In this document: positions 1 through 64,000 of the stretch, in pieces | Layout: each line of letters opens with the position of its first letter | Numbering within the stretch: position 1 is the first letter of the stretch | Origin: a bacterium | Lineage (GTDB): Bacteria; SAR324; XYD2-FULL-50-16 | NCBI GenBank assembly: GCA_032250835.1 | Contig: JAVVEA010000011.1 | Location: 18,211 to 82,210, forward strand | Length of the DNA: 64,000 nt | Reading direction: 5' to 3' | The notes under the pieces: model-generated | Seen by the model: only the letters and a program-made list of their open reading frames with translations | Databases searched by the model: none | Told to the model about the DNA's origin: nothing | Program-made: the position numbers and the translations under genes

Positions 1-1
1 G

Positions 2-1852
2 GTAAGCAAAGGCCCCGGCGGGGCCGTCGAAGTAGCGGGCCATGATGCCAAAGCTACCGTGGCTGACCTCTAATTCCTCGGCGGCGCTGGCCGCATCAGA
101 CGCCTTGCCCAGATCCATCCCCAGCGGGTTAAAGAAGTTGCCCATGGCTTTAGCCAAGCCACCGGGCAGGTCGCCTAAAACTGCTGTCACCTGGTCCAAC
201 ACCGCCTCGGGCGTAGCGGCCTCGCCGTTGCCGCGCTCCATGCTGCTGTACATGCTGTCTAAGGTGCCGATAATCGCTTCTTTAGCGAAGATGCCCGTAA
301 AGATGCCCACCGTGGCGGGCCAGTTTTCATCGGTAATGCCCATGCCGTAAAAAATCGGCGTGATGGCCTTACCCGTTTGGGCCAGCATGCTGCTTTCGCT
401 GTCTTGGTGCCCAAAACTGCCGTCGGTGCCCACCGAGTTGAGGACCGTCAAGGCGGCGACGATGACCACAATCAACTTACCGGCTTCTAGTAAAAACCGT
501 TTGAGCCGTACCCAGGTGTTTGAAAGCACCGAGGCCGGGCTGGGGACATGGTAGGCGGGCAGCTCGATCAACAAGGGGTTGGGCTTGCCCACAAAAACGG
601 TGGTTTTTAAGATCAATCCAGTCCCCACCGCCACCAGAATCCCCGCCAGATAAAGCCCAAACACTAGGTTTTGGGCCCCAAAGGGAAAAAAGGCCGCCGA
701 AAACATGGCATAGACCGGCAGCTTAGCCCCACAGGACATAAAGGGCACCATGCCCAAGGTCAGGCGGCGGTCCCGTTCCTCTTCTAAGGTACGGGTCGCC
801 ATCAGAGCAGGTACGCTACAGCCAAAGCCTACAATCATCGGCACCACCGCCTTACCGGGCAGGCCGATTTTACTGACCATGCCGTCGAGCAATACGGTGG
901 CGCGGGCCATATAACCCGAATCCTCTAAAATCGAGAGGGTCAGGAACAGCAAACCAATGGGTGGAATGAAGGTCAAGACCGTCTGCACCCCGCCGCCCAC
1001 GCCATCGGCCAGCAGGGTAATCAACCAATCCGGGGTCCCTAGCCCGCGCAACAGGTTCCCCACTCCATCCACCAACAAGGCCCCGGCCAAACCATCGATC
1101 AAGTCAATGAAGGGGGCGGCCAAGTTGATGCTAATAAAAAAGACCATGTACATGGCCAACAGAAAAATCGGCAGGCCCCAAAAGCGGTGCAGCAACAGGT
1201 GATCCGCCTTGTCGATCAGCGCTATTTTGGCCGGGCGGGCCTCAACAATCACTTCACGGGCAATCCGACCAATCCACTCCAGCCGGTCTTCGGTTTCCAC
1301 CGCCGCCAGGGGCTTTCGGGCCGGTTGGTCTCCCAGTTTTAGCGCTTCGGTCAGCAGATGGTTGGCCCCTTCGCGCTTCTTGGCCACCAAGGGCACCACC
1401 GGCACGCCTAAGATCAAGCTCAAGCGCTCGGCGTCGATCTCTAAGCCCAGTTTTTCTAAGACATCCATCATGTTCAAGCCCACCACCACCTGCACATTCA
1501 TCTCTAACAGCTGGCTGGTTAGGTATAGGCTGCGCTCTAGATTGCTGGCGTCGACCAAGTTAATCACCACGTCGGTCTCGCCACTCACTAGATAGTTATG
1601 GGCCACCTCTTCGTCGATGCTGCCTGCGTTGAGCGAGTAGAGCCCCGGAAGGTCCGTCAACTCTACTTCCACCCGGCCTGCCAAAAGCCGCCCAGACTTA
1701 CGCTCGACGGTCACCCCCGGCCAGTTGCCTACCTGCTGGCGCACGCCGGTCAGTAAGTTAAAGAGCGTGGTCTTGCCGCAGTTGGGGTTGCCTAACAGAG
1801 ACAAAGCCAGATGTCCGGCCTTGGATTGGTATTCGGTGGTGACTTGATTCAT
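2..1852 (-). CDS. feoB: Ferrous iron transporter FeoB (3' end runs off the window start)
   Basis: Manual translation from the ATG at 1852: MNQVTTEYQSKAGHLALSLLGNPNCGKTTLFNLLTG..VGNWPGVTVE..DLPGLYSL (FeoB G1-G3 motifs), followed by membrane segments. It overlaps the feoA stop (ATGA). It is absent from the ORF track because there is no stop inside the window. Confidence 0.95.
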   Translation of the reverse strand, partial: MNQVTTEYQSKAGHLALSLLGNPNCGKTTLFNLLTGVRQQVGNWPGVTVERKSGRLLAGRVEVELTDLPGLYSLNAGSIDEEVAHNYLVSGETDVVINLVDASNLERSLYLTSQLLEMNVQVVVGLNMMDVLEKLGLEIDAERLSLILGVPVVPLVAKKREGANHLLTEALKLGDQPARKPLAAVETEDRLEWIGRIAREVIVEARPAKIALIDKADHLLLHRFWGLPIFLLAMYMVFFISINLAAPFIDLIDGLAGALLVDGVGNLLRGLGTPDWLITLLADGVGGGVQTVLTFIPPIGLLFLTLSILEDSGYMARATVLLDGMVSKIGLPGKAVVPMIVGFGCSVPALMATRTLEEERDRRLTLGMVPFMSCGAKLPVYAMFSAAFFPFGAQNLVFGLYLAGILVAVGTGLILKTTVFVGKPNPLLIELPAYHVPSPASVLSNTWVRLKRFLLEAGKLIVVIVAALTVLNSVGTDGSFGHQDSESSMLAQTGKAITPIFYGMGITDENWPATVGIFTGIFAKEAIIGTLDSMYSSMERGNGEAATPEAVLDQVTAVLGDLPGGLAKAMGNFFNPLGMDLGKASDAASAAEELEVSHGSFGIMARYFDGPAGAFAY

Positions 1853-2100
1853 TGCGCTTCCTCGCTCCATTTTCGGACCATCACATGTTCGGCCACTTCG
1901 CGGGCACAGGCAACCCGTTGGCCACTACCGGGGAATCCAACCACCAGAGGCTTGCCCTTGCGGTCCATAACCACCTCAACCAAGCGACCCCGACCAAAGC
2001 CCATACCGCGCAGGCGCTCTTGCAAGCGGCCTTCGGCGCGGAGTTCCACAATCTGGTATTTCTTACCTAAAGGGGCAAGGCAAAGGGAGATGGCGTTCAT
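1849..2100 (-). CDS. feoA: Ferrous iron transport protein FeoA
   Basis: 83 aa with LQERLRGMGFGRGRLVEVV (FeoA SH3-like signature), directly upstream of and coupled to feoB. Confidence 0.9.
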   Translation of the reverse strand: MNAISLCLAPLGKKYQIVELRAEGRLQERLRGMGFGRGRLVEVVMDRKGKPLVVGFPGSGQRVACAREVAEHVMVRKWSEEAQ

Positions 2101-2353
2101 AGGGGCTCCTTGATTCGTTTGATGTAAGCCTAGAGAAAAAAATAAACTTCGTAAAGGCGAATTTTCTGGCTATTGGTAAGTAACCTCATCAAAATCCCGC
2201 GATTCCCCCTACCCAACTCCTCAAAGTAGCACCCCCGCCAATTGGGTGGTTTTTAGATTTCCTAAGCCTCTCATTTGTGGAAGAATACTCGAATCTAAGC
2301 CAAAAAAACTCGGGAAATACTCCTGTAAGCGACAACCCGTTAGACCCTTTGCC

Positions 2354-2764
2354 GTGCACAACCAATTAGACGTAAAAGATTACCTGATGGGCATCGCCTC
2401 CATTGATGAGCAACACGCCAAGCTCCTGGAAATGATCAACCTTTTGTCCGACGGGATGGCCATGGGTGATGCACGGCCAGTCTTGGAATCCCTGATCGAA
2501 CGGCTCTACGCCTTTGCTCAGAGCCACTTTGCCTATGAAGAAGAGTTGATGGAACGCACCGGTTACCCTAACTTGGAGGCCCACCGCACCGAGCACCGCG
2601 CCTACCTGACCCGTCTAACCGAGCTGCTGCACCGCTGGGCGGAAGGCGGCGGGTTCATGATCGCCGTTGACGTGCACGACCTAATCACCCTTTGGGCCAC
2701 CGAACACATCATCGAAAGCGACCATAGTTACGCCACCCACCTCAAACAGCACGGCATCACCTGA
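2354..2764 (+). CDS. Bacteriohemerythrin (single-domain di-iron protein)
   Basis: Iron-ligand motifs IDEQH, HFAYEE, HRTEH and HIIESD. Likely start is the GTG at 2354 (ORF track start 2246). Confidence 0.88.
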   Translation: MHNQLDVKDYLMGIASIDEQHAKLLEMINLLSDGMAMGDARPVLESLIERLYAFAQSHFAYEEELMERTGYPNLEAHRTEHRAYLTRLTELLHRWAEGGGFMIAVDVHDLITLWATEHIIESDHSYATHLKQHGIT

Positions 2765-3040
2765 TCCCTACAGAGCGGGTTTAGAGCGCCCCCAGGTGGC
2801 GACCAACACCGCCCCGGTTCGCCCTACCCGTCTGTCTGCGGCCCCCGGTAACCCTAGGCTGAGATTCCCCCCAACCTTAAGGACCGCTCAAAAGAAATCC
2901 TGTCCTGCTCGCCCGCGAAGTCGCCCGCCTTGCTTAAGGACTTGGGTGACCTGCGCCGAAATTTGGCAGCCAAACCTTCATTTGACAGGGGGAACCAAAT
3001 AGTTGAACCCTCTGGCTCAAGCAATCTTTCCTTTAGGCTA

Positions 3041-4651
3041 ATGCGCTACATACTACACCAACTCCAATTGCCTCTGGATTACCAAGAGGCTGACCTAGCC
3101 CCAGCGCTCGCCACAAAGCTGGGTTGCAACCCAGCGGATTTAAGCGAGGTCCGGGTTTTAAGCCGTTCGATTGACGCCCGCGCCCATGGCAAGCCCCCCC
3201 ACTTTATTTTTTCCTTAAGTTTTCTCCTAGAAGAAAAGCACCTAAAGGACTCCATCCGCCCTGGGGTAACCTTGGCTGAAGACCCTCCACCAAGGGCCGC
3301 TGAGATCGTCAAGGTTTTAGATAACCAAGGCCGTCCCCGGCCGGTGGTGGTGGGGGCCGGTCCGGCGGGTTTGATGGCCGCCTTTGCGCTGGCAGAAGCA
3401 GGCCTAAGACCGCTGCTGGTTGAACGAGGCGACGCCGTAGAGGCGAGAAAACAAAAGGTCCGGGACTTCTGGCAAAAGGGTGTCTTAGATGAAGAGTCCA
3501 ACGCGCTTTATGGGGAAGGGGGTGCGGGCCTTTATTCGGACGGAAAACTCACCTCCCGTAGCAAAGACAGCCCCCGCCTCAAGCGTTTCTTAGAAACCCT
3601 GGTAGCCTGCGGCGCACCGGAGGATATTTTAATCGACCATAGCCCCCATTTGGGCAGCGACCAACTAGCGGTTATTGTACCCCGATTGCGGGAAAAAATC
3701 ATTGAGCTGGGTGCCGAGGTCCGGTTTTTAAGCCGCCTCACCGACCTCGAGGTAACACAAGGGCGCTTAAAATCACTCATCGTTGCCGGGCAAAAGATAC
3801 CCGCCGATGCCTGTATATTGGCTACCGGGCACAGCGCCCGGGATGTTTTTAAACTGCTGGCCTATAGTCCCGTGGCTTTAGAACCCAAATCCTTTGCCAT
3901 CGGGGTGAGATTAGAATTACCCCAAGCGGTGATCAACCGCGCCCAGTATAAAGACTGGGCCGGGCACCCCGCCTTAGGCGTGGCTAGTTTCCGCCTGACC
4001 GCCAAAGAGGAAAAGGGGTTCCGGGCTTGTTACAGCTTTTGTATGTGCCCAGGGGGGATCGTGATCGCTTGCGCCAGTTCACCGGGCCAACTCACCACCA
4101 ATGGCATGAGTTTATCAAAACGGGATTTAAACTGCGGCAATGCCGCCTTTATCGTACCCGTTGCTCCTGCTGACATCCCCGCTACCAACGCCGGGGAGCC
4201 GCCCATTTTAGACAGTTATAAGTTCCAAGAAGAGATTGAAACCAAGGCCTTTATCGCCGGGGGAGCGGACTACAGCATTCCCGCCAGCCGCTTAAGCGAT
4301 TTTTTGGCTAAAAAAATCTCTGTTGATTTACCCTTAGAGCGCTCGGCACAGAGAGCCATACCCGCAGACCTGTGGCAAATTCTGCCCAAAAACATTTGCC
4401 AGACATTGGCCCACGCCATACCCCAGATGTTAAAAAAGTTGCCCGGTGCCAACCCGAAAGAGGTGGTGCTTTACGGCGCGGAAACCCGCAGCTCCAGCCC
4501 CATCCGCGTGGTCCGGGGTGAAGACGGACAATCGTTGACCGTAAAGGGAATTTACCCTTGCGGCGAAGGGGCTGGCTACGCTGGCGGGATCGTCAGCGCC
4601 GGAATTGACGGGCTGCGCGCCGCCCAGTGGGTGATCCAAAGCTATCTTTAG
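3041..4651 (+). CDS. FAD-dependent oxidoreductase of unknown substrate (COG2509-like)
   Basis: VVVGAGPAG Rossmann motif, GEGGAGLYSDGKL, FCMCPGG, ETRSSSP, GEGAGYAGGI. Likely ATG at 3041 (ORF track start 2930). Confidence 0.85.
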   Translation: MRYILHQLQLPLDYQEADLAPALATKLGCNPADLSEVRVLSRSIDARAHGKPPHFIFSLSFLLEEKHLKDSIRPGVTLAEDPPPRAAEIVKVLDNQGRPRPVVVGAGPAGLMAAFALAEAGLRPLLVERGDAVEARKQKVRDFWQKGVLDEESNALYGEGGAGLYSDGKLTSRSKDSPRLKRFLETLVACGAPEDILIDHSPHLGSDQLAVIVPRLREKIIELGAEVRFLSRLTDLEVTQGRLKSLIVAGQKIPADACILATGHSARDVFKLLAYSPVALEPKSFAIGVRLELPQAVINRAQYKDWAGHPALGVASFRLTAKEEKGFRACYSFCMCPGGIVIACASSPGQLTTNGMSLSKRDLNCGNAAFIVPVAPADIPATNAGEPPILDSYKFQEEIETKAFIAGGADYSIPASRLSDFLAKKISVDLPLERSAQRAIPADLWQILPKNICQTLAHAIPQMLKKLPGANPKEVVLYGAETRSSSPIRVVRGEDGQSLTVKGIYPCGEGAGYAGGIVSAGIDGLRAAQWVIQSYL

Positions 4652-5221
4652 GTTTTTCGCCTTTTGTGGTGAATTTCAGGGCGGCGCAAAAACCTTCAAG
4701 ACCCCCCCCTAAACTGGCAACTAGCAGATAGAAGATTTCTGCGGGACCGAGGGCCAAGAAACCACCGGGTTTGTTTGCCCCTTTTTGTTGAGGCCACCAA
4801 GTCGGTTCCGGCTCCAACGCAGGGAGCCGCCTTCAAGGCGTTGGTTCCCGTATCTCCTTAAATACAACTTCGGGTGAACCCAGGTTGGTGTTGGTTGACA
4901 AGGGGTTGGTCCAGTGTGCTTTGGTTGATTCGCGGCTCAAGCCCCAAGAGCAGAAAAGGCTCTTTGGAGGAAATGTGGCTGACCAGATAACTGTCAAACA
5001 GCCCCTCCTACCGGGTTGCCTTTGAAGCTTATGAAACAGCGGGCACCTCAAACCGTTGCGGATCACCCAAGCCCTACCTGCAGCCAAACCAGCCGCCCTC
5101 ATCCCAAGTATACCTTTGTTATTTCAGCTCTACTAGAGCCCCTGCCTTCAAGGAAACCCGAAACCCGCCATGTTTTCTGGAAAAACACAAAAAAAAGCAC
5201 CCGAATTTTCTATATTTTTTT

Positions 5222-5250
5222 TTGCGCATACTTCGTGCAGTAGTTATACT
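5222..5250 (+). promoter_or_regulatory. Putative sigma70 promoter of the 5294 lipoprotein gene
   Basis: TTGCGC (5222-5227), 17-bp spacer, TATACT (5245-5250), preceded by A/T tracts resembling an UP element. Confidence 0.6.
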
Positions 5251-5293
5251 GAAATTAAGCAATAAAATTGAAACCAGAAGAAGTGGGGGAGCC

Positions 5294-7105
5294 ATGCATC
5301 GGAACTGGAAACTATTTGCCATCACCCTGACTGCCTTGCTCATCAGTTTGAGCGGTTGCAAAAATGATGAGGGTGACTTGGCTCTATCGGGCACTCGACC
5401 CACTGTTTCTTCGGTCAGCCCCGCCGATGGCGCGGCCTCCGTTGCTGTTGATAGTTCGGTAGAGGTCACCTTTAGTGAGGTAATGGCCAGTAGCAGCATA
5501 ACGGCAGCCGGGGCCGATTGCAGCGGGACGGTGCAACTCTCAAGCGAGGATTTTGTCAGTTGTCTAGCCTTAGGCGACGCATCGGTCGATTCGACAGGCA
5601 AGGTCTTCACATTCGTCCCCTCAGCCAATTTCGGCAATGCCACCAGCTATAAAGTGAAGGTAAGCACCGCCGCACAGTCCGCCGAGGGACTTAACGTAGC
5701 CTCGGATTACACCCAGGCCGATGGCTTCATTACGGTTTCTAATTCAACGACCACCACAACGACTACAACCACCACTACGACCACCACCGTTTCGGACCCA
5801 ACCCTATCCATCACGTACCCGACCTTGAACCGTAGCCATTACGTAGACGACGAGACCGCCCCCAGGACCGTTAACTTCACCTACTCGAGCGGAGATACCG
5901 TCACTTGTTCGCGCGATAGCGGGGCCACCTACGGCAGCTGTGATTCCGCTTCGGGCGGTTCGGGCACCCTGATCTGGAATATTGCCGACGCTTCCCAGGT
6001 CCATTATATCAAGGTCACCAATTCAGCAGGCACCGCAACCAGCGCCAACTTCACCCCGAGTACTAAATACGCATCGGTGAGCTTTCACAGTTGTACCGAA
6101 ACGGTGAGCAGCAGCGAAGGCTTCGATAGCTTTGACGCGCGGATCAGTTCTTCTAACAAAGTAATCTGCCTCAACGATGGCGTAACCGTGACGCGCAGCG
6201 GGGGCGATACCGCCGCCTATATCACCCTAGATCAAACCGGTCTGGTGGTTATCGCGCGCGAAGGGTCTACGGCGACTTTTAATAACGATGTCGCTTCGGG
6301 TTCAAACGACGGGATCTTCTGGAGCGGAACCACTGCACCCAAATTGGTTGGTTTGACCATGACCACGAATTTGACGGCCAATCTCAAGGCGATTTATCTG
6401 ACCTATTCTTCCGGTGCCGGGGATGGTTTGCAAATCCTCAACTCAACCTTGACCTGCTCAGGCAATACCAGTTTGTCTTGCATCAACGTTCAAAACGGTG
6501 CCAGCAGTGCTACCAATCCGTTGACAATCGACGGTTCGACCATCACTGCCTCCAACATCTCCAGTTCAGGTTACCTGCTCTATGTTAGCGACGTGGTGAC
6601 GGTCAGCAACTCGACCCTGACCTCGGGCTATCTGGTTTCCTATCTTTTCACCAGTGCTGCAGATTTAAGCATCAGCAATTCCACCATCACCGGCAACCTA
6701 GACAGCAGCGCCACCTCTTCGGGTTTATTCACCAGCTTCAATACAATCGCTGGACTCACCTTAACCAGCAACCAGATCACCACCCACGGCCTACCCGCCC
6801 TGGTGGTTAATGGCACCGCTTCAGGCGCGACCTTTACCTTAGACGGCAACACCTTCAAACGCGGGGCTACCGCCAACAGCAACAAAGCGGCGATTATATC
6901 CAACTACGCGGGCACCCTGCTTAACTCCACCACCGGCAACAGCTTCTGTAATGTCGATAACAACCTAACCAACGCCAAATGGAGCTTTATTTTGGACAGC
7001 ACCGCAGGAGCCCTCTCGGGCAGTAGCAGCTTCGCTTTAAGCAATCAAACCCCCAACGACGAGGTCCTCAATACCTCAGGAGCGACCTTCAGCGCCTGCA
7101 ATTAA
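5294..7105 (+). CDS. Surface lipoprotein: Ig-like (Big_5/SbsA-like) domain, poly-Thr linker, predicted parallel beta-helix
   Basis: GGGAG RBS then ATG at 5294. Signal peptide with lipobox LSG-C. PTVSSVSPADG..TFSE.M Ig signature, 14 consecutive Thr codons at 5747-5788, Ser/Thr/Asn/Gly-rich repeats (ISNSTIT, LTSNQIT, LDGNTF). Confidence 0.75.
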   Translation: MHRNWKLFAITLTALLISLSGCKNDEGDLALSGTRPTVSSVSPADGAASVAVDSSVEVTFSEVMASSSITAAGADCSGTVQLSSEDFVSCLALGDASVDSTGKVFTFVPSANFGNATSYKVKVSTAAQSAEGLNVASDYTQADGFITVSNSTTTTTTTTTTTTTTVSDPTLSITYPTLNRSHYVDDETAPRTVNFTYSSGDTVTCSRDSGATYGSCDSASGGSGTLIWNIADASQVHYIKVTNSAGTATSANFTPSTKYASVSFHSCTETVSSSEGFDSFDARISSSNKVICLNDGVTVTRSGGDTAAYITLDQTGLVVIAREGSTATFNNDVASGSNDGIFWSGTTAPKLVGLTMTTNLTANLKAIYLTYSSGAGDGLQILNSTLTCSGNTSLSCINVQNGASSATNPLTIDGSTITASNISSSGYLLYVSDVVTVSNSTLTSGYLVSYLFTSAADLSISNSTITGNLDSSATSSGLFTSFNTIAGLTLTSNQITTHGLPALVVNGTASGATFTLDGNTFKRGATANSNKAAIISNYAGTLLNSTTGNSFCNVDNNLTNAKWSFILDSTAGALSGSSSFALSNQTPNDEVLNTSGATFSACN

Positions 7106-7112
7106 CCTCTTA

Positions 7113-7134
7113 GGAGCGCACAACTCTGCGCTCC
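7113..7134. terminator. GC-rich hairpin downstream of the lipoprotein gene, possible terminator
   Basis: GGAGCGCA-caactc-TGCGCTCC perfect 8-bp stem. The U-tract is weak. Confidence 0.4.
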
Positions 7135-7344
7135 CGTTCCTTCGATTCGTGCCGCCGCTTAGAGTCAAAAGATGGAAAAATAACTGGGTAGGCCCGATAG
7201 TCAGGACTGAAACAAAAAGGTTCTTTGACGAAACGCAAGGTCGCGCGGTAGTTGTATCCAAGGCCTGCCGGTTCTTTGAACCCAGATTGTTTATCGGCTC
7301 CGACCTGGAGCTCCTTTTCCACCTAATACTGGGGGTTTCACTTC

Positions 7345-7950
7345 GTGATCGGAATCATCAATTACCGCTGCGGGAACCTACAAAACCTGCAAAACGCGCT
7401 GGATGCGTTGGGGCATTCCTCTAAGATCTTGGACAGCCCCGGCGAGATGGCGGGGATCAACAAGTTCATTTTGCCCGGAGTGGGGGCCTTTGGGCATGCC
7501 GCCCAAAACCTAAAGGATTTTGGTTTTTGGGAGCCCTTAAAAGAAGTGGTTGCCGCAGGCACACCGGTCTTGGGGATTTGTGTGGGCATGCAGTTGCTCT
7601 TTTCAAAAAGCTTTGAAGAGGGCGAGCATGAAGGTTTGGGCCTGATCGAAGGCGAGGTGGTGCGCTTTTCTCACGACCTGAAGGTGCCGCACATGGGCTG
7701 GAACCGGGTGATCCTGCACCAGCCCGAAGACCCCTTATTTGAAGGGATCGGCGAGCACAACTGGTTTTACTTCGTACATTCTTACGCCTGCTACCCCGAA
7801 GACAAAGCTTTCCTGCTGGGCGGCGGATTTTACGGCCATGAATTTTGCGCCGCTACGCGCCGGGGCAACCTTTGGGGCGTTCAGTTCCACCCGGAAAAAT
7901 CCCAGGAAGACGGCTTGAAGCTGCTCGATAACTTCGTCAAAAAGGTCTGA
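7345..7950 (+). CDS. hisH: Imidazole glycerol phosphate synthase glutaminase subunit
   Basis: ILPGVGAF, LGICVGMQ (catalytic Cys), KVPHMGWN, YFVHSY, QFHPEKS. Confidence 0.95.
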   Translation: MIGIINYRCGNLQNLQNALDALGHSSKILDSPGEMAGINKFILPGVGAFGHAAQNLKDFGFWEPLKEVVAAGTPVLGICVGMQLLFSKSFEEGEHEGLGLIEGEVVRFSHDLKVPHMGWNRVILHQPEDPLFEGIGEHNWFYFVHSYACYPEDKAFLLGGGFYGHEFCAATRRGNLWGVQFHPEKSQEDGLKLLDNFVKKV

Positions 7951-7953
7951 GCC

Positions 7954-8709
7954 ATGTTAGCAAAACGGGTGATCCCTTGTCTGGACATCAAAGAGGGCCG
8001 CGTGGTCAAGGGCGTCAACTTTTTGGGGCTCAAGGACGCCGGTGACCCCTTAGAACTGGCGGTCAAATACAACGAGCAAAAGGCCGACGAGTTGGTCTTT
8101 TTGGACATCACCGCCACCAACGAAAAGCGCAAGACCTTGATCGAGTTGGCCAGTAGCCTCGCCCGCAGCGTCTTCATCCCCTTCACCATCGGCGGGGGGA
8201 TTTCGAGCAAAGAACAAATCCATGATTTGGTCACCGCCGGAGCCGACAAGATCAGCATCAACTCGGCGGCGGTCAAACGCCCCGAATTGATCTCTGAGGG
8301 GGCCAGCCAATTTGGGGCTCAGTGCATCGTGATCGCTATCGACGTCAAGCGCGTCGGCGACGACTGGCACGTCTTCACCCACGCAGGCAACCGGGATACG
8401 GGCATGGAAGCGCTTTGGTGGGCCCAAGAAGCCGAGCGGCGCGGGGCTGGAGAAATCCTACTGACCAGCATGGACAAGGACGGTGCCCAGTCGGGCTTCG
8501 ACAACGAAATCACCCGCCGCATCAGTGAGTCGGTCAAGATTCCGGTGATCGCCTCGGGCGGCGTGGGCACCTTAGAACATTTCGCCGACGGCATCAAGCT
8601 GGGCAAAGCCGACGCCGTTTTAGCCGCCAGCGTCTTCCACTACGGCACCTACAGCATCCGCCAAGTCAAGGAACATCTGGCCGGGGAAGGGATTCCGGTG
8701 CGGTTGTAG
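7954..8709 (+). CDS. hisF: Imidazole glycerol phosphate synthase cyclase subunit
   Basis: [54 protein letters not shown]. Confidence 0.97.
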
Positions 8710-8732
8710 AACCGCCCTGCCGCATCCTTCAA

Positions 8733-8765
8733 CCTGGGCCCCAACAAGCAACAGATTGGCCCAGG
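8733..8765. terminator. Hairpin downstream of hisF
   Basis: CCTGGGCC (8733-8740) and GGCCCAGG (8758-8765) form an inverted repeat. No clear U-tract. Confidence 0.3.
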
Positions 8766-9016
8766 GGGGGAGGCGGTAGAAGACAAAAAAGGCGTAGAGC
8801 TCCACCAAAAGGCCGGGGCACTCCGAACCAACTAGGAACTGAACCTCATCCGGCCATTTTTGCTTTCCACCCCGGAATCTTCGGCACCCGTCCCGCCCCA
8901 AGCTGCGCCACCGCGCCCAATGTGAAAGCCCCATTTACCTGGGCTCCAACCAGCCACTATCTTTGCACCCCAATGATCCAATAGATTTTTTGTCCTTCCG
9001 GTGATAGTTTGAAGCC

Positions 9017-9445
9017 ATGAAACTCAACCGACTTGCCCTAACCCTCCTCGCCCTGCTGGTCCTTACCCCCGCCCAAGGGTCCACGACCCGGATGGTGGGG
9101 GTGCAGTTTCGCGGCTGTTACGACGGGGACACCTGTTATTTTGATTTCCCCAGAGTCCGGCCTGCCATGTTCGGGCAGGATCGACCGGTGCGGCTTTTGG
9201 GGATTGATGCGCCGGAGATTAAGGGGGACTGCCCCGGCGAGATCCAAGCGGCAGAGCAGGCGCGGGATGCTCTGGTAGCCAAATTACAAAAGGCCCGGCG
9301 GATCGTGATCGACACGCCGGGATTAGATAAATACCACCGGATTTTGGGCCGCGTCACCGCCGACGGCCTGGACCTATCTGCCTGGATGATCCGCCGCGGC
9401 CTAGCCCGCGAATACCAAGGCTCGCACCGGTCGGGGTGGTGTTAA
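9017..9445 (+). CDS. Secreted thermonuclease (staphylococcal nuclease-like) family protein
   Basis: Signal peptide; YDGDT, VRLLGIDAPE and DKYHR motifs with the catalytic residues retained. Confidence 0.88.
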   Translation: MKLNRLALTLLALLVLTPAQGSTTRMVGVQFRGCYDGDTCYFDFPRVRPAMFGQDRPVRLLGIDAPEIKGDCPGEIQAAEQARDALVAKLQKARRIVIDTPGLDKYHRILGRVTADGLDLSAWMIRRGLAREYQGSHRSGWC

Positions 9446-9536
9446 GGCTTACATTTTAAGCCCAGGACCTCGCCGCGCCGCGGTTCTAACAAAGATTTCC
9501 AGCTTTTGGCTGATGCGGAATCACCCTATCAGGCCC

Positions 9537-10109
9537 CTAAAAATTAATCCCCACCTTCGTTACCTGCCGCAGGTTGTCTAGGTGTTTGCCGTTCTCCTCT
9601 TGGCTCATTTGGCGGCGGGACTCGATGGCTAGGTGCAGGAAGCCCAAGTTAAAAACCAAACTAGCCCCGTATTGCAGGGTAAAGTAGGTGTGGGGTTGGT
9701 CGTAAGCGTCGGTTTGTTCTAAGAAGCCAAAGCCGGGGCCGAAGCCCAGGCCCACGAAACCGGCGGTCATGACGTAATGGGGGTTCAGCTCTAAGCTGCG
9801 CATCTTCAAGCCCCTGTATTCATAATCCACCACACTGATCTGTTGGCGCAGGGGGTTGGCCCCGAACTGAAACCAGGGGCAATCCAACTGCAACTCGGCT
9901 CCGCTGCCGGGCATCTGGTCGCTGGCCGGGTCGGTCGGGTGGCCGTAGGGGTCGGCGGTGACGCTGGCGTTGACGGCGGCAATGGTGAAATTGGGATCAA
10001 AACTGGAATCGAGCACCGGGAAAAACACGAAGCCCGACTGGCTGGTTTCGGCAAAAGCCCATTGGGGTAACAACAAAGCAGTCAACAGAATCAATGAGAC
10101 AAAACGCAT
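9537..10109 (-). CDS. Hypothetical exported protein, probable small outer-membrane beta-barrel
   Basis: Signal peptide ending AFA, alternating hydrophobic beta-strands, C-terminal KVGINF (terminal Phe). Confidence 0.6.
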   Translation of the reverse strand: MRFVSLILLTALLLPQWAFAETSQSGFVFFPVLDSSFDPNFTIAAVNASVTADPYGHPTDPASDQMPGSGAELQLDCPWFQFGANPLRQQISVVDYEYRGLKMRSLELNPHYVMTAGFVGLGFGPGFGFLEQTDAYDQPHTYFTLQYGASLVFNLGFLHLAIESRRQMSQEENGKHLDNLRQVTKVGINF

Positions 10110-10244
10110 GGGCTTTCCTTAGGCAGCGGCCCCTCCCTCCTAAGGGACGGGTTGATCAAAATATAAATATATTCGGGATAAGAAAATAACATAAAGGAGC
10201 AGTCACTTACAAGGAAAAACCTTTCAGCTGATCAACTTTCAAAC

Positions 10245-18670: not shown

Positions 18671-19924
18671 ATGCGATCTTTATTGGCCCTGTGCTTCAGT
18701 TTGATCTTTCTGGCCCCCATGTCTTTAATGGCTTGGGATTTTAGTGATCTGCGCCAACAGCTCAAAGCCGACTTGGGCACCAGCGGCCCCGAGCGGCCCC
18801 GGTTGGCGGTGGTCTTTAAAACCGTCAAACGCGAGCAATTGAAGCAGAACTTCAACCTCGTCACCGTCAAAAAGGAACTGGCCCATGAGTTGGTGCGTAG
18901 TTTCCAGGTGCCCGATCCGCTCATCACCGCCGAAGTGTTGCGCCAAAACAACCTGACCGTTGAGCGCTTGATGGCCGACTCGAAGTTAACCGAGGAATTG
19001 GCCCAGCGGACCCAGGCCGAATTGGTTTTGATGGTCTCTTTGACCCCTGAAGGCGAAAATTTGGTGGTTGACGCTAAGTTGGTCACCACCCGCAACCAGC
19101 CTCTTTCGAACCAGCATTTGGTCTTAACGCCCAACGCTAAGAAAGTGGTGCGCTTAAGTGATGCTCCGCTGGTCGCCCAGCCGGTCAACCAACCGGTGGC
19201 CACTTCGGCTCCCGTGGCCTCTCAAGAACGCAGCCTTCGCCAGCCCAAGAGCCTGTTCGCACAATTTGGCGACATGATCCCCAAGGACTTTATGGCCGAC
19301 CATAACGACTCTTGGATGGAAATCAACCCTACCGCTTACATCAACCCCTTAAACAACTATTTGGAGCTGAGCGTTTGGGCCAATAATTTGGCCGATACGG
19401 ACGTCCGGTTTAAGCGTTTGCGCTACGACGTTGCCTTCAGCCAGATCTTTCAGGTTGGCATTGAAGGCTTCGGTAATGACGACTCAGGCCCGCACTCAGG
19501 CTACGGCCACGCCAAGGTGCAGGTGGTCAATTTGCAGGAATTCTCTTTGGCCGTTGGCTACCGCCGCCGGGTCTATTGGAACCCCGAAAACCCAGACTTC
19601 GCGCTCGCCCCTTTGGTAGACGAGTTCAACGACCGCCGCAACAAGTCCACGCTTTACGCCGCCTTAAGCCGCAAAGACAGCGCCCTGGGCATGATGTTCA
19701 ACGTCTACCTGGACAACCAGCGGGTCGGTGCCGGAGCCAAGTACCTGCTGACCGAAGACATCAAGCTGGTGGCTGATGCTTACCAGAACTACTATGAGAA
19801 ACCCTTGATCCAAAACGACGGGGCCCTGGGCATCCAAATCTACAACCCCATGGGCACCATGTTTGGTTTGATGTATCGGGTCGATTCTGAGCAGGTCCAC
19901 GCCAGCTTTGGTTATAGTTTCTAA
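18671..19924 (+). CDS. Hypothetical exported protein: periplasmic alpha/beta domain plus probable C-terminal outer-membrane beta-barrel
   Basis: Signal peptide, Pro/Ala/Val linker, amphipathic beta-strands, C-terminal SFGYSF. Confidence 0.6.
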   Translation: MRSLLALCFSLIFLAPMSLMAWDFSDLRQQLKADLGTSGPERPRLAVVFKTVKREQLKQNFNLVTVKKELAHELVRSFQVPDPLITAEVLRQNNLTVERLMADSKLTEELAQRTQAELVLMVSLTPEGENLVVDAKLVTTRNQPLSNQHLVLTPNAKKVVRLSDAPLVAQPVNQPVATSAPVASQERSLRQPKSLFAQFGDMIPKDFMADHNDSWMEINPTAYINPLNNYLELSVWANNLADTDVRFKRLRYDVAFSQIFQVGIEGFGNDDSGPHSGYGHAKVQVVNLQEFSLAVGYRRRVYWNPENPDFALAPLVDEFNDRRNKSTLYAALSRKDSALGMMFNVYLDNQRVGAGAKYLLTEDIKLVADAYQNYYEKPLIQNDGALGIQIYNPMGTMFGLMYRVDSEQVHASFGYSF

Positions 19925-19931
19925 GCCTCCC

Positions 19932-19951
19932 TGCCGGGCCTCGGCCCGGCA
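19932..19951. terminator. GC-rich hairpin between the OM protein gene and selB
   Basis: TGCCGGGC-ctcg-GCCCGGCA; no U-tract. Confidence 0.3.
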
Positions 19952-20035
19952 CCCCCTCCCCCCAATTCCCTGGTGGTAAGCTTCACGCCTGCCTGTTAGA
20001 CTGCTCTGCGAACGTATCATTGTTAAGGGGAGCTT

Positions 20036-21934
20036 TTGCAGCAGATCACCTTGGGCACCGCTGGCCATATCGACCATGGCAAATCGGCGCTGATCCAGCA
20101 TTTAACAGGCACCGACCCGGACCGGCTCAAAGAAGAAAAGGCCCGCGGCATCACCTTGGACTTAGGTTTTGCCCACTACCAAGCCAGCGAAACGCGCCGC
20201 ATCAGCTTTGTGGACGTACCGGGGCATGAGGGATTGGTGCACAACATGCTGGCCGGGGCCCAGGGCTTTTCGGGCGTCTTGCTTTGCATTGCCGCCGATG
20301 AGGGGCCCATGCCCCAGACCATCGAACACTTTAATCTCTGCCGCCTCCTAGGCATCCAGCGGGGCTTGGTGGTTTTGACCAAAGTCGACCTAGCCGAACG
20401 CGACCTATTGGACCTATTGCGCCTAGAACTGGCCGAACTTTTTGCCGGTAGTTTTTTAGAAAAGGCGCCGGTCTTTGAGGTTTCGGCTAAAACCGGTCAA
20501 GGCATAGAGGCACTCAAAGAAGCCCTGGCCGGGCCGCTCTTTGACCCCCAAGAACCCAGCGGCCCCTTTAGGCTACCCATCGACCGGGCCTTTTCACTCA
20601 AGGGCTTTGGAACCGTCGTCAGCGGGACGGTCTTGAGTGGTCAGGCCGACAAAAATTCCGCCCTTTGGCTCTACCCCGAAGAAAAAGCCGTCAAGCTCCG
20701 GGGCATCCAGTCGGCCTCAGAAGAAGCCGCCAGCGTCCGTGCGGGGATGCGTGCCGCCTTTAACTTGGCGGCACTGGCCAAAGAAGAAATCCAGCGGGGC
20801 TTCCAACTGGCCGAGCCCCACAGCCTGATCGTGACCCAGCGCTTGGGGATCTGGCTTGAGCCACTGGCCCAGGAAGCGGAGCGGATCAAACCGCGCCGCT
20901 GGGTCAAGGTCTTTGCCCATGCGGCCCAAGCAATGGGCCAATTGATCCCCATCGACAGCTTTGAACCCAGTACCGGGCCTCTGTATTGCCTGCTTAAGTT
21001 AGACCGCCCCTTGGCCTTACGCTTCGGTGACCGGTTGATCTTGCGGGGTGGTTCGCCGGAACGTAGCTTGGGCGGGGCGTTGAGTCTGGCCTTAACGGGT
21101 CCCTTAAACCGGCGCAGCCGCGCCTTACTGGGCGAGCTTCTACCCCAATTACACCAACCAGGAGCAGAGGGGCAGATCGAGGCTCTGGTCCGGCTGGCGG
21201 GCCTAGGCGGCCTAAAAACAGACCAATTGGGCCCCCGTTTGGGTCTGGGACATAAAGCGTCTGAACGAGCCGTAGCCGCGCTGTTGGCGCGGCAGGCGCT
21301 CTTGCAGCCCGACAAAAGCGAGGCCCTCTTGATCGCGCCTAGGGAGGCCCGCCGGGTGGTGGATTTCTTCATTCGGGCCCTACAAAGCTACCACAAAAAC
21401 CATCCCGAGGCGCTGGGGGCTCCGGCGGAATACTTCTTTGGTAAGGTGGGGCGCATTTTGCCGCCTGGCCGGGTAACCGGTCTTTTGGCCTGGGCGCTGC
21501 GGCAAAATCTGCTGGCCAAAACCGATAATTTCTATCATCTTGGACACTTCAAAGGAGGCCTTTCAAAAGCCCAACAAAGCTTATTGGACCGGGCGCTGAA
21601 CCAATTAGCCGAGACCGCGCCAGCCGTGCCCGGCCTGTTTCACTTGGCTGAGGCCCTTCAGGTCGAACGGGAACCTTTGTTCAAGACCTTGAAATACGCG
21701 GAAAAACAAGGCCACACGGTCCAGATTGACGAGGACCTCTTTTACCGTACGGCGGATCTAGAGACCCTAAAAGAAATCCTGCGCAGTCATATGGCCCAAA
21801 GCAAAAGCATCACGGTAATCCAGTTCAAGGAACTCGTCGGTTTGAGCCGAAAAAACGCCATCGCGCTTTTGGAGTTCTTCGACCAGCAACGCTTCACCTT
21901 CCGTACAGGTGACCAGCGAGTCTTGCGGGAGTGA
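20036..21934 (+). CDS. selB: Selenocysteine-specific translation elongation factor
   Basis: TTG start; [35 protein letters not shown]; C-terminal winged-helix end [27 protein letters not shown]. Confidence 0.93.
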
Positions 21935-21938
21935 TGCC

Positions 21939-24900
21939 ATGCCTTTGGTGATCGACTTGACCGGCCAATCGGTCCATATCGCCAAATACCAACTGGAGTT
22001 CCCCTTCAGTGCGCCTGCCGGTGCCCTCACCGAAGCGGCTTTGGAAACCTACGCCCTTTTGCGCGGTAGCGATAAGCTCCAAACCGAATCCAGCCGGGAC
22101 CAGCGCGGCGAGGTGATGCGCCTATTGCAGTCTTACGGATTGGCCCTCTTTGAGGCGATCTTCCCCGAAGCAATCCGCCAAAAGCTGCCCAAAGAAGGGG
22201 TGGTTTATATCCGCGCTAAAGACGAAGCGGTACGCCAGCTCCCCTTTGAATTGCTCTATGACGGCAGCAGCTTCATCGCCCAGACCCACGGTTTGGTCCG
22301 GCTTTATGGAGCCCGCAGCCTAGAGCCGAACCACCCCTTTGAACGCCGCCGCCCCCAGCTCAGCGCCGCCTTGATGGGCCACGATCCCTTAAGCGACTTA
22401 CCCCGCAGCAGCAGCTTTTTGGTGCCCATCGAAGAATTTGCCCTTTTGGTGCGCGGCAGCAACAAACGTCTGGAACTGCGGCTGGACGGAGATACGAATT
22501 GGGCCCGTTTGCTCTCGTCCTTAGAGTCGGGACCGGACCTCTTTTTGTTTTCAGGATACCAAGACAAGCGCGGCTGGCGGCTCGCCGGGGAACCCTTCGC
22601 CGAAGCAGACCTGCGCCTGGCCAAAGCCGCCGAAGAAGCGGTCCGCAAGGGGATGCGGCTGATGATCTTGGCCACCGACCAGATGCTGACCCAGGTGGTG
22701 GGTTTAGAGGCCTATGGGGCTATGGGCGTGCCGGCGGTGATCACCCTGGGTGGGCGGCTATCGCGCGGGCGGATGATGGACTACTTCAACAGCCTGCTTT
22801 CGGGTCTGGCGCGCGGCGAAACGCTGCTCAAGTCACACCGCCAAGCGGTCAACCAGCTACAAGCGGCCCTGCCGCTCAGTTGGGATTGGTCTTGGATCCG
22901 CCTTTCGGTGGCCAAAGAATTGGTCAACCACGCCCGCTTGGATCCGCTCCGCGCCTTCCCCATCGACGCCGATGCCCGAGTCGAGTTGCCGTACCCAGCG
23001 GCGGACCCGCTGATCCTCAACCGACGCCGCTTTACGGGCAACAAAGAAGTGTTGGCCCAGTTGATCAGTGCTTTGGTGACCGGCCCGGAACAGGGGGTTA
23101 TCTGGTTGCGCAGCCTAATGGGCCAGCACCAAGAAGAATATGTCTTAGAACTGCTGCGCCGCTTGGCTCCGCGTTGTGATTTTAGCCTAAACCTGCTTTA
23201 TTACTACCGTTGGGGCTACCACGAAAACCAACCGCGCAGCCTACCGGACAGCGAACTGGCCCAGGAGTTTGAATTTCTTTTCTCTGAAGAAAAGATCGGT
23301 CAATATTTCGACCAGTCCCAAATCCCGCTACGCCAGGGAACGGACCCCGAGCAGCGCTACCTACTGATCTTCTATCCGCCCGATAAGGTGGACCCGGTCT
23401 TTGAAGGTTGGCTCTTGGCCCAGCGCGAAGCGGGATGGCGTATCTTATTGCTGAGCCAGCAGAGCTTTGTGACCGAGTTGTCCACCCAGGTAATCAGTTC
23501 AGACCGCACCAGTTGCGAAGAACTGCTGATGGCCTTTGAGGACCGCCTACCCGAGGTTTGGGGGCCGCTGTTGCAAGGCCAAGTACCGGCCCAGATGCGC
23601 AACCACGCGCTTCTGAGCTTAGCCGCCGCGGCCCAAGACCCTGCGGTCCAGGGCCTCTTTTGTGAAAACCGAGAGGTCAGCGAACTTTGGCCGATCGTCT
23701 TTGGGGCGGTCTACAACCGCCTGAGCCACCTTGGCAAGCGCCTTCTGAGCTGTCTTTATCTGTTACGGGTCAAGGTGCCGCGCGAGAACTTGGCGGTGCT
23801 CTTAGGGCCCGAAGAGATCGACCGAGAATTGGAGCACCTTTTTGAGGGGCACCTGATTGAGCGAAACCTAGAAGGCAGCCTCTACTGGATCGCGGGGAAT
23901 CTCTACGGACAAATCCGCCGCCATGACCTCCTCCCCGCCGAAGGCCTGATCAAAAACGGGCAGGAGTTGATGAACAAAATCAACGGAAAATACGACCAAA
24001 TGGGCGGCCCCCGCAGCCTGCTGGTGGCTGGTTCACAGTATCTTCTATCGGAACTGGCGCGCCTAGGCGCGGTGGAAACCGCCTTGGGCCGCAGCCTGCA
24101 ATTTGCCAAGCGGATCAGTGCTCAATTAGACGAAAGCCCACGGATGATCGGCCAATTGCTGCTCACCGCCGTGGAGTTGGCTTTGGTCAGTAAACAGCCC
24201 GAGGCGCTGGAAAAAACCTTTGTGAACATCCTAGCGGTTTTAGATAACCTGCCCTTTGAGACCCAAACGATCCAACTCTACGAGTGGCTCCTGCAAGCCG
24301 AGGAACAGCGGCACAACTGGCCCCAGGTGGCCGAGTTGCAGGTACGCTTAGCGGGGCTTTATGCGCGGGCTTCGCAGCGCGAACGCGCCAAAGGGCTGTT
24401 GGTTTCGGCCACCCAATTAGGCCTAGACCTGCCCAACCCAGCCGAAAAGTTTGGGGTCTTGGTGGAAATCGCCATGTTGCTATTGGAGCTAGGCGAGTTA
24501 GACAAACTCAATGACCTCTTAGAAACGGCCAACTTCGACCCCAGCCACCTCAACCAAGAAAACCTTGCCCGGCTTTGGCTGATCGACGGGCACATCCAGT
24601 TTGACCACAAGCAAAAGGGCCCCGCACTCTTCGCCTTAGAAAAGGCCCTGAGCTACAAACACCCCTTCATCAGCGACGGACTCAGCGCCCAGACTCGACT
24701 GATCCTGGCTCAGTTACACAGCGCTCCCGAGCAGATTACCGAAGACTTGATCCAAGCGGCCCAACTTTTTGAAAAGGCCCGCGAGATCGACCGCGCCGCC
24801 CAGGTTTATGAAGAGCTCTGCACCCATTACAAAGACCAAGGCGAGCCCGAGAAGGCGACAGCCTACCTTGAATGGCTTTACGGCCACTCGACCCAGGCGG

Positions 24901-25037
24901 GACTAAAAGACCGCGCTCAAGGGATCGCGCACCAATTGGGGGGATTGTACTTCCGTATCGGCGACCAAGCCAAATCAACGGATTTTTATAAAAAGGCTCA
25001 AGAGGCAGGGCCCCAAGAACCAACTAAACTGACATGA
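21939..25037 (+). CDS. Large CHAT-like / degenerate STAND-NTPase / winged-helix / TPR protein
   Basis: LPFELL (CHAT entry motif), FLFSGY and MILATD at the His/Cys positions, RRFTG..EVL followed by a decayed P-loop, helical TPR-like C-terminus. Likely ATG at 21939. Confidence 0.6.
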   Translation: MPLVIDLTGQSVHIAKYQLEFPFSAPAGALTEAALETYALLRGSDKLQTESSRDQRGEVMRLLQSYGLALFEAIFPEAIRQKLPKEGVVYIRAKDEAVRQLPFELLYDGSSFIAQTHGLVRLYGARSLEPNHPFERRRPQLSAALMGHDPLSDLPRSSSFLVPIEEFALLVRGSNKRLELRLDGDTNWARLLSSLESGPDLFLFSGYQDKRGWRLAGEPFAEADLRLAKAAEEAVRKGMRLMILATDQMLTQVVGLEAYGAMGVPAVITLGGRLSRGRMMDYFNSLLSGLARGETLLKSHRQAVNQLQAALPLSWDWSWIRLSVAKELVNHARLDPLRAFPIDADARVELPYPAADPLILNRRRFTGNKEVLAQLISALVTGPEQGVIWLRSLMGQHQEEYVLELLRRLAPRCDFSLNLLYYYRWGYHENQPRSLPDSELAQEFEFLFSEEKIGQYFDQSQIPLRQGTDPEQRYLLIFYPPDKVDPVFEGWLLAQREAGWRILLLSQQSFVTELSTQVISSDRTSCEELLMAFEDRLPEVWGPLLQGQVPAQMRNHALLSLAAAAQDPAVQGLFCENREVSELWPIVFGAVYNRLSHLGKRLLSCLYLLRVKVPRENLAVLLGPEEIDRELEHLFEGHLIERNLEGSLYWIAGNLYGQIRRHDLLPAEGLIKNGQELMNKINGKYDQMGGPRSLLVAGSQYLLSELARLGAVETALGRSLQFAKRISAQLDESPRMIGQLLLTAVELALVSKQPEALEKTFVNILAVLDNLPFETQTIQLYEWLLQAEEQRHNWPQVAELQVRLAGLYARASQRERAKGLLVSATQLGLDLPNPAEKFGVLVEIAMLLLELGELDKLNDLLETANFDPSHLNQENLARLWLIDGHIQFDHKQKGPALFALEKALSYKHPFISDGLSAQTRLILAQLHSAPEQITEDLIQAAQLFEKAREIDRAAQVYEELCTHYKDQGEPEKATAYLEWLYGHSTQAGLKDRAQGIAHQLGGLYFRIGDQAKSTDFYKKAQEAGPQEPTKLT

Positions 25038-26428
25038 GCAAAAGCGTCAAAGAAATCGCCAAGTCCATGGCCGACCAAGGCTTTGGGGTACAGCAGATCG
25101 AACTCTTCAGTAAGCTTTATTCCTCCTGGCAACGCCAATCCAAAACCACGCTGGATTGGGGCAAAATCAAAACGCCCGATGCGGACTCCATCCTCCCCTA
25201 CAAAGACCTAGCTGAAGTTACCGAAAAGCGGGCGACCAAACTTTTGGGCCAATTGGCGGTCTGCCGACTCAACGGCGGGCTGGGCACCTCAATGGGTTGC
25301 ATCGGCCCCAAGTCGGCTATCGAAGTGCGCGGAGGGCAGAGTTTTTTAGACCTGATCGTCACCCAAATTTCCGAACTCAACGCGCGGCATAACACCGAGG
25401 TTCCCTTGGTGTTGATGAACAGCTTCAATACCGAACAGGACACGCTGAAGATCATCAAGAAGTATGAAGAAGACCTGACGATCTTCAACTTCACCCAAAA
25501 TGAGTTCCCCCGGCTGCGCCGCGACAGCTTCTTGCCCATGAACCGCAAGAAACACGGCGACGCCGTCAGTTACCCACCGGGCCACGGCGACTTTTTTGAC
25601 TCCATCCACCAGTCGGGGATTTTAGACGCGCTGCTTGCGGCGGGCAAAGAGTTTATGTTTGTCGCCAACGCCGACAACTTAGGCGCTTCGGTGGACCTGA
25701 AAATCTTAAGCGAAATGGAGCGTTCCAATACGCCCTTTTTGATGGAAGTCACCCAAAAGACCCGCGCCGACGTCAAGGGGGGTACGCTGGTCAAAGCTGG
25801 GCCCAAAGGGTTGCGCTTGCTGGAAATTGCCCAGGTTCCCAAAGAGAACGTCGAAGAGTTTAAGTCCGTAAAGACCTTCAAGATATTTAACACCAACAAC
25901 CTTTGGATCAATCTCCGCGCCTTAAAAGACAAGTTGGACAACGGTGGCTTAGAACTCGAAGTGATCGAAAACAAAAAAACGGTGAACCATCTACCGGTAT
26001 TGCAATTAGAAACCGCCATCGGCGGGGCGATTGCTAATTTCAAGGGGGCAAGGGCCATCCAGGTGCCCCGCAGCCGTTTCCTACCGGTCAAGAAGACCGA
26101 CGACCTCTTGTTGGTTCAATCAAACCTCTTTGTCTTACAAGACGGGGTACTGGTACGAAATCCCGAGCGGCAATTTGCCGGGTTGCCTTTGATTCGCCTC
26201 GGTCCTTACTTCAAAAATTTTGAAGATTATCAGCAGCGATTTGAAACAATCCCTGATATACTTGAGCTAGACCTACTTACGGTAGTTGGCGATGTGACCT
26301 TTGGTAGCCACATCACTTTGCGGGGGAACGTAATTTTGGTCTGCGAACAAGGGGGGTTACAGCTGCCCGATGGCACCACCCTGGAAAACAAGGTACTTAC
26401 CGGTTCCATTAAGATGGGTGAGCTTTAA
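25034..26428 (+). CDS. UTP--glucose-1-phosphate uridylyltransferase, eukaryote-type (UDPGP family)
   Basis: RLNGGLGTSMGCIGPKS, VLMNSFNT, YPPGHGD, NADNLGA, FNTNNLW, LQLETAIG, RFLPVKKTDDLLLVQSNLF, plus the C-terminal beta-helix LTVVGDVTFG..ITLRGNV. Confidence 0.92.
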   Translation: MSKSVKEIAKSMADQGFGVQQIELFSKLYSSWQRQSKTTLDWGKIKTPDADSILPYKDLAEVTEKRATKLLGQLAVCRLNGGLGTSMGCIGPKSAIEVRGGQSFLDLIVTQISELNARHNTEVPLVLMNSFNTEQDTLKIIKKYEEDLTIFNFTQNEFPRLRRDSFLPMNRKKHGDAVSYPPGHGDFFDSIHQSGILDALLAAGKEFMFVANADNLGASVDLKILSEMERSNTPFLMEVTQKTRADVKGGTLVKAGPKGLRLLEIAQVPKENVEEFKSVKTFKIFNTNNLWINLRALKDKLDNGGLELEVIENKKTVNHLPVLQLETAIGGAIANFKGARAIQVPRSRFLPVKKTDDLLLVQSNLFVLQDGVLVRNPERQFAGLPLIRLGPYFKNFEDYQQRFETIPDILELDLLTVVGDVTFGSHITLRGNVILVCEQGGLQLPDGTTLENKVLTGSIKMGEL

Positions 26429-26463
26429 GGGCTCAGTTTCGGTAACTCGCCTCACCGCCAGAC

Positions 26464-26480
26464 ATACCCGTATGGGGTAT
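26464..26480. promoter_or_regulatory. CsoR operator
   Basis: Perfect 6-5-6 palindrome ATACCC-gtatg-GGGTAT, 33 bp upstream of csoR. It matches the known CsoR-type TAC..C/G-tract..GTA operators. Confidence 0.8.
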
Positions 26481-26513
26481 CATTACACCTAACTAGGGTG
26501 AAGGAGGTTTCTT

Positions 26514-26780
26514 ATGTTCCCGAACCACGAAGACCAACTCAAGCGACTTGCCAAGATACAAGGCCAAGTCCGCGGCATCAGCAAGATGATCGGCGAGCGC
26601 CGTTACTGCGTCGACATCCTCACCCAGTTAAAAGCGGTCCAAAGCGCTTTGAAAAAAGTGGAATTGGGCATCTTAGAAGGCCATATCCGCCACTGCGTTA
26701 CCGACGCAGCCAAGCTGGGCGGCCCTGATTTAGACGCCAAGATCGAAGAGATCATGAAACTGGTGTCTTACAAAAACTAG
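26514..26780 (+). CDS. csoR: Copper-sensing repressor, CsoR family
   Basis: AAGGAGG RBS; RLAKIQGQVRGI, YCVDIL, EGHIRHC (Cys-His-Cys copper site). Confidence 0.92.
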   Translation: MFPNHEDQLKRLAKIQGQVRGISKMIGERRYCVDILTQLKAVQSALKKVELGILEGHIRHCVTDAAKLGGPDLDAKIEEIMKLVSYKN

Positions 26781-26795
26781 CTGGATTTAGAGACC

Positions 26796-26999
26796 ATGCA
26801 AGCAAAATTGAACGTAGAAAAGATGAAATGCGGTGGCTGTACTTCTAAAGTCGAAGCGATTGCCAAAGAATTTGGTGCCGCCGAGGCCAAAGCCACCGTC
26901 GAAGGCAAAGACCTGACCATCACCTATGAGGGCAACTTAGACGTCCAGGAGCTGGCCCAAAAGATTACCGAAGGCGGCTACCCAGCCCAACCAGCTTGA
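26796..26999 (+). CDS. copZ: Copper chaperone (HMA domain)
   Basis: 67 aa with MKCGGC metal-binding loop, between csoR and copA. Confidence 0.85.
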   Translation: MQAKLNVEKMKCGGCTSKVEAIAKEFGAAEAKATVEGKDLTITYEGNLDVQELAQKITEGGYPAQPA

Positions 27000-29464
27000 G
27001 CTCAAAGGAAGTGATGAAAGAAGCAGTGCTGGAAGTCTCCGAGATGAGTTGCGCTTCCTGCGCAGCCAATGTGGAAGGAATCGCCAAGGGCTTTGAGGGC
27101 GTCAATGAGGCCCAGGTCAATTTACTTAGCGAGCAATTGCGGCTGGTCTACGACGAAACCCAACTCAACCTCGACCAACTGATCCAGAAGGTAACCGAGG
27201 GGGGGTATCCCGCCAAGTTACCTAAAAAACGAGTCAGCCTCAATTTCCGCATCGGCGGCATGAGTTGCGCTAGCTGCGTGGCCAACGTCGAGTCTATCTT
27301 GGCCGAATTGCCGGGCATGGAGAAGGTTCAGGTCAACTTAGCCACCGAAAAGGCGGTGTTGCGCTTTGACCCAGACCAAATCAAAACCTCCCAACTAAAA
27401 GAAGTGGTCGCCCAGGCGGGCTATGAGTTGCTTGACATGGCGGGCGACAACGCCGACTTGGAGCACAGCAACCAAAAAGAACGGGACAAGCAGGACCTGC
27501 GTACCCGCTTCATGGGCACCGCATCTTTGACGCTACCGCTCTTTTTACTGGCCATGGGGGAGATGGTGGGCCTGCGCTGGCCGGACTTCATTTCACCCAG
27601 CCATTCGCCCCAGACCCTTGCCCTCTTGCAACTAGCCCTCTGTTTGCCGGTCATGTATTTGGCCCGTAAGTTCTATACCCGCGGCCTCAAGGCGCTGGTC
27701 CACAAAGCGCCGAACATGGATAGCCTGATTGCCCTGGGCACCTTGGCCAGCTTCGGCTATAGCCTCTGGGGCATGCAGTTGATTTGGGCCGGACAGGTCC
27801 AAATGGGCTTGCACCAGCTATACTTCGAGTCCACCGCTGTGATCTTGACCTTGATCTTGATGGGTAAATGGCTTGAAGCGGGCAGCAAGCAAAAGTCCGT
27901 CGAAGCCATGAAGGCGCTGCTGAAGCTCAAAGCGCAGACTGCGCGGCTGGTGGAGAATGGGCGCACCAGTGAGATTCCGGTACATGAAGTAATGCCCGGC
28001 GACCGCTTGTTGGTCCAGATTGGCGAGCGCATCCCTATTGATGGGATTTTGGTTCAAGGCGAGACTTCGGTAGACCAATCCTTTCTGACCGGCGAGAGCC
28101 TCCCGATTGACAAGAAAGAAGGCGATGCCTTGGTCGGCGCGGCGCTCAACCAGGGCCAACCCTTTGAGATGGAAGCCACCAAGACCGCTGAGGATTCGGC
28201 CTTAAACCAGATCATCCGCTTGGTCGAAGAAGCCAACGCTTCGAAGGCCCCGGTGGCCCGCTTGGCGGACCGAATATCTGGCGTCTTCGTGCCGGTGGTG
28301 ATGGGCTTGGCGCTCTTGACCGGGCTGTCATGGTATTTCATCGGCGGGGACCTGACCTTTGCCATCCAGTCCTTTGTGGCGGTGATGGTGATCGCCTGCC
28401 CCTGTGCGCTAGGCTTAGCGACCCCTACGGCCATTATGGTCGGCGTGGGCCGTGGGGCTAGCTTGGGGATCTTGATTAAAGGCGGTGAGGCCTTAGAAGC
28501 CTCGGTAGACTTAACCGGCGTGGTCTTTGATAAGACTGGCACCCTCACCAAAGGACAGCCTGAAGTAGCCCAGGTGGTGGCCCTTGAAGGCAGCGAAGAG
28601 GAGCTATTGGCCTTGATGGCCGGAGCCGAAGAACGCAGCGAGCATTTGCTGGCCAAAGCCATACTGCAAGAGGCCAGCAAGCGGCATATCAAGCCCACCA
28701 ACCTCGAAGAGATCAACTTTGTTAAGAGCCTGGGCGTCTCGGCGAAATACCATGGCCAAGACTTGCTGGTCGGCAACTATGGTTTTTTAAAAGATCAGGG
28801 CGTCAGCGCCGAAGAACCGGCCGCCGGACAAGCCGCTGGCGAAGCGGGGCAATCGGCGATCTATTTGGCCTTGGGCGGCAAGATTTTAGGGTTGGTGGGC
28901 ATTGCCGACCCGATCAAACCCGAAGCACCAGCGGTGATTGCGGGCCTGAAGAAACTGGGCCTGCACCCTCTGATGTTGACCGGCGACCATCCCCGGGTGG
29001 CCCAAGCCATTGCCGCCCAGTTGGGTCTTGAAGATTACGCTGCCGGGCTTTTGCCAGCCGACAAGCTAGAAGAGATCAAGAAACGCCAAGCGGCCGGTCA
29101 GCGCCTTGCCATGGTGGGCGATGGGATCAACGATGCCCCGGCCTTGATGCAGGCCGACCTAGGGGTGGCTATTGGGCGCGGGGCGGACGTGGCCATTGAG
29201 TCGGCGGATTTTATTTTGGTTAAAGAGGACCTCAAGAGTTTGCTGGATGCCTTTGGGTTGAGTCGGGCGGTGATGCGCAAGATCAAGCAGAACCTTTTTT
29301 GGGCCTTTTGTTATAACGTTTTGGGTATTCCCTTTGCGGCGGGGATTTTCGTGATCTTTGGGGGTCCGGCCCTAAGCCCCATGATTGCGGCCTTGGCGAT
29401 GGCCTTGTCTTCGGTGTCGGTGTTAACCAATAGCCTGACCTTGCGGCTGTACCGGCCTGCTTAA
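26996..29464 (+). CDS. copA: Cu(I)-translocating P1B-type ATPase
   Basis: Two MSCASC metal-binding domains, TGES, ACPCALGLATP, DKTGT, GDGINDAP, AFCYN, MALSSVSV. The start may be the ATG at 27014. Confidence 0.95.
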   Translation: MSSKEVMKEAVLEVSEMSCASCAANVEGIAKGFEGVNEAQVNLLSEQLRLVYDETQLNLDQLIQKVTEGGYPAKLPKKRVSLNFRIGGMSCASCVANVESILAELPGMEKVQVNLATEKAVLRFDPDQIKTSQLKEVVAQAGYELLDMAGDNADLEHSNQKERDKQDLRTRFMGTASLTLPLFLLAMGEMVGLRWPDFISPSHSPQTLALLQLALCLPVMYLARKFYTRGLKALVHKAPNMDSLIALGTLASFGYSLWGMQLIWAGQVQMGLHQLYFESTAVILTLILMGKWLEAGSKQKSVEAMKALLKLKAQTARLVENGRTSEIPVHEVMPGDRLLVQIGERIPIDGILVQGETSVDQSFLTGESLPIDKKEGDALVGAALNQGQPFEMEATKTAEDSALNQIIRLVEEANASKAPVARLADRISGVFVPVVMGLALLTGLSWYFIGGDLTFAIQSFVAVMVIACPCALGLATPTAIMVGVGRGASLGILIKGGEALEASVDLTGVVFDKTGTLTKGQPEVAQVVALEGSEEELLALMAGAEERSEHLLAKAILQEASKRHIKPTNLEEINFVKSLGVSAKYHGQDLLVGNYGFLKDQGVSAEEPAAGQAAGEAGQSAIYLALGGKILGLVGIADPIKPEAPAVIAGLKKLGLHPLMLTGDHPRVAQAIAAQLGLEDYAAGLLPADKLEEIKKRQAAGQRLAMVGDGINDAPALMQADLGVAIGRGADVAIESADFILVKEDLKSLLDAFGLSRAVMRKIKQNLFWAFCYNVLGIPFAAGIFVIFGGPALSPMIAALAMALSSVSVLTNSLTLRLYRPA

Positions 29465-29855
29465 AACTCGCAACGCGAAAAGACAAAACAATAAATGGGG
29501 CCCAGGGGCCCTCGGGAACTTGTGTCGGCTGCGCCAACGCCTTAGGCTGGGCAATACTCGCCGGCTCGCATTGTCACCCACGCATCCCTCGGCCTCGAAG
29601 CTGCTTAGCGCGGCTAGGGGCTCAAAGCCGCTTAGCTCAGAGGGAACCCGAGAACCCTACACCGTAGGTATCTGAAAATATGAACGTAATATCAGCTTAT
29701 TACCCTGGGTTTAATCCGCAGATTTACGGATTTGTAATCACCCCATTTTGACCAGATTTGACCGAAAAATTTTGCCCAACTAATTCAGACTGTGTTATTC
29801 TGCAGGCGAATCGCGGTGGCCCGAAAGTTTTACAAAAATTCAATTCTAAGACGAT

Positions 29856-31427
29856 ATGAAACCATCAAAGCGCTTTGGTGTATTTGTAGTTGTTGTGGTT
29901 TTCATTGTTTCTTGTGGGACTGACCGTGAGCAGGCAACGACTACCTCGTCAGATAAGGATACCACAGCCCCATCGGTTGCTTCGGTAAGCGCAGGCGGCT
30001 TAGTCAGCTCACAGGCAAGCACAGGGGCAAAGTTAAGTATTTCCCAATCTTCCTCATGGACCATTGAATTCGATGAAGCCATGGATGAAAGCACTATTGT
30101 GGGAACCACCGATTATAGCTGTAAAGGCACCGTCCAAATTTCTAGCGACAATTTTTCAAGTTGTGTCCCAGTAGCTGGGATTAGTGCAGACGCCAACAAG
30201 AAAGTGTTCACCATCGCACTGGCTTCAACATTAGCTTACGACACCACCTACTACATTAAGGTGACCCAAGCAGCCAAAGATCTTGCAGGTAATTTGCTGG
30301 AAGCCGAATACATTGTACCCAATGGATTCACCACGGAACCATCTCCAAGGACTGACTCCCCCAACACGACTTTAGCACTGGGTTTAGGACATAGTTGCGC
30401 GGCTTTTGCGGACGGTTCGGCAAAATGCTGGGGCTTCAATATATCTGGGCAACTAGGTGATGGCACAACTACCAACCGATTACTCCCCGTTTCGGTCAGT
30501 GGAATTTCAACAGCCATTGGCCTTTCCAGCTACGAGACTTCTACCTGTGTCTTATTGACTTCCGGGGCAGTCAAGTGCTTCGGATCGAATAATACGGGGC
30601 AGCTAGGCACTGGAACCTATGACAATTCGTCTACCCCGGTTTCAGTTTACAATATTTCAACTGCATCACAAGTAGCCGCAGGTTCGTGGCATAGCTGCGC
30701 CTTGCTAGCCGACCAGACCATTCAATGCTGGGGCCAAGGTGTTTTAGGTCAACTTGGCGATGGGACTTCATCTAGCACTGCAACCCTGTTGCTGACAACG
30801 GTGACTGGCATCTCAACAGCGACTCAACTTGCTTCGGGTTCTTACCATAGTTGCGCCCTGTTGTCAGATCAGACCGTTAAATGCTGGGGATCTAATGGGT
30901 ATGGTCAATTAGGGGATGGGGCCACCGGATATGTCAGTTCAACCAAGCAAACGACACCCGTTAACGTAATTGGCATTTCCAATGCCACTTCTCTTGCTCT
31001 CGGCGGTGCCCATAGCTGCGCATTATTAGCTGATAAGAGCATCCAATGCTGGGGGAGTAATTCTAGTGGACAATTAGGAGACGGCACGACCACAGAAAGC
31101 TCTACCCCTAAGTCAGTAAACGGAATTTCAACTGCGACGGTCGTTGCATTAGGCAGTTCACATAGCTGCGCATTATTGGCCAGCAAGCAAGTCCAATGTT
31201 GGGGGCGCAATGACTATGGACAGTTAGGAGACACCACGACCACAGATCGATCAGCCCCCGTTACGGTGACTGGAATCTCTGATGTTATTGGCATTGCCGC
31301 GGGCTATAACCATAGCTGTGCTGTCTTGTCAAATGGAGGAGTTTCTTGCTGGGGTGCTAATTATTACGGCCAGTTGGGTAATGGTTCAACCACCAACTCA
31401 AGCGTTCCAGTCCAGGTCAGTTTTTAG
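29856..31427 (+). CDS. Lipoprotein with an Ig-like domain and a seven-repeat RCC1/BLIP-II beta-propeller
   Basis: Lipobox IVS-C, Ig-like domain, seven ~50-aa repeats of the form HSCA...CWG.N..GQLGDG. Confidence 0.85.
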   Translation: MKPSKRFGVFVVVVVFIVSCGTDREQATTTSSDKDTTAPSVASVSAGGLVSSQASTGAKLSISQSSSWTIEFDEAMDESTIVGTTDYSCKGTVQISSDNFSSCVPVAGISADANKKVFTIALASTLAYDTTYYIKVTQAAKDLAGNLLEAEYIVPNGFTTEPSPRTDSPNTTLALGLGHSCAAFADGSAKCWGFNISGQLGDGTTTNRLLPVSVSGISTAIGLSSYETSTCVLLTSGAVKCFGSNNTGQLGTGTYDNSSTPVSVYNISTASQVAAGSWHSCALLADQTIQCWGQGVLGQLGDGTSSSTATLLLTTVTGISTATQLASGSYHSCALLSDQTVKCWGSNGYGQLGDGATGYVSSTKQTTPVNVIGISNATSLALGGAHSCALLADKSIQCWGSNSSGQLGDGTTTESSTPKSVNGISTATVVALGSSHSCALLASKQVQCWGRNDYGQLGDTTTTDRSAPVTVTGISDVIGIAAGYNHSCAVLSNGGVSCWGANYYGQLGNGSTTNSSVPVQVSF

Positions 31428-31659
31428 GCGATAAGTGGCAATATCCCTATTTTTTCCCATTTTCAGCATTGGGTTCGGTAGAAAGAAGCCCTTTCCTAAC
31501 CCAGATTTCGGGAGCATATGGGCTGTATCGCTGTTTCTACGGTAGCGGAGCAAAAAAACTGAACGGAGAGGGCTCTGTGTACTCACCGCAAGCAAAACAT
31601 TGCGAGCCTAAACTCCAAGCCGCGACACCCCGCTGGGTAGTTCTTCGCCCCACACCCCC

Positions 31660-31688
31660 TTGCGCACCCCCCGCAGGGGCGCTATAAT
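31660..31688 (+). promoter_or_regulatory. Sigma70 promoter of the ABC-F gene
   Basis: TTGCGC (31660-31665), 17-bp spacer, TATAAT (31683-31688). Confidence 0.7.
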
Positions 31689-31727
31689 ACCCCCATACTT
31701 TAATTGATTCGAGAGGTCCCGTCCGAC

Positions 31728-31815
31728 ATGCGGCTGTAAAACCCTTCCATCTTGGCCTATTGGGCCGCTTCTTCGACCTGGAAACCCAGGGGCCGGAGGA
31801 GGGGAGTGGTTTTTT
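31728..31815 (+). promoter_or_regulatory. Putative attenuator: minimal uORF Met-Arg-Leu-stop plus terminator-like leader
   Basis: GAGAGG at 31711, ATG CGG CTG TAA at 31728-31739, hairpin CCTGG-aaac-CCAGG at 31777-31790, G-rich arm then T6 at 31810-31815. Confidence 0.45.
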
Positions 31816-31905
31816 GCGCTAGTACGTTGGCCTTTGTTTGCTTTGCTTTAGGTAGCTTCTACCCGCCGATTCCCCCCTTTGGGCCCCGCTTTGCCGGAGG
31901 TCCCT

Positions 31906-33387
31906 TTGACCCTACAAATAAACCACCTGGACTTTGCCTTTGAGGGGCAAGACCAAAAACTATTTACCGACCTAAGTCTATCCTTTGGCCCCGGATGGAC
32001 CGGGCTGTTGGGGCCTAATGGGGCGGGCAAGTCCACACTCCTGCAATTAGCGACCGGGCAATTGGCGGGTCCGCAGCAGGCCTTTATGCGGCCCCAGACG
32101 TCCCTTTATCTACCCCAATGGGTTGAAGCCGCCCCGCCCGGATTGGAGGAATTTTTGGCGCTGCCCGATGCCACCGCCGGGCGGTTGAACGCGCTCTTGG
32201 AACTGGGTTGGGATTGGGCCCAGCGTTGGGGGCAGCTAAGCCCCGGTGAGCGTAAACGGGCCCAGGTCGGTTGGGCGCTCTGGCAGCGGCCCGAACTGTT
32301 GGCCCTCGACGAGCCCAGCAACCATCTGGACGCAGCGGCCAGGGGCCTGCTTTCAAAAGCCCTGCACTCTTACCCCGGGACCGGCATTCTGGTGACCCAC
32401 GACCGGGAACTGCTAAGTTCCTTAGCCAGACAAGTGGTCTGGATCGAACCGGGGGCAACGCCAATTTGGGCTCCCACTTTGGAGTTGGTTTTAGCCGAAA
32501 AGGAACGCCGCCGCTCCACCTTGATCCACCAACGCCAACAGGTTCAAGCCCAATTGGGCCAACTGCGCCGCCGCTCCGGGGCCTTCCGCGACCAAGCCAA
32601 CCGAAGCCACCAACTGCGCAGCAAAGGCCGGGTGGACCCCAAGGACCATGACGCTAAGGCCAAAATCAATCTGGCCCGAGTTTCGGGCAAAGACGGGCAG
32701 GCGGGCAAGCAGCTCAACCAGTTGTCCGGGCGGCTCGCCCAGGTCAGCAGCCAGTTGGAGGAATTGAAGGTAACCAAAGACCACCGCGCCCCCATCCAAC
32801 TAGCCTCCAAGCCCTCAAAGCGCAGCCTGTTACTGCAACTGAAGGCCGGGCGGCTGCCGCTGGGGCCGCAAAATTTTCTAGAATTCCCCCATTTGGAATT
32901 AGGGCCCCAAGACCGGATCGCGCTGAGTGGGCCCAATGGGGCCGGTAAGAGTTGCCTCTTGAGACACCTGATGTCACGCATATCCTTGGCGCCAGCAGAA
33001 CTTTTTTACCTCCCCCAAGAGCCCAACGGGCAACAGATAGCCCAGGAATTATTGCGGCTAAAGGAGATGCCGCCGGAGCTGCGCGGGCAGGTGCTGGCGC
33101 TGGTCGGGCGTCTCGGTAGCGAGCCTGAAGCGCTACTGCGTTCGGCGAATCCTAGTCCCGGCGAGTTGCGCAAGTTGGCGTTGGCCCAAGGCCTGCTGAG
33201 CCAGCCCGCCTTATTGCTCTTAGATGAGCCGAGCAACCACCTAGACCTGCCTTCGTTGTTGGCACTGGAAGGCGCACTAGAGAGCTTCGGCGGTGCAATC
33301 TTATTGATCACCCACGACGCCCAGTTGGCCCAGAGGCTTTGCCAGAAATTTTGGAAAATCGATCAGGGGAGGTTGAGTTTAGGCTAG
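31906..33387 (+). CDS. ABC-F family ATPase (tandem ABC domains, no membrane domain)
   Basis: GGAGG then TTG at 31906; two GPNGAGKS Walker A motifs, two LDEPSNHLD, charged inter-domain linker, no TM segments. Confidence 0.9.
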   Translation: MTLQINHLDFAFEGQDQKLFTDLSLSFGPGWTGLLGPNGAGKSTLLQLATGQLAGPQQAFMRPQTSLYLPQWVEAAPPGLEEFLALPDATAGRLNALLELGWDWAQRWGQLSPGERKRAQVGWALWQRPELLALDEPSNHLDAAARGLLSKALHSYPGTGILVTHDRELLSSLARQVVWIEPGATPIWAPTLELVLAEKERRRSTLIHQRQQVQAQLGQLRRRSGAFRDQANRSHQLRSKGRVDPKDHDAKAKINLARVSGKDGQAGKQLNQLSGRLAQVSSQLEELKVTKDHRAPIQLASKPSKRSLLLQLKAGRLPLGPQNFLEFPHLELGPQDRIALSGPNGAGKSCLLRHLMSRISLAPAELFYLPQEPNGQQIAQELLRLKEMPPELRGQVLALVGRLGSEPEALLRSANPSPGELRKLALAQGLLSQPALLLLDEPSNHLDLPSLLALEGALESFGGAILLITHDAQLAQRLCQKFWKIDQGRLSLG

Positions 33388-33963
33388 GCCCAACTCTTGG
33401 AGCGCCGCCTGGTAGGCCTCGGGGCTATTGATGCCGCGGGCTTCTGGGCGGTCTTTGAGCAGCTTGGGATTTTGGTCTTCGAGCAGAGCCCGGGCGTCTT
33501 CGCGGCCAGCTTTAAACAGCGGCTTGGCCTGGGCCAGGAGGTCGCGGCGGTAGACCGCCAAGAGGGGGTTGGGGATTTCCTCGTTGCAGGCACAGGCCAG
33601 GGCGTTGCCCTCCTGAGCTTGCAGCAACTCACCGATAAAAGCGGTGGTCAAAAAGGGGAGGTCGCAGCTGAGCACCAACACCCGGTCCGCCCCAGCCCGC
33701 ACCAGTGGGAAAGCCTGGGAAATTGCGTAAAGGGGGCCCAAATGGGGTTTGGGGTCGGTGATCAAGTGCAGATTTGGAGCCACCAGTCTCGGGTCAAAGC
33801 CCTGGCCGGGGGCCAGCACCAGGATCAATTGGTCCACTACCGGCAAAACCTGCCCAACTACGCGGGCCAACAAGCTTTTTCCGCCAAAATCCAGCGAAGC
33901 CTTATCTTGGCCCATGCGCCGCGAGGTCCCACCAGCCAGCAATAAAGCGCTGGGGCGGTCCAT
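33379..33963 (-). CDS. mobA: Molybdenum cofactor guanylyltransferase
   Basis: LLAGGTSRRMGQDKA, HLGPL, VLSCDLPF, INSPE. Confidence 0.85.
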   Translation of the reverse strand: MDRPSALLLAGGTSRRMGQDKASLDFGGKSLLARVVGQVLPVVDQLILVLAPGQGFDPRLVAPNLHLITDPKPHLGPLYAISQAFPLVRAGADRVLVLSCDLPFLTTAFIGELLQAQEGNALACACNEEIPNPLLAVYRRDLLAQAKPLFKAGREDARALLEDQNPKLLKDRPEARGINSPEAYQAALQELGLA

Positions 33964-33965
33964 TT

Positions 33966-34229
33966 TTATTCGCCGCAGCCGCGCTTGGCCGCTTCGACCT
34001 GATCTACCGCTTTGAGCCGACCCGACTCACCAGTCGCGGCACTACCACGGCGCAGCACCAAGTATTCACCTTGTCCCAGGTACTTGACCTGAACTTTGTG
34101 TCCCGCACCGGCAAATTCACAGCGGAAGATATAGCTTCCGTCGGGCAGCTTGGAAACCTCTTCAATAGCCTGAGCGCTCAAAGGGCCCAGCACCAAAGCG
34201 CCTGCCAAGGCTAACATCCATTTTTTCAT
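33966..34229 (-). CDS. Small exported hypothetical protein
   Basis: Signal peptide ending AQA, GAGGA RBS, two Cys, coupled to mobA. Confidence 0.65.
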   Translation of the reverse strand: MKKWMLALAGALVLGPLSAQAIEEVSKLPDGSYIFRCEFAGAGHKVQVKYLGQGEYLVLRRGSAATGESGRLKAVDQVEAAKRGCGE

Positions 34230-34547
34230 TGGTTCCTCATTTCTGGTTGTCCCCTCTTTATCCGAGGCGGGTTCTTAATACATACCAAGCGCCCAGCGGC
34301 TAGGCAAGCTTTGGTTCACCTAAGCGGTACCTTCGGCGCTAGGCCTAAAGTTCGGACCTCGGCATTAAGCCTTTCAAAAGCCATGCCCACATCCACCAAC
34401 CGGCACCCTGCAAAAAACCTTGCAACTAGATCATTACCGAAAACCATCTGGCAAAAATCGCCTAAGAATATTCCTTGGAATCCTTGGACTTCTGTTGAAT
34501 AATTAAGACCAGAGTCCTAAAAATTTTTAGTTAGGCAGTCTCCTGCA

Positions 34548-36635
34548 ATGAACATATTCCAAACCTTGTTTAGTAGACTTTCAGCCAACCAGCTGACCTT
34601 AGATCGCGAGGACCGGGTCCGCCGTCAGGTATTGCGCTGGACGCTGGCGGCGGCGATACCGGCCACGGGTTTCCATGCTTGGGTGCAATCGAACCCCCTG
34701 GGTTGGCAACCCTTGATCTGGAGTTTTCACGCAGTCTTGTGGGTTTTGTGGTTGCTCAACGAAACCAAGGCCTATGCCTGGGCCCCTAGACTGGCCGTTT
34801 TGGCCTTTTTCCTGACCCCCTTGGGGATGCTCGCTATTGGCAGCGAACAAGCCCTTAAATGGCAGGCTCCTTCGGTGGTTTTTGCGGGCCTGCTGATGGG
34901 TTGGCGCTGGGGAGGCGCGCTCTTGAGCGGGAATTTGGCGGTGTTGATGGTTATGCATCCACCCTGGATTCAAGGTTGGCTGCCTTTTACGGAACATTGC
35001 CTATTCTTGGGCACCCTATTTTTGTTTGCGGTCTTAACCGAGCAAGCGATACGAAATGACCGCCGAAGGTTGCGCCGCCACCGAGCCGAACTTGAAAGCC
35101 AAATTGAGCTCAACCAACGCCAGCAAGCCCAAATCACCCGCACCCGCACTTGGTTCGAGCAAACCCAACAAATCGCCCACTTAGGACTGATGGACCTGGA
35201 CCTAGAAAGCGAGACACTGCTTTGGTCCGATCAGTTTTACCGCCTCTTGGATTTAGAACCCGGCGAAGCGGAACCGGACCTAGCGCTATTTTATCGGGCG
35301 ATCCCTCCAGAAGACCGCCCCCGAATCGAACAGGCCTTAAATGACTTGATCATCGGCACTCGGCTCCGCTTCCGCTTGACCCACCAACTGAAACGCCAAG
35401 ACGGGCATTTTGTGGTCGTAGAGCAGCAGGGCCAAATCGCCACGCTCGAAGGAAAACCCCGTCTGCTGGTTTCGCTTTATGACTTAACTGAGTTACACTC
35501 CACCCAAAACCAAATCCGCCAAGCCCTGGCCGAGTCGGATTTGGCCCACCGAGCCAAGTCGGCCTTCTTGGCCAACATGAGCCATGAGCTACGCACACCG
35601 CTCAACGGGATTTTAGGGATGCTCCAATTGGCGCAACTGCAGGCGGTGAACGCCGAGCAAGCAGAGGAATTGGACACCGCCGAGCAAAGCGCCCAAAATT
35701 TATTGCGCTTGCTCAACAGCATCTTAGAGTTTTCGGAAATCGAGTCGGGACAGACCTCTTTAAAGGCCCAGCCCTTTAATCTAGCAACGGAGCTCAACCT
35801 TCTGATCGACTTGATGCAGCCCATTTTCCGCCAACAGGACCAAGAATTTACCTGCCAATTGGGCCCCGACTTGGACCAAGAATTTATCGGCGATGCCCGG
35901 CACCTCAAACAAATACTGAGCAACTTGCTGCACAACGCCCACAAGTTTGGGCAAAAGAAGCCGGTGCGGTTTGAAGCCCAATGGATCGCCCCGCCCCATA
36001 ACGCCCTGAGCATTGTGGTGGCCGACCAGGGCCCTGGGTTTGATAGGAACCGCTTAAAGGACTATTTAGAACCCTTTGGTCAAGGAGAGTCAGGCTACGT
36101 GCGGCAGTACGACGGAGTGGGCCTGGGCTTGAGTTTGGTCAAAAAATTGGTGGACCTGATGGAAGGCGAAATCCACTTCCACACCGCGCCCGGGGCCGGG
36201 TGCCGGGTGGAGTTGAGGCTGCCCTTAGCACGTACGGCAAAACTCAACCCGACGGCTATCGCTCATCCAAGCGGGCGGGTCTTGCTGGTCGAGGACAACC
36301 GCCTAAACCGTAAGCTTTCTCAAAAGGTCTTAGAGCAGCAAGGCCTTAGCGTCGAAACCGCCGCCAACGGGGAAGAGGCCCTGGACTTTTTAAGTAGCCA
36401 ACGGGTTGATTTTGTTTTGATGGACCTCAACATGCCGGTGATGGATGGCCTTTTGGCCACCCGCCTGATTAGAGCCGGCCAGACCTTAGACCCCAAGGTC
36501 CCGGTATATGGCCTGATCGGGCGCAACAACGAACAGAACCAACAAGAATCCGCGCGGGCCGGGATGGATGGCTTCCTCAACAAACCTTTAGAAAGCGCGC
36601 CCCTGGTTCAGTTGGTTGCACGCTACTGTGCTTGA
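34548..36635 (+). CDS. Membrane-bound hybrid sensor histidine kinase (TM region, PAS, HisKA, HATPase, receiver)
   Basis: FLANMSHELRTPLNG, NLLHNAHKF, DQGPG, GVGLGL, C-terminal receiver LLVEDN..MDLNMPVMDG..KP. Confidence 0.92.
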   Translation: MNIFQTLFSRLSANQLTLDREDRVRRQVLRWTLAAAIPATGFHAWVQSNPLGWQPLIWSFHAVLWVLWLLNETKAYAWAPRLAVLAFFLTPLGMLAIGSEQALKWQAPSVVFAGLLMGWRWGGALLSGNLAVLMVMHPPWIQGWLPFTEHCLFLGTLFLFAVLTEQAIRNDRRRLRRHRAELESQIELNQRQQAQITRTRTWFEQTQQIAHLGLMDLDLESETLLWSDQFYRLLDLEPGEAEPDLALFYRAIPPEDRPRIEQALNDLIIGTRLRFRLTHQLKRQDGHFVVVEQQGQIATLEGKPRLLVSLYDLTELHSTQNQIRQALAESDLAHRAKSAFLANMSHELRTPLNGILGMLQLAQLQAVNAEQAEELDTAEQSAQNLLRLLNSILEFSEIESGQTSLKAQPFNLATELNLLIDLMQPIFRQQDQEFTCQLGPDLDQEFIGDARHLKQILSNLLHNAHKFGQKKPVRFEAQWIAPPHNALSIVVADQGPGFDRNRLKDYLEPFGQGESGYVRQYDGVGLGLSLVKKLVDLMEGEIHFHTAPGAGCRVELRLPLARTAKLNPTAIAHPSGRVLLVEDNRLNRKLSQKVLEQQGLSVETAANGEEALDFLSSQRVDFVLMDLNMPVMDGLLATRLIRAGQTLDPKVPVYGLIGRNNEQNQQESARAGMDGFLNKPLESAPLVQLVARYCA

Positions 36636-36710
36636 GTCTGCTCAAGTCCCTCTTTACAGCCTGCGGTGGGGCCGCTAAGTTGGAGCAAACCCAACGGAGC
36701 TTTGAATTTT

Positions 36711-37703
36711 ATGGACTTAAAAAACAAGCGGGTACTAGTTACCGGTGCCGATGGTTTCATTGGCTCACACTTAAGCGAATACCTAGTCCCCCGCTGCGCT
36801 AAAGTGCGCGCCTTAGCGCTATACAACAGCTTCAACGATTGGGGTTGGTTAGAGCAAAGCCCTCACTTAAACCAAATGGAAGTGGTCAGCGGCGACGTGC
36901 GGGACCCCTTCTTCTGTAAAAAGATCACCGAAGACATCGACGTGGTCTTCCATTTAGCGGCATTGATCGCCATCCCCTATTCTTACGTGGCCCCACAGTC
37001 TTACGTGGAGACCAACGTGACCGGTACCTTAAACATGTGCCAAGCGGCCATGGAGCGGGGCTTGGATAAGATTTTGGTGACCAGCACCAGCGAGGTGTAC
37101 GGCACCGCCCAGTACGTCCCCATCGACGAGAAGCACCCGCTCCAACCCCAGTCGCCCTATTCGGCCAGTAAGATCGGCGCGGACGCTATGGCCATGAGCT
37201 ATTACAACGCCTTTGAGTTGCCTTTGTTCGTCGCCCGGCCTTTTAACACCTACGGCCCCCGCCAGTCGGCCCGCGCCGTGATCCCGACGATCATCAGCCA
37301 AATCGCCCAGGGCCAAAAACAAATCAAGCTCGGCGACTGTAGCCCGACGCGTGACTTCAACTATGTTTTAGATACCTGCGAAGGCATGGTGCAACTGATG
37401 GAATGCGACCAAGTGATCGGCAAGACCGTCAACATCGGCAGCAATTACGAGATCAGCGTACAAGACACCTTGGAGTTGATCAAAAAGCTGATGAAAAGCG
37501 ACGTGGAGTTGATCTTTGATGAGCAACGCATACGCCCCGGAAAATCCGAGGTCTTTAGGCTTTGGTGCGACAATAGCCAAATCCAGGCGTTGACCGGCTT
37601 TGCACCCAACTATGACATCGAGAAAGGCTTGAGCGAAACGATCCAATGGTTCACGGACCCTAAGAATTTAGCCCGCTACAAAGGGGATATTTACAATGTC
37701 TAA
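36711..37703 (+). CDS. legB: NAD-dependent NDP-GlcNAc 4,6-dehydratase, LegB type
   Basis: VTGADGFIGSHL, HLAALIAIPYSY, STSEVYG, PQSPYSASK, RPFNTYGPRQS; first gene of a Leg-type cluster. Confidence 0.85.
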   Translation: MDLKNKRVLVTGADGFIGSHLSEYLVPRCAKVRALALYNSFNDWGWLEQSPHLNQMEVVSGDVRDPFFCKKITEDIDVVFHLAALIAIPYSYVAPQSYVETNVTGTLNMCQAAMERGLDKILVTSTSEVYGTAQYVPIDEKHPLQPQSPYSASKIGADAMAMSYYNAFELPLFVARPFNTYGPRQSARAVIPTIISQIAQGQKQIKLGDCSPTRDFNYVLDTCEGMVQLMECDQVIGKTVNIGSNYEISVQDTLELIKKLMKSDVELIFDEQRIRPGKSEVFRLWCDNSQIQALTGFAPNYDIEKGLSETIQWFTDPKNLARYKGDIYNV

Positions 37704-38856
37704 GGCTCTAGCCGGTGAGGTAGCCGAACTGATCGCCTTTGTGCGCCAACAATACGCCACCGAGGAATTCATTCCCTTACATGCGCCGCGTTTTGAGGGC
37801 CGCGAAAAGGAGCTAGTGGTCGATTGTATCGACTCGACCTTTGTTTCTTCGGTAGGTAAATATGTAACCCAGTTTGAAGAAGAGATGGCCCGTTATGTGG
37901 GGGCCAAACATGCGGTTGCCACGGTCAACGGGACCCAAGCGTTATTTATCGCACTCAAGCTAATGGGGGCTGCGCCGGGCAAACTGGTCTTAACCCAGGC
38001 GCTGAGCTTTGCCGCTACCTGCAACGCGATTTGGTACACCGGAGCAGAGCCTGTCTTTTTGGATGTGGACCGCGACAGCATGGGCTTGAGCCCGGCGGCC
38101 TTAGAGCGCTACTTAAGCGAAGAGGCAGAACAGGTCGGCGACAAATGGTTCGACAAAGCCCAGGGCAAAGAAATCTGCGCCATTGTGCCCATGCACACCT
38201 GCGGATTCCCCGCCAAAATCGACGTGCTCACCTTTTTAGCCGAGCGCCACGGCATCCCTTTGGTCGAGGATGCCGCCGAATCCTTAGGCTCCTTTTACGC
38301 CGGCCAACACACCGGCACCTTTGGGACTTTGGGGATCTTCAGCTTCAACGGCAATAAGGTGATCACCACCGGCGGCGGCGGCATGATCGTCACCAATGAC
38401 TCCGAATTGGCCGCCCACGCCAAACATTTGACCACCACCGCCAAGCGCCCCCATGCCTGGGAGTTTTTCCACGACGAAATGGGCTATAACTTCCGCCTGC
38501 CTAACCTCAACGCGGCTTTGGGCGTGGCGCAGATGGAAAAGCTGGAAGAATTTGTGCAGAACAAACGGGTCTTAGCTGGGTCCTACCGCCACTTCTTTGA
38601 AGGCAAACATATCCGTTTTGTCGAAGAGGCCGACCAAGTTAGGGCCAACTATTGGCTCAATGCGGTGGTCTTGGGCGACCTGAGCGAACGCGAGGCCTTT
38701 TTAGAAGCCACCAACCAAGCCGGGGTGATGACGCGCCCCCTTTGGACCCCGCTGAACCGACTGCCTTACAACAAAAATTGCTACCACGACAGCCTAGAGA
38801 ACACCGACTGGCTTTTTGACCGGGTGGTGAACCTACCCTCTAGCGTGCGGGGCTGA
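37696..38856 (+). CDS. legC: PLP-dependent sugar aminotransferase, LegC type
   Basis: FIPLHAPRF, STFVSSVG, EDAAESLGS, SFNGNKVITTGGGG, GYNFRLPNLNAALG. Confidence 0.88.
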   Translation: MSKALAGEVAELIAFVRQQYATEEFIPLHAPRFEGREKELVVDCIDSTFVSSVGKYVTQFEEEMARYVGAKHAVATVNGTQALFIALKLMGAAPGKLVLTQALSFAATCNAIWYTGAEPVFLDVDRDSMGLSPAALERYLSEEAEQVGDKWFDKAQGKEICAIVPMHTCGFPAKIDVLTFLAERHGIPLVEDAAESLGSFYAGQHTGTFGTLGIFSFNGNKVITTGGGGMIVTNDSELAAHAKHLTTTAKRPHAWEFFHDEMGYNFRLPNLNAALGVAQMEKLEEFVQNKRVLAGSYRHFFEGKHIRFVEEADQVRANYWLNAVVLGDLSEREAFLEATNQAGVMTRPLWTPLNRLPYNKNCYHDSLENTDWLFDRVVNLPSSVRG

Positions 38857-38858
38857 GG

Positions 38859-39491
38859 ATGGAATCCCTGATTTTATTGGGTGCTGGCACCCATGCCAAG
38901 GCCTGTATCGATGTGATCGAAACCGAAGGCCGCTATAAGATCAAGGGGATTTTAGACCAGCCCGATCGGGTGGGCGAAGACTTTCTGGGCTATCAGTTAA
39001 TCGGCACCGTCGAAGACCTCCGCCAATTGGCCCCAGACCATGTCTTTTTGGTCAGCGTAGGCCAGCATTTGATGAGCGAGCCACGCACCTTTTTGTACAA
39101 AGCCGTGATGGAAGTTGGGGGTCAGTTGGCCAGCCCTGTTTCCCCCTTGGCCCAGGTTTCCCGGCATGCCCAAGTAGGCGCAGGCACGCTGGTTTTGCCG
39201 CACGCCTTGGTTAGCGCCGGGGCGCAAGTGGGCGTCAATTGCATTTTAGGGGCCGGTTGCCTGATCGAGCCCGACGCAGAGGTAGGCGACCATTGCCATA
39301 TCGGCTCGGGCGCGATTTTAAATGCCGGGGCCCAAGTGGGCAACTTGACCTTGGTGGGCAGCCGCACGGTTTTCGAAGGGCGCATCAAAACCCCAGGGCG
39401 CTCGGCCGTACCCATCGGCAGCTTAGTTTACCGAACCCAGCGCGGGGAGATCAAAGTCTTCCCCGAAGGCCTCAAACACGAAGACCATTAA
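38859..39491 (+). CDS. NeuD/PglD-like sugar acetyltransferase homologue (catalytic His replaced)
   Basis: LLGAGTHA N-terminus and hexapeptide repeats; IEPD where active members have EH. Confidence 0.75.
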   Translation: MESLILLGAGTHAKACIDVIETEGRYKIKGILDQPDRVGEDFLGYQLIGTVEDLRQLAPDHVFLVSVGQHLMSEPRTFLYKAVMEVGGQLASPVSPLAQVSRHAQVGAGTLVLPHALVSAGAQVGVNCILGAGCLIEPDAEVGDHCHIGSGAILNAGAQVGNLTLVGSRTVFEGRIKTPGRSAVPIGSLVYRTQRGEIKVFPEGLKHEDH

Positions 39492-39510
39492 CCCCTTGGG
39501 AGCATCGGCC

Positions 39511-40269
39511 ATGTTAGCGGATCAGAACATTTTGGTTACCGGGGGCTGCGGCCTGTTGGGTAAGGAATTCGGTAAAGCCCTGGCTCTAGCCGGAGCGCGG
39601 GTGATTTTGGCCGATGTATTAAGCCCCGAAGCGGGCGAAAAGATCGCCCAAGGCTTGGGCGAGGCGGTCTTTTATCGCCAAATGGACATCACCGACAAAG
39701 CCCAGATCGAGGGGGTCTTTAAGGAATGCCAGAGCACCTTCGGCGGCATCCGGGGCTTGGTCAACAACGCCTACCCGCGCAACAAAAACTATGGCCGCCA
39801 GTTTTTTGAGGTCGAATACGCAGATTTCTGCGAGAATCTCTCACTGAACCTAGGCGGATATTTCTTGACCAGTCAGGTAGCGGCCAAGTTTTTTAAGGAG
39901 CAGGGCGGCGGGAACATTGTCAATATTTCGTCAATCTATGGCGTGATTGCGCCACACTTTCAGGTATATGAAGGCACCAAGATGAGCATGCCGGTCGAAT
40001 ACGCCGCCATCAAAGCCGGGCTGTTACACCTGACCAAATACATGGCCGCTTACCTCAAGGACACCGGGGTCCGGGTCAACGCCATCAGCCCCGGCGGGAT
40101 CTTAGACCAGCAGCCCGAACCCTTCTTGTCTCAGTACAAAAAGTTTTGTAGTTCTAAAGGGATGCTGGACCCGGCGGACATCACCGGAGCCTTGGTCTTT
40201 TTGCTCTCGCCTGCTTCCCAATACATGAACGGGCAAAATCTAGTGGTTGACGACGGTTTCACCCTTTAG
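39511..40269 (+). CDS. ptmA: SDR oxidoreductase, PtmA (flagellin modification protein A)-like
   Basis: TGGCGLLG, NNAYPRNKNYG, SSIYG, EYAAIK (YxxxK), RVNAISPGG. Confidence 0.75.
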   Translation: MLADQNILVTGGCGLLGKEFGKALALAGARVILADVLSPEAGEKIAQGLGEAVFYRQMDITDKAQIEGVFKECQSTFGGIRGLVNNAYPRNKNYGRQFFEVEYADFCENLSLNLGGYFLTSQVAAKFFKEQGGGNIVNISSIYGVIAPHFQVYEGTKMSMPVEYAAIKAGLLHLTKYMAAYLKDTGVRVNAISPGGILDQQPEPFLSQYKKFCSSKGMLDPADITGALVFLLSPASQYMNGQNLVVDDGFTL

Positions 40270-40280
40270 CAGAGTCGCTA

Positions 40281-40916
40281 ATGCCCAAAGAACTGATCCT
40301 GATCGGCGCAGGTGGCCATGCCCAGGCTTGTATCGATGTGATTGAAGCGGCGGGCCGTTTCCAAATCATCGGCTTGACCGACCAGGCATTAGAACCGGGA
40401 ACCCAACTGCTGGGCTACCCGGTCTTGGGTCCTGACGAAGCCTTGATGGAATATACCCAGGGGGACCGTGCCGCTTTGGTCGCACTGGGGCACTTAGGCA
40501 AACCAGACCTACGGATCAAGTTGTTTGTCATGGCCCATGCTATGGGCTTTGACCTACCGGTTATCCAAGCGCCTAGCGCCCAGGTCTCTAAACATGCCCA
40601 GTTGGGGCTGGGCAGCATCGTTATGCACCAAGCAACGGTCCAGGCCCAGGCGGTGGTGGGCGAAAATTGCATCCTCAACGACCATTGTTTGGTCGAACAT
40701 GGTGCGGTGGTCGGGGCCCATTGCCACATTTCTACCGGAGCCTTGGTCAACGGCGAGGCTCGGGTCGCTGAAGGCGTATTTGTGGGGAGCGGGGCAATCT
40801 TGCGCGAAGGGATTCAACTTTCGCCCGGAGTGGTGGTCGGGGCCGGAGCAGTGGTCACCAAGGATTTACATGAGCCCGGTGTATACGTAGGCAACCCGGC
40901 CCGCAAACTCAGCTAA
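40281..40916 (+). CDS. NeuD/PglD-like sugar N/O-acetyltransferase
   Basis: IGAGGHA, hexapeptide repeats, VEHG (catalytic His retained), GNPARKL. Confidence 0.88.
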   Translation: MPKELILIGAGGHAQACIDVIEAAGRFQIIGLTDQALEPGTQLLGYPVLGPDEALMEYTQGDRAALVALGHLGKPDLRIKLFVMAHAMGFDLPVIQAPSAQVSKHAQLGLGSIVMHQATVQAQAVVGENCILNDHCLVEHGAVVGAHCHISTGALVNGEARVAEGVFVGSGAILREGIQLSPGVVVGAGAVVTKDLHEPGVYVGNPARKLS

Positions 40917-40930
40917 ACCTAAGGATTTTC

Positions 40931-41932
40931 ATGTCTTGCCTGATCATCGCCGAAGCAGGGGTCAACCACAACGGGGACCTGCAACTAGCCAAGGACCTGA
41001 TCGACGCCGCCGCCGATGCGGGGGTGGACTTCGTTAAGTTCCAAACCTTTAAAGCCGAAAAACTGGTCACCGCCAGTGCCCAACAGGCAGACTACCAAAA
41101 GGCCAACACCGGCAAAGACGAAGGCCAACTGGCCATGATCAAAAGGCTGGAATTAGACCTAGAGGCTCATCATGTCTTGATGGAGCATGCAAAATCCAAA
41201 GGAGTGGCCTTTTTGTCTACCGCCTTTGACCTTGAAAGCATCGACTTATTAGACCAATTGGGCCTACCGCTCTTTAAGGTGCCTTCGGGCGAGATCACCA
41301 ACCTACCCTATTTGCGGCATATTGCCTCTAAAGGCAAACCGGTCATTATCTCGACCGGGATGGCCCTCTTAGGTGAGGTAGAAGCAGCCCTACAGGTCTT
41401 TTTAGATGCCGGAATGAGCCGCAATCAAGTGAGCATCTTACACTGCACCACCGAATACCCCACCCCGCCCGAAGAGGTGAACCTTTTGGCCATGAAAACC
41501 CTGGGCCGCGCGCTGCGCTGTCCGGTGGGCTATTCGGACCACAGCCAAGGAATTGAGGTGCCCATTGCGGCGGTGGCCTTAGGGGCTCAAATCATCGAAA
41601 AGCACTTCACCATGGACCGCAACCTGCCCGGTCCAGACCACAAAGCTAGCCTAGAACCCGCTGAGTTGACCGCCATGGTCCGCGGTATCCGCAAGATCGA
41701 GCTGGCCTTAGGCGACGGCATCAAACGGCTGACCCCTTCAGAAACCAAAAACCGGCCCATTGCCCGCAAGTCCTTGGTTGCCGCCTGTTTGATCCGCAAA
41801 GGAGAGGTCTTTAGCGACCACAACCTTACCGCTAAACGCCCCGGCACAGGTTTGAGCCCCATGGAGTGGGACCGGCTGATCGGACGGACCGCCAGCCGGG
41901 ATTACCAACCTGATGACCTGATCGAGCCATGA
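40931..41932 (+). CDS. legI: Nonulosonate synthase (N,N'-diacetyllegionaminate synthase, NeuB family)
   Basis: IIAEAGVNHNG, VKFQTF, KVPSGEITN, LHCTTEYP, GYSDH, IEKHFT, GPDH, C-terminal SAF domain. Confidence 0.9.
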   Translation: MSCLIIAEAGVNHNGDLQLAKDLIDAAADAGVDFVKFQTFKAEKLVTASAQQADYQKANTGKDEGQLAMIKRLELDLEAHHVLMEHAKSKGVAFLSTAFDLESIDLLDQLGLPLFKVPSGEITNLPYLRHIASKGKPVIISTGMALLGEVEAALQVFLDAGMSRNQVSILHCTTEYPTPPEEVNLLAMKTLGRALRCPVGYSDHSQGIEVPIAAVALGAQIIEKHFTMDRNLPGPDHKASLEPAELTAMVRGIRKIELALGDGIKRLTPSETKNRPIARKSLVAACLIRKGEVFSDHNLTAKRPGTGLSPMEWDRLIGRTASRDYQPDDLIEP

Positions 41933-43110
41933 AGTTGCGGATTTTGGTGGTGACCACTTCGCGGGCTGATTATGGCTTGCTTAAACCGTTGGTAGAAGCC
42001 TTGAGCGCCGAATCGGACTTTGAGGTCCTGCTGGCCGCTACGGGCAGCCACCTTTCGGAGCACCACGGCCATACCTTGGACTTCATCACATCCGATGGCT
42101 TCAATCTAGCCGCCCAAATTCTGATGAATCCGCCGAGCAACGATGCCGCGGGTACCGCCCAAGCCGTGGCCGCTGGCATCCAAGGATTCTCTCAAGCGAT
42201 CACTGGATTGAGCCCCCATTTGATGGTGGTGTTAGGTGACCGTTTTGAATTGCTCGCGGCCTGCGACGCTGCGTTGCTACACCGGTTGCCTATTGCCCAC
42301 CTGCACGGCGGCGAGCGCACCGAAGGAGCCCTGGACGAGGCGATCCGCCATATGGTCACCAAGATGGCGGCACTGCACTTTCCGGCAATGGCCGAATATG
42401 GACGGCGCATCGTCCAGATGGGCGAGCGGCCCGAGCGAGTCTTTGTGGTGGGGGCCTTAGGGATCGACAATGCCCTCAATGTTATGCCTTTAAGCCGCGC
42501 CGAGTTGAGCGAACAAGTGGGCGTAGATTTCAACCAACCTTTGGCACTGATGACTTTCCACCCCGTCACCTTAGACGGTGAGGCCGAGGCACTACGCCAG
42601 ATCGACGAAGTTTTGGGGGCGGTCCTTGCACAGGACCTTCCCACGCTGGTCACCATGCCCAACGCCGACCCGGCTTCAGACGTGATCTACCGCCGCTTGT
42701 TAGAAACCTCGCAGCAACACCCCGAAAAACTGCAACTACGCAAGAACCTGGGGCAGCGGGGTTATCTAAGCGCCATGCGGTACGCCACCTTGATGTTAGG
42801 TAACAGTTCCAGTGGCGTGATTGAAACGCCTAGTTTCGCCCTACCTACCGTCAATATTGGCGACCGGCAAAAGGGCCGCTTCCTTCCCCAGAACGTAATC
42901 CAAGTTCCTTGCGAGCGGGCAGCAATCTCAGGGGCTTTGGCCCAGGCCCGTTCTACGGAATTCAAAGAGAGCCTAAAGGGCCTGAGCAGTCCTTTTGGCA
43001 AGGGAGATGCAGCCCAACAGATAACCCAAGTTCTGCGTCAATTTAAGGACCGGCTTTTACGCCAACCGGCAGGACTGCTGAAAAAAAGCTTTTTTGACCT
43101 TCCGTCTTAA
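41929..43110 (+). CDS. legG: Hydrolysing NDP-diacetamido-sugar 2-epimerase (NeuC/LegG)
   Basis: TTSRADYG, LGDRFE, HLHGGE, DEAIRH, TFHP, GNSSSG, NIGDRQ. Confidence 0.9.
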   Translation: MKLRILVVTTSRADYGLLKPLVEALSAESDFEVLLAATGSHLSEHHGHTLDFITSDGFNLAAQILMNPPSNDAAGTAQAVAAGIQGFSQAITGLSPHLMVVLGDRFELLAACDAALLHRLPIAHLHGGERTEGALDEAIRHMVTKMAALHFPAMAEYGRRIVQMGERPERVFVVGALGIDNALNVMPLSRAELSEQVGVDFNQPLALMTFHPVTLDGEAEALRQIDEVLGAVLAQDLPTLVTMPNADPASDVIYRRLLETSQQHPEKLQLRKNLGQRGYLSAMRYATLMLGNSSSGVIETPSFALPTVNIGDRQKGRFLPQNVIQVPCERAAISGALAQARSTEFKESLKGLSSPFGKGDAAQQITQVLRQFKDRLLRQPAGLLKKSFFDLPS

Positions 43111-43136
43111 ACCGGACCAACCAGACCCTTGCCCCT

Positions 43137-44186
43137 ATGAAAAACTTCTTAGACGCTACCATCCCCGCCGACGCTAAGCTTTCCCATGCGATTTCGGTGA
43201 TCGACGCCACCAGAGCCCAGATTGCCTTGGTCGTAGACGAGCAAAACCACCTCTTAGGGACCATCACCGATGGGGATATTCGCCGCGCTTTCTTGCGGGG
43301 CGTTCAACTGGATTCGGGCATCCAAGAAGTGATGAATCCACAGCCCACCACCGCCAGGATTGAGTCGACCAAAGGTGAGTTGCTGGCCCTAATGAACGCC
43401 AAAAGCCTGCGGCACATCCCCTTGCTCAACGAGCAAGGGGTTTTGGTGGGTTTAGAGATCTTCAAGGAGCTGCTCACACCAGAAAAACGCGACAACTGGG
43501 TGGTCTTGATGGTCGGCGGATTGGGGACGAGGCTACGCCCCCTAACGGATGACACCCCCAAACCCCTGCTCAAGGTGGGCAATAAGCCGATCTTAGAGAC
43601 CATTGTCGAGCAATTCTTGGAATATGGCTTCCACCGCTTCTATTTCTGCGTCAACTACCAGAGCGAAAAGATTGTGCAACATTTTGGCGACGGTTCCCGC
43701 TGGGGCGCGGAGATCCGTTATGTGGAAGAACAAAACCGCATGGGCACCGCAGGGGCCTTGGGTCTTTTGCCCGAGCGCCCCCAAGAGCCGGTGGTGGTGA
43801 TGAATGGGGATCTCCTCACCAAAGCCAACTTCAGCCACCTGTTAGACTTCTTAGAAGACAACCAAGCCTTGGGTGTGATGTGCGTGCGTGAATATGACTT
43901 TCAGGTACCCTACGGCGTTGTGAACCTCAAGGACCACCAAATCACAAGCATCGACGAGAAGCCGACCCATCGTTTTTTTGTGAACGCTGGAATCTACGCC
44001 TTAAGCCCCGAGGCCTTGGAACTGATCCCCCCGGACCGCTTTTTTGACATGCCCGAGTTGTTTGGCCTAATGATCGCCCAGCAGAAACCGGCCTTAGCTT
44101 TCCCGATGCGCGAATATTGGATGGATATTGGTCAAATCGACGATTTCCACAAAGCCCGTAGTGAATTTGACCAAATATTCGGCTGA
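43137..44186 (+). CDS. ptmE: CBS-domain nucleotidyltransferase (PtmE-like GlcN-1-P guanylyltransferase)
   Basis: Tandem CBS domains (GTITDGDIRR), MVGGLGTRL.PLT...PKPLL, MNGDLLT, WMDIG. Confidence 0.82.
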   Translation: MKNFLDATIPADAKLSHAISVIDATRAQIALVVDEQNHLLGTITDGDIRRAFLRGVQLDSGIQEVMNPQPTTARIESTKGELLALMNAKSLRHIPLLNEQGVLVGLEIFKELLTPEKRDNWVVLMVGGLGTRLRPLTDDTPKPLLKVGNKPILETIVEQFLEYGFHRFYFCVNYQSEKIVQHFGDGSRWGAEIRYVEEQNRMGTAGALGLLPERPQEPVVVMNGDLLTKANFSHLLDFLEDNQALGVMCVREYDFQVPYGVVNLKDHQITSIDEKPTHRFFVNAGIYALSPEALELIPPDRFFDMPELFGLMIAQQKPALAFPMREYWMDIGQIDDFHKARSEFDQIFG

Positions 44187-44263
44187 TCCTCTGGCAAATT
44201 AGTCTAGCCAAATCCTTCCCGATTCGATAAACAAGGAAATCCGCGCAACTACCTCTACTTAAT

Positions 44264-44836
44264 ATGCCCATGGAAACGAAATTTTTTCAAGATTACCAAG
44301 CCCTACTGTCTAAAGTCATGAGTGAAGCCTCCTGGGAAGTTGTTGGCCATTTGGCGCAGCGGCTACGGGGCAACTGGCAGACGGGTAATCAGGTCTTCAT
44401 CTGCGGCAACGGCGGCTCTGCGGCCAACGCCATCCACTTGGCCAACGACCTAATCTACGGCATCAACAAAAAGACGGGCATCGGCCTGCGGGTCAACGCG
44501 CTTCCAGCGAACCAAGCGGTCAACCTTTGTCTAGCCAACGATGAAGGCTTTGAGAAAATCTTCAGCCAGCAATTGGCCGTATTGGGCAACGCCGGAGACA
44601 CGCTGATCGTTTTTTCGGGCTCCGGTAACAGCCCGAACATCGTCAAGGCGCTTGAGCAAGCCAAATCTATGGGAATCGAGACCTATGCGATTTTGGGTTT
44701 TTCTGGCGGCAAGTCGAAAGAAATGGCCGATCATGCGCTACATTTTCCGATCGACAACATGCAAATCGCCGAAGACCTCCAACAAATCGTCGGCCACATG
44801 GTGATGCGCTGGTTGGCTCAAAACCCTGTGAACTGA
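44264..44836 (+). CDS. gmhA: SIS-domain phosphosugar isomerase, GmhA-like
   Basis: ICGNGGSAANA.H, NDEGFE.IFSQQL, SGSGNSPNIV. Confidence 0.75.
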   Translation: MPMETKFFQDYQALLSKVMSEASWEVVGHLAQRLRGNWQTGNQVFICGNGGSAANAIHLANDLIYGINKKTGIGLRVNALPANQAVNLCLANDEGFEKIFSQQLAVLGNAGDTLIVFSGSGNSPNIVKALEQAKSMGIETYAILGFSGGKSKEMADHALHFPIDNMQIAEDLQQIVGHMVMRWLAQNPVN

Positions 44837-44840
44837 GCCT

Positions 44841-46316
44841 TTGCGCATGTGTGTAACCGATAAGATCAAAACCGTCGCCGAAATCGGCCAACTCCTAAGC
44901 GAACGCAGCGGGAAAAAGGTCGTCCTTTGCCACGGGGAATTTGACCTACTGCACTTCGGCCACACCCGCTACTTTAAAGCCGCCCGTAAGTTCGGTGACC
45001 TTTTGGTGGTGACCTTAACCCCCGACCGGTTCATCGCCAAAGGCCCCGGTCGCCCGGTTTTCAACGAAAACCAACGGGCCGAGGCCATCGCCAACTTGGC
45101 CTTTGTGGATTATGTAGCCATCAACGAATGGCCTACGGCTATCGAAACGCTACAGACGATCAAGCCGGACATCTACGTCAAAGGTAGCGAGTATTTAGGC
45201 AAGGTGGACGTGACGGGCCGGTTGCAGGCAGAAAAGGACCTGATTGAGTCCTTGGGCGGCAAAATGGAGTTCACCCACGAGATCATCTTTTCTTCCTCAA
45301 AACTGCTCAACAACAACTTCGACGTCTTCACCAAAGCGTCCAAGCCCTTCTTGTCTGAGTTGGCCGCAAAAACCAAGGACACAGAAATCTTGGCGGCCCT
45401 TGCTGATTTAGCTTCGAAGCGGGTCTTGGTACTTGGGGATTTGGGTTTAGAAGAGATCAATTTGATCCGCGACATAGAACGTGCGAAGCTGTCGGAGCGT
45501 TTTGTGCAGCCCCAAGGGGCCTTACTGGGATTAAACTTCCTGGCCCATTTTTGTGAGCGTCTGGACTTTCTTTCCGTTGGCTCCGTAGACCAGCAGTTGG
45601 TCCAACCCTTTATGCCCACCAGCGTCTTTGCGGACCTGATCGCTGACGAGCGCCTAAGCTACCCCAGCAGCCGCCGCTTCATTGACGCCGACACGGGCTT
45701 TCGCCGTTTGAGCCTGCTCGACCAGAAGCATGCGCCACTCAAGATTGAGCAGGAAGCCAAAGTTTTAGAGCGGCTAGAGCGCAACCTGTCTGATTATGAT
45801 CTGGTGATGGTCTTTGAGATGGGTCGAGGCTTTTTGAGCCAAAGCATTAAAGAACACTTGTCGGCCAAGGCTCCTTTTTTAGCCCTGCACCTCAACGTGG
45901 AAGACCCCGCCCATTTGCGTGAATGCCTCAACGGCTATGGAAAGCTCGACCTTATGGTCGCACCCCAAGACCAAATAGGCGAAGCTTTAGAGCAACAGCT
46001 CTTAAGCGAACCTCTCTGGCGCAACAATGCTGACCTTTTGATCACTGAGGCCAACGGGGCTTTGCACCGCCAATGTGCCACCGGCCTTTGCGAGCTGCCG
46101 CCTTTTGTGGCCCAACCCGCTTCTTTGCTCCCCATCGATTGGTCGAGCACGGTTTTTGCACTAATTGCCCCTTTGGTCCAAGCCCAAGCGCCCCAAGATT
46201 GGCAACTACTGATAGGCGGAGCCGCAGCGGCCATGACCCGCCAAGCGGCTAAGGCCCCCTTTAAGTTAGAGAAGATGTTATTTGAAAAATTCGTGATTGC
46301 CCTGCTCAACCGTTAA
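44841..46316 (+). CDS. Nucleotidyltransferase (HxGH) fused to a degenerate PfkB domain, HldE-like with reversed domain order
   Basis: HGEFDLLHFGH, KGPGRPVF, PDIYVKG. The C-terminal ribokinase-like part lacks the GGA and GAGD motifs. Confidence 0.78.
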   Translation: MRMCVTDKIKTVAEIGQLLSERSGKKVVLCHGEFDLLHFGHTRYFKAARKFGDLLVVTLTPDRFIAKGPGRPVFNENQRAEAIANLAFVDYVAINEWPTAIETLQTIKPDIYVKGSEYLGKVDVTGRLQAEKDLIESLGGKMEFTHEIIFSSSKLLNNNFDVFTKASKPFLSELAAKTKDTEILAALADLASKRVLVLGDLGLEEINLIRDIERAKLSERFVQPQGALLGLNFLAHFCERLDFLSVGSVDQQLVQPFMPTSVFADLIADERLSYPSSRRFIDADTGFRRLSLLDQKHAPLKIEQEAKVLERLERNLSDYDLVMVFEMGRGFLSQSIKEHLSAKAPFLALHLNVEDPAHLRECLNGYGKLDLMVAPQDQIGEALEQQLLSEPLWRNNADLLITEANGALHRQCATGLCELPPFVAQPASLLPIDWSSTVFALIAPLVQAQAPQDWQLLIGGAAAAMTRQAAKAPFKLEKMLFEKFVIALLNR

Positions 46317-46317
46317 G

Positions 46318-47877
46318 ATGCAAACAGCCCAAAAAAAGATACTCAACGCCGAGCAGGCGCGCGCCAAATTAGCTGAAATGGCCCTGCAACCGGGGAACAC
46401 GGGCTTGACCTTCGGTCACTTCAACGTAGTCCACCCAGGGCACTTGCGCTTTTTGCACCACGCCCGCGAAAACTGCGACCGCTTGGTGGTGGCGATCATG
46501 AGTCAAGAACAACTAGAAGAAGGCCAGAAGGGCCGCTTCTTCTCGGCTGGAGAACGGGCCTTAGGCGTGGCGGCTCTGCAAGCCGTTGACCAAGTGGTGG
46601 TGCTCGAAGGCATCACTCTAGTGGAGGTGATCGATGCGCTCAAACCAAATTCTTTTGTTTTGGGTAAAGAATTCGAGGAAGAACGCCGCGAAGAGACGGA
46701 GGCTTATTTAGAAGCCGTCGAGCGCAACGGCGGCAAGATCAGCTATTCTTCAGGTGATGTCTCTTATTCGAGCAGCGACATGCTGTTCCAACAACCCGAA
46801 GACATCCACCACGAAAAGATCCGGGAATTCAAAGAAGTTTGCCGCAGAGCCGGGATCGACCTAAGCCGCCTAGGCGAGCTGATCGACCGCTTCACCGACC
46901 AGCGTTTGTTGGTTTTAGGCGACACCATTGTGGATCAGTACATTGCCTGTGACGCTTTGGGCATGAGCCAGGAAGCGCCGGTGTTGGTGGTGCGTGAATT
47001 AGACGCCAAAGAATTTGTCGGTGGCGCGGGCATTGTGGCCTGCCATGTCCAAACCCTTGGGGCCAATTGCCATTACCTTTCGGTGATCGGCCAAGACGAA
47101 AAGGGCCGCTTGATCCAGCGTTTTATGGACGATTTTAAGGTCGGCTGCACCCTATTAGAAGACTCCAGCCGTCCGACGACCTTTAAGATCCGCTACATGG
47201 TCGAAAACCAGAAATTGTTGCGCGTTTCTAGGTTGTTGGAACACAGCATTTCTAAAAAGTTAGAAAAACAGGTCTTAGAAAAAATCGCATCCATGGCACC
47301 GGAGCTAGACGGAATTGTGGTTAGTGATTTTGTTTACGGGGTGATCACCGACAGCCTGCTCGAAGGGTTGGGTAAAATCGCCCAGGAACATGGAATTAAG
47401 CTCTTTGGTGACTTGCAATGCAGTTCCCAAGTAGGCAATGTGGCAAAATTCCAGAACTACCACTTGATCACGCCCACTGAACGCGAAGCGCGCATCGCTT
47501 TATCGGACCAAGAGAGCGGCTTAGAAAAGCTCGCGCGGCGTATGTTGGCGGCGACCCACAGCAGCAACCTTTTGATTACTTTGGGGGCGGCGGGCTTCAT
47601 TGCCTATCAGGGGCTCAGCGGTGAGCCGGGCAAATACGCCAGCCAGCATTTCCCCGCCTTAAACCAAACGGCCCTTGATGTAGCTGGTGCAGGGGACACC
47701 TTGCTCGCTACCATGGCGATCAGCCAATGCGCCGGGGCCAATTTACTTGAATCAGCGGCCCTTGGAGCCTGCACTGCGGCGATCGCCGTAGGCAGGGTGG
47801 GCAATATTCCGATCACGGCGGTAGAGCTGAAGGCCTACTTAGGCAATCTGCTCAAGCAGATGCAAGCCGAACCTTAA
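46318..47877 (+). CDS. Nucleotidyltransferase-PfkB kinase fusion, HldE-like with reversed domain order
   Basis: FNVVHPGH; VLGDTIVDQY, SQEAPV, GGAGIVA, ITPTEREAR, DVAGAGD (intact). Likely ATG at 46318. Confidence 0.83.
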   Translation: MQTAQKKILNAEQARAKLAEMALQPGNTGLTFGHFNVVHPGHLRFLHHARENCDRLVVAIMSQEQLEEGQKGRFFSAGERALGVAALQAVDQVVVLEGITLVEVIDALKPNSFVLGKEFEEERREETEAYLEAVERNGGKISYSSGDVSYSSSDMLFQQPEDIHHEKIREFKEVCRRAGIDLSRLGELIDRFTDQRLLVLGDTIVDQYIACDALGMSQEAPVLVVRELDAKEFVGGAGIVACHVQTLGANCHYLSVIGQDEKGRLIQRFMDDFKVGCTLLEDSSRPTTFKIRYMVENQKLLRVSRLLEHSISKKLEKQVLEKIASMAPELDGIVVSDFVYGVITDSLLEGLGKIAQEHGIKLFGDLQCSSQVGNVAKFQNYHLITPTEREARIALSDQESGLEKLARRMLAATHSSNLLITLGAAGFIAYQGLSGEPGKYASQHFPALNQTALDVAGAGDTLLATMAISQCAGANLLESAALGACTAAIAVGRVGNIPITAVELKAYLGNLLKQMQAEP

Positions 47878-47898
47878 AAAAAAGCTTAGGAGCTTAGG

Positions 47899-48981
47899 AT
47901 GTCCGATAAATACCGCATTGACTCGCACAAGTTGATTTTCCATGTCCCCCGGGTGAATGCCTGGCTAGAGGGCGAGAACGTTTACCCGATCTATATGGAA
48001 GTCTCCCCTGCGGGTGGTTGCAACCACCGCTGTACCTATTGCGCACTGGACTTTATGGGCTACCAGAAGCGCTTTTTGGACACCGGCATCTTAAAGACCC
48101 GCCTGACCGAGATGGGCCAACTGGGGCTCAAGTCAATCATGTTCGCTGGCGAAGGCGAGCCTTTCTTACACCCGGATATGGTGGAGTTGACTGAGCACAC
48201 TAAGGCCGCCGGTATTGACCCCTCCTTTACCACCAACGCCTCTAAGATCGTCAAGGAAGTGGCGGACCGGATCGTGCCGGTAACCAGTTGGATCAAGGTG
48301 AGCATCAACGGGGCGACTGCCGAGACTTACGCCAAGATCCACCAGAGCACGCCTAAAGACTTCGACCGCACCATCGAAAATATGGCTTACGCCGCCGAGT
48401 TGCGCAAAAAAGATGGCCACAAATGTGTCTTAGGGATGCAGTTGTTGCTGCTGCCGGAGAACCAGCACGAAGCAGTGGCACTGGCCAAGTTGGCCAAAGA
48501 AATTGGGATGGATTATCTGGTGATTAAGCCCTACAGCCAGCACCCGCTCTCCAACACGCACCTCTACGAAAACGTTACCTACGAAGGAATTGACCAACTG
48601 GCCGAAGACTTAGACGCCGTCAGCGGCGATGGCTTCAGCGTGATCTTTAGGCGCGAAACCATGAAGACCTGGGACGCCAAGGCACACGAATACGAGCGTT
48701 GCTTGGCGCTGCCCTTCTGGTCTTATATGGACGCAGGCGGAAACATTTGGGGCTGCTCTATGTATATGGAAAACGAAGAGCTGAAAGATAAGTTCCTCTA
48801 CGGCAACATCAACGAAAAAAGTTTCAAGGAAATCTGGGAAGGCGACCAGCGTAAGCAAGCCTTGTCTTGGGTGGAAAATGACTTGAACGTCAGCCAATGC
48901 CGCGTTAACTGCCGCATGGACAAGATCAACAAGTATCTCTGGGAACTGCGCCACCCCCAAGAGCACGTCAACTTCATCTAA
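47899..48981 (+). CDS. Radical SAM enzyme with a Twitch/SPASM-type auxiliary cluster motif (paralog 1)
   Basis: CNHRCTYC, GEGEP, C-x17-C...GNI...CRVNC. Confidence 0.9.
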   Translation: MSDKYRIDSHKLIFHVPRVNAWLEGENVYPIYMEVSPAGGCNHRCTYCALDFMGYQKRFLDTGILKTRLTEMGQLGLKSIMFAGEGEPFLHPDMVELTEHTKAAGIDPSFTTNASKIVKEVADRIVPVTSWIKVSINGATAETYAKIHQSTPKDFDRTIENMAYAAELRKKDGHKCVLGMQLLLLPENQHEAVALAKLAKEIGMDYLVIKPYSQHPLSNTHLYENVTYEGIDQLAEDLDAVSGDGFSVIFRRETMKTWDAKAHEYERCLALPFWSYMDAGGNIWGCSMYMENEELKDKFLYGNINEKSFKEIWEGDQRKQALSWVENDLNVSQCRVNCRMDKINKYLWELRHPQEHVNFI

Positions 48982-48983
48982 AC

Positions 48984-50123
48984 ATGATGGTCCCGCCCCG
49001 TTTAGACCGCAATCGGCTCAAGATCAAACCCTTGAGCGAGCGCCAAAGTAAGGCCGACGCCTCGGTGCTCCGGCACCCCGGCGACTTGGCCCCGGTGATC
49101 GAAGCGGCCCAACAACAACGGCTGGCTGGTTTGGCTGGGCGCATTATCCAAGCCCGCCAAAAGGGGGCTCCGGTGCTGTTGACCTACGGGGCGCATCTCT
49201 TCCGCAACGGCATGAGCCCGCTGATCATCGACCTGATGGAGCGGGGCTTTATCCAGCAGTTGACCACCAACGGTGCCGGCGGCATCCACGATTGGGAACT
49301 AGCCTTTCATGGCCGCACTACCGAGGATGTACAGCAATATTTATCTCAAGGGCAATTTGGTATCTGGGAAGAAACGGGCCGCTACCAAAACCTAGCCTTG
49401 CTGCTAGGAGCCGCTCAGGGTTTAGGTTACGGAGCCAGCTTAGGCAAGATGATGGCCGAAGAGCGGTTGGAGTTGCCGGACCCGAAGCAGCTTAAAAAGC
49501 AACTGGCCCAAGCGCTTAGCCAAGATGAGGACTTACCGCCGCAGCTGGCCGCCCAGGCGGCATTGTTGCAGGTAATGAGCGAGCAGAACCTAACCGCCGG
49601 GGTGATCGACCTGCCCCATCCGGGCCGGGAATCGAGCCTGCTGTATCAGGCCTACCGTCTGGGTATCCCCTTGAGTATTTGTCCAGGGATTGGCTACGAC
49701 ATCATCTACAGCCACCCCTACAACAACGGAGCAGCCTTAGGTCAAGCCGCCTTAGACGACTTCTTGGCCTTTGCCCACTCGGTGAGACAGATGCAAGGCG
49801 GGGTCTATCTTTCGGTGGGTTCAGCCGTTATGAGCCCGATGATCTTAGAAAAGGCGCTCTCTATGGCCCGTAACTTGGCCTTGCAAGACCAAACGCCTTT
49901 AGAGAACTACCAGATTTGTGTGGTCGATATGCAACCGGGCACCTGGGACTGGGCCACCAAAGGGGACCCGCCTAAAGACAACCCGGCCTATTATTTACGT
50001 TTCTGCAAGTCCTTTAGCCGCATGGGCGGGGATTTTGCCTATTACGAAATGGACAACCGCGCCTTCTTCCACAACCTCTACCAAGAGATTATGGTGGCCG
50101 ATGCGGCCCAGGCGCTTGACTAA
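48984..50123 (+). CDS. Uncharacterised deoxyhypusine-synthase-like (DHS-fold) protein
   Basis: YGAHLFRNG, TTNGAGGIHDWE, GIGYDI, SVGSAVMSPMILEKALSMARN, recognised by eye as a DHS-like Rossmann family. Confidence 0.5.
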   Translation: MMVPPRLDRNRLKIKPLSERQSKADASVLRHPGDLAPVIEAAQQQRLAGLAGRIIQARQKGAPVLLTYGAHLFRNGMSPLIIDLMERGFIQQLTTNGAGGIHDWELAFHGRTTEDVQQYLSQGQFGIWEETGRYQNLALLLGAAQGLGYGASLGKMMAEERLELPDPKQLKKQLAQALSQDEDLPPQLAAQAALLQVMSEQNLTAGVIDLPHPGRESSLLYQAYRLGIPLSICPGIGYDIIYSHPYNNGAALGQAALDDFLAFAHSVRQMQGGVYLSVGSAVMSPMILEKALSMARNLALQDQTPLENYQICVVDMQPGTWDWATKGDPPKDNPAYYLRFCKSFSRMGGDFAYYEMDNRAFFHNLYQEIMVADAAQALD

Positions 50124-50175
50124 AGGGGCGTTAAAACCCTAGTTTATTTGATTCAAAACAACCTTTGAGCCAACT

Positions 50176-51039
50176 ATGAACGAACCGAACAAAGGCCTCA
50201 CCCTAGAGGAGATGAAGGCCAAAGCCGACTTTATCCGCAAGGATCTAGTCGAGGTCTGCGTGCGCAACCAAGCAGGCCACATCGCGCCTTCGCTCTCGGC
50301 GGTGGACTATTTGACGGTCCTTTACTACCGGGTTTTGCGCCACAATGGGGACCCCTTATGGTCCGAGCGCGACCGGGTGGTATTCTCCAAGGCCCACGGG
50401 GCCTATGGCCTTTATGCGATCTTAAGCGATCTGGGCTATGTCTCCCGCGAAGAATGGGAAAAATTTTACACCTTTAAAGACGGCAAAAAACTGAGCCGTT
50501 TAGCGGGCTGTTGCGAGATGGACCTTGAGATTGGCTTAGAAGCGGGCTGCGGCTCCTTGGGTCACGGCCTGCCGATGGCGGTCGGGATGGCCTTCGGCTA
50601 CAAAGCCCAAAAGAAGACCGGCCGTATCTATGCAGTGGTCGGCGACGGCGAGATGCAAGAGGGCAGCAACTGGGAAGCCTTGCAATTTGCTGCAAAAATG
50701 GGCCTAGACAACCTAACAGTGATCATCGACAACAACGGCTTACAGGCCATGGACCACCTCTCCAACGTTTTGACCGTAGGCGACGTGACCGAAGACCTGC
50801 ACCGTAAGTTCGAGGCCTTCGGCTGCTTGACCGAGCGTTGTGATGGCCACGACATCGCCGCTTTAACTGAGCAACTAGAACGCTACGCCAAAGGGGGCAT
50901 TGGCCGCCCACAGGTGATGCTGGCTAAGTGCATCAAAGGATATGGTTTAAAGGCCATCGAGAACGTCGCTAAGTTTCACTTCCGCATCCCCACGCCGGAA
51001 GAAATCGCATTCGGTACGCGCTATGATCAAGGGCAATAA
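50176..51039 (+). CDS. Transketolase-like ThDP enzyme, N-terminal (PP) subunit
   Basis: GHIAPSLS, RDRVVFSKAH, GSLGHGLP, GDGEMQEGSNWEA...DNN (ThDP motif). Confidence 0.9.
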   Translation: MNEPNKGLTLEEMKAKADFIRKDLVEVCVRNQAGHIAPSLSAVDYLTVLYYRVLRHNGDPLWSERDRVVFSKAHGAYGLYAILSDLGYVSREEWEKFYTFKDGKKLSRLAGCCEMDLEIGLEAGCGSLGHGLPMAVGMAFGYKAQKKTGRIYAVVGDGEMQEGSNWEALQFAAKMGLDNLTVIIDNNGLQAMDHLSNVLTVGDVTEDLHRKFEAFGCLTERCDGHDIAALTEQLERYAKGGIGRPQVMLAKCIKGYGLKAIENVAKFHFRIPTPEEIAFGTRYDQGQ

Positions 51040-51526
51040 ATTCCGCAAAGACATCGGCCCGCCGCTTTTAGAAGCGGCGCGCCAAGACGAGAAGATTGTC
51101 CTGTTGGTTTGCGACATGGGCTTTGGGGTGGTTGAAGACTTTGCCACCCAATTCCCAGACCGCTGTTTCAACATGGGCATGGCCGAGCAAGGCGCGGTAA
51201 GCATCGCCGCGGGGATGGCCATGACGGGCATGAAGCCGATCGTCTATTCGATCGTCAACTTCTTGGCTTACCGTTCCATCGAGCAAATCCGCAACGATGT
51301 GGTGCTACAGCATCAGAACGTCAAGTTCATCGCTACGGGCGTGAACGACTACTTTGACACCTTGGGCCACAGCCACACCTGCGGCGAGCAGGACAAAGAA
51401 ATCATGAAAATGATCGGCATGCCCGTCTACGATCCTTACGAAAAGGACGAATACCAACTAAAGGACTTCCTAGACATGACCCAGCGCTGGATCACTTCCA
51501 AGGAACCCGGCTATCTACGACTCTAA
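51023..51526 (+). CDS. Transketolase-like pyrimidine-binding subunit (no C-terminal third domain)
   Basis: DMGFG, FNMGMAEQ, SIEQIRND, GHSH; ends at PGYLRL, the normal end of the Pyr domain. Confidence 0.85.
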   Translation: MIKGNKFRKDIGPPLLEAARQDEKIVLLVCDMGFGVVEDFATQFPDRCFNMGMAEQGAVSIAAGMAMTGMKPIVYSIVNFLAYRSIEQIRNDVVLQHQNVKFIATGVNDYFDTLGHSHTCGEQDKEIMKMIGMPVYDPYEKDEYQLKDFLDMTQRWITSKEPGYLRL

Positions 51527-51535
51527 GGACCGACC

Positions 51536-52627
51536 ATGAGTGAAGGGATTAAGTTAAATTACGAAGAAATGGTCGCCGCCTATTGGGATAGCCTCAATAC
51601 GGTACTGCGCGGCTTCAATGCCCAAGGCGAATTTTTGGACCTATGGGTTCCAGATGAAGACGGCGTCAGTAGTATCCTCAACCTGCTTGAAGCGGTTCAA
51701 GAGAAGGGACACGACCAATTGGAGTTGGTGGTTTCTCAAGAAACCGTAGACTCCATGGACCTAGCCCTCTTGCAAGAAGAACTGGTTAGTTTGGGTGATG
51801 TGAGCATCACCGAACAAGCGGGGGGGATTGTTTTACAGGTCAGCGGCTTGGCTGAAGGCGCAGCCTTCCATAACGTACACCCCGTCTATGTCAGCGCGCT
51901 GCGTGCTGCGGCCAAAGGTACCAGCTATCAAGGCAACGTCGAACGCGTCGATGCCCAGGCCCAGGCCGAAGGTTTGACCCTAACGGTCAGCGTAGACCAG
52001 GGCAAACACCTGTTAATCACTCAGGCCCGCTGGCAAGGTGAGGCAGGCCCCTTGGAAGCGGCTATGTTAAATGCCACCTGCCAAGTTCTAGAGGGCATCA
52101 CCCTGGCCGATGCCAGTGACCACGGAGTTTTGCGGGTTGAAGACTTTCTCCGAGACGAAAAGTTGCGCCGCCCCACCAGCGGGATTGTGATCCCAGAGCG
52201 GGTGGAACCGGCCTTCAAGTTGCCCCTCGAATTGATGCGCGGCCTCTTGGCGGACTACCAAAAGAAAGACCCCAAAGCGGGGCAGGTCAACTTCTTTGTC
52301 CCCGCCTTCAGCCAACACTGGGAGGGACTCAGCGACCAGGAACGGATCGGTGAGGTGGCCCGCGCCGCCGAGGGTTTTTTACGGGAGCTGAAATTGGCAC
52401 CCGACAGCCTGAGCATCGAGCGGATCGACTCGGCCGGACGGGTGACCGTGGCCCTCAAAGAAGAATTAGACGTCCACTTTAAGGGTGAGTTGCTCTTAAA
52501 GTTAGAGCGTTTCCTAGACAAAGGCATGGAGCCCAACCTGCACCTTTACATGCAGGAACTAGAAGATCGCAACTCCAAACGGCGACAGATCTTGCACAAA
52601 GACGACCTGGAGAAGGAGACCACATGA
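51536..52627 (+). CDS. Hypothetical protein with degenerate IscU/NifU-like domains
   Basis: ITQARWQG..VLEGITLADA..LMRGLLADY follows the IscU pattern. There is only one Cys in 363 aa. Confidence 0.55.
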   Translation: MSEGIKLNYEEMVAAYWDSLNTVLRGFNAQGEFLDLWVPDEDGVSSILNLLEAVQEKGHDQLELVVSQETVDSMDLALLQEELVSLGDVSITEQAGGIVLQVSGLAEGAAFHNVHPVYVSALRAAAKGTSYQGNVERVDAQAQAEGLTLTVSVDQGKHLLITQARWQGEAGPLEAAMLNATCQVLEGITLADASDHGVLRVEDFLRDEKLRRPTSGIVIPERVEPAFKLPLELMRGLLADYQKKDPKAGQVNFFVPAFSQHWEGLSDQERIGEVARAAEGFLRELKLAPDSLSIERIDSAGRVTVALKEELDVHFKGELLLKLERFLDKGMEPNLHLYMQELEDRNSKRRQILHKDDLEKETT

Positions 52628-53745
52628 ACAAGAAAACTGAGAACAGCGGCCTAGTTTTAGACGGCACCAAGCTAGAATGGCATTTGGACCGCGTCCGCGC
52701 CTGGGAGCGCGGCGAACGGGTAGCGCCGATCACCATCGACATGTCCCTGACCCGGGCCTGTAACTTCGCTTGCGGCTTCTGTTACGCCATGTTGCAGGAA
52801 AACGACCGCCAGCGGATCGACTCAAAGGTGATCCGGGAGTTTTTAGAAGACTGCGCCGAGATCGGCGTTAAGGGCATCAGCCTAGTTTCTGACGGCGAGA
52901 GCACCATCAGCCCGGTCTTTATGGAGACCGTCAAGTACGGTAACGAGCTGGGCTTGAGCATGGCCGTGGGTACTAACGGCTACGTCTTCACCCGCCGCAA
53001 GCTGGAAGAACTTCTGCCCCACCTGACTTATCTGCGGGTTAACATCTCCGCTGGTGAGCGGGACCGCTACGCCGAGATCATGGGTGTTAAGCCCGAATGG
53101 TTCGACCGGGTGGCCCAGAACATCAAAGACATGGCCGAAATCAAGAAGCAGCGGGACCTAGACGTGACCATCGGGTTGCAGATGGTGCTGATGCCCGAGT
53201 ATGAAGACCAAATCATCCCCTTGGCCCAATTAGGTAAGGACCTGCGCCCCGATTATCTAGTGATCAAGCACTGCTCGGACAACGAAGAAGGCGATTTGGG
53301 CGTGAACTACGGTGGCTACAAGGCCATGTACGACAAGCTGCATCAGGCTGAGGCCATGAGCGACGAAGAGTACAAGGTAGTGGTCAAATGGAGTAAAATC
53401 CAAGACGAAGGCAAGCGGAGCTACCAGCGCTGCTACGGCCCTCCGTTCATGATCCAAATGTCTGGCTCAGGTTTAGTGGCTCCTTGCGGGATGCTCTTTA
53501 ACGAGAAGTACAAGAAGTTCCATATCGGCAACATCTGTGAAACCCGCTTCAAGGACATCTTCAACAGCGACCGCTATTGGGAGGTGATGAACCATTTGGC
53601 GAGCCCGCACTTCAACGCCCAGAAGATGTGCGGCACCCTGTGCCTGCAACATAAAGTGAACGAGGTCTTAGACGAGGCCCGCAAGGGCCACCGCGAACTG
53701 CGCGAGCCCGACGGTTTCCCGCCCCAGCACCTCAACTTCATTTAA
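52624..53745 (+). CDS. Radical SAM enzyme with a Twitch/SPASM-type auxiliary cluster motif (paralog 2)
   Basis: CNFACGFC, SDGEST, C-x17-C...GNI...CGTLC. Confidence 0.9.
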   Translation: MNKKTENSGLVLDGTKLEWHLDRVRAWERGERVAPITIDMSLTRACNFACGFCYAMLQENDRQRIDSKVIREFLEDCAEIGVKGISLVSDGESTISPVFMETVKYGNELGLSMAVGTNGYVFTRRKLEELLPHLTYLRVNISAGERDRYAEIMGVKPEWFDRVAQNIKDMAEIKKQRDLDVTIGLQMVLMPEYEDQIIPLAQLGKDLRPDYLVIKHCSDNEEGDLGVNYGGYKAMYDKLHQAEAMSDEEYKVVVKWSKIQDEGKRSYQRCYGPPFMIQMSGSGLVAPCGMLFNEKYKKFHIGNICETRFKDIFNSDRYWEVMNHLASPHFNAQKMCGTLCLQHKVNEVLDEARKGHRELREPDGFPPQHLNFI

Positions 53746-53750
53746 CTCTC

Positions 53751-53776
53751 AAGGCCCGTGCAAGCGGGCCTTTTTG
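53751..53776 (+). terminator. Rho-independent terminator closing the ~17-kb operon
   Basis: AAGGCCCG-tgcaag-CGGGCCTT followed by TTTG. Confidence 0.8.
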
Positions 53777-53786
53777 TTTGCGCAAT

Positions 53787-54287
53787 ATGACTCTTCCCAG
53801 CAGCCCCCAGGGGCATGTCCAGCCGGGCCAACGTGAAGCTGCGTTGGCGATTATCCGCAACCCGCAGGGTCAATTCCTTTGGCAGCTGCGCGATGAAGGA
53901 ATTGCGGAGTATCCCGGCCTCTGGGGCCTCTTTGGCGGCGGCGTCGAGCCCGGCGAAGCGCCCAACAAAGCGATCATGCGCGAGTTAAAAGAAGAATTGG
54001 GGCTAGAGCCAACGATCCTTTGGGACCTAGGCGACTTCACCCATCCCCGCTGGTACCTGCATCTTTTTTTAGTGGAAATGCCCATTGATTTTGGGCAATT
54101 GGAGCTAAAAGAAGGCCAGGACTGGGGACTCTTTAGCGACGAAGACTTCAACCAAGGGCAGCTTTACTCGCACAGGTTGGGAGCACCCCGAGGGATTTGC
54201 CCCCCGTTAGCCGAACTTTACGAGGTTTTGCGCGAAAACCAATTCCTGCGCTTGCCACCCACACCGGTCCAACTCAGCCGGACTTGA
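53787..54287 (+). CDS. Nudix hydrolase
   Basis: Nudix box GGGVEPGEAPNKAIMRELKEELG. Confidence 0.88.
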   Translation: MTLPSSPQGHVQPGQREAALAIIRNPQGQFLWQLRDEGIAEYPGLWGLFGGGVEPGEAPNKAIMRELKEELGLEPTILWDLGDFTHPRWYLHLFLVEMPIDFGQLELKEGQDWGLFSDEDFNQGQLYSHRLGAPRGICPPLAELYEVLRENQFLRLPPTPVQLSRT

Positions 54288-54684
54288 ACTTGCCCCGAAA
54301 GACCCAAGCCAACACCAATCCGCCAAACCCTTGCTCTGCCGAGTACCAAACGGCGTTTTTAAATACGTAGCCTATCGATTCCCCGTGAGCCCCAGCCATG
54401 GCTAACTCATGGGGGAAGACCCAGAGTAGTCCAGCCAAAACCCCAAAGGCAAGCCCTTCAAGCCAACTCCCGCTGCGCCGCCAACGACCATACAACAGAG
54501 ACATCAAACCAGCCAGCAGCAAGTAGGCAACAAAGATCAACGCCGTGCCTTCATGGTCGGCATGTTTTTCGGTTCGGTAAAACTCAGCTAAGATCACCTC
54601 ATGCCAAAGGCCAGCCAGCACCCACATGAATATACCGCTGGCCAAGGTTCCCAGCCAGAATTTTCCTTTACCCCGGAGTTCCAT
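54274..54684 (-). CDS. Small four-helix membrane protein of unknown function
   Basis: Four hydrophobic segments; likely ATG at 54684 (ORF track start 54735). Confidence 0.7.
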   Translation of the reverse strand: MELRGKGKFWLGTLASGIFMWVLAGLWHEVILAEFYRTEKHADHEGTALIFVAYLLLAGLMSLLYGRWRRSGSWLEGLAFGVLAGLLWVFPHELAMAGAHGESIGYVFKNAVWYSAEQGFGGLVLAWVFRGKFKSG

Positions 54685-55957
54685 AGAGCCTAATCTCCTG
54701 TTGTTTGCCTTTGACGGCGTAGCTTCCGAGCACATCCAAATCTTTTTGGGTCGGCGGCAACAAACGGCGGTACAGCGCTTCGCTCATTAAAATGGGACGC
54801 TTCAGCTCTTTGGTGAGGCCCTCTAGGCGGCTAGCCAGGTTGACGGCATCACCGATCAAGGTAAATTCACGGCGCTGCTCACTTCCCAAAGGCCCTTGCA
54901 ATACCTCCCCAAAATGCAGACCAATCCCGTTATCTAGAGGCTCTAAGCCCTCGATGGCCCAGCGGGCGTTTAGTTCAGATAAAGCACTCCGCATGGATAA
55001 AGCCGCTTGGTAGGCTGACTGACAAGGGTTCTCCAACTCTAAAAGCCCGCCAAAATTAGCCATCACCGCGTCGCCGATAAACTTGTCCACCACGCCACCG
55101 TGGGCAGTGATAACCCGGACCATGGCATCAAAATATTGGTTCAACCGGCCCACCACCTCGGCGGGGCTTTTGCCCTCGCAAAAACTGGTGAAGCCCCGGA
55201 TATCGGAAAATAACAAGGCCACTTCCTTGGCCTCGCCAACAACGCCCTGTTTTTGCTCCACCAAATATTGGGCCACCTCATCGGAGACAAACTGCCCAAA
55301 AAGGCGGCCCACCCGAGCCCGTTCTTCTTCCTCTTCCTGGATACCCACCATCTGTTTGAGTGCAAAATCAGAAAGCAAACCGACAGCAATGCCGGTGAAC
55401 AGAAGCATAAAGGCCTTAAAAAAGTGGTTGGCCAAGGAGGTTAAGTCTTGCTGCATCAAGGGGTCTGGTGCCTCAATCTGCGCCACAAGATCTCGGCTCA
55501 ACCAAATCACGATTCCATATTGAGCTGAAGCCCAAAGCCCGCCGAAAATCGAGACCCCTCGATTAAAGGTTGCGCCGTTCATGACCAGCAAAAAGAAATA
55601 CAGATAGGTAGGCGGGCCCGTGAGGTAGGTGGCTACGCCTGCAGGCAACCGAAAATAAGCGATCAGATAAATGATCATCGGCAAAGAAAGGTTGACCCCA
55701 GCCACCAAATAAGCCGCAGCTAGACCCTTGACCCATTGTCGCTTGGCGATTTCATACAAGCCAAATACCACCACCGAGCAGATACCCGCCCAAAGCGTGG
55801 GCACATCTAAATTGGCGGGAATCCCGGCGGCAGTTAAAGCCAAGAGCCCAATTACGCTTAAAATGGCCATCAAAAACCCGGTCCGCGTTGCCGCAACCAT
55901 CATCCGGTTAGTTTCCCGGTCAAGCCGCTCGCGCAGCCTCAATTCGGTGGGGGTCAT
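54668..55957 (-). CDS. Membrane-anchored class III adenylate cyclase
   Basis: N-terminal TM bundle; LFSDIRGFT, VDKFIGDAVMA, TLIGDAVNLASRLEG. Confidence 0.9.
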   Translation of the reverse strand: MTPTELRLRERLDRETNRMMVAATRTGFLMAILSVIGLLALTAAGIPANLDVPTLWAGICSVVVFGLYEIAKRQWVKGLAAAYLVAGVNLSLPMIIYLIAYFRLPAGVATYLTGPPTYLYFFLLVMNGATFNRGVSIFGGLWASAQYGIVIWLSRDLVAQIEAPDPLMQQDLTSLANHFFKAFMLLFTGIAVGLLSDFALKQMVGIQEEEEERARVGRLFGQFVSDEVAQYLVEQKQGVVGEAKEVALLFSDIRGFTSFCEGKSPAEVVGRLNQYFDAMVRVITAHGGVVDKFIGDAVMANFGGLLELENPCQSAYQAALSMRSALSELNARWAIEGLEPLDNGIGLHFGEVLQGPLGSEQRREFTLIGDAVNLASRLEGLTKELKRPILMSEALYRRLLPPTQKDLDVLGSYAVKGKQQEIRLYGTPG

Positions 55958-56397
55958 TGATTGAACTCTTCTGAAGCAGCAGGTTCAATGGGTACGGAAC
56001 CCTCAAGTACCCAGGATTGGGCCACAAGGTCGTGTAGGGTTTGGCGATTTTCGGTGAATACTGCCATCAAGTAACCCAAGCCCAGCAAAAAACCGGATAA
56101 AATTTTGGCAACATAACGGATAGTTGAGCCCTTAAGACCCAAAGGGGCCCCATGTTGATCACTGACCCGGATGCCCAGAGCCAACTTACCCAAGGTGGCT
56201 TGGTATTTAGAAGCAACCATCCCCACTTCGTAAACCATAGGCACTAACAGAGCCCAAAGAGCGTCGCTGATCCCGGCGACCGGGTCTCCGCTAACCAGGG
56301 CCCCGACCAGCACTAAGAGGATCATGATCACGTCCACCGCCACCCAGTCGATAACCAAGGCTACCGCACGTTTTCCCAGTGTTGCATATTGGGGCAT
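55954..56397 (-). CDS. RDD family membrane protein
   Basis: GKRAVALVID, ATLGK, RQTLHDLVA. Confidence 0.85.
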   Translation of the reverse strand: MPQYATLGKRAVALVIDWVAVDVIMILLVLVGALVSGDPVAGISDALWALLVPMVYEVGMVASKYQATLGKLALGIRVSDQHGAPLGLKGSTIRYVAKILSGFLLGLGYLMAVFTENRQTLHDLVAQSWVLEGSVPIEPAASEEFNQ

Positions 56398-56485
56398 TGA
56401 ACCTCTGTGTTTGGTTTCTTATAAACTAACAGAGCCCGACTGGCCGGACAAGCCCCATAGCCCCGACCGCTAGACCCCGGGTACA

Positions 56486-56514
56486 TTGACGTCCAGTTAG
56501 GGGTTTGATATGGT
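56486..56514 (+). promoter_or_regulatory. Putative promoter of the glycosyltransferase/ABC exporter unit
   Basis: TTGACG (56486-56491), 17-bp spacer, extended -10 TGaTATGGT. Confidence 0.55.
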
Positions 56515-56704
56515 CGCAGGATAGTCAGGCGGAATATGGGTCGCTCACCCTCTAAGATTTGGGCTGTTTATAGATCCTTTGGTGAGCTTTGGTGCCCTAG
56601 TGCAATATTCCTTCTTAGGACTTCAACGATTCGTCGGAAACCCGCGAAACTTGGGCTTTAGGCTCGACATCACGTCTTTGCTTGGATAGTTTGAGCCTTT
56701 CCCT

Positions 56705-57979
56705 TTGATGGCCCCCATGTACCTGATCCGACGACTTCGCTCCTTCTTTTCCAAGCCCTTCGCGCGGCAGGTAAAGATCCTGTTTTGGGTAGCCAAGACC
56801 TTGAGTCTATGGCTATTGCAAAGGAGTTTGGGCAGCCTTTTGGGTATAGGGCTCTTGGGCTTTTTGGTTTTGCTCACCCCCTTCAAGCGGGTGCGCCTTT
56901 CTTCGGTTCATGTCACCCGGATCGGGCATTTGGCGCTCAACCTAGACCTATTCGCCCGCCGCCAACAGCAACACCCCAGCATCCCGCAAGGCGCTTGGCA
57001 CCTGATGATTGCCGACGATGCCCGACCAGCGAACCGCGAATTGCTTCGCCTTTGGCAGCGACACCTGAACCTGAGCGAAAACCCACTGGCCCGGTGGGTG
57101 ATGTTGCTTTGTGAATGGCTCTTAAAAAAGACCCCCTATTACATCCCCCTCCCCATGAACTCGGTGGAATACCATGAGTTCAACGAACTGGAACCCATTC
57201 TTGGGTTCAGTGCCGAAGAGGAAGCAAGAGGCCAAGAAAAGCTTCGGCAAATGGGAATCGGCCCTGAAGACTGGTTTGTCTGCGTCTTTGCTCGGGATTC
57301 GGGTTATTTAGAGCGCCTATTACCCAGCGCCGATTGGAGCTGCCATATCTGCCGGAATTCTAAGATCGAAAGCTTCCGGCCTTTGATCCAATGGTTGATC
57401 GATCAGGGAGCTTATGTGGTGCGGATGGGCACCGAGGTGACCCAACCCTTTGCCTTCGACAACCCCCATTACATTGATTACTCGGCCCAGCACCGAGACG
57501 AGTTCATGGACCTCTACCTTTGCGCTAAGGCCCGAGCCTTTGTGGGTGGGGCCTCGGGTATGGCAGACGTGACCAATCTGTTTAATACCCCGCGATTGCA
57601 ACTGGATTGCGTCCCCTTTGGGTTCGTCCCCTTCGGAAAACAGCAAATGTCTCTACCCAAGCGGGTGGTAAGGATCGGGACCACCGAAGCGGTGCCCTAT
57701 AGCGAACTGATTGCCAAAGGCTTGGACCTACAAGCCAACGGAACCTTGTTCAATCAAGCAGGCTACGACTACATCGACAACAGCCCGGCCGAAATGTTAG
57801 CGGCGACCCAGGAGTTGATGCGGATGGTTACTCTTCCCCAGCCCTTTAATGCTGAGGAGTTGCAGTTGATAGAAGCCGTGCGGCTGCTCTTCCCTCCAGG
57901 GCACCCCACCCGCGAAAACCTAAACCCCGTCTCTCCTAGTTTCATCAAAGCCAACCGACACCTGTTCGGGCTGGACTAG
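56705..57979 (+). CDS. Putative glycosyltransferase, TIGR04372-like
   Basis: TRIGHLALN, RDSGY, RNSKI, VVRMG, DLYLCAKARAFVGGASG, DNSPAEM. Confidence 0.7.
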   Translation: MMAPMYLIRRLRSFFSKPFARQVKILFWVAKTLSLWLLQRSLGSLLGIGLLGFLVLLTPFKRVRLSSVHVTRIGHLALNLDLFARRQQQHPSIPQGAWHLMIADDARPANRELLRLWQRHLNLSENPLARWVMLLCEWLLKKTPYYIPLPMNSVEYHEFNELEPILGFSAEEEARGQEKLRQMGIGPEDWFVCVFARDSGYLERLLPSADWSCHICRNSKIESFRPLIQWLIDQGAYVVRMGTEVTQPFAFDNPHYIDYSAQHRDEFMDLYLCAKARAFVGGASGMADVTNLFNTPRLQLDCVPFGFVPFGKQQMSLPKRVVRIGTTEAVPYSELIAKGLDLQANGTLFNQAGYDYIDNSPAEMLAATQELMRMVTLPQPFNAEELQLIEAVRLLFPPGHPTRENLNPVSPSFIKANRHLFGLD

Positions 57980-58037
57980 ACACAGCAGGACCGAGCGGGA
58001 TACAAAGAAGTTCTTTAACTGCGCTACCTTAAGGATC

Positions 58038-58424
58038 ATGGAACTAACCGGCAGCTGCCATTGCCATCGGGTCCGCTACCGCGCCCGGCCCAACGCATTG
58101 AAGCTGATCGAATGCAACTGTTCAATCTGCACCAAGCGCGGAGCCCTGCACTTGCGGCTTGCCCCTGAGCAAGTGGACTTCGAAGGAACCGAACACTTGA
58201 GTCTCTACCAATTTGGCACCCTGACAGCCGGGCATTTTTTCTGTTCAAACTGCGGGATTCCGGTCTATTCCAATCCCCGAGTCGCCCCCAGCCAGATAAG
58301 CCTGAACGCCCGCACCTTAGACGATTTCCACCAGATTGAGTGGGAACGAGTCGCCTTTGACGGACAACATTGGGAGGCTGCGGCCGCCCAACTAAAAAGC
58401 CCCCCAACTCCTAAGGAGCCTTGA
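58038..58424 (+). CDS. GFA/CENP-V family zinc-binding protein
   Basis: GSCHC, CNCSIC, FCSNCG. Confidence 0.88.
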   Translation: MELTGSCHCHRVRYRARPNALKLIECNCSICTKRGALHLRLAPEQVDFEGTEHLSLYQFGTLTAGHFFCSNCGIPVYSNPRVAPSQISLNARTLDDFHQIEWERVAFDGQHWEAAAAQLKSPPTPKEP

Positions 58425-60175
58425 TGTTCGAGGCCTACCGCAAGCTGCGCAGTCTTTTGGGACCTAAAGAAAGACGCGGGTTTTACATCATTTTGGTTGG
58501 TGTGTTGATCAACGCGGTCTTAGAGACCGTCGGGGTTGGCGTGATTCTACCCTTCATCTCGATTGTGGACGAACCCGCCAAGCTGGCCGACTATCCCTTT
58601 ATTGTCGGGGTTTTAGACTTCTTAGGGGCCCATACGGATCGCAACCGCATCTTAACCATCGGCGGGGCTATCTTGGGCCTAATGATCTTTAAAAACGGGT
58701 TCTTTTACCTCTTCACCCGTTTTCAGTTAAGTTACATCTACAACAATTCGGTGGTCTATTCGATCAAGCTCTTAGACAGCTATCTGGAGGCGGACTACCT
58801 CTTCCATTTACAGACCAACTCGGCGGTGTTGATGCGCAACCTAAAGCAGGAAGTACCGCTGCTCTTTTCAAGGGTGCTCTTGCCCCTAAGCGCTATGATC
58901 ACCGAGTTGACCATCGCCTTCTTTATCTCGCTGCTACTGATTTACACCGCCCCCGTCGCCACCATCACCGGAGCTGTGCTGATTGGGGGGATTGCGGTGG
59001 TCTTTTACCGGGCGATCCGCAAAAAGGCCCGTATCTACGGTCAGGCCCGCTTGGAACACGAAGCGGAAACCTACAAATGGCTCAACCAAAGCCTCAACGG
59101 GATCAAAGAGGCCAAGCTCTTTGGGGCCCGTAAGTTCTTGGTCAACCAAACCGAATCCCATTACCAGCAACTGGCCAAGATCATTGTTTATGAATACCTC
59201 ACCGGGCAGATGCCGCGAATCTTTTTAGAAGTCTTGATGGCTGGTGGGTTGATTTTGGTGGTGATCCTCTTGACCCTACAAGGTATGCCCTCAGGCGAAA
59301 TCTTGCCGACCTTAGCGCTCTTTGGCGCAGCGGCATTCCGTCTGATGCCGGCGGCGAACCGTTCTATGGGTAACCTCTTGACCCTTAAACTCGCCGGGCC
59401 TTCGCTGGACAACGTCTACAATAGCTTCGAAGAACTTAAATCCGTCCAGATCGATCAAGCAACCTTGGAGGCCGAGCATCGCCCGCTGGCTTATGAACAA
59501 CAAATTGAGATCGACCAAGTCAGCTTCTATTTCCCCGGTGCCGAGGCCCCAGCACTGGATCAGCTAAGCTTTAAGATCCCTAAAAATCAGTCGGTGGGGA
59601 TCATGGGGCCTTCGGGCTCCGGTAAGTCCACCTTTTTGAACCTCCTGTTGGGCCTCTTGCTGCCTAGCCAAGGATGCATCCGCGCCGATGGCGTGGATGT
59701 GGGGCAGAACTTGAAGGCTTGGCGGCAGATGATCGGTTTTGTGCCCCAGGAAATTTATCTTACCGACGACGTGATTGCCCGGAACGTGGCTTACGGTTTG
59801 CCGGACGAAGAAATTGACCGGGACCGGGTTTGGGAGGCTTTAGAGATGGCCCAGCTAAAGGAATTGGTCACCTCAATGCCCGAAGGGCTCGACAGTTACG
59901 TAGGCGAACGGGGCGTGCGGCTCTCGGGCGGGCAACGCCAGCGCATCGGCATCGCTCGTGCGCTCTACCACAACCCTGAAATCTTAGTCTTCGACGAGGC
60001 AACCAGCGCCTTAGACACCGAAACCGAAAAAGAGATCACCAAGAGCATCGAGGCCTTGGCCCACAAAAAGACCATCATCATCGTCGCCCACCGGCTCTCG
60101 ACCATCGAGAATTGCGATGTGGTATACCGTCTGGATCACGGGCGTTTAAAGACCCATGACCTTAAAGGAAACTGA
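58424..60175 (+). CDS. ABC exporter, fused permease/ATPase (MsbA/PglK-like glycolipid flippase candidate)
   Basis: Six-TM N-terminus; GPSGSGKST, VPQ, LSGGQRQRIGIARALY, FDEATSALD; lies in a glycan locus. Confidence 0.85.
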   Translation: MFEAYRKLRSLLGPKERRGFYIILVGVLINAVLETVGVGVILPFISIVDEPAKLADYPFIVGVLDFLGAHTDRNRILTIGGAILGLMIFKNGFFYLFTRFQLSYIYNNSVVYSIKLLDSYLEADYLFHLQTNSAVLMRNLKQEVPLLFSRVLLPLSAMITELTIAFFISLLLIYTAPVATITGAVLIGGIAVVFYRAIRKKARIYGQARLEHEAETYKWLNQSLNGIKEAKLFGARKFLVNQTESHYQQLAKIIVYEYLTGQMPRIFLEVLMAGGLILVVILLTLQGMPSGEILPTLALFGAAAFRLMPAANRSMGNLLTLKLAGPSLDNVYNSFEELKSVQIDQATLEAEHRPLAYEQQIEIDQVSFYFPGAEAPALDQLSFKIPKNQSVGIMGPSGSGKSTFLNLLLGLLLPSQGCIRADGVDVGQNLKAWRQMIGFVPQEIYLTDDVIARNVAYGLPDEEIDRDRVWEALEMAQLKELVTSMPEGLDSYVGERGVRLSGGQRQRIGIARALYHNPEILVFDEATSALDTETEKEITKSIEALAHKKTIIIVAHRLSTIENCDVVYRLDHGRLKTHDLKGN

Positions 60176-60177
60176 CG

Positions 60178-61377
60178 ATGGCCCAGCGCCTAGTTTTTCT
60201 CTTCACTAACGAACTCAACGGTGATGACCCCGAAAAATACGGCATCGGGCCTTTGTCTCGGATGGGCTTTGAGGTGGAGGTTTGGATTTTGTACCCTCTG
60301 CTGCGGCGCAAACCCCATGGCAACCAGAAACGGGGCACTTGGCGTTTATTCGAACAATGGGGGGACCTGAAAAAGGCGCTGGATGGACTTGATCCACAAA
60401 ACTGCTTGCTCGTCGATTTTTTTATGGGCCTTTCGGCCCTTTCCTACCCCAGCGAACGATTTTATCGGTGGATCAAAAAGCGGGGCCTCCGTTATGTAGT
60501 GCCCGCTATGGCCGCGCTGCCCATTGGCCCCAAACAGGAGGAAAACCAGCCTGTTGCAAAGCAACGCTCCATCGGGATTTTTGAGAAACTACGCGGACAA
60601 AGCTGGCGTCGGCTGCGCGACATGTTCAGCAGCCGCTTGATCTTCTGGCTGCGCCAGCACAGTGAGCTCTACCCCCTCCCCTTGCGCGTCTTTTCGTTGC
60701 GGAACGAGCTAACCCAATATTACCAAGCCCGCACGGGATTTCCCTCTGAGCTGATCCTGCCCTTCCACTCAATGGAATACGACCGGTTTTTGGCCTACAA
60801 AAAAGCCCACCCCCAAGGTGAGGCCCCCGACGGCACTTGTGTCTTTCTGGACGAAGCCTTTACCCACCACCCGGACTATGCGGTGGTCTACGGACATGAG
60901 CGTCCCGGCACCGAGGCTTATTTGGCAAAAATGATCCGGGTCTTTGAGCAGGTCGAGGCCCAGACGGGCTTGAGGGTGGTGGTCGCGGCCCACCCACGCA
61001 GCCGCTATGATGAGTTGGGCGATGCCTTCGGCGGGCGGGAGGTCATCCAAGGTAAAACCCAAGAACTGGTGGCCCGCTCCAGTTTAGTGCTGGCCCACGT
61101 CTCCACCAGCGTCAGCTTTGCCGCACTCTTCGACAAGCCGCTAGTTTTTTTCTGGGTCGAAGGGGCGGTGCCGCTGACCCGTTATTTGTACCAGCATTTA
61201 AACACCGAACTGGTGGATCTTGAGCAGCCAGGGCAGTTGGAGGCCTTTGACTTTAAATCTTTCTTAACGCGCCCCCGAAATTATCAGGACTATATAAATA
61301 AATACCTAAAGAGCGATTTAGCTCCGCCCGACTTAAGTTGCTGGGAATTAGTCGGCCCGGTCTTAAAAGAACTTTAA
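60178..61377 (+). CDS. Hypothetical GT-B-like protein, candidate nonulosonate transferase
   Basis: VFLDE..HHPD, VAAHPRS, STSVSFAALFDKP; located in a Leg-type locus. Confidence 0.5.
   Translation: MAQRLVFLFTNELNGDDPEKYGIGPLSRMGFEVEVWILYPLLRRKPHGNQKRGTWRLFEQWGDLKKALDGLDPQNCLLVDFFMGLSALSYPSERFYRWIKKRGLRYVVPAMAALPIGPKQEENQPVAKQRSIGIFEKLRGQSWRRLRDMFSSRLIFWLRQHSELYPLPLRVFSLRNELTQYYQARTGFPSELILPFHSMEYDRFLAYKKAHPQGEAPDGTCVFLDEAFTHHPDYAVVYGHERPGTEAYLAKMIRVFEQVEAQTGLRVVVAAHPRSRYDELGDAFGGREVIQGKTQELVARSSLVLAHVSTSVSFAALFDKPLVFFWVEGAVPLTRYLYQHLNTELVDLEQPGQLEAFDFKSFLTRPRNYQDYINKYLKSDLAPPDLSCWELVGPVLKEL

Positions 61378-64000: not shown

Follow-up and report, generated by a model that had tools for sequence, protein, structure and literature searches.

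What reaction might be carried out by a two-chain relative of transketolase whose donor-site histidine is replaced by cysteine, whose third domain is absent and whose genes lie in a cell-surface sugar operon? This question is raised by the genes TKa and TKb in a window of 64,000 nucleotides (the whole stretch of DNA that was analysed, from a bacterium of the SAR324 lineage), the relevant features of which are collected in Table 1.

Table 1. Features of the TKa/TKb cassette and its surroundings (positions are those of the window)
Feature	Position	Strand	Basis and remarks
GmhA-like isomerase and two nucleotidyltransferase-PfkB (reversed HldE-like) genes, heptose activation	44264..47877	+	TIGR00441, TIGR02198, TIGR02199, all below equivalog cut-offs
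rSAM1, radical SAM/SPASM, upstream partner	47899..48981	+	PF04055, PF13186; in 8/8 genome loci of the clade
GSU2086-family protein (deoxyhypusine-synthase-like, weak match)	48984..50123	+	NF052581, 322 bits, over cut-off
TKa, PP (diphosphate-binding) chain of the mini-transketolase	50176..51039	+	287 aa; PF00456 E 2.3e-31
Cys112 codon TGT of TKa	50509..50511	+	at the donor-site His of transketolase (E. coli His100)
ThDP/Mg motif G156-D-G ... D185-N-N187 of TKa	50641..50736	+	read from translation
TKb, Pyr (pyrimidine-binding) chain only, without domain III	51023..51526	+	167 aa; PF02779 E 1.3e-14, sole family
Glu55 of TKb (MAEQG), cofactor-activating Glu, E. coli Glu411 equivalent	51185..51187	+	invariant in alignment A2; on 'IAEQN' of 6YAJ
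His118 of TKb (GHSHT), E. coli His473 equivalent	51374..51376	+	invariant in alignment A2; on 'GASHQ' of 6YAJ and 'GPTHQ' of the genome's own transketolase
363-aa protein between TKb and rSAM2	51536..52627	+	no Pfam or NCBIfam match; same-position homologues in L006, L012, L016
rSAM2, radical SAM/SPASM, downstream partner, very highly conserved	52624..53745	+	PF04055, PF13186
Terminator-like hairpin after rSAM2	53751..53772	+	9-bp stem, 6 GC pairs, T-rich tail; consensus match only
Nudix hydrolase past the hairpin	53778..54287	+	PF00293 E 7e-18; same-position homologue in L012

Composition of the gene pair

The reading frames of TKa and TKb share 17 nt. Their matches to PF00456 and PF02779, together with syntenic homologues that likewise lack domain III, uphold the proposal of the preliminary description that they constitute a minimal two-chain transketolase. 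The clean end of TKb after its Pyr domain, also noted there, is evident from the TAA stop codon (51524-51526), which is separated by 9 bp from the next ATG (51536), and from a confident and complete AlphaFold model (mean pLDDT 94.5) that finishes in a beta-strand (residues 163-166). Three lines of evidence, among them this terminal strand, agree that the third domain is absent and not frameshifted. No PF02780 (Transketolase_C) was detected by Pfam in TKb or in the neighbouring genes, the next of which has no Pfam match at all, and a six-frame search of the whole genome gave no Transketolase_C match on the contig of the window, the only matches being the full-length canonical transketolase (contig C42) and the DXS (contig C33) of the same genome. 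Fused or longer forms of TKb were not found at E <= 1e-20. Superposition of the TKb model gives a TM of 0.81 for the Pyr half of 6YAJ (163 columns, 303-residue chain) and the same value for the Pyr domains of DXS, while the sequence alignment covers residues 35-168 of 6YAJ. For TKa, modelled with a pLDDT of 89, the best solved match is the alpha chain of 6YAK by both sequence (E 8.9e-45) and fold (TM 0.84).

Residues G156, D157, G158, D185 and N187 of TKa are invariant in alignment A1, and little or no variation is seen at the equivalents of E. coli His26, 66, 261 and 473 (His35, His74 and His268 in TKa, His118 in TKb). The sequence is best explained if TKa and TKb together make up a minimal member of the transketolase superfamily that consists of PP and Pyr domains only and is competent for ThDP catalysis; by analogy with the solved split transketolase, the assembly is probably an alpha2beta2 heterotetramer. 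When compared with transketolase as a family (EC 2.2.1.1; PF00456, PF02779 and PF02780), the pair retains the GDG...NN motif of the PP domain, the Glu of the Pyr domain and the His26/66/261/473 equivalents but lacks domain III, the GHP His, the phosphate/acceptor site and an equivalog score, the best NCBIfam match of TKa, NF004559, reaching 184.7 bits where the cut-off is 488. PF00676 (E1_dh) reaches 20.5 bits on TKa, below its cut-off of 22 and over residues 126-188 only, and a TPP_enzyme_C match is restricted to the region of the generic ThDP motif. A close copy was present in only 1 of 40 related genomes. The low equivalog score, the rarity in related genomes and the canonical transketolase on contig C42 indicate that TKa/TKb is not the pentose-phosphate transketolase of the cell.

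We define here a clade of Cys-type mini-transketolases by Gly-Cys at the His100 site, a Pyr-only partner of less than 200 aa and an adjoining radical-SAM gene. A tree of 144 sequences placed the Cys forms in one clade of 39 rows (38 with Cys and 1 with Thr) with an SH-like support of 95, and the partner TKb has 147-197 aa in every member for which a partner chain was found. The pair in the window falls inside this clade, has a TKb of 167 aa and is flanked by both rSAM1 and rSAM2. Its members come from numerous phyla of bacteria, from an archaeon of the DPANN type and from contigs predicted to be phage. Our literature search found no paper characterizing this clade.

The donor-site cysteine and the acceptor side

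The preliminary description had read the GHP(E) loop of transketolases as LAGCCE in TKa, with His changed to Cys at codon 50509. Both the codons and the alignments confirm this: TGT at residue 112 is followed by TGC (Cys113) and GAG, giving L-A-G-C-C-E where transketolases have GHPE. With HMMER, 'laGCCem' falls on 'lqGHPdm' of 6YAK, the split transketolase of known structure, and with MAFFT the Cys112 loop falls on 'PGHPEY' of the full-length transketolase that the genome itself encodes; because both place Cys112 on the catalytic His, we regard it as the equivalent of E. coli His100. Syntenic homologues with His and a third domain would speak against the specialized carboligase of the preliminary description, and a check of these homologues, which had been proposed at the outset, found that the Cys is kept and that domain III is missing. 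Of about 5,300 homologues, the best 120 in the database (55-84% identity) all have Gly-Cys (120/120), as do at least 95% of the 39 clade members, whose identities reach as low as about 40%, and its conservation across these alignments is far beyond chance. On the same comparisons, Cys at the His100 site and a Pyr-only partner are traits of a family and not local damage. Cys113 is confined to the TKa of the window and its nearest relatives, and Cys125 ('GCGSLGHG') is common and missing in Campylobacterales members. Binding of a metal or an Fe-S cluster by the two or three cysteines was considered and ruled out because Cys112 alone is conserved.

The residues that bind the donor in transketolase are H66, H100, G114 and H473, of which H100 is consistently Phe in DXPS (PMC7661550), in agreement with the initial statement that the donor-site His differs in pyruvate-using enzymes. 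For the Geobacillus stearothermophilus transketolase, H100F and H100L raise activity with pyruvate (PMC7661550); an H102L/L118I/H474S variant has been used with pyruvate as donor, H102L favouring alkyl donors, and S385D/H462I/R521H favour non-phosphorylated aldoses (PMC11997939). Since these published changes at His100 move donor use away from hydroxypyruvate and towards pyruvate, TKa/TKb would most likely transfer a C2 unit from a non-canonical donor onto a carbonyl derived from a nucleotide-heptose. Counting against a donor shift are the presence of Cys here as compared with Leu or Phe in the mutagenesis work, and the retention of His473, which is changed in the engineered pyruvate-using variants. 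Leu or Ile occupies the His100 site in sister glycan-locus clades. Cys112 could instead act as a proton or H-atom donor, or as a nucleophile.

Within TKb, the equivalents of His461 and Asp469 are Gly and Leu, respectively, and the chain stops about two residues short of the position of Arg520 (E. coli numbering), which we assign to the 'TRQN' motif that closes the Pyr domain. The Arg before Pro in 'FRPAD' was tried as Arg520 and dropped in favour of this 'TRQN' Arg, which falls just past the C-terminus of TKb. The equivalent of Arg358 is retained (Arg8; Lys in Campylobacterales). The phosphate site on the acceptor side is remodelled as well, and the change therefore exceeds the donor site.

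Gene neighbourhood and candidate reactions

A radical-SAM gene is located within 4 kb and on the same strand in 21/23 Cys-type loci as compared with 3/84 long His-type (ordinary split) loci, and heptose genes occur in 8/23 Cys-type loci, these counts including related sequences that are not independent. The heptose genes near the cassettes are GmhA, GmhB, HldE-like and HddC-like; GmhA-like and HldE-like genes accompany the cassette in four loci (L012, L016, L017 and L021), with GmhB added in L016. The strongest contextual clue, absent from the preliminary description, is that the clade is almost always flanked by radical-SAM genes in putative nucleotide-heptose cassettes. The nearest solved relatives of the radical-SAM enzymes, DesII and BlsE, act on sugar nucleotides, and rSAM2 shares 86% identity with its homologue in L012, 70% with that of a Campylobacteraceae MAG and 55-60% with those on predicted viral contigs. 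The position of the GSU2086-family protein is taken by an SDR epimerase/dehydratase in two Campylobacterales loci (L016 and L017), and three further loci (L013-L015) have neither protein, which casts doubt on where the acceptor carbonyl would come from. Published work on GSU2086 shows merely the position of its gene between hldE and gmhA. The operon of the window also contains legionaminic acid genes, with two NeuD-type acyltransferases upstream.

As the clade is found between radical-SAM enzymes in cell-surface sugar operons, its role is probably in sugar building and not in central metabolism. We see an even chance that TKa/TKb is the mini-transketolase of a radical-SAM sugar-tailoring cassette and adds a C2 unit from a non-canonical donor, with pyruvate as the first candidate, to a heptose-derived carbonyl. 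In the pathway that we infer, including the direction of reaction, donor, acceptor and product, the GmhA-like and HldE-like enzymes would generate a nucleotide-activated heptose on which a radical-SAM enzyme of the DesII/BlsE kind would create a keto or aldehyde group, assisted in some genomes by an NAD-type partner (the GSU2086 protein or the SDR). The mini-transketolase would convert a donor lacking the usual C1-hydroxyl contact into a ThDP-bound C2 carbanion and would then add this unit to the sugar carbonyl. A second radical-SAM enzyme and its partner would complete the sugar, which may enter a lipid-linked surface glycan alongside legionaminic acid. A distinctly unlikely elaboration is a natural chain extension, whereby the radical-SAM aldehyde or ketone on the side chain of the nucleotide-heptose would be joined to the C2 unit from the mini-transketolase, so that a sugar of nine carbons (or with a C2 branch) would arise with no need for a NeuB-type aldolase; going further still, Cys112 might itself participate in radical chemistry linked to that of the radical-SAM enzymes on either side.

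Two-chain minimal ThDP decarboxylases consisting of PP and Pyr domains are known, for example the sulfopyruvate decarboxylase ComDE, and are a precedent for an enzyme that removes a C2 unit (by retro-acyloin cleavage of an oxidized sugar side chain) or decarboxylates a 2-oxoacid. Cys112 would then protonate the ThDP-bound carbanion and the aldehyde would be released, not transferred; the alignment suggests that a thiol replacing His at the donor-derived intermediate could indeed donate a proton. We consider this unlikely, as the equivalents of His26 and His261, which handle the acceptor or the C3 oxygen in transketolase, are invariant, which fits transfer chemistry, and as no enzyme for the released aldehyde was evident downstream in the cassette by Pfam and NCBIfam.

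The GmhA-like and HldE-like genes of the operon could alternatively point to an ordinary, compact transketolase that boosts sedoheptulose-7-phosphate for the adjoining heptose pathway. On predicted viral contigs, split transketolases with a canonical motif ('LQGHPDK') directly adjoin GmhA (L110, L116-L125), and the logic of precursor supply therefore exists in nature. For TKa/TKb it is very unlikely, however, given the changes of His100 to Cys, His461 to Gly and Asp469 to Leu, the chain end before Arg520, the canonical transketolase already in the genome and a clade that is tied to radical-SAM genes (21/23 loci) and not to GmhA as such (heptose genes in 8/23).

Highly improbable is a generator of acyl units resembling QncN/NapB, in which a ketose or 2-oxoacid would give a ThDP-bound C2 unit that passes to a thiol, possibly Cys112, and onwards to an N- or O-acyl group on legionaminic acid or heptose. 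The conserved active-site thiol, the variably acylated amino groups of the operon's legionaminic acid and the two NeuD-type acyltransferases are in its favour, but Pfam and NCBIfam reveal in the cassette neither a lipoyl, ACP or E2-like partner nor an evident oxidant, and two clade loci (L014 and L016) have no legionaminic acid genes within their 10-kb flanks. A non-catalytic scaffold or pseudo-enzyme that merely stabilizes the neighbouring radical-SAM enzymes would account for the tight linkage to their genes but is barely credible when all ThDP-binding and cofactor-activating residues and the four catalytic His are strongly conserved across about 40-84% identity.

To our knowledge, His100 of transketolase has so far been altered for donor specificity only in the laboratory. 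Nature has fixed Cys at this site in an enzyme that has lost domain III, has a partly dismantled phosphate site and is encoded nearly always beside radical-SAM genes in surface-glycan loci. The reaction of the mini-transketolase, once worked out, would expose an unknown sugar and the chemistry that makes it, provide a small scaffold of natural origin for the carboligation of non-phosphorylated substrates and establish that a relative of transketolase in nature can do without the third domain. In Campylobacterales relatives (Aliarcobacter, Poseidonibacter), the sugar would add a new epitope to the cell surface.

Relation to known ThDP enzymes

The closest known system by sequence and fold is the split-gene transketolase of Carboxydothermus hydrogenoformans (6YAK/6YAJ; PMC7661550), which also has two chains, PP then Pyr. 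It shares with TKa/TKb the ThDP motif, the cofactor Glu and the His26, 66, 261 and 473 equivalents; TKa/TKb differs in having Cys, Gly and Leu at the His100, His461 and Asp469 sites and no third domain, identity being 32-36%. DXS is a further member of the transketolase superfamily without His at the His100 position (Phe in DXS; PMC7661550) and uses pyruvate as donor, and TKb scores equally against DXS Pyr domains and transketolase. Unlike TKa/TKb, DXS has only one chain, which includes domain III, and it has a hydrophobic residue at the His100 site and glyceraldehyde-3-phosphate as acceptor.

For the proposed chemistry, our working mechanistic analogy is the ThDP-dependent acyl-anion addition by YerE and by E1 alpha/beta (alphaKADH2), which transfer a unit from pyruvate onto a nucleotide-linked keto sugar (PMC12247030); sugar branching of the YerE type, which the preliminary description invoked, is thus real chemistry. 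Both belong to other ThDP superfamilies. YerE is a single chain of the decarboxylase type (Pyr-TH3-PP) whereas TKa/TKb has two chains, PP then Pyr, and E1 pairs combine a PF00676 alpha chain with a Transketolase_C beta chain whereas TKa is below the PF00676 cut-off and TKb has no Transketolase_C. Split-gene transketolases in the sugar-tailoring clusters of miharamycin and amipurimycin have been proposed to perform hydroxyacetyl branching, adding C2 onto a keto sugar (PMC12247030, section 2.3); enzymes of this type are all from Streptomyces and none has been characterized in vitro (PMC12247030). The Streptomyces loci in our set (L085 and L088), which may not be the published clusters, keep the His and have unsplit TKb-matching ORFs of 351-679 aa that extend past the Pyr domain.

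Engineered variants of the G. stearothermophilus transketolase illustrate both kinds of change, as alteration of the His100 equivalent opens the donor site to pyruvate and non-phosphorylated sugars gain access to the acceptor site once residues that bind phosphate are removed (PMC11997939). These are three-domain laboratory enzymes whereas the natural clade has Cys and not Leu and keeps His473, but the changes in the natural mini enzyme fall at the corresponding His100, His461 and Arg520 positions.

The Cys site and the missing third domain

The genes of the mini-transketolase pair, TKa (diphosphate-binding, PP) and TKb (pyrimidine-binding, Pyr), overlap by 17 nt within one same-strand gene array. 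The preliminary description had read the GHP loop as LAGCCE, with Cys for His, and the sequence bears this out at TKa residue 112. LAGCCE falls on GHP motifs in two alignments: HMMER (E 8.9e-45) pairs it with 'lqGHPdm' of 6YAK, the split transketolase structure from Carboxydothermus hydrogenoformans, and MAFFT pairs it with 'PGHPEY' of the genome's own transketolase. Cys112 thus stands where E. coli has His100. Ahead of Gly-Cys lies a six-residue insertion, around 'TFKDGKKLSR', which is common only to the closest homologues, P0003 and P0004.

Features of the window and of related loci
Locus	Feature	Positions	Strand	Details
Window	SelB (selenocysteine elongation factor) gene, then two large ORFs	20036-26428		ORFs of 1042 and 464 aa
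Window	Legionaminic acid set	36666-44186		LegB, LegC, two NeuD-type acetyltransferases, PtmA-like, LegI, LegG, PtmE-like
Window	GmhA-like isomerase			Follows legionaminic acid set
Window	Two nucleotidyltransferase-PfkB proteins			HldE-like, reversed order
Window	rSAM1	47899-48981		Radical SAM/SPASM
Window	GSU2086-family protein			
Window	TKa	50176-51039	+	287 aa; Transketolase_N PF00456, E 2.3e-31
Window	Insertion in TKa	50455-50496	+	Residues about 94-107
Window	Cys112 codon	50509-50511	+	TGT
Window	TKb	51023-51526	+	167 aa; sole family match Transket_pyr PF02779, E 1.3e-14
Window	TKb stop	51524-51526	+	TAA
Window	Unnamed protein			363 aa
Window	rSAM2	52624-53745		Radical SAM/SPASM
Window	Terminator-like hairpin, then Nudix hydrolase			
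Window	TIGR04372 glycosyltransferase, PglK/MsbA-like ABC exporter, unnamed protein	56705-61377		Downstream of cassette; unnamed protein 399 aa
L016	SDR epimerase/dehydratase	8994-9983		Between rSAM1 and TKa
L017	PseF-like cytidylyltransferase	5157-5900		
L017	SDR epimerase/dehydratase	8998-9993		Between rSAM1 and TKa
L021	Similar SDR	11261-12250		Just 3' of TKb

It had also been claimed that TKb ends cleanly and that its third domain is absent rather than frameshifted, and both statements hold. The following gene begins at 51536, 9 bp beyond the stop, and neither TKb nor this gene matched Transketolase_C (domain III). When all 3.66 Mb of the assembly were searched in six frames, Transketolase_C turned up in two places only, the canonical transketolase (contig C42) and DXS (contig C33); it was absent from the window's contig. 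The AlphaFold model of TKb (mean pLDDT 94.5) is a complete alpha/beta domain with a terminal strand at 163-166. In Foldseek it superposed on the Pyr half of 6YAJ, from the same split transketolase, with a TM of 0.81 by query and 0.46 by the 303-residue target, and DXS Pyr domains superposed equally well; as modelled, TKb corresponds to the Pyr part only of the 6YAJ chain. The TKa model (pLDDT 89) best matched the 6YAK alpha chain (TM 0.84).

Gly-Cys as a clade character and its sister types

The Cys, whose conservation in syntenic homologues the preliminary description had left to be checked, is kept: TKa has 5,310 homologues in the database, and the best 120, at 55-84% identity, have Gly-Cys at the His100 site without exception. 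The residue after it varies among these 120 (I, V, L, A, C, M or S), and Cys113 is therefore a local feature. Another Cys, that of 'GCGSLGHG', is often present; Campylobacterales members have Thr there. We retrieved 80 genome and 62 predicted viral loci. In a FastTree analysis of 144 TKa sequences, the Cys forms make up a single clade; it has 39 rows, of which 38 carry Cys and one Thr, and a support of 95, support values being SH-like only. Partners are Pyr-only, of 147-197 aa, in every clade member with a partner chain found; canonical split transketolases carry GHP, have partners of about 305-330 aa and are 35-42% identical to TKa. Ultra-short viral versions retain Gly-Cys although the loop behind it is deleted. 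Judged by these comparisons, Gly-Cys and the loss of domain III are family traits and not a local accident.

On predicted viral contigs L095-L106, Cys-type pairs are cut down to TKa chains of 207-289 aa and TKb chains of 147-174 aa; these ultra-minimal forms lack the loop between Gly-Cys and GSLGHG and have a single radical-SAM gene nearby.

Domain III loss extends beyond the Cys types: adjoining short-partner clades keep His (L126-L135) or have Leu (L115, L123, L128), and a long-partner type has Ile (L007, L011). Among the transketolase relatives of glycan loci, the residue at the His100 site therefore varies from clade to clade. The natural Leu or Ile there, present also in L111 and L073, mirrors an engineered pyruvate-using variant, H100L.

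Other architectures were observed. In Fretibacterium (L047) and Sulfuricella (L067) an rSAM1-like gene immediately precedes a split transketolase of the His type whose partner is full-length (305-307 aa), and these forms may be intermediates between ordinary and mini types. Predicted viral contigs L139-L153 encode mini-transketolases fused into a single chain, with PP and Pyr sharing one ORF (about 320-460 aa, LPGHP), and have a NeuB/LegI-like synthase gene a few kb away; this is another kind of minimal architecture, in a nonulosonate setting. Further predicted viral contigs (L110, L116-L125, L130, L132) carry a GmhA-like gene directly upstream of split transketolases with the canonical motif ('LQGHPDK', partner about 307-381 aa), which may be a phage-encoded supply of sedoheptulose-7-P for heptose synthesis.

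Gene neighbourhood and recurrence of the cassette

The pair is flanked by rSAM1 and rSAM2, whose closest relatives of solved structure include DesII and BlsE, both acting on sugar nucleotides. GSU2086 itself sits between hldE and gmhA in Geobacter sulfurreducens (PMC5585712). The glycosyltransferase and exporter downstream point to a lipid-linked surface glycan and suggest a lipid-linked oligosaccharide route. No NeuA/LegF-type CMP-synthetase was found in the window's legionaminic acid operon; the related Aliarcobacter locus L017 has a PseF-like cytidylyltransferase. The two large ORFs after SelB had no NCBIfam match. The genome encodes a canonical transketolase and a DXS besides, and a close TKa copy was present in only 1/40 related genomes, in keeping with an accessory cassette that is mobile.

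The core rSAM1-TKa-TKb-rSAM2 recurs in a family-level relative (L006, L012; these proteins are identical to those of a 'Candidatus Lambdaproteobacteria' MAG), in a Nanoarchaeia MAG (L013), in Omnitrophota (L014, L015), in Campylobacteraceae, Aliarcobacter and Poseidonibacter MAGs (L016, L017, L021) and on several predicted viral contigs (L092-L097). Homologue record names add Nitrospirota, Levybacteria, Brocadia, Desulfobacula, Elusimicrobiota and Wallbacteria. A same-strand radical-SAM gene lay within 4 kb in 21/23 Cys-type loci as against 3/84 long His-type loci, counts that are descriptive because they include kin and are not independent. In L016, GmhB and GmhA precede the cassette, and a B12-radical-SAM enzyme, a GT2, an HldE-like protein and an HddC-like transferase follow it; in L017 it has legionaminic acid genes on one side and a Maf/PseD-like flagellin-modification protein on the other. 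Both loci have an SDR instead of the GSU2086 protein, which suggests that the two, though unrelated, serve one and the same redox step.

Proposed reaction and known systems

TKa keeps the GDG...NN cofactor motif and His35, His74 and His268 (E. coli His26, 66 and 261), and TKb keeps Glu55 (Glu411), His118 (His473) and Arg8 (Arg358; Lys in Campylobacterales). Besides His100, the pair has lost His461 (Gly; 'ATGV' vs 'ATHAG'), Asp469 (Leu; 'FDTLGHSH' vs 'VGEDGASH') and Arg520, which we take to be the Arg of the 'TRQN' motif at the Pyr-domain end in E. coli numbering; the position of this motif falls just beyond the TKb C-terminal '...GYLRL'. TKa scored 184.7 bits against a transketolase equivalog cut-off of 488 bits. 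From this residue pattern, TKa/TKb look able to activate ThDP and to do carbonyl chemistry; the donor and sugar-phosphate pockets are both remodelled.

With evenly balanced confidence, we favour a C2-transferring carboligase with a non-canonical donor and a nucleotide-heptose-derived carbonyl acceptor, where we infer donor, acceptor, product and reaction alike. The donor would be neither a normal ketose phosphate nor hydroxypyruvate, pyruvate being the first candidate. The acceptor would be the carbonyl of a heptose derivative, nucleotide-linked and not phosphorylated at position 7, that the radical-SAM (and NAD-type) enzymes encoded alongside would produce. Alternatively, the Cys thiol could protonate the carbanion in a lyase or decarboxylase, which we think unlikely. 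Plain supply of sedoheptulose-7-P is improbable, as the residue pattern speaks against it, and an acyl-unit generator is very improbable; the conservation of catalytic residues makes a non-catalytic scaffold hardly credible.

Our literature search found no paper describing or assaying a Cys-type mini-transketolase clade, and NCBIfam has no model for it. What is new here is that His100-to-Cys is shown as a clade signature, that the Cys clade is set apart from His, Leu and Ile sister types, and that this natural clade parallels engineered donor/acceptor variants. Donor-binding residues are H66, H100, G114 and H473, His100 being consistently Phe in DXPS, and pyruvate activity of the Geobacillus stearothermophilus enzyme was raised by H100F and more still by H100L (PMC7661550). 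Pyruvate is also used by the variant H102L/L118I/H474S, and non-phosphorylated aldose acceptors by S385D/H462I/R521H (PMC11997939); the natural clade has changes at the corresponding sites, His100, His461 and Arg520. For the proposed carboligase, YerE and the E1 alpha/beta branching enzymes serve as a working analogy, and within the transketolase family the analogy is with the split transketolases proposed for miharamycin and amipurimycin, themselves still unproven (PMC12247030). The Cys-type mini-transketolase is a variant within a known kind of system, not a new kind.

Follow-up and report, generated by a model that had tools for sequence, protein, structure and literature searches.

Scaffold proteins of the IscU/SufU type, together with the N-terminal domain of NifU (PF01592), share one fold and carry three cysteines that bind an Fe-S cluster. 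Domains of such proteins can lose their ligands and serve another purpose: E. coli NfuA docks onto its client Fe-S enzymes through a degenerate A-type scaffold domain that is devoid of cysteines. In AtCnfU, whose sequence we read directly, the second Nfu domain has no CxxC.

We analysed a stretch of 64,000 nucleotides from a SAR324 bacterium, hereafter the window. Its ORF at 51536..52627 (+ strand) encodes a protein of 363 residues, the target, as read directly from the translation. It is followed by a gene for a radical SAM/SPASM enzyme of 373 residues, rSAM2 (52624..53745, + strand; Pfam Radical_SAM and SPASM). Pfam and NCBIfam scans of the target return zero matches, and a whole-protein phmmer search of the PDB yields nothing usable, with chance matches only ([NiFeSe] hydrogenase small subunit, E ~0.4-0.5). 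We found no literature on its family or its cassette. The target belongs to an unnamed family of three-domain proteins of about 350-470 residues, with at least 665 representative clusters at 50% identity (E<=1e-3); 154 clusters are retrieved at E<=1e-30, and matches span the full length. Conservation columns were computed on 156 family representatives, and genome loci were collected by a search with a 10-sequence family alignment. In the AF2 model of the whole protein (pLDDT 94.2, pTM 0.87), the three domains are predicted to form a single compact body.

The IscU-fold core and its lost ligands

The middle domain (residues about 107-246; 51854..52273, + strand) is an IscU/SufU-fold domain without cluster ligands, as identified by Foldseek, alignments and column statistics. 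All 50 listed matches of the target model in the PDB are IscU/SufU chains, the best with an E-value of 3.8e-5 and a probability of 1.00; the target-normalised TM-score of the IscU chains is 0.64-0.71. The first-pass annotation had called this domain IscU-like from the strings ITQARWQG, VLEGITLADA and LMRGLLADY, all of which are found in the translated ORF. On whether an IscU-like fold is predicted at all, the confident AF2 model and its Foldseek matches answer in the affirmative.

In sequence the relationship is faint. Four of the five PDB matches of the family profile are NifU/SufU chains, weak ones at E 0.3-0.4. The Pfam NifU_N profile (PF01592) matches 8 of 84 relatives, again weakly (best E 1.5e-4), and the target itself lies below its curated threshold, with no Pfam match. 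A direct hhalign comparison with E. coli IscU gives E 0.0026 and a probability of 12%, in the expected register.

The IscU ligands are all replaced. According to SufU/IscU alignments, Q143, E145 and G171 stand at the positions of C37, D39 and C63; A226 and P225 correspond to C106 and H105, as placed by eye on the common ...ADY(K/Q)xK C-terminal helix. None of the 156 family representatives has a cysteine at position 143, 171 or 226, so the earlier observation that all three cluster cysteines are missing from this domain holds for the target and for its relatives alike. Their loss throughout the family supports the view that no cluster is bound in the IscU manner. On the predicted model and the family columns taken together, the core of this family is confirmed as an IscU scaffold fold minus every cluster-binding cysteine. 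The LPPVK chaperone-binding motif is also absent from the target: the loop RRPTSGIVIPERVEP stands in its place, and a conserved R212-P213-x-x-G216-I-V-x-P220 loop replaces LPPVK-HC.

The target contains a single cysteine, C182 (codon 52079-52081, + strand), as had been noted from the translation. Its description as nearly Cys-free fits this protein and does not extend to the family, whose median is 3 cysteines. The column of C182 is the sole conserved cysteine column of the family, being occupied by cysteine in 92% of the representatives, while about 8% have Ala, Ser, Thr or Leu there. Other invariant or near-invariant residues are R25, G216 and D344 (100% each), W37 (99%), W262 and E324 (98% each) and H196 (97%). 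Codons 52118-52123 (+ strand) specify D195-H196 of the core, with an acidic residue alongside at 192; positions 192 (E/D) and 195 (D/E) are conserved as acidic. In the AF2 model and the alignment columns, the resulting Cys/His/acid set gathers where helices 172-185 and 190-205 meet, and position 193 there is a cysteine in a further 16% of relatives. Judged from the alignment, about a dozen such polar residues would be compatible with ligand binding, catalysis or a metal site, and also with the target being a protein substrate of the enzyme. Spread over all three domains, this near-invariant set resembles a ligand, metal or catalytic site more than it does a plain chaperone, an observation that counts against reading the target as an accessory subunit.

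The same residues raise the question of a non-canonical site, in which C182, H196, D/E195 and E/D192 would still hold a metal ion or an Fe-S cluster, either in a homodimer or at an interface with C77 and C217 of rSAM2. The target would then be a cluster donor, a repair factor or a subunit sharing ligands with the enzyme. Clusters of the [2Fe-2S] type held at protein interfaces by mixed Cys/His ligation have a precedent in Grx-BolA, and both C77 and C217 are extra conserved cysteines of rSAM2 that its paralogue rSAM1 lacks. The Cys/His/acid set and the recurrent cysteine at 193 also speak for such a site. However, one cysteine per chain makes a poor ligand set, 8% of relatives lack it, the canonical IscU site has degenerated completely, and no cassette examined has a cysteine desulfurase or any other cluster-assembly gene. 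We regard a metal site of this kind as improbable, the least credible of the explanations considered here.

The flanking domains

The N-terminal α/β domain (residues 1-106; 51536..51853, + strand) was delimited from the AF2 model and conservation. Its predicted secondary structure is E5-8, H9-21, H32-36, H43-56, E62-67, H68-72, H76-83, E88-94 and E97-103, and a separate model of it reaches a pLDDT of 84.5. It has the invariant R25 and an invariant motif W37-V38-P39-D40 (codons 51644-51655, + strand), with no cysteine and no CPxP. It had been described as TusA/SirA-like, a call that both the fold search and hhalign contradict. In a Foldseek search of the PDB with the domain model, the best E-value is 0.17, the TM-score does not exceed 0.40 and no TusA chain appears among the 50 listed matches. 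The hhalign comparison with TusA-like PDB sequences gives a probability of 0.14%, equal to that of the swapped control, and the domain profile finds no TusA match in the PDB, only chance ones. By the searches run, on sequence and on the predicted model, this domain appears to be novel, with no recognisable fold relative and no TusA-like character. A match to actophorin (E 0.25) goes back to an ADF/cofilin-like LW(V/A)PD string and was rejected because the fold search of the domain gave no ADF-H protein.

A linker with N252 and W262 and a C-terminal α-β-β-α-β-α domain complete the chain (domain residues about 256-363; linker and domain 52274..52627, + strand; AF2 and conservation). The helices and strands of the domain are predicted at H267-284, E292-297, E302-307, H313-330, E336-339 and H345-362. 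Conserved positions are R302, the L323-E324-R325 motif, the invariant D344, N346 and R349.

This domain had been likened to the C-terminal domain of NifU. The α-β-β-α-β topology and spacing of Nfu do match the AF2 model, and one weak BFVD match carries the name NifU C-terminal domain (E 0.11, probability 0.99, target-normalised TM 0.45). Against the likeness, hhalign with Nfu sequences gives a probability of 0.7%, and the domain profile finds only chance matches in the PDB, none of them to Nfu. The domain has no cysteine and no CxxC; the corresponding loop reads KEELDV. All hhalign runs of the flanking domains, swapped controls included, stay below 1% probability, so that neither flanking assignment has sequence support. 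Of the mosaic of Fe-S scaffold-like domains first imagined, the IscU core stands, the TusA part falls, and the Nfu part comes down to topology and one weak match.

Pairing with rSAM2 in a nucleotide-sugar cassette

The target and rSAM2 genes share a translational-coupling junction at 52609..52627 (+ strand), with GGAGAAGGAG as a Shine-Dalgarno sequence within the 3' end of the target gene, followed by ATGA. Within these 4 nt, rSAM2 starts at 52624 and the target gene stops at 52625-52627, in agreement with the overlap noticed earlier; direct reading confirms it, and the identical 4-nt overlap recurs in distant loci.

Homologues of the target could in principle occur independently of the radical SAM genes. 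We never found one apart from rSAM2: its orthologue is present in 23/23 genome loci, from at least 8 phyla (Oligoflexia, Lambdaproteobacteria, Elusimicrobiota, Eremiobacterota, Omnitrophota, Chloroflexota, Bdellovibrionota, Alpha- and Gammaproteobacteria). It lies directly downstream of the target homologue in 20 of these; in the other three, all from Bdellovibrionota, it is divergent and about 1.4 kb away. Metagenome contigs with a target homologue carry rSAM2 as well, and a converse search from rSAM2 orthologues finds the partner directly upstream in 6/6. Since the two stand beside each other in every genome examined, the target is most likely a dedicated partner subunit of rSAM2. The first-pass annotation had assigned it to both radical SAM enzymes; this is right for rSAM2 and wrong for rSAM1, which, like the remainder of the window's operon, is missing from most loci that carry the pair. 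No natural fusion of target and rSAM2 is found among the matches listed for either protein.

Upstream in the window and on the same strand, as assigned with Pfam/NCBIfam, lie a GmhA-like isomerase (44264-44836), a cytidylyltransferase-like protein (44841-46316), an HldE-like nucleotidyltransferase and kinase (46297-47877), rSAM1 (47899-48981), a GSU2086-family protein (48984-50123) and a split transketolase (50176-51039 and 51023-51526). The first gene after rSAM2 encodes a NUDIX hydrolase (53778..54287, + strand; Pfam NUDIX, 7.4e-18). A NUDIX gene is found behind rSAM2 in several unrelated loci: NUDIX homologues occur in loci L007, L014 and L026, directly after rSAM2 in L007 and L026, and a NUDIX gene comes after rSAM2 in L029/L030. 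The cassette varies around the pair, with the transketolase, rSAM1 and the GSU2086-family protein in the window and, in most other loci, E1 alpha/beta and two DegT genes. Of the classes in the upstream operon, the HldE-like, GmhA and thiamine-enzyme ones alone accompany the pair in other phyla, and the usual neighbours of the pair are HldE-like, GmhA, SDR, thiamine-dependent and NUDIX genes. One named Azospirillum isolate carries the cassette. By this gene context, the substrate of the pathway would be a heptose-derived sugar.

The enzyme rSAM2 has its CxxxCxxC motif at 46/50/53 and auxiliary-cluster cysteines at 270/288/336/340, all four fully conserved. More than 6000 homologous clusters exist, none specifically named. 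Its closest solved relatives, all weak, are SkfB, DesII and BlsE; nearest named relatives, at low scores, include the tungsten-oxidoreductase maturase TIGR04317, SkfB and PqqE. Because rSAM2 keeps its four fully conserved C-terminal cysteines, the idea that the partner donates a missing auxiliary-cluster ligand is unlikely. For the same reason the enzyme has no obvious need of help with ligation, which weighs against an accessory role of the target. Across loci rSAM2 is 68-88% identical and its partner 25-56%. That the partner evolves faster suits an accessory protein better than a catalytic subunit with demanding chemistry.

Proteins or peptides are the most frequent substrates of SPASM enzymes, and for this reason the reading of the target as the protein substrate of rSAM2 stays alive. 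As a SPASM-type maturase, the enzyme would introduce a crosslink or build a protein-derived cofactor in the target, with C182 as the likeliest site and the acidic residues or tryptophans as possible partners, and the matured target would be a working enzyme of the pathway. Precedents are QhpD, which forms Cys-Asp/Glu thioethers in QhpC, and anSME, which converts a Cys or Ser of sulfatases. The maturases among the named relatives of rSAM2 agree with this, as do the one conserved cysteine column, the invariant W37 and W262 and acidic residues, and the order of substrate and then maturase under translational coupling, which such systems usually show. Yet rSAM2 is about as weakly similar to DesII and BlsE, which act on sugars; the cassettes around the pair are always of the nucleotide-sugar kind and frequently include a NUDIX gene; C182 is not invariant; and an enzyme conserved at 68-88% across phyla while its sole folded substrate drifts to 25-30% would be rare. 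We hold a protein-substrate role to be quite improbable. Its fuller form is given the same low credence: rSAM2 would be a maturase and not a sugar enzyme, and a C182 crosslink or cofactor, or a shared Cys/His metal centre, would create a novel cofactor-bearing enzyme. If true, that enzyme would perform an unusual step in the synthesis of the heptose-derived sugar.

Somewhat less remote, and still unlikely, is a reading of the target as an enzyme in its own right, an isomerase, epimerase, lyase or cyclase for instance, that would convert the sugar intermediate shared with rSAM2 in the step immediately before or after it. The proposed active site would consist of C182, E/D192, D/E195 and H196 on the IscU fold, together with R25, E324 and D344, and the tight pairing would follow from channelling of an unstable radical-SAM product. 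Such Cys, His, Asp, Glu and Arg residues are near-invariant in a family otherwise about 30% identical, and the three domains, packed confidently in the model (pTM 0.87), could form a composite pocket. A radical SAM sugar enzyme with a dedicated second enzyme is known in AprD4 with AprD3. Against this, neither a cofactor-binding motif nor similarity to an enzyme family was found in Pfam, NCBIfam, PDB and profile searches, the partner changes much faster than rSAM2, and C182 is replaced in about 8% of representatives.

The explanation we favour, at somewhat under even odds, is that the target serves rSAM2 as an accessory subunit, obligate and stoichiometric, and binds no cluster in the IscU manner. 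Its IscU-type core, all Fe-S ligands lost, would be re-used as a structural and docking module, for which NfuA offers a precedent, packed with the novel N-terminal α/β domain and a probably Nfu-like C-terminal domain. The target would bind rSAM2 in a physical complex and would presumably carry no metal; its contribution to catalysis may be to hold the nucleotide-linked, heptose-derived sugar, or to shape or stabilise the active site or the auxiliary-cluster region of the enzyme. The earlier suggestion was that it stabilises, matures or scaffolds the radical SAM enzymes, as it may do for rSAM2. The pair would then perform a single step of a widespread pathway whose product is a modified sugar of the heptose type, destined for a surface glycan, with GmhA, an HldE-like activating enzyme, SDR enzymes, a thiamine-dependent two-carbon transferase and often aminotransferases as the other enzymes.

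Comparison with known systems

The pair marks a widespread and uncharacterised sugar-modification cassette in at least 8 bacterial phyla. The 68-88% identity of rSAM2 across phyla implies that a heptose-derived nucleotide sugar undergoes a demanding and probably new reaction, whose reconstitution will probably fail unless the partner is co-expressed. For Fe-S biology, the target shows clearly that an IscU scaffold fold can lose all its ligands and be re-used in another role. For annotation, it provides a basis for a new family and prevents mislabelling as NifU or IscU.

With IscU, SufU and the N-terminal domain of NifU the target shares the fold of residues about 107-246 and a residual sequence match in the N-terminal helix, the β-sheet, helix 2 and the ...ADY(K/Q)xK helix. 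Contrary to these proteins, the three cysteines, Asp39 and His105 are replaced in the target and across its family, the conserved RPxxGIVxP loop is longer and is not LPPVK-HC, and the core is embedded between two other domains. In the genome it is paired with a radical SAM enzyme of a sugar cassette and not with IscS or SufS. The resemblance to TusA/SirA (PF01206) is a loose pattern seen by eye, of a hydrophobic stretch, xPx at a helix start, a helix and a strand, whereas the CPxP motif is missing.

Like NfuA and NifU/CnfU, the target joins scaffold-type folds in one chain, including repurposed domains without cysteines, and an IscU-like domain precedes a putatively Nfu-like one, an order that recalls NifU. 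Here, however, every domain is degenerate and no canonical cluster site is left, the Nfu-like reading of the C-terminal domain is weakly supported, and no sequence relationship to NfuA is detectable.

In its strict pairing and translational coupling with one radical SAM enzyme, the target is comparable to PqqD with PqqE, MftB with MftC and AprD3 with AprD4. Like PqqD, MftB and AprD3, it would have no cluster of its own and would probably be needed for substrate handling. Its fold differs from theirs, being neither that of an RRE winged helix nor that of a reductase, and it belongs to a nucleotide-sugar rather than a peptide context.

Gene, family and predicted fold

The target gene (51536-52627, + strand) encodes 363 residues with, as the first-pass annotation had stated, a single cysteine; this is C182. 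The strings ITQARWQG, VLEGITLADA and LMRGLLADY quoted there are all present in the translation. A plausible Shine-Dalgarno sequence, AAGGA, lies 5' of the start codon; a strong one, GGAGAAGGAG, lies within the last codons, ahead of the radical SAM gene rSAM2, whose start shares ATGA with the target stop in the 4-nt overlap already described. Pfam and NCBIfam searches gave no match; searched directly against PDB sequences, the target gave chance matches only. An exhaustive HMMER search at the 50% identity level retrieved 665 representative clusters of relatives with E<=1e-3, 154 of them with E<=1e-30. Of the 150 matches listed, nearly all are 341-469 aa long and most align with the target over its whole length, which shows that the three-part layout is kept. 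No close relative is a named protein: the family is large and without a name.

From an 84-sequence alignment, AlphaFold2 gave a very confident full-length model (mean pLDDT 94.2, pTM 0.87). Its three domains pack together: an N-terminal α/β domain (about residues 1-106), a middle domain (about 107-246) and a C-terminal α-β-β-α-β-α domain (about 256-363). The 50 Foldseek PDB matches listed are all IscU or SufU scaffolds, headed by Aquifex IscU (2z7e, E 3.8e-5), with TM 0.64-0.71 normalised on the IscU chains. Sequence signals point weakly to the same fold for the middle domain: NifU/SufU chains are four of the five profile matches of the family in the PDB (E 0.3-0.4), Pfam NifU_N occurs in 8/84 relatives (best E 1.5e-4), and hhalign places the middle domain on E. 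coli IscU in the expected register (E 0.0026, probability 12%). Because structural matches and weak sequence signals agree, the central earlier observation, an IscU-like middle domain, holds.

The flanking domains were analysed with alignments built from the window and 22 loci. The proposed TusA/SirA-like character of the N-terminal domain is supported neither by hhalign, which gave TusA-like PDB sequences a probability of 0.14%, equal to the swapped control, nor by the fold search: for its separate model (pLDDT 84.5), E 0.17 and TM 0.40 were the best values reached in the PDB, with TusA absent from the top 50. A PDB profile search returned nothing relevant, and the domain is without recognisable relative. 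It carries a near-invariant LWVPD motif (L36-W37-V38-P39-D40, window 51641-51655); kinship with ADF/cofilin through this motif (actophorin LWAPD, profile match at E 0.25) is at chance level and lacks fold-search support. The NifU-C-like claim for the C-terminal domain is weakly supported. The order and spacing of its secondary structures match Nfu domains, and one viral predicted structure, 'NifU C-terminal domain', matches the full model (E 0.11, probability 0.99, target-normalised TM 0.45), whereas neither a PDB profile search nor hhalign with Nfu sequences gave support. On the model's topology, an Nfu-like domain is possible.

Lost cluster ligands and conserved residues

In alignments with SufU and IscU, IscU Cys37, Asp39 and Cys63 correspond to Q143, E145 and G171; His105/Cys106 fall on P225/A226, placed by eye on the common C-terminal helix (...LLADYQKK in the target, ...AIADYKSK in IscU). 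Column statistics for 156 family representatives show S/E/T/A at position 143, D/G/E at 145, S/G/T/D at 171 and A/I/V/M at 226. None has cysteine at 143, 171 or 226, which bears out, for the target and family alike, the reported absence of all three cluster cysteines. The family is not generally poor in cysteine (median 3 per protein); its only conserved cysteine column, C182 (92%), differs from every IscU ligand position. Position 193, probably near C182 across a helix-loop-helix turn, is cysteine in 16% of representatives, as is position 185 in some members without C182, which suggests that selection favours a thiol at this corner.

Among the same 156 representatives, R25, G216 and D344 are 100% conserved, W37 and V38 98-99%, W262 and E324 98% and H196 97%; an acidic residue occupies position 192 in 100% and 195 in 96%, and R206, N252 and R349 are near-invariant. 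A conserved RPxxGIVxP loop stands for the shorter LPPVK-HC segment of IscU. Because so many polar residues are invariant, three readings retain some weight beside that of an accessory subunit. They would suit a separate enzyme whose active site arose anew on the IscU fold, which is unlikely; a protein that a SPASM-type maturase modifies, at C182, which is improbable; or, slightly more doubtful still, a putative metal or cluster site with non-canonical Cys/His/acid ligands, to which C77 and C217 of rSAM2 might contribute.

Pairing with rSAM2 in variable cassettes

Target relatives are encoded at 23 genome loci, from Oligoflexia, Lambdaproteobacteria, Elusimicrobiota, Eremiobacterota, Omnitrophota, Chloroflexota, Bdellovibrionota, Alpha- and Gammaproteobacteria. 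By tblastn with the operon proteins, an rSAM2 orthologue is present at all 23, directly downstream at 20 and divergent, about 1.4 kb off, at three, all Bdellovibrionota. Metagenome contigs have the same arrangement, 4-nt overlap included, and the truncated ORF 3' of the L004 homologue is an rSAM2 N-terminus. Conversely, six of six rSAM2 orthologues on long contigs, one from Azospirillum sp. TSO35-2, have a member of the target family as their immediate upstream neighbour (29-38% identity, E 1e-17 to 1e-49). In these sets, neither gene thus occurs without the other. At the three Bdellovibrionota loci (L016, 5452-9170; L019; L028) a 424-aa ORF lies between the two genes, which are not co-transcribed. 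In three MAG loci (L023, 8001-9051; L024, 8001-9054; L027, 8001-9028) a one-frame match covers only the C-terminal two thirds of the target homologue, the N-terminal part being in another frame or missing; possible explanations are a frameshift introduced by assembly, pseudogene formation or a shorter version of the protein.

The radical SAM/SPASM protein rSAM2 (52624-53745, 373 aa) has its CxxxCxxC at 46/50/53 and four invariant C-terminal cysteines (270, 288, 336, 340), which from the sequence would be enough for one auxiliary cluster. C77 (98%) and C217 (99%), both absent from the paralogue rSAM1, may serve as H-atom donors or additional ligands. No specific NCBIfam model or name was found for it; its homologues fill thousands of clusters under generic names only, and its nearest solved relatives are weak matches (SkfB, 1.9e-8, then DesII and BlsE). 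Identity across loci is 68-88% for rSAM2, and 25-33% for the target at most loci, 54-56% at the two closest. Over at least eight phyla (L005-L035), rSAM2 conservation is unusually high.

The pair is embedded in variable heptose-type nucleotide-sugar cassettes, usually with HldE-like and GmhA genes. Only the two closest relatives share the rSAM1, GSU2086-family and split transketolase genes of the window; at most other loci the cassette carries E1 α/β-type thiamine enzymes with one or two SDR genes, often joined by two DegT aminotransferases. Since the pair persists while the rest varies, the conserved unit is the target with rSAM2. In most other phyla the order is SDR, HldE-like, GmhA, SDR, E1 α, E1 β, usually two DegT, target, rSAM2, well conserved at L029, L031, L033-L035 and on the contig of the relative P0008. 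In the window, the cassette includes a split transketolase, a second radical SAM and a GSU2086-family protein but lacks DegT; this version is in the minority, and only Oligoflexia and Lambdaproteobacteria MAGs share it. The GSU2086-family protein of the window (48984-50123; NCBIfam NF052581, 322 bits, above cut-off), directly after rSAM1, shows faint deoxyhypusine-synthase similarity. Electrode growth is impaired in Geobacter sulfurreducens with transposon insertions in GSU2085-2087 (hldE, GSU2086, gmhA; PMC5585712). A NUDIX hydrolase gene (53778-54287) directly follows rSAM2 and recurs there in L007, L026 and L029/L030 (Azospirillum sp. TSO35-2), which hints at a nucleotide-linked substrate or product of the pathway. 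The papers searched contain no description of the target family or cassette.

Proposed accessory role and known systems

The two genes are strictly paired and translationally coupled, the pair outlasts changes in the surrounding pathway, and the target evolves much faster than rSAM2. These observations lead us to favour, tentatively and at slightly short of an even chance, a role for the target as obligate accessory subunit of rSAM2, with an IscU scaffold fold that has lost its ligands. The earlier proposal of a pathway-dedicated radical SAM partner is thus supported for rSAM2 (23/23 loci) but not for rSAM1, present only in the two closest relatives. Within the putative complex, the target may present the substrate or, alternatively, may shape or stabilise the rSAM2 active site or auxiliary-cluster region. 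The pair is noteworthy for its wide distribution and for the exceptional conservation of rSAM2.

The target is built on an IscU fold yet shows none of the functional hallmarks that define IscU, and it is not TusA-like. Its closest concepts include degenerate, Cys-less scaffold domains, as for NfuA and AtCnfU, and dedicated radical SAM partners such as PqqD, MftB and AprD3; we regard it as a degenerate scaffold fold put to new use as the partner of a radical SAM enzyme.
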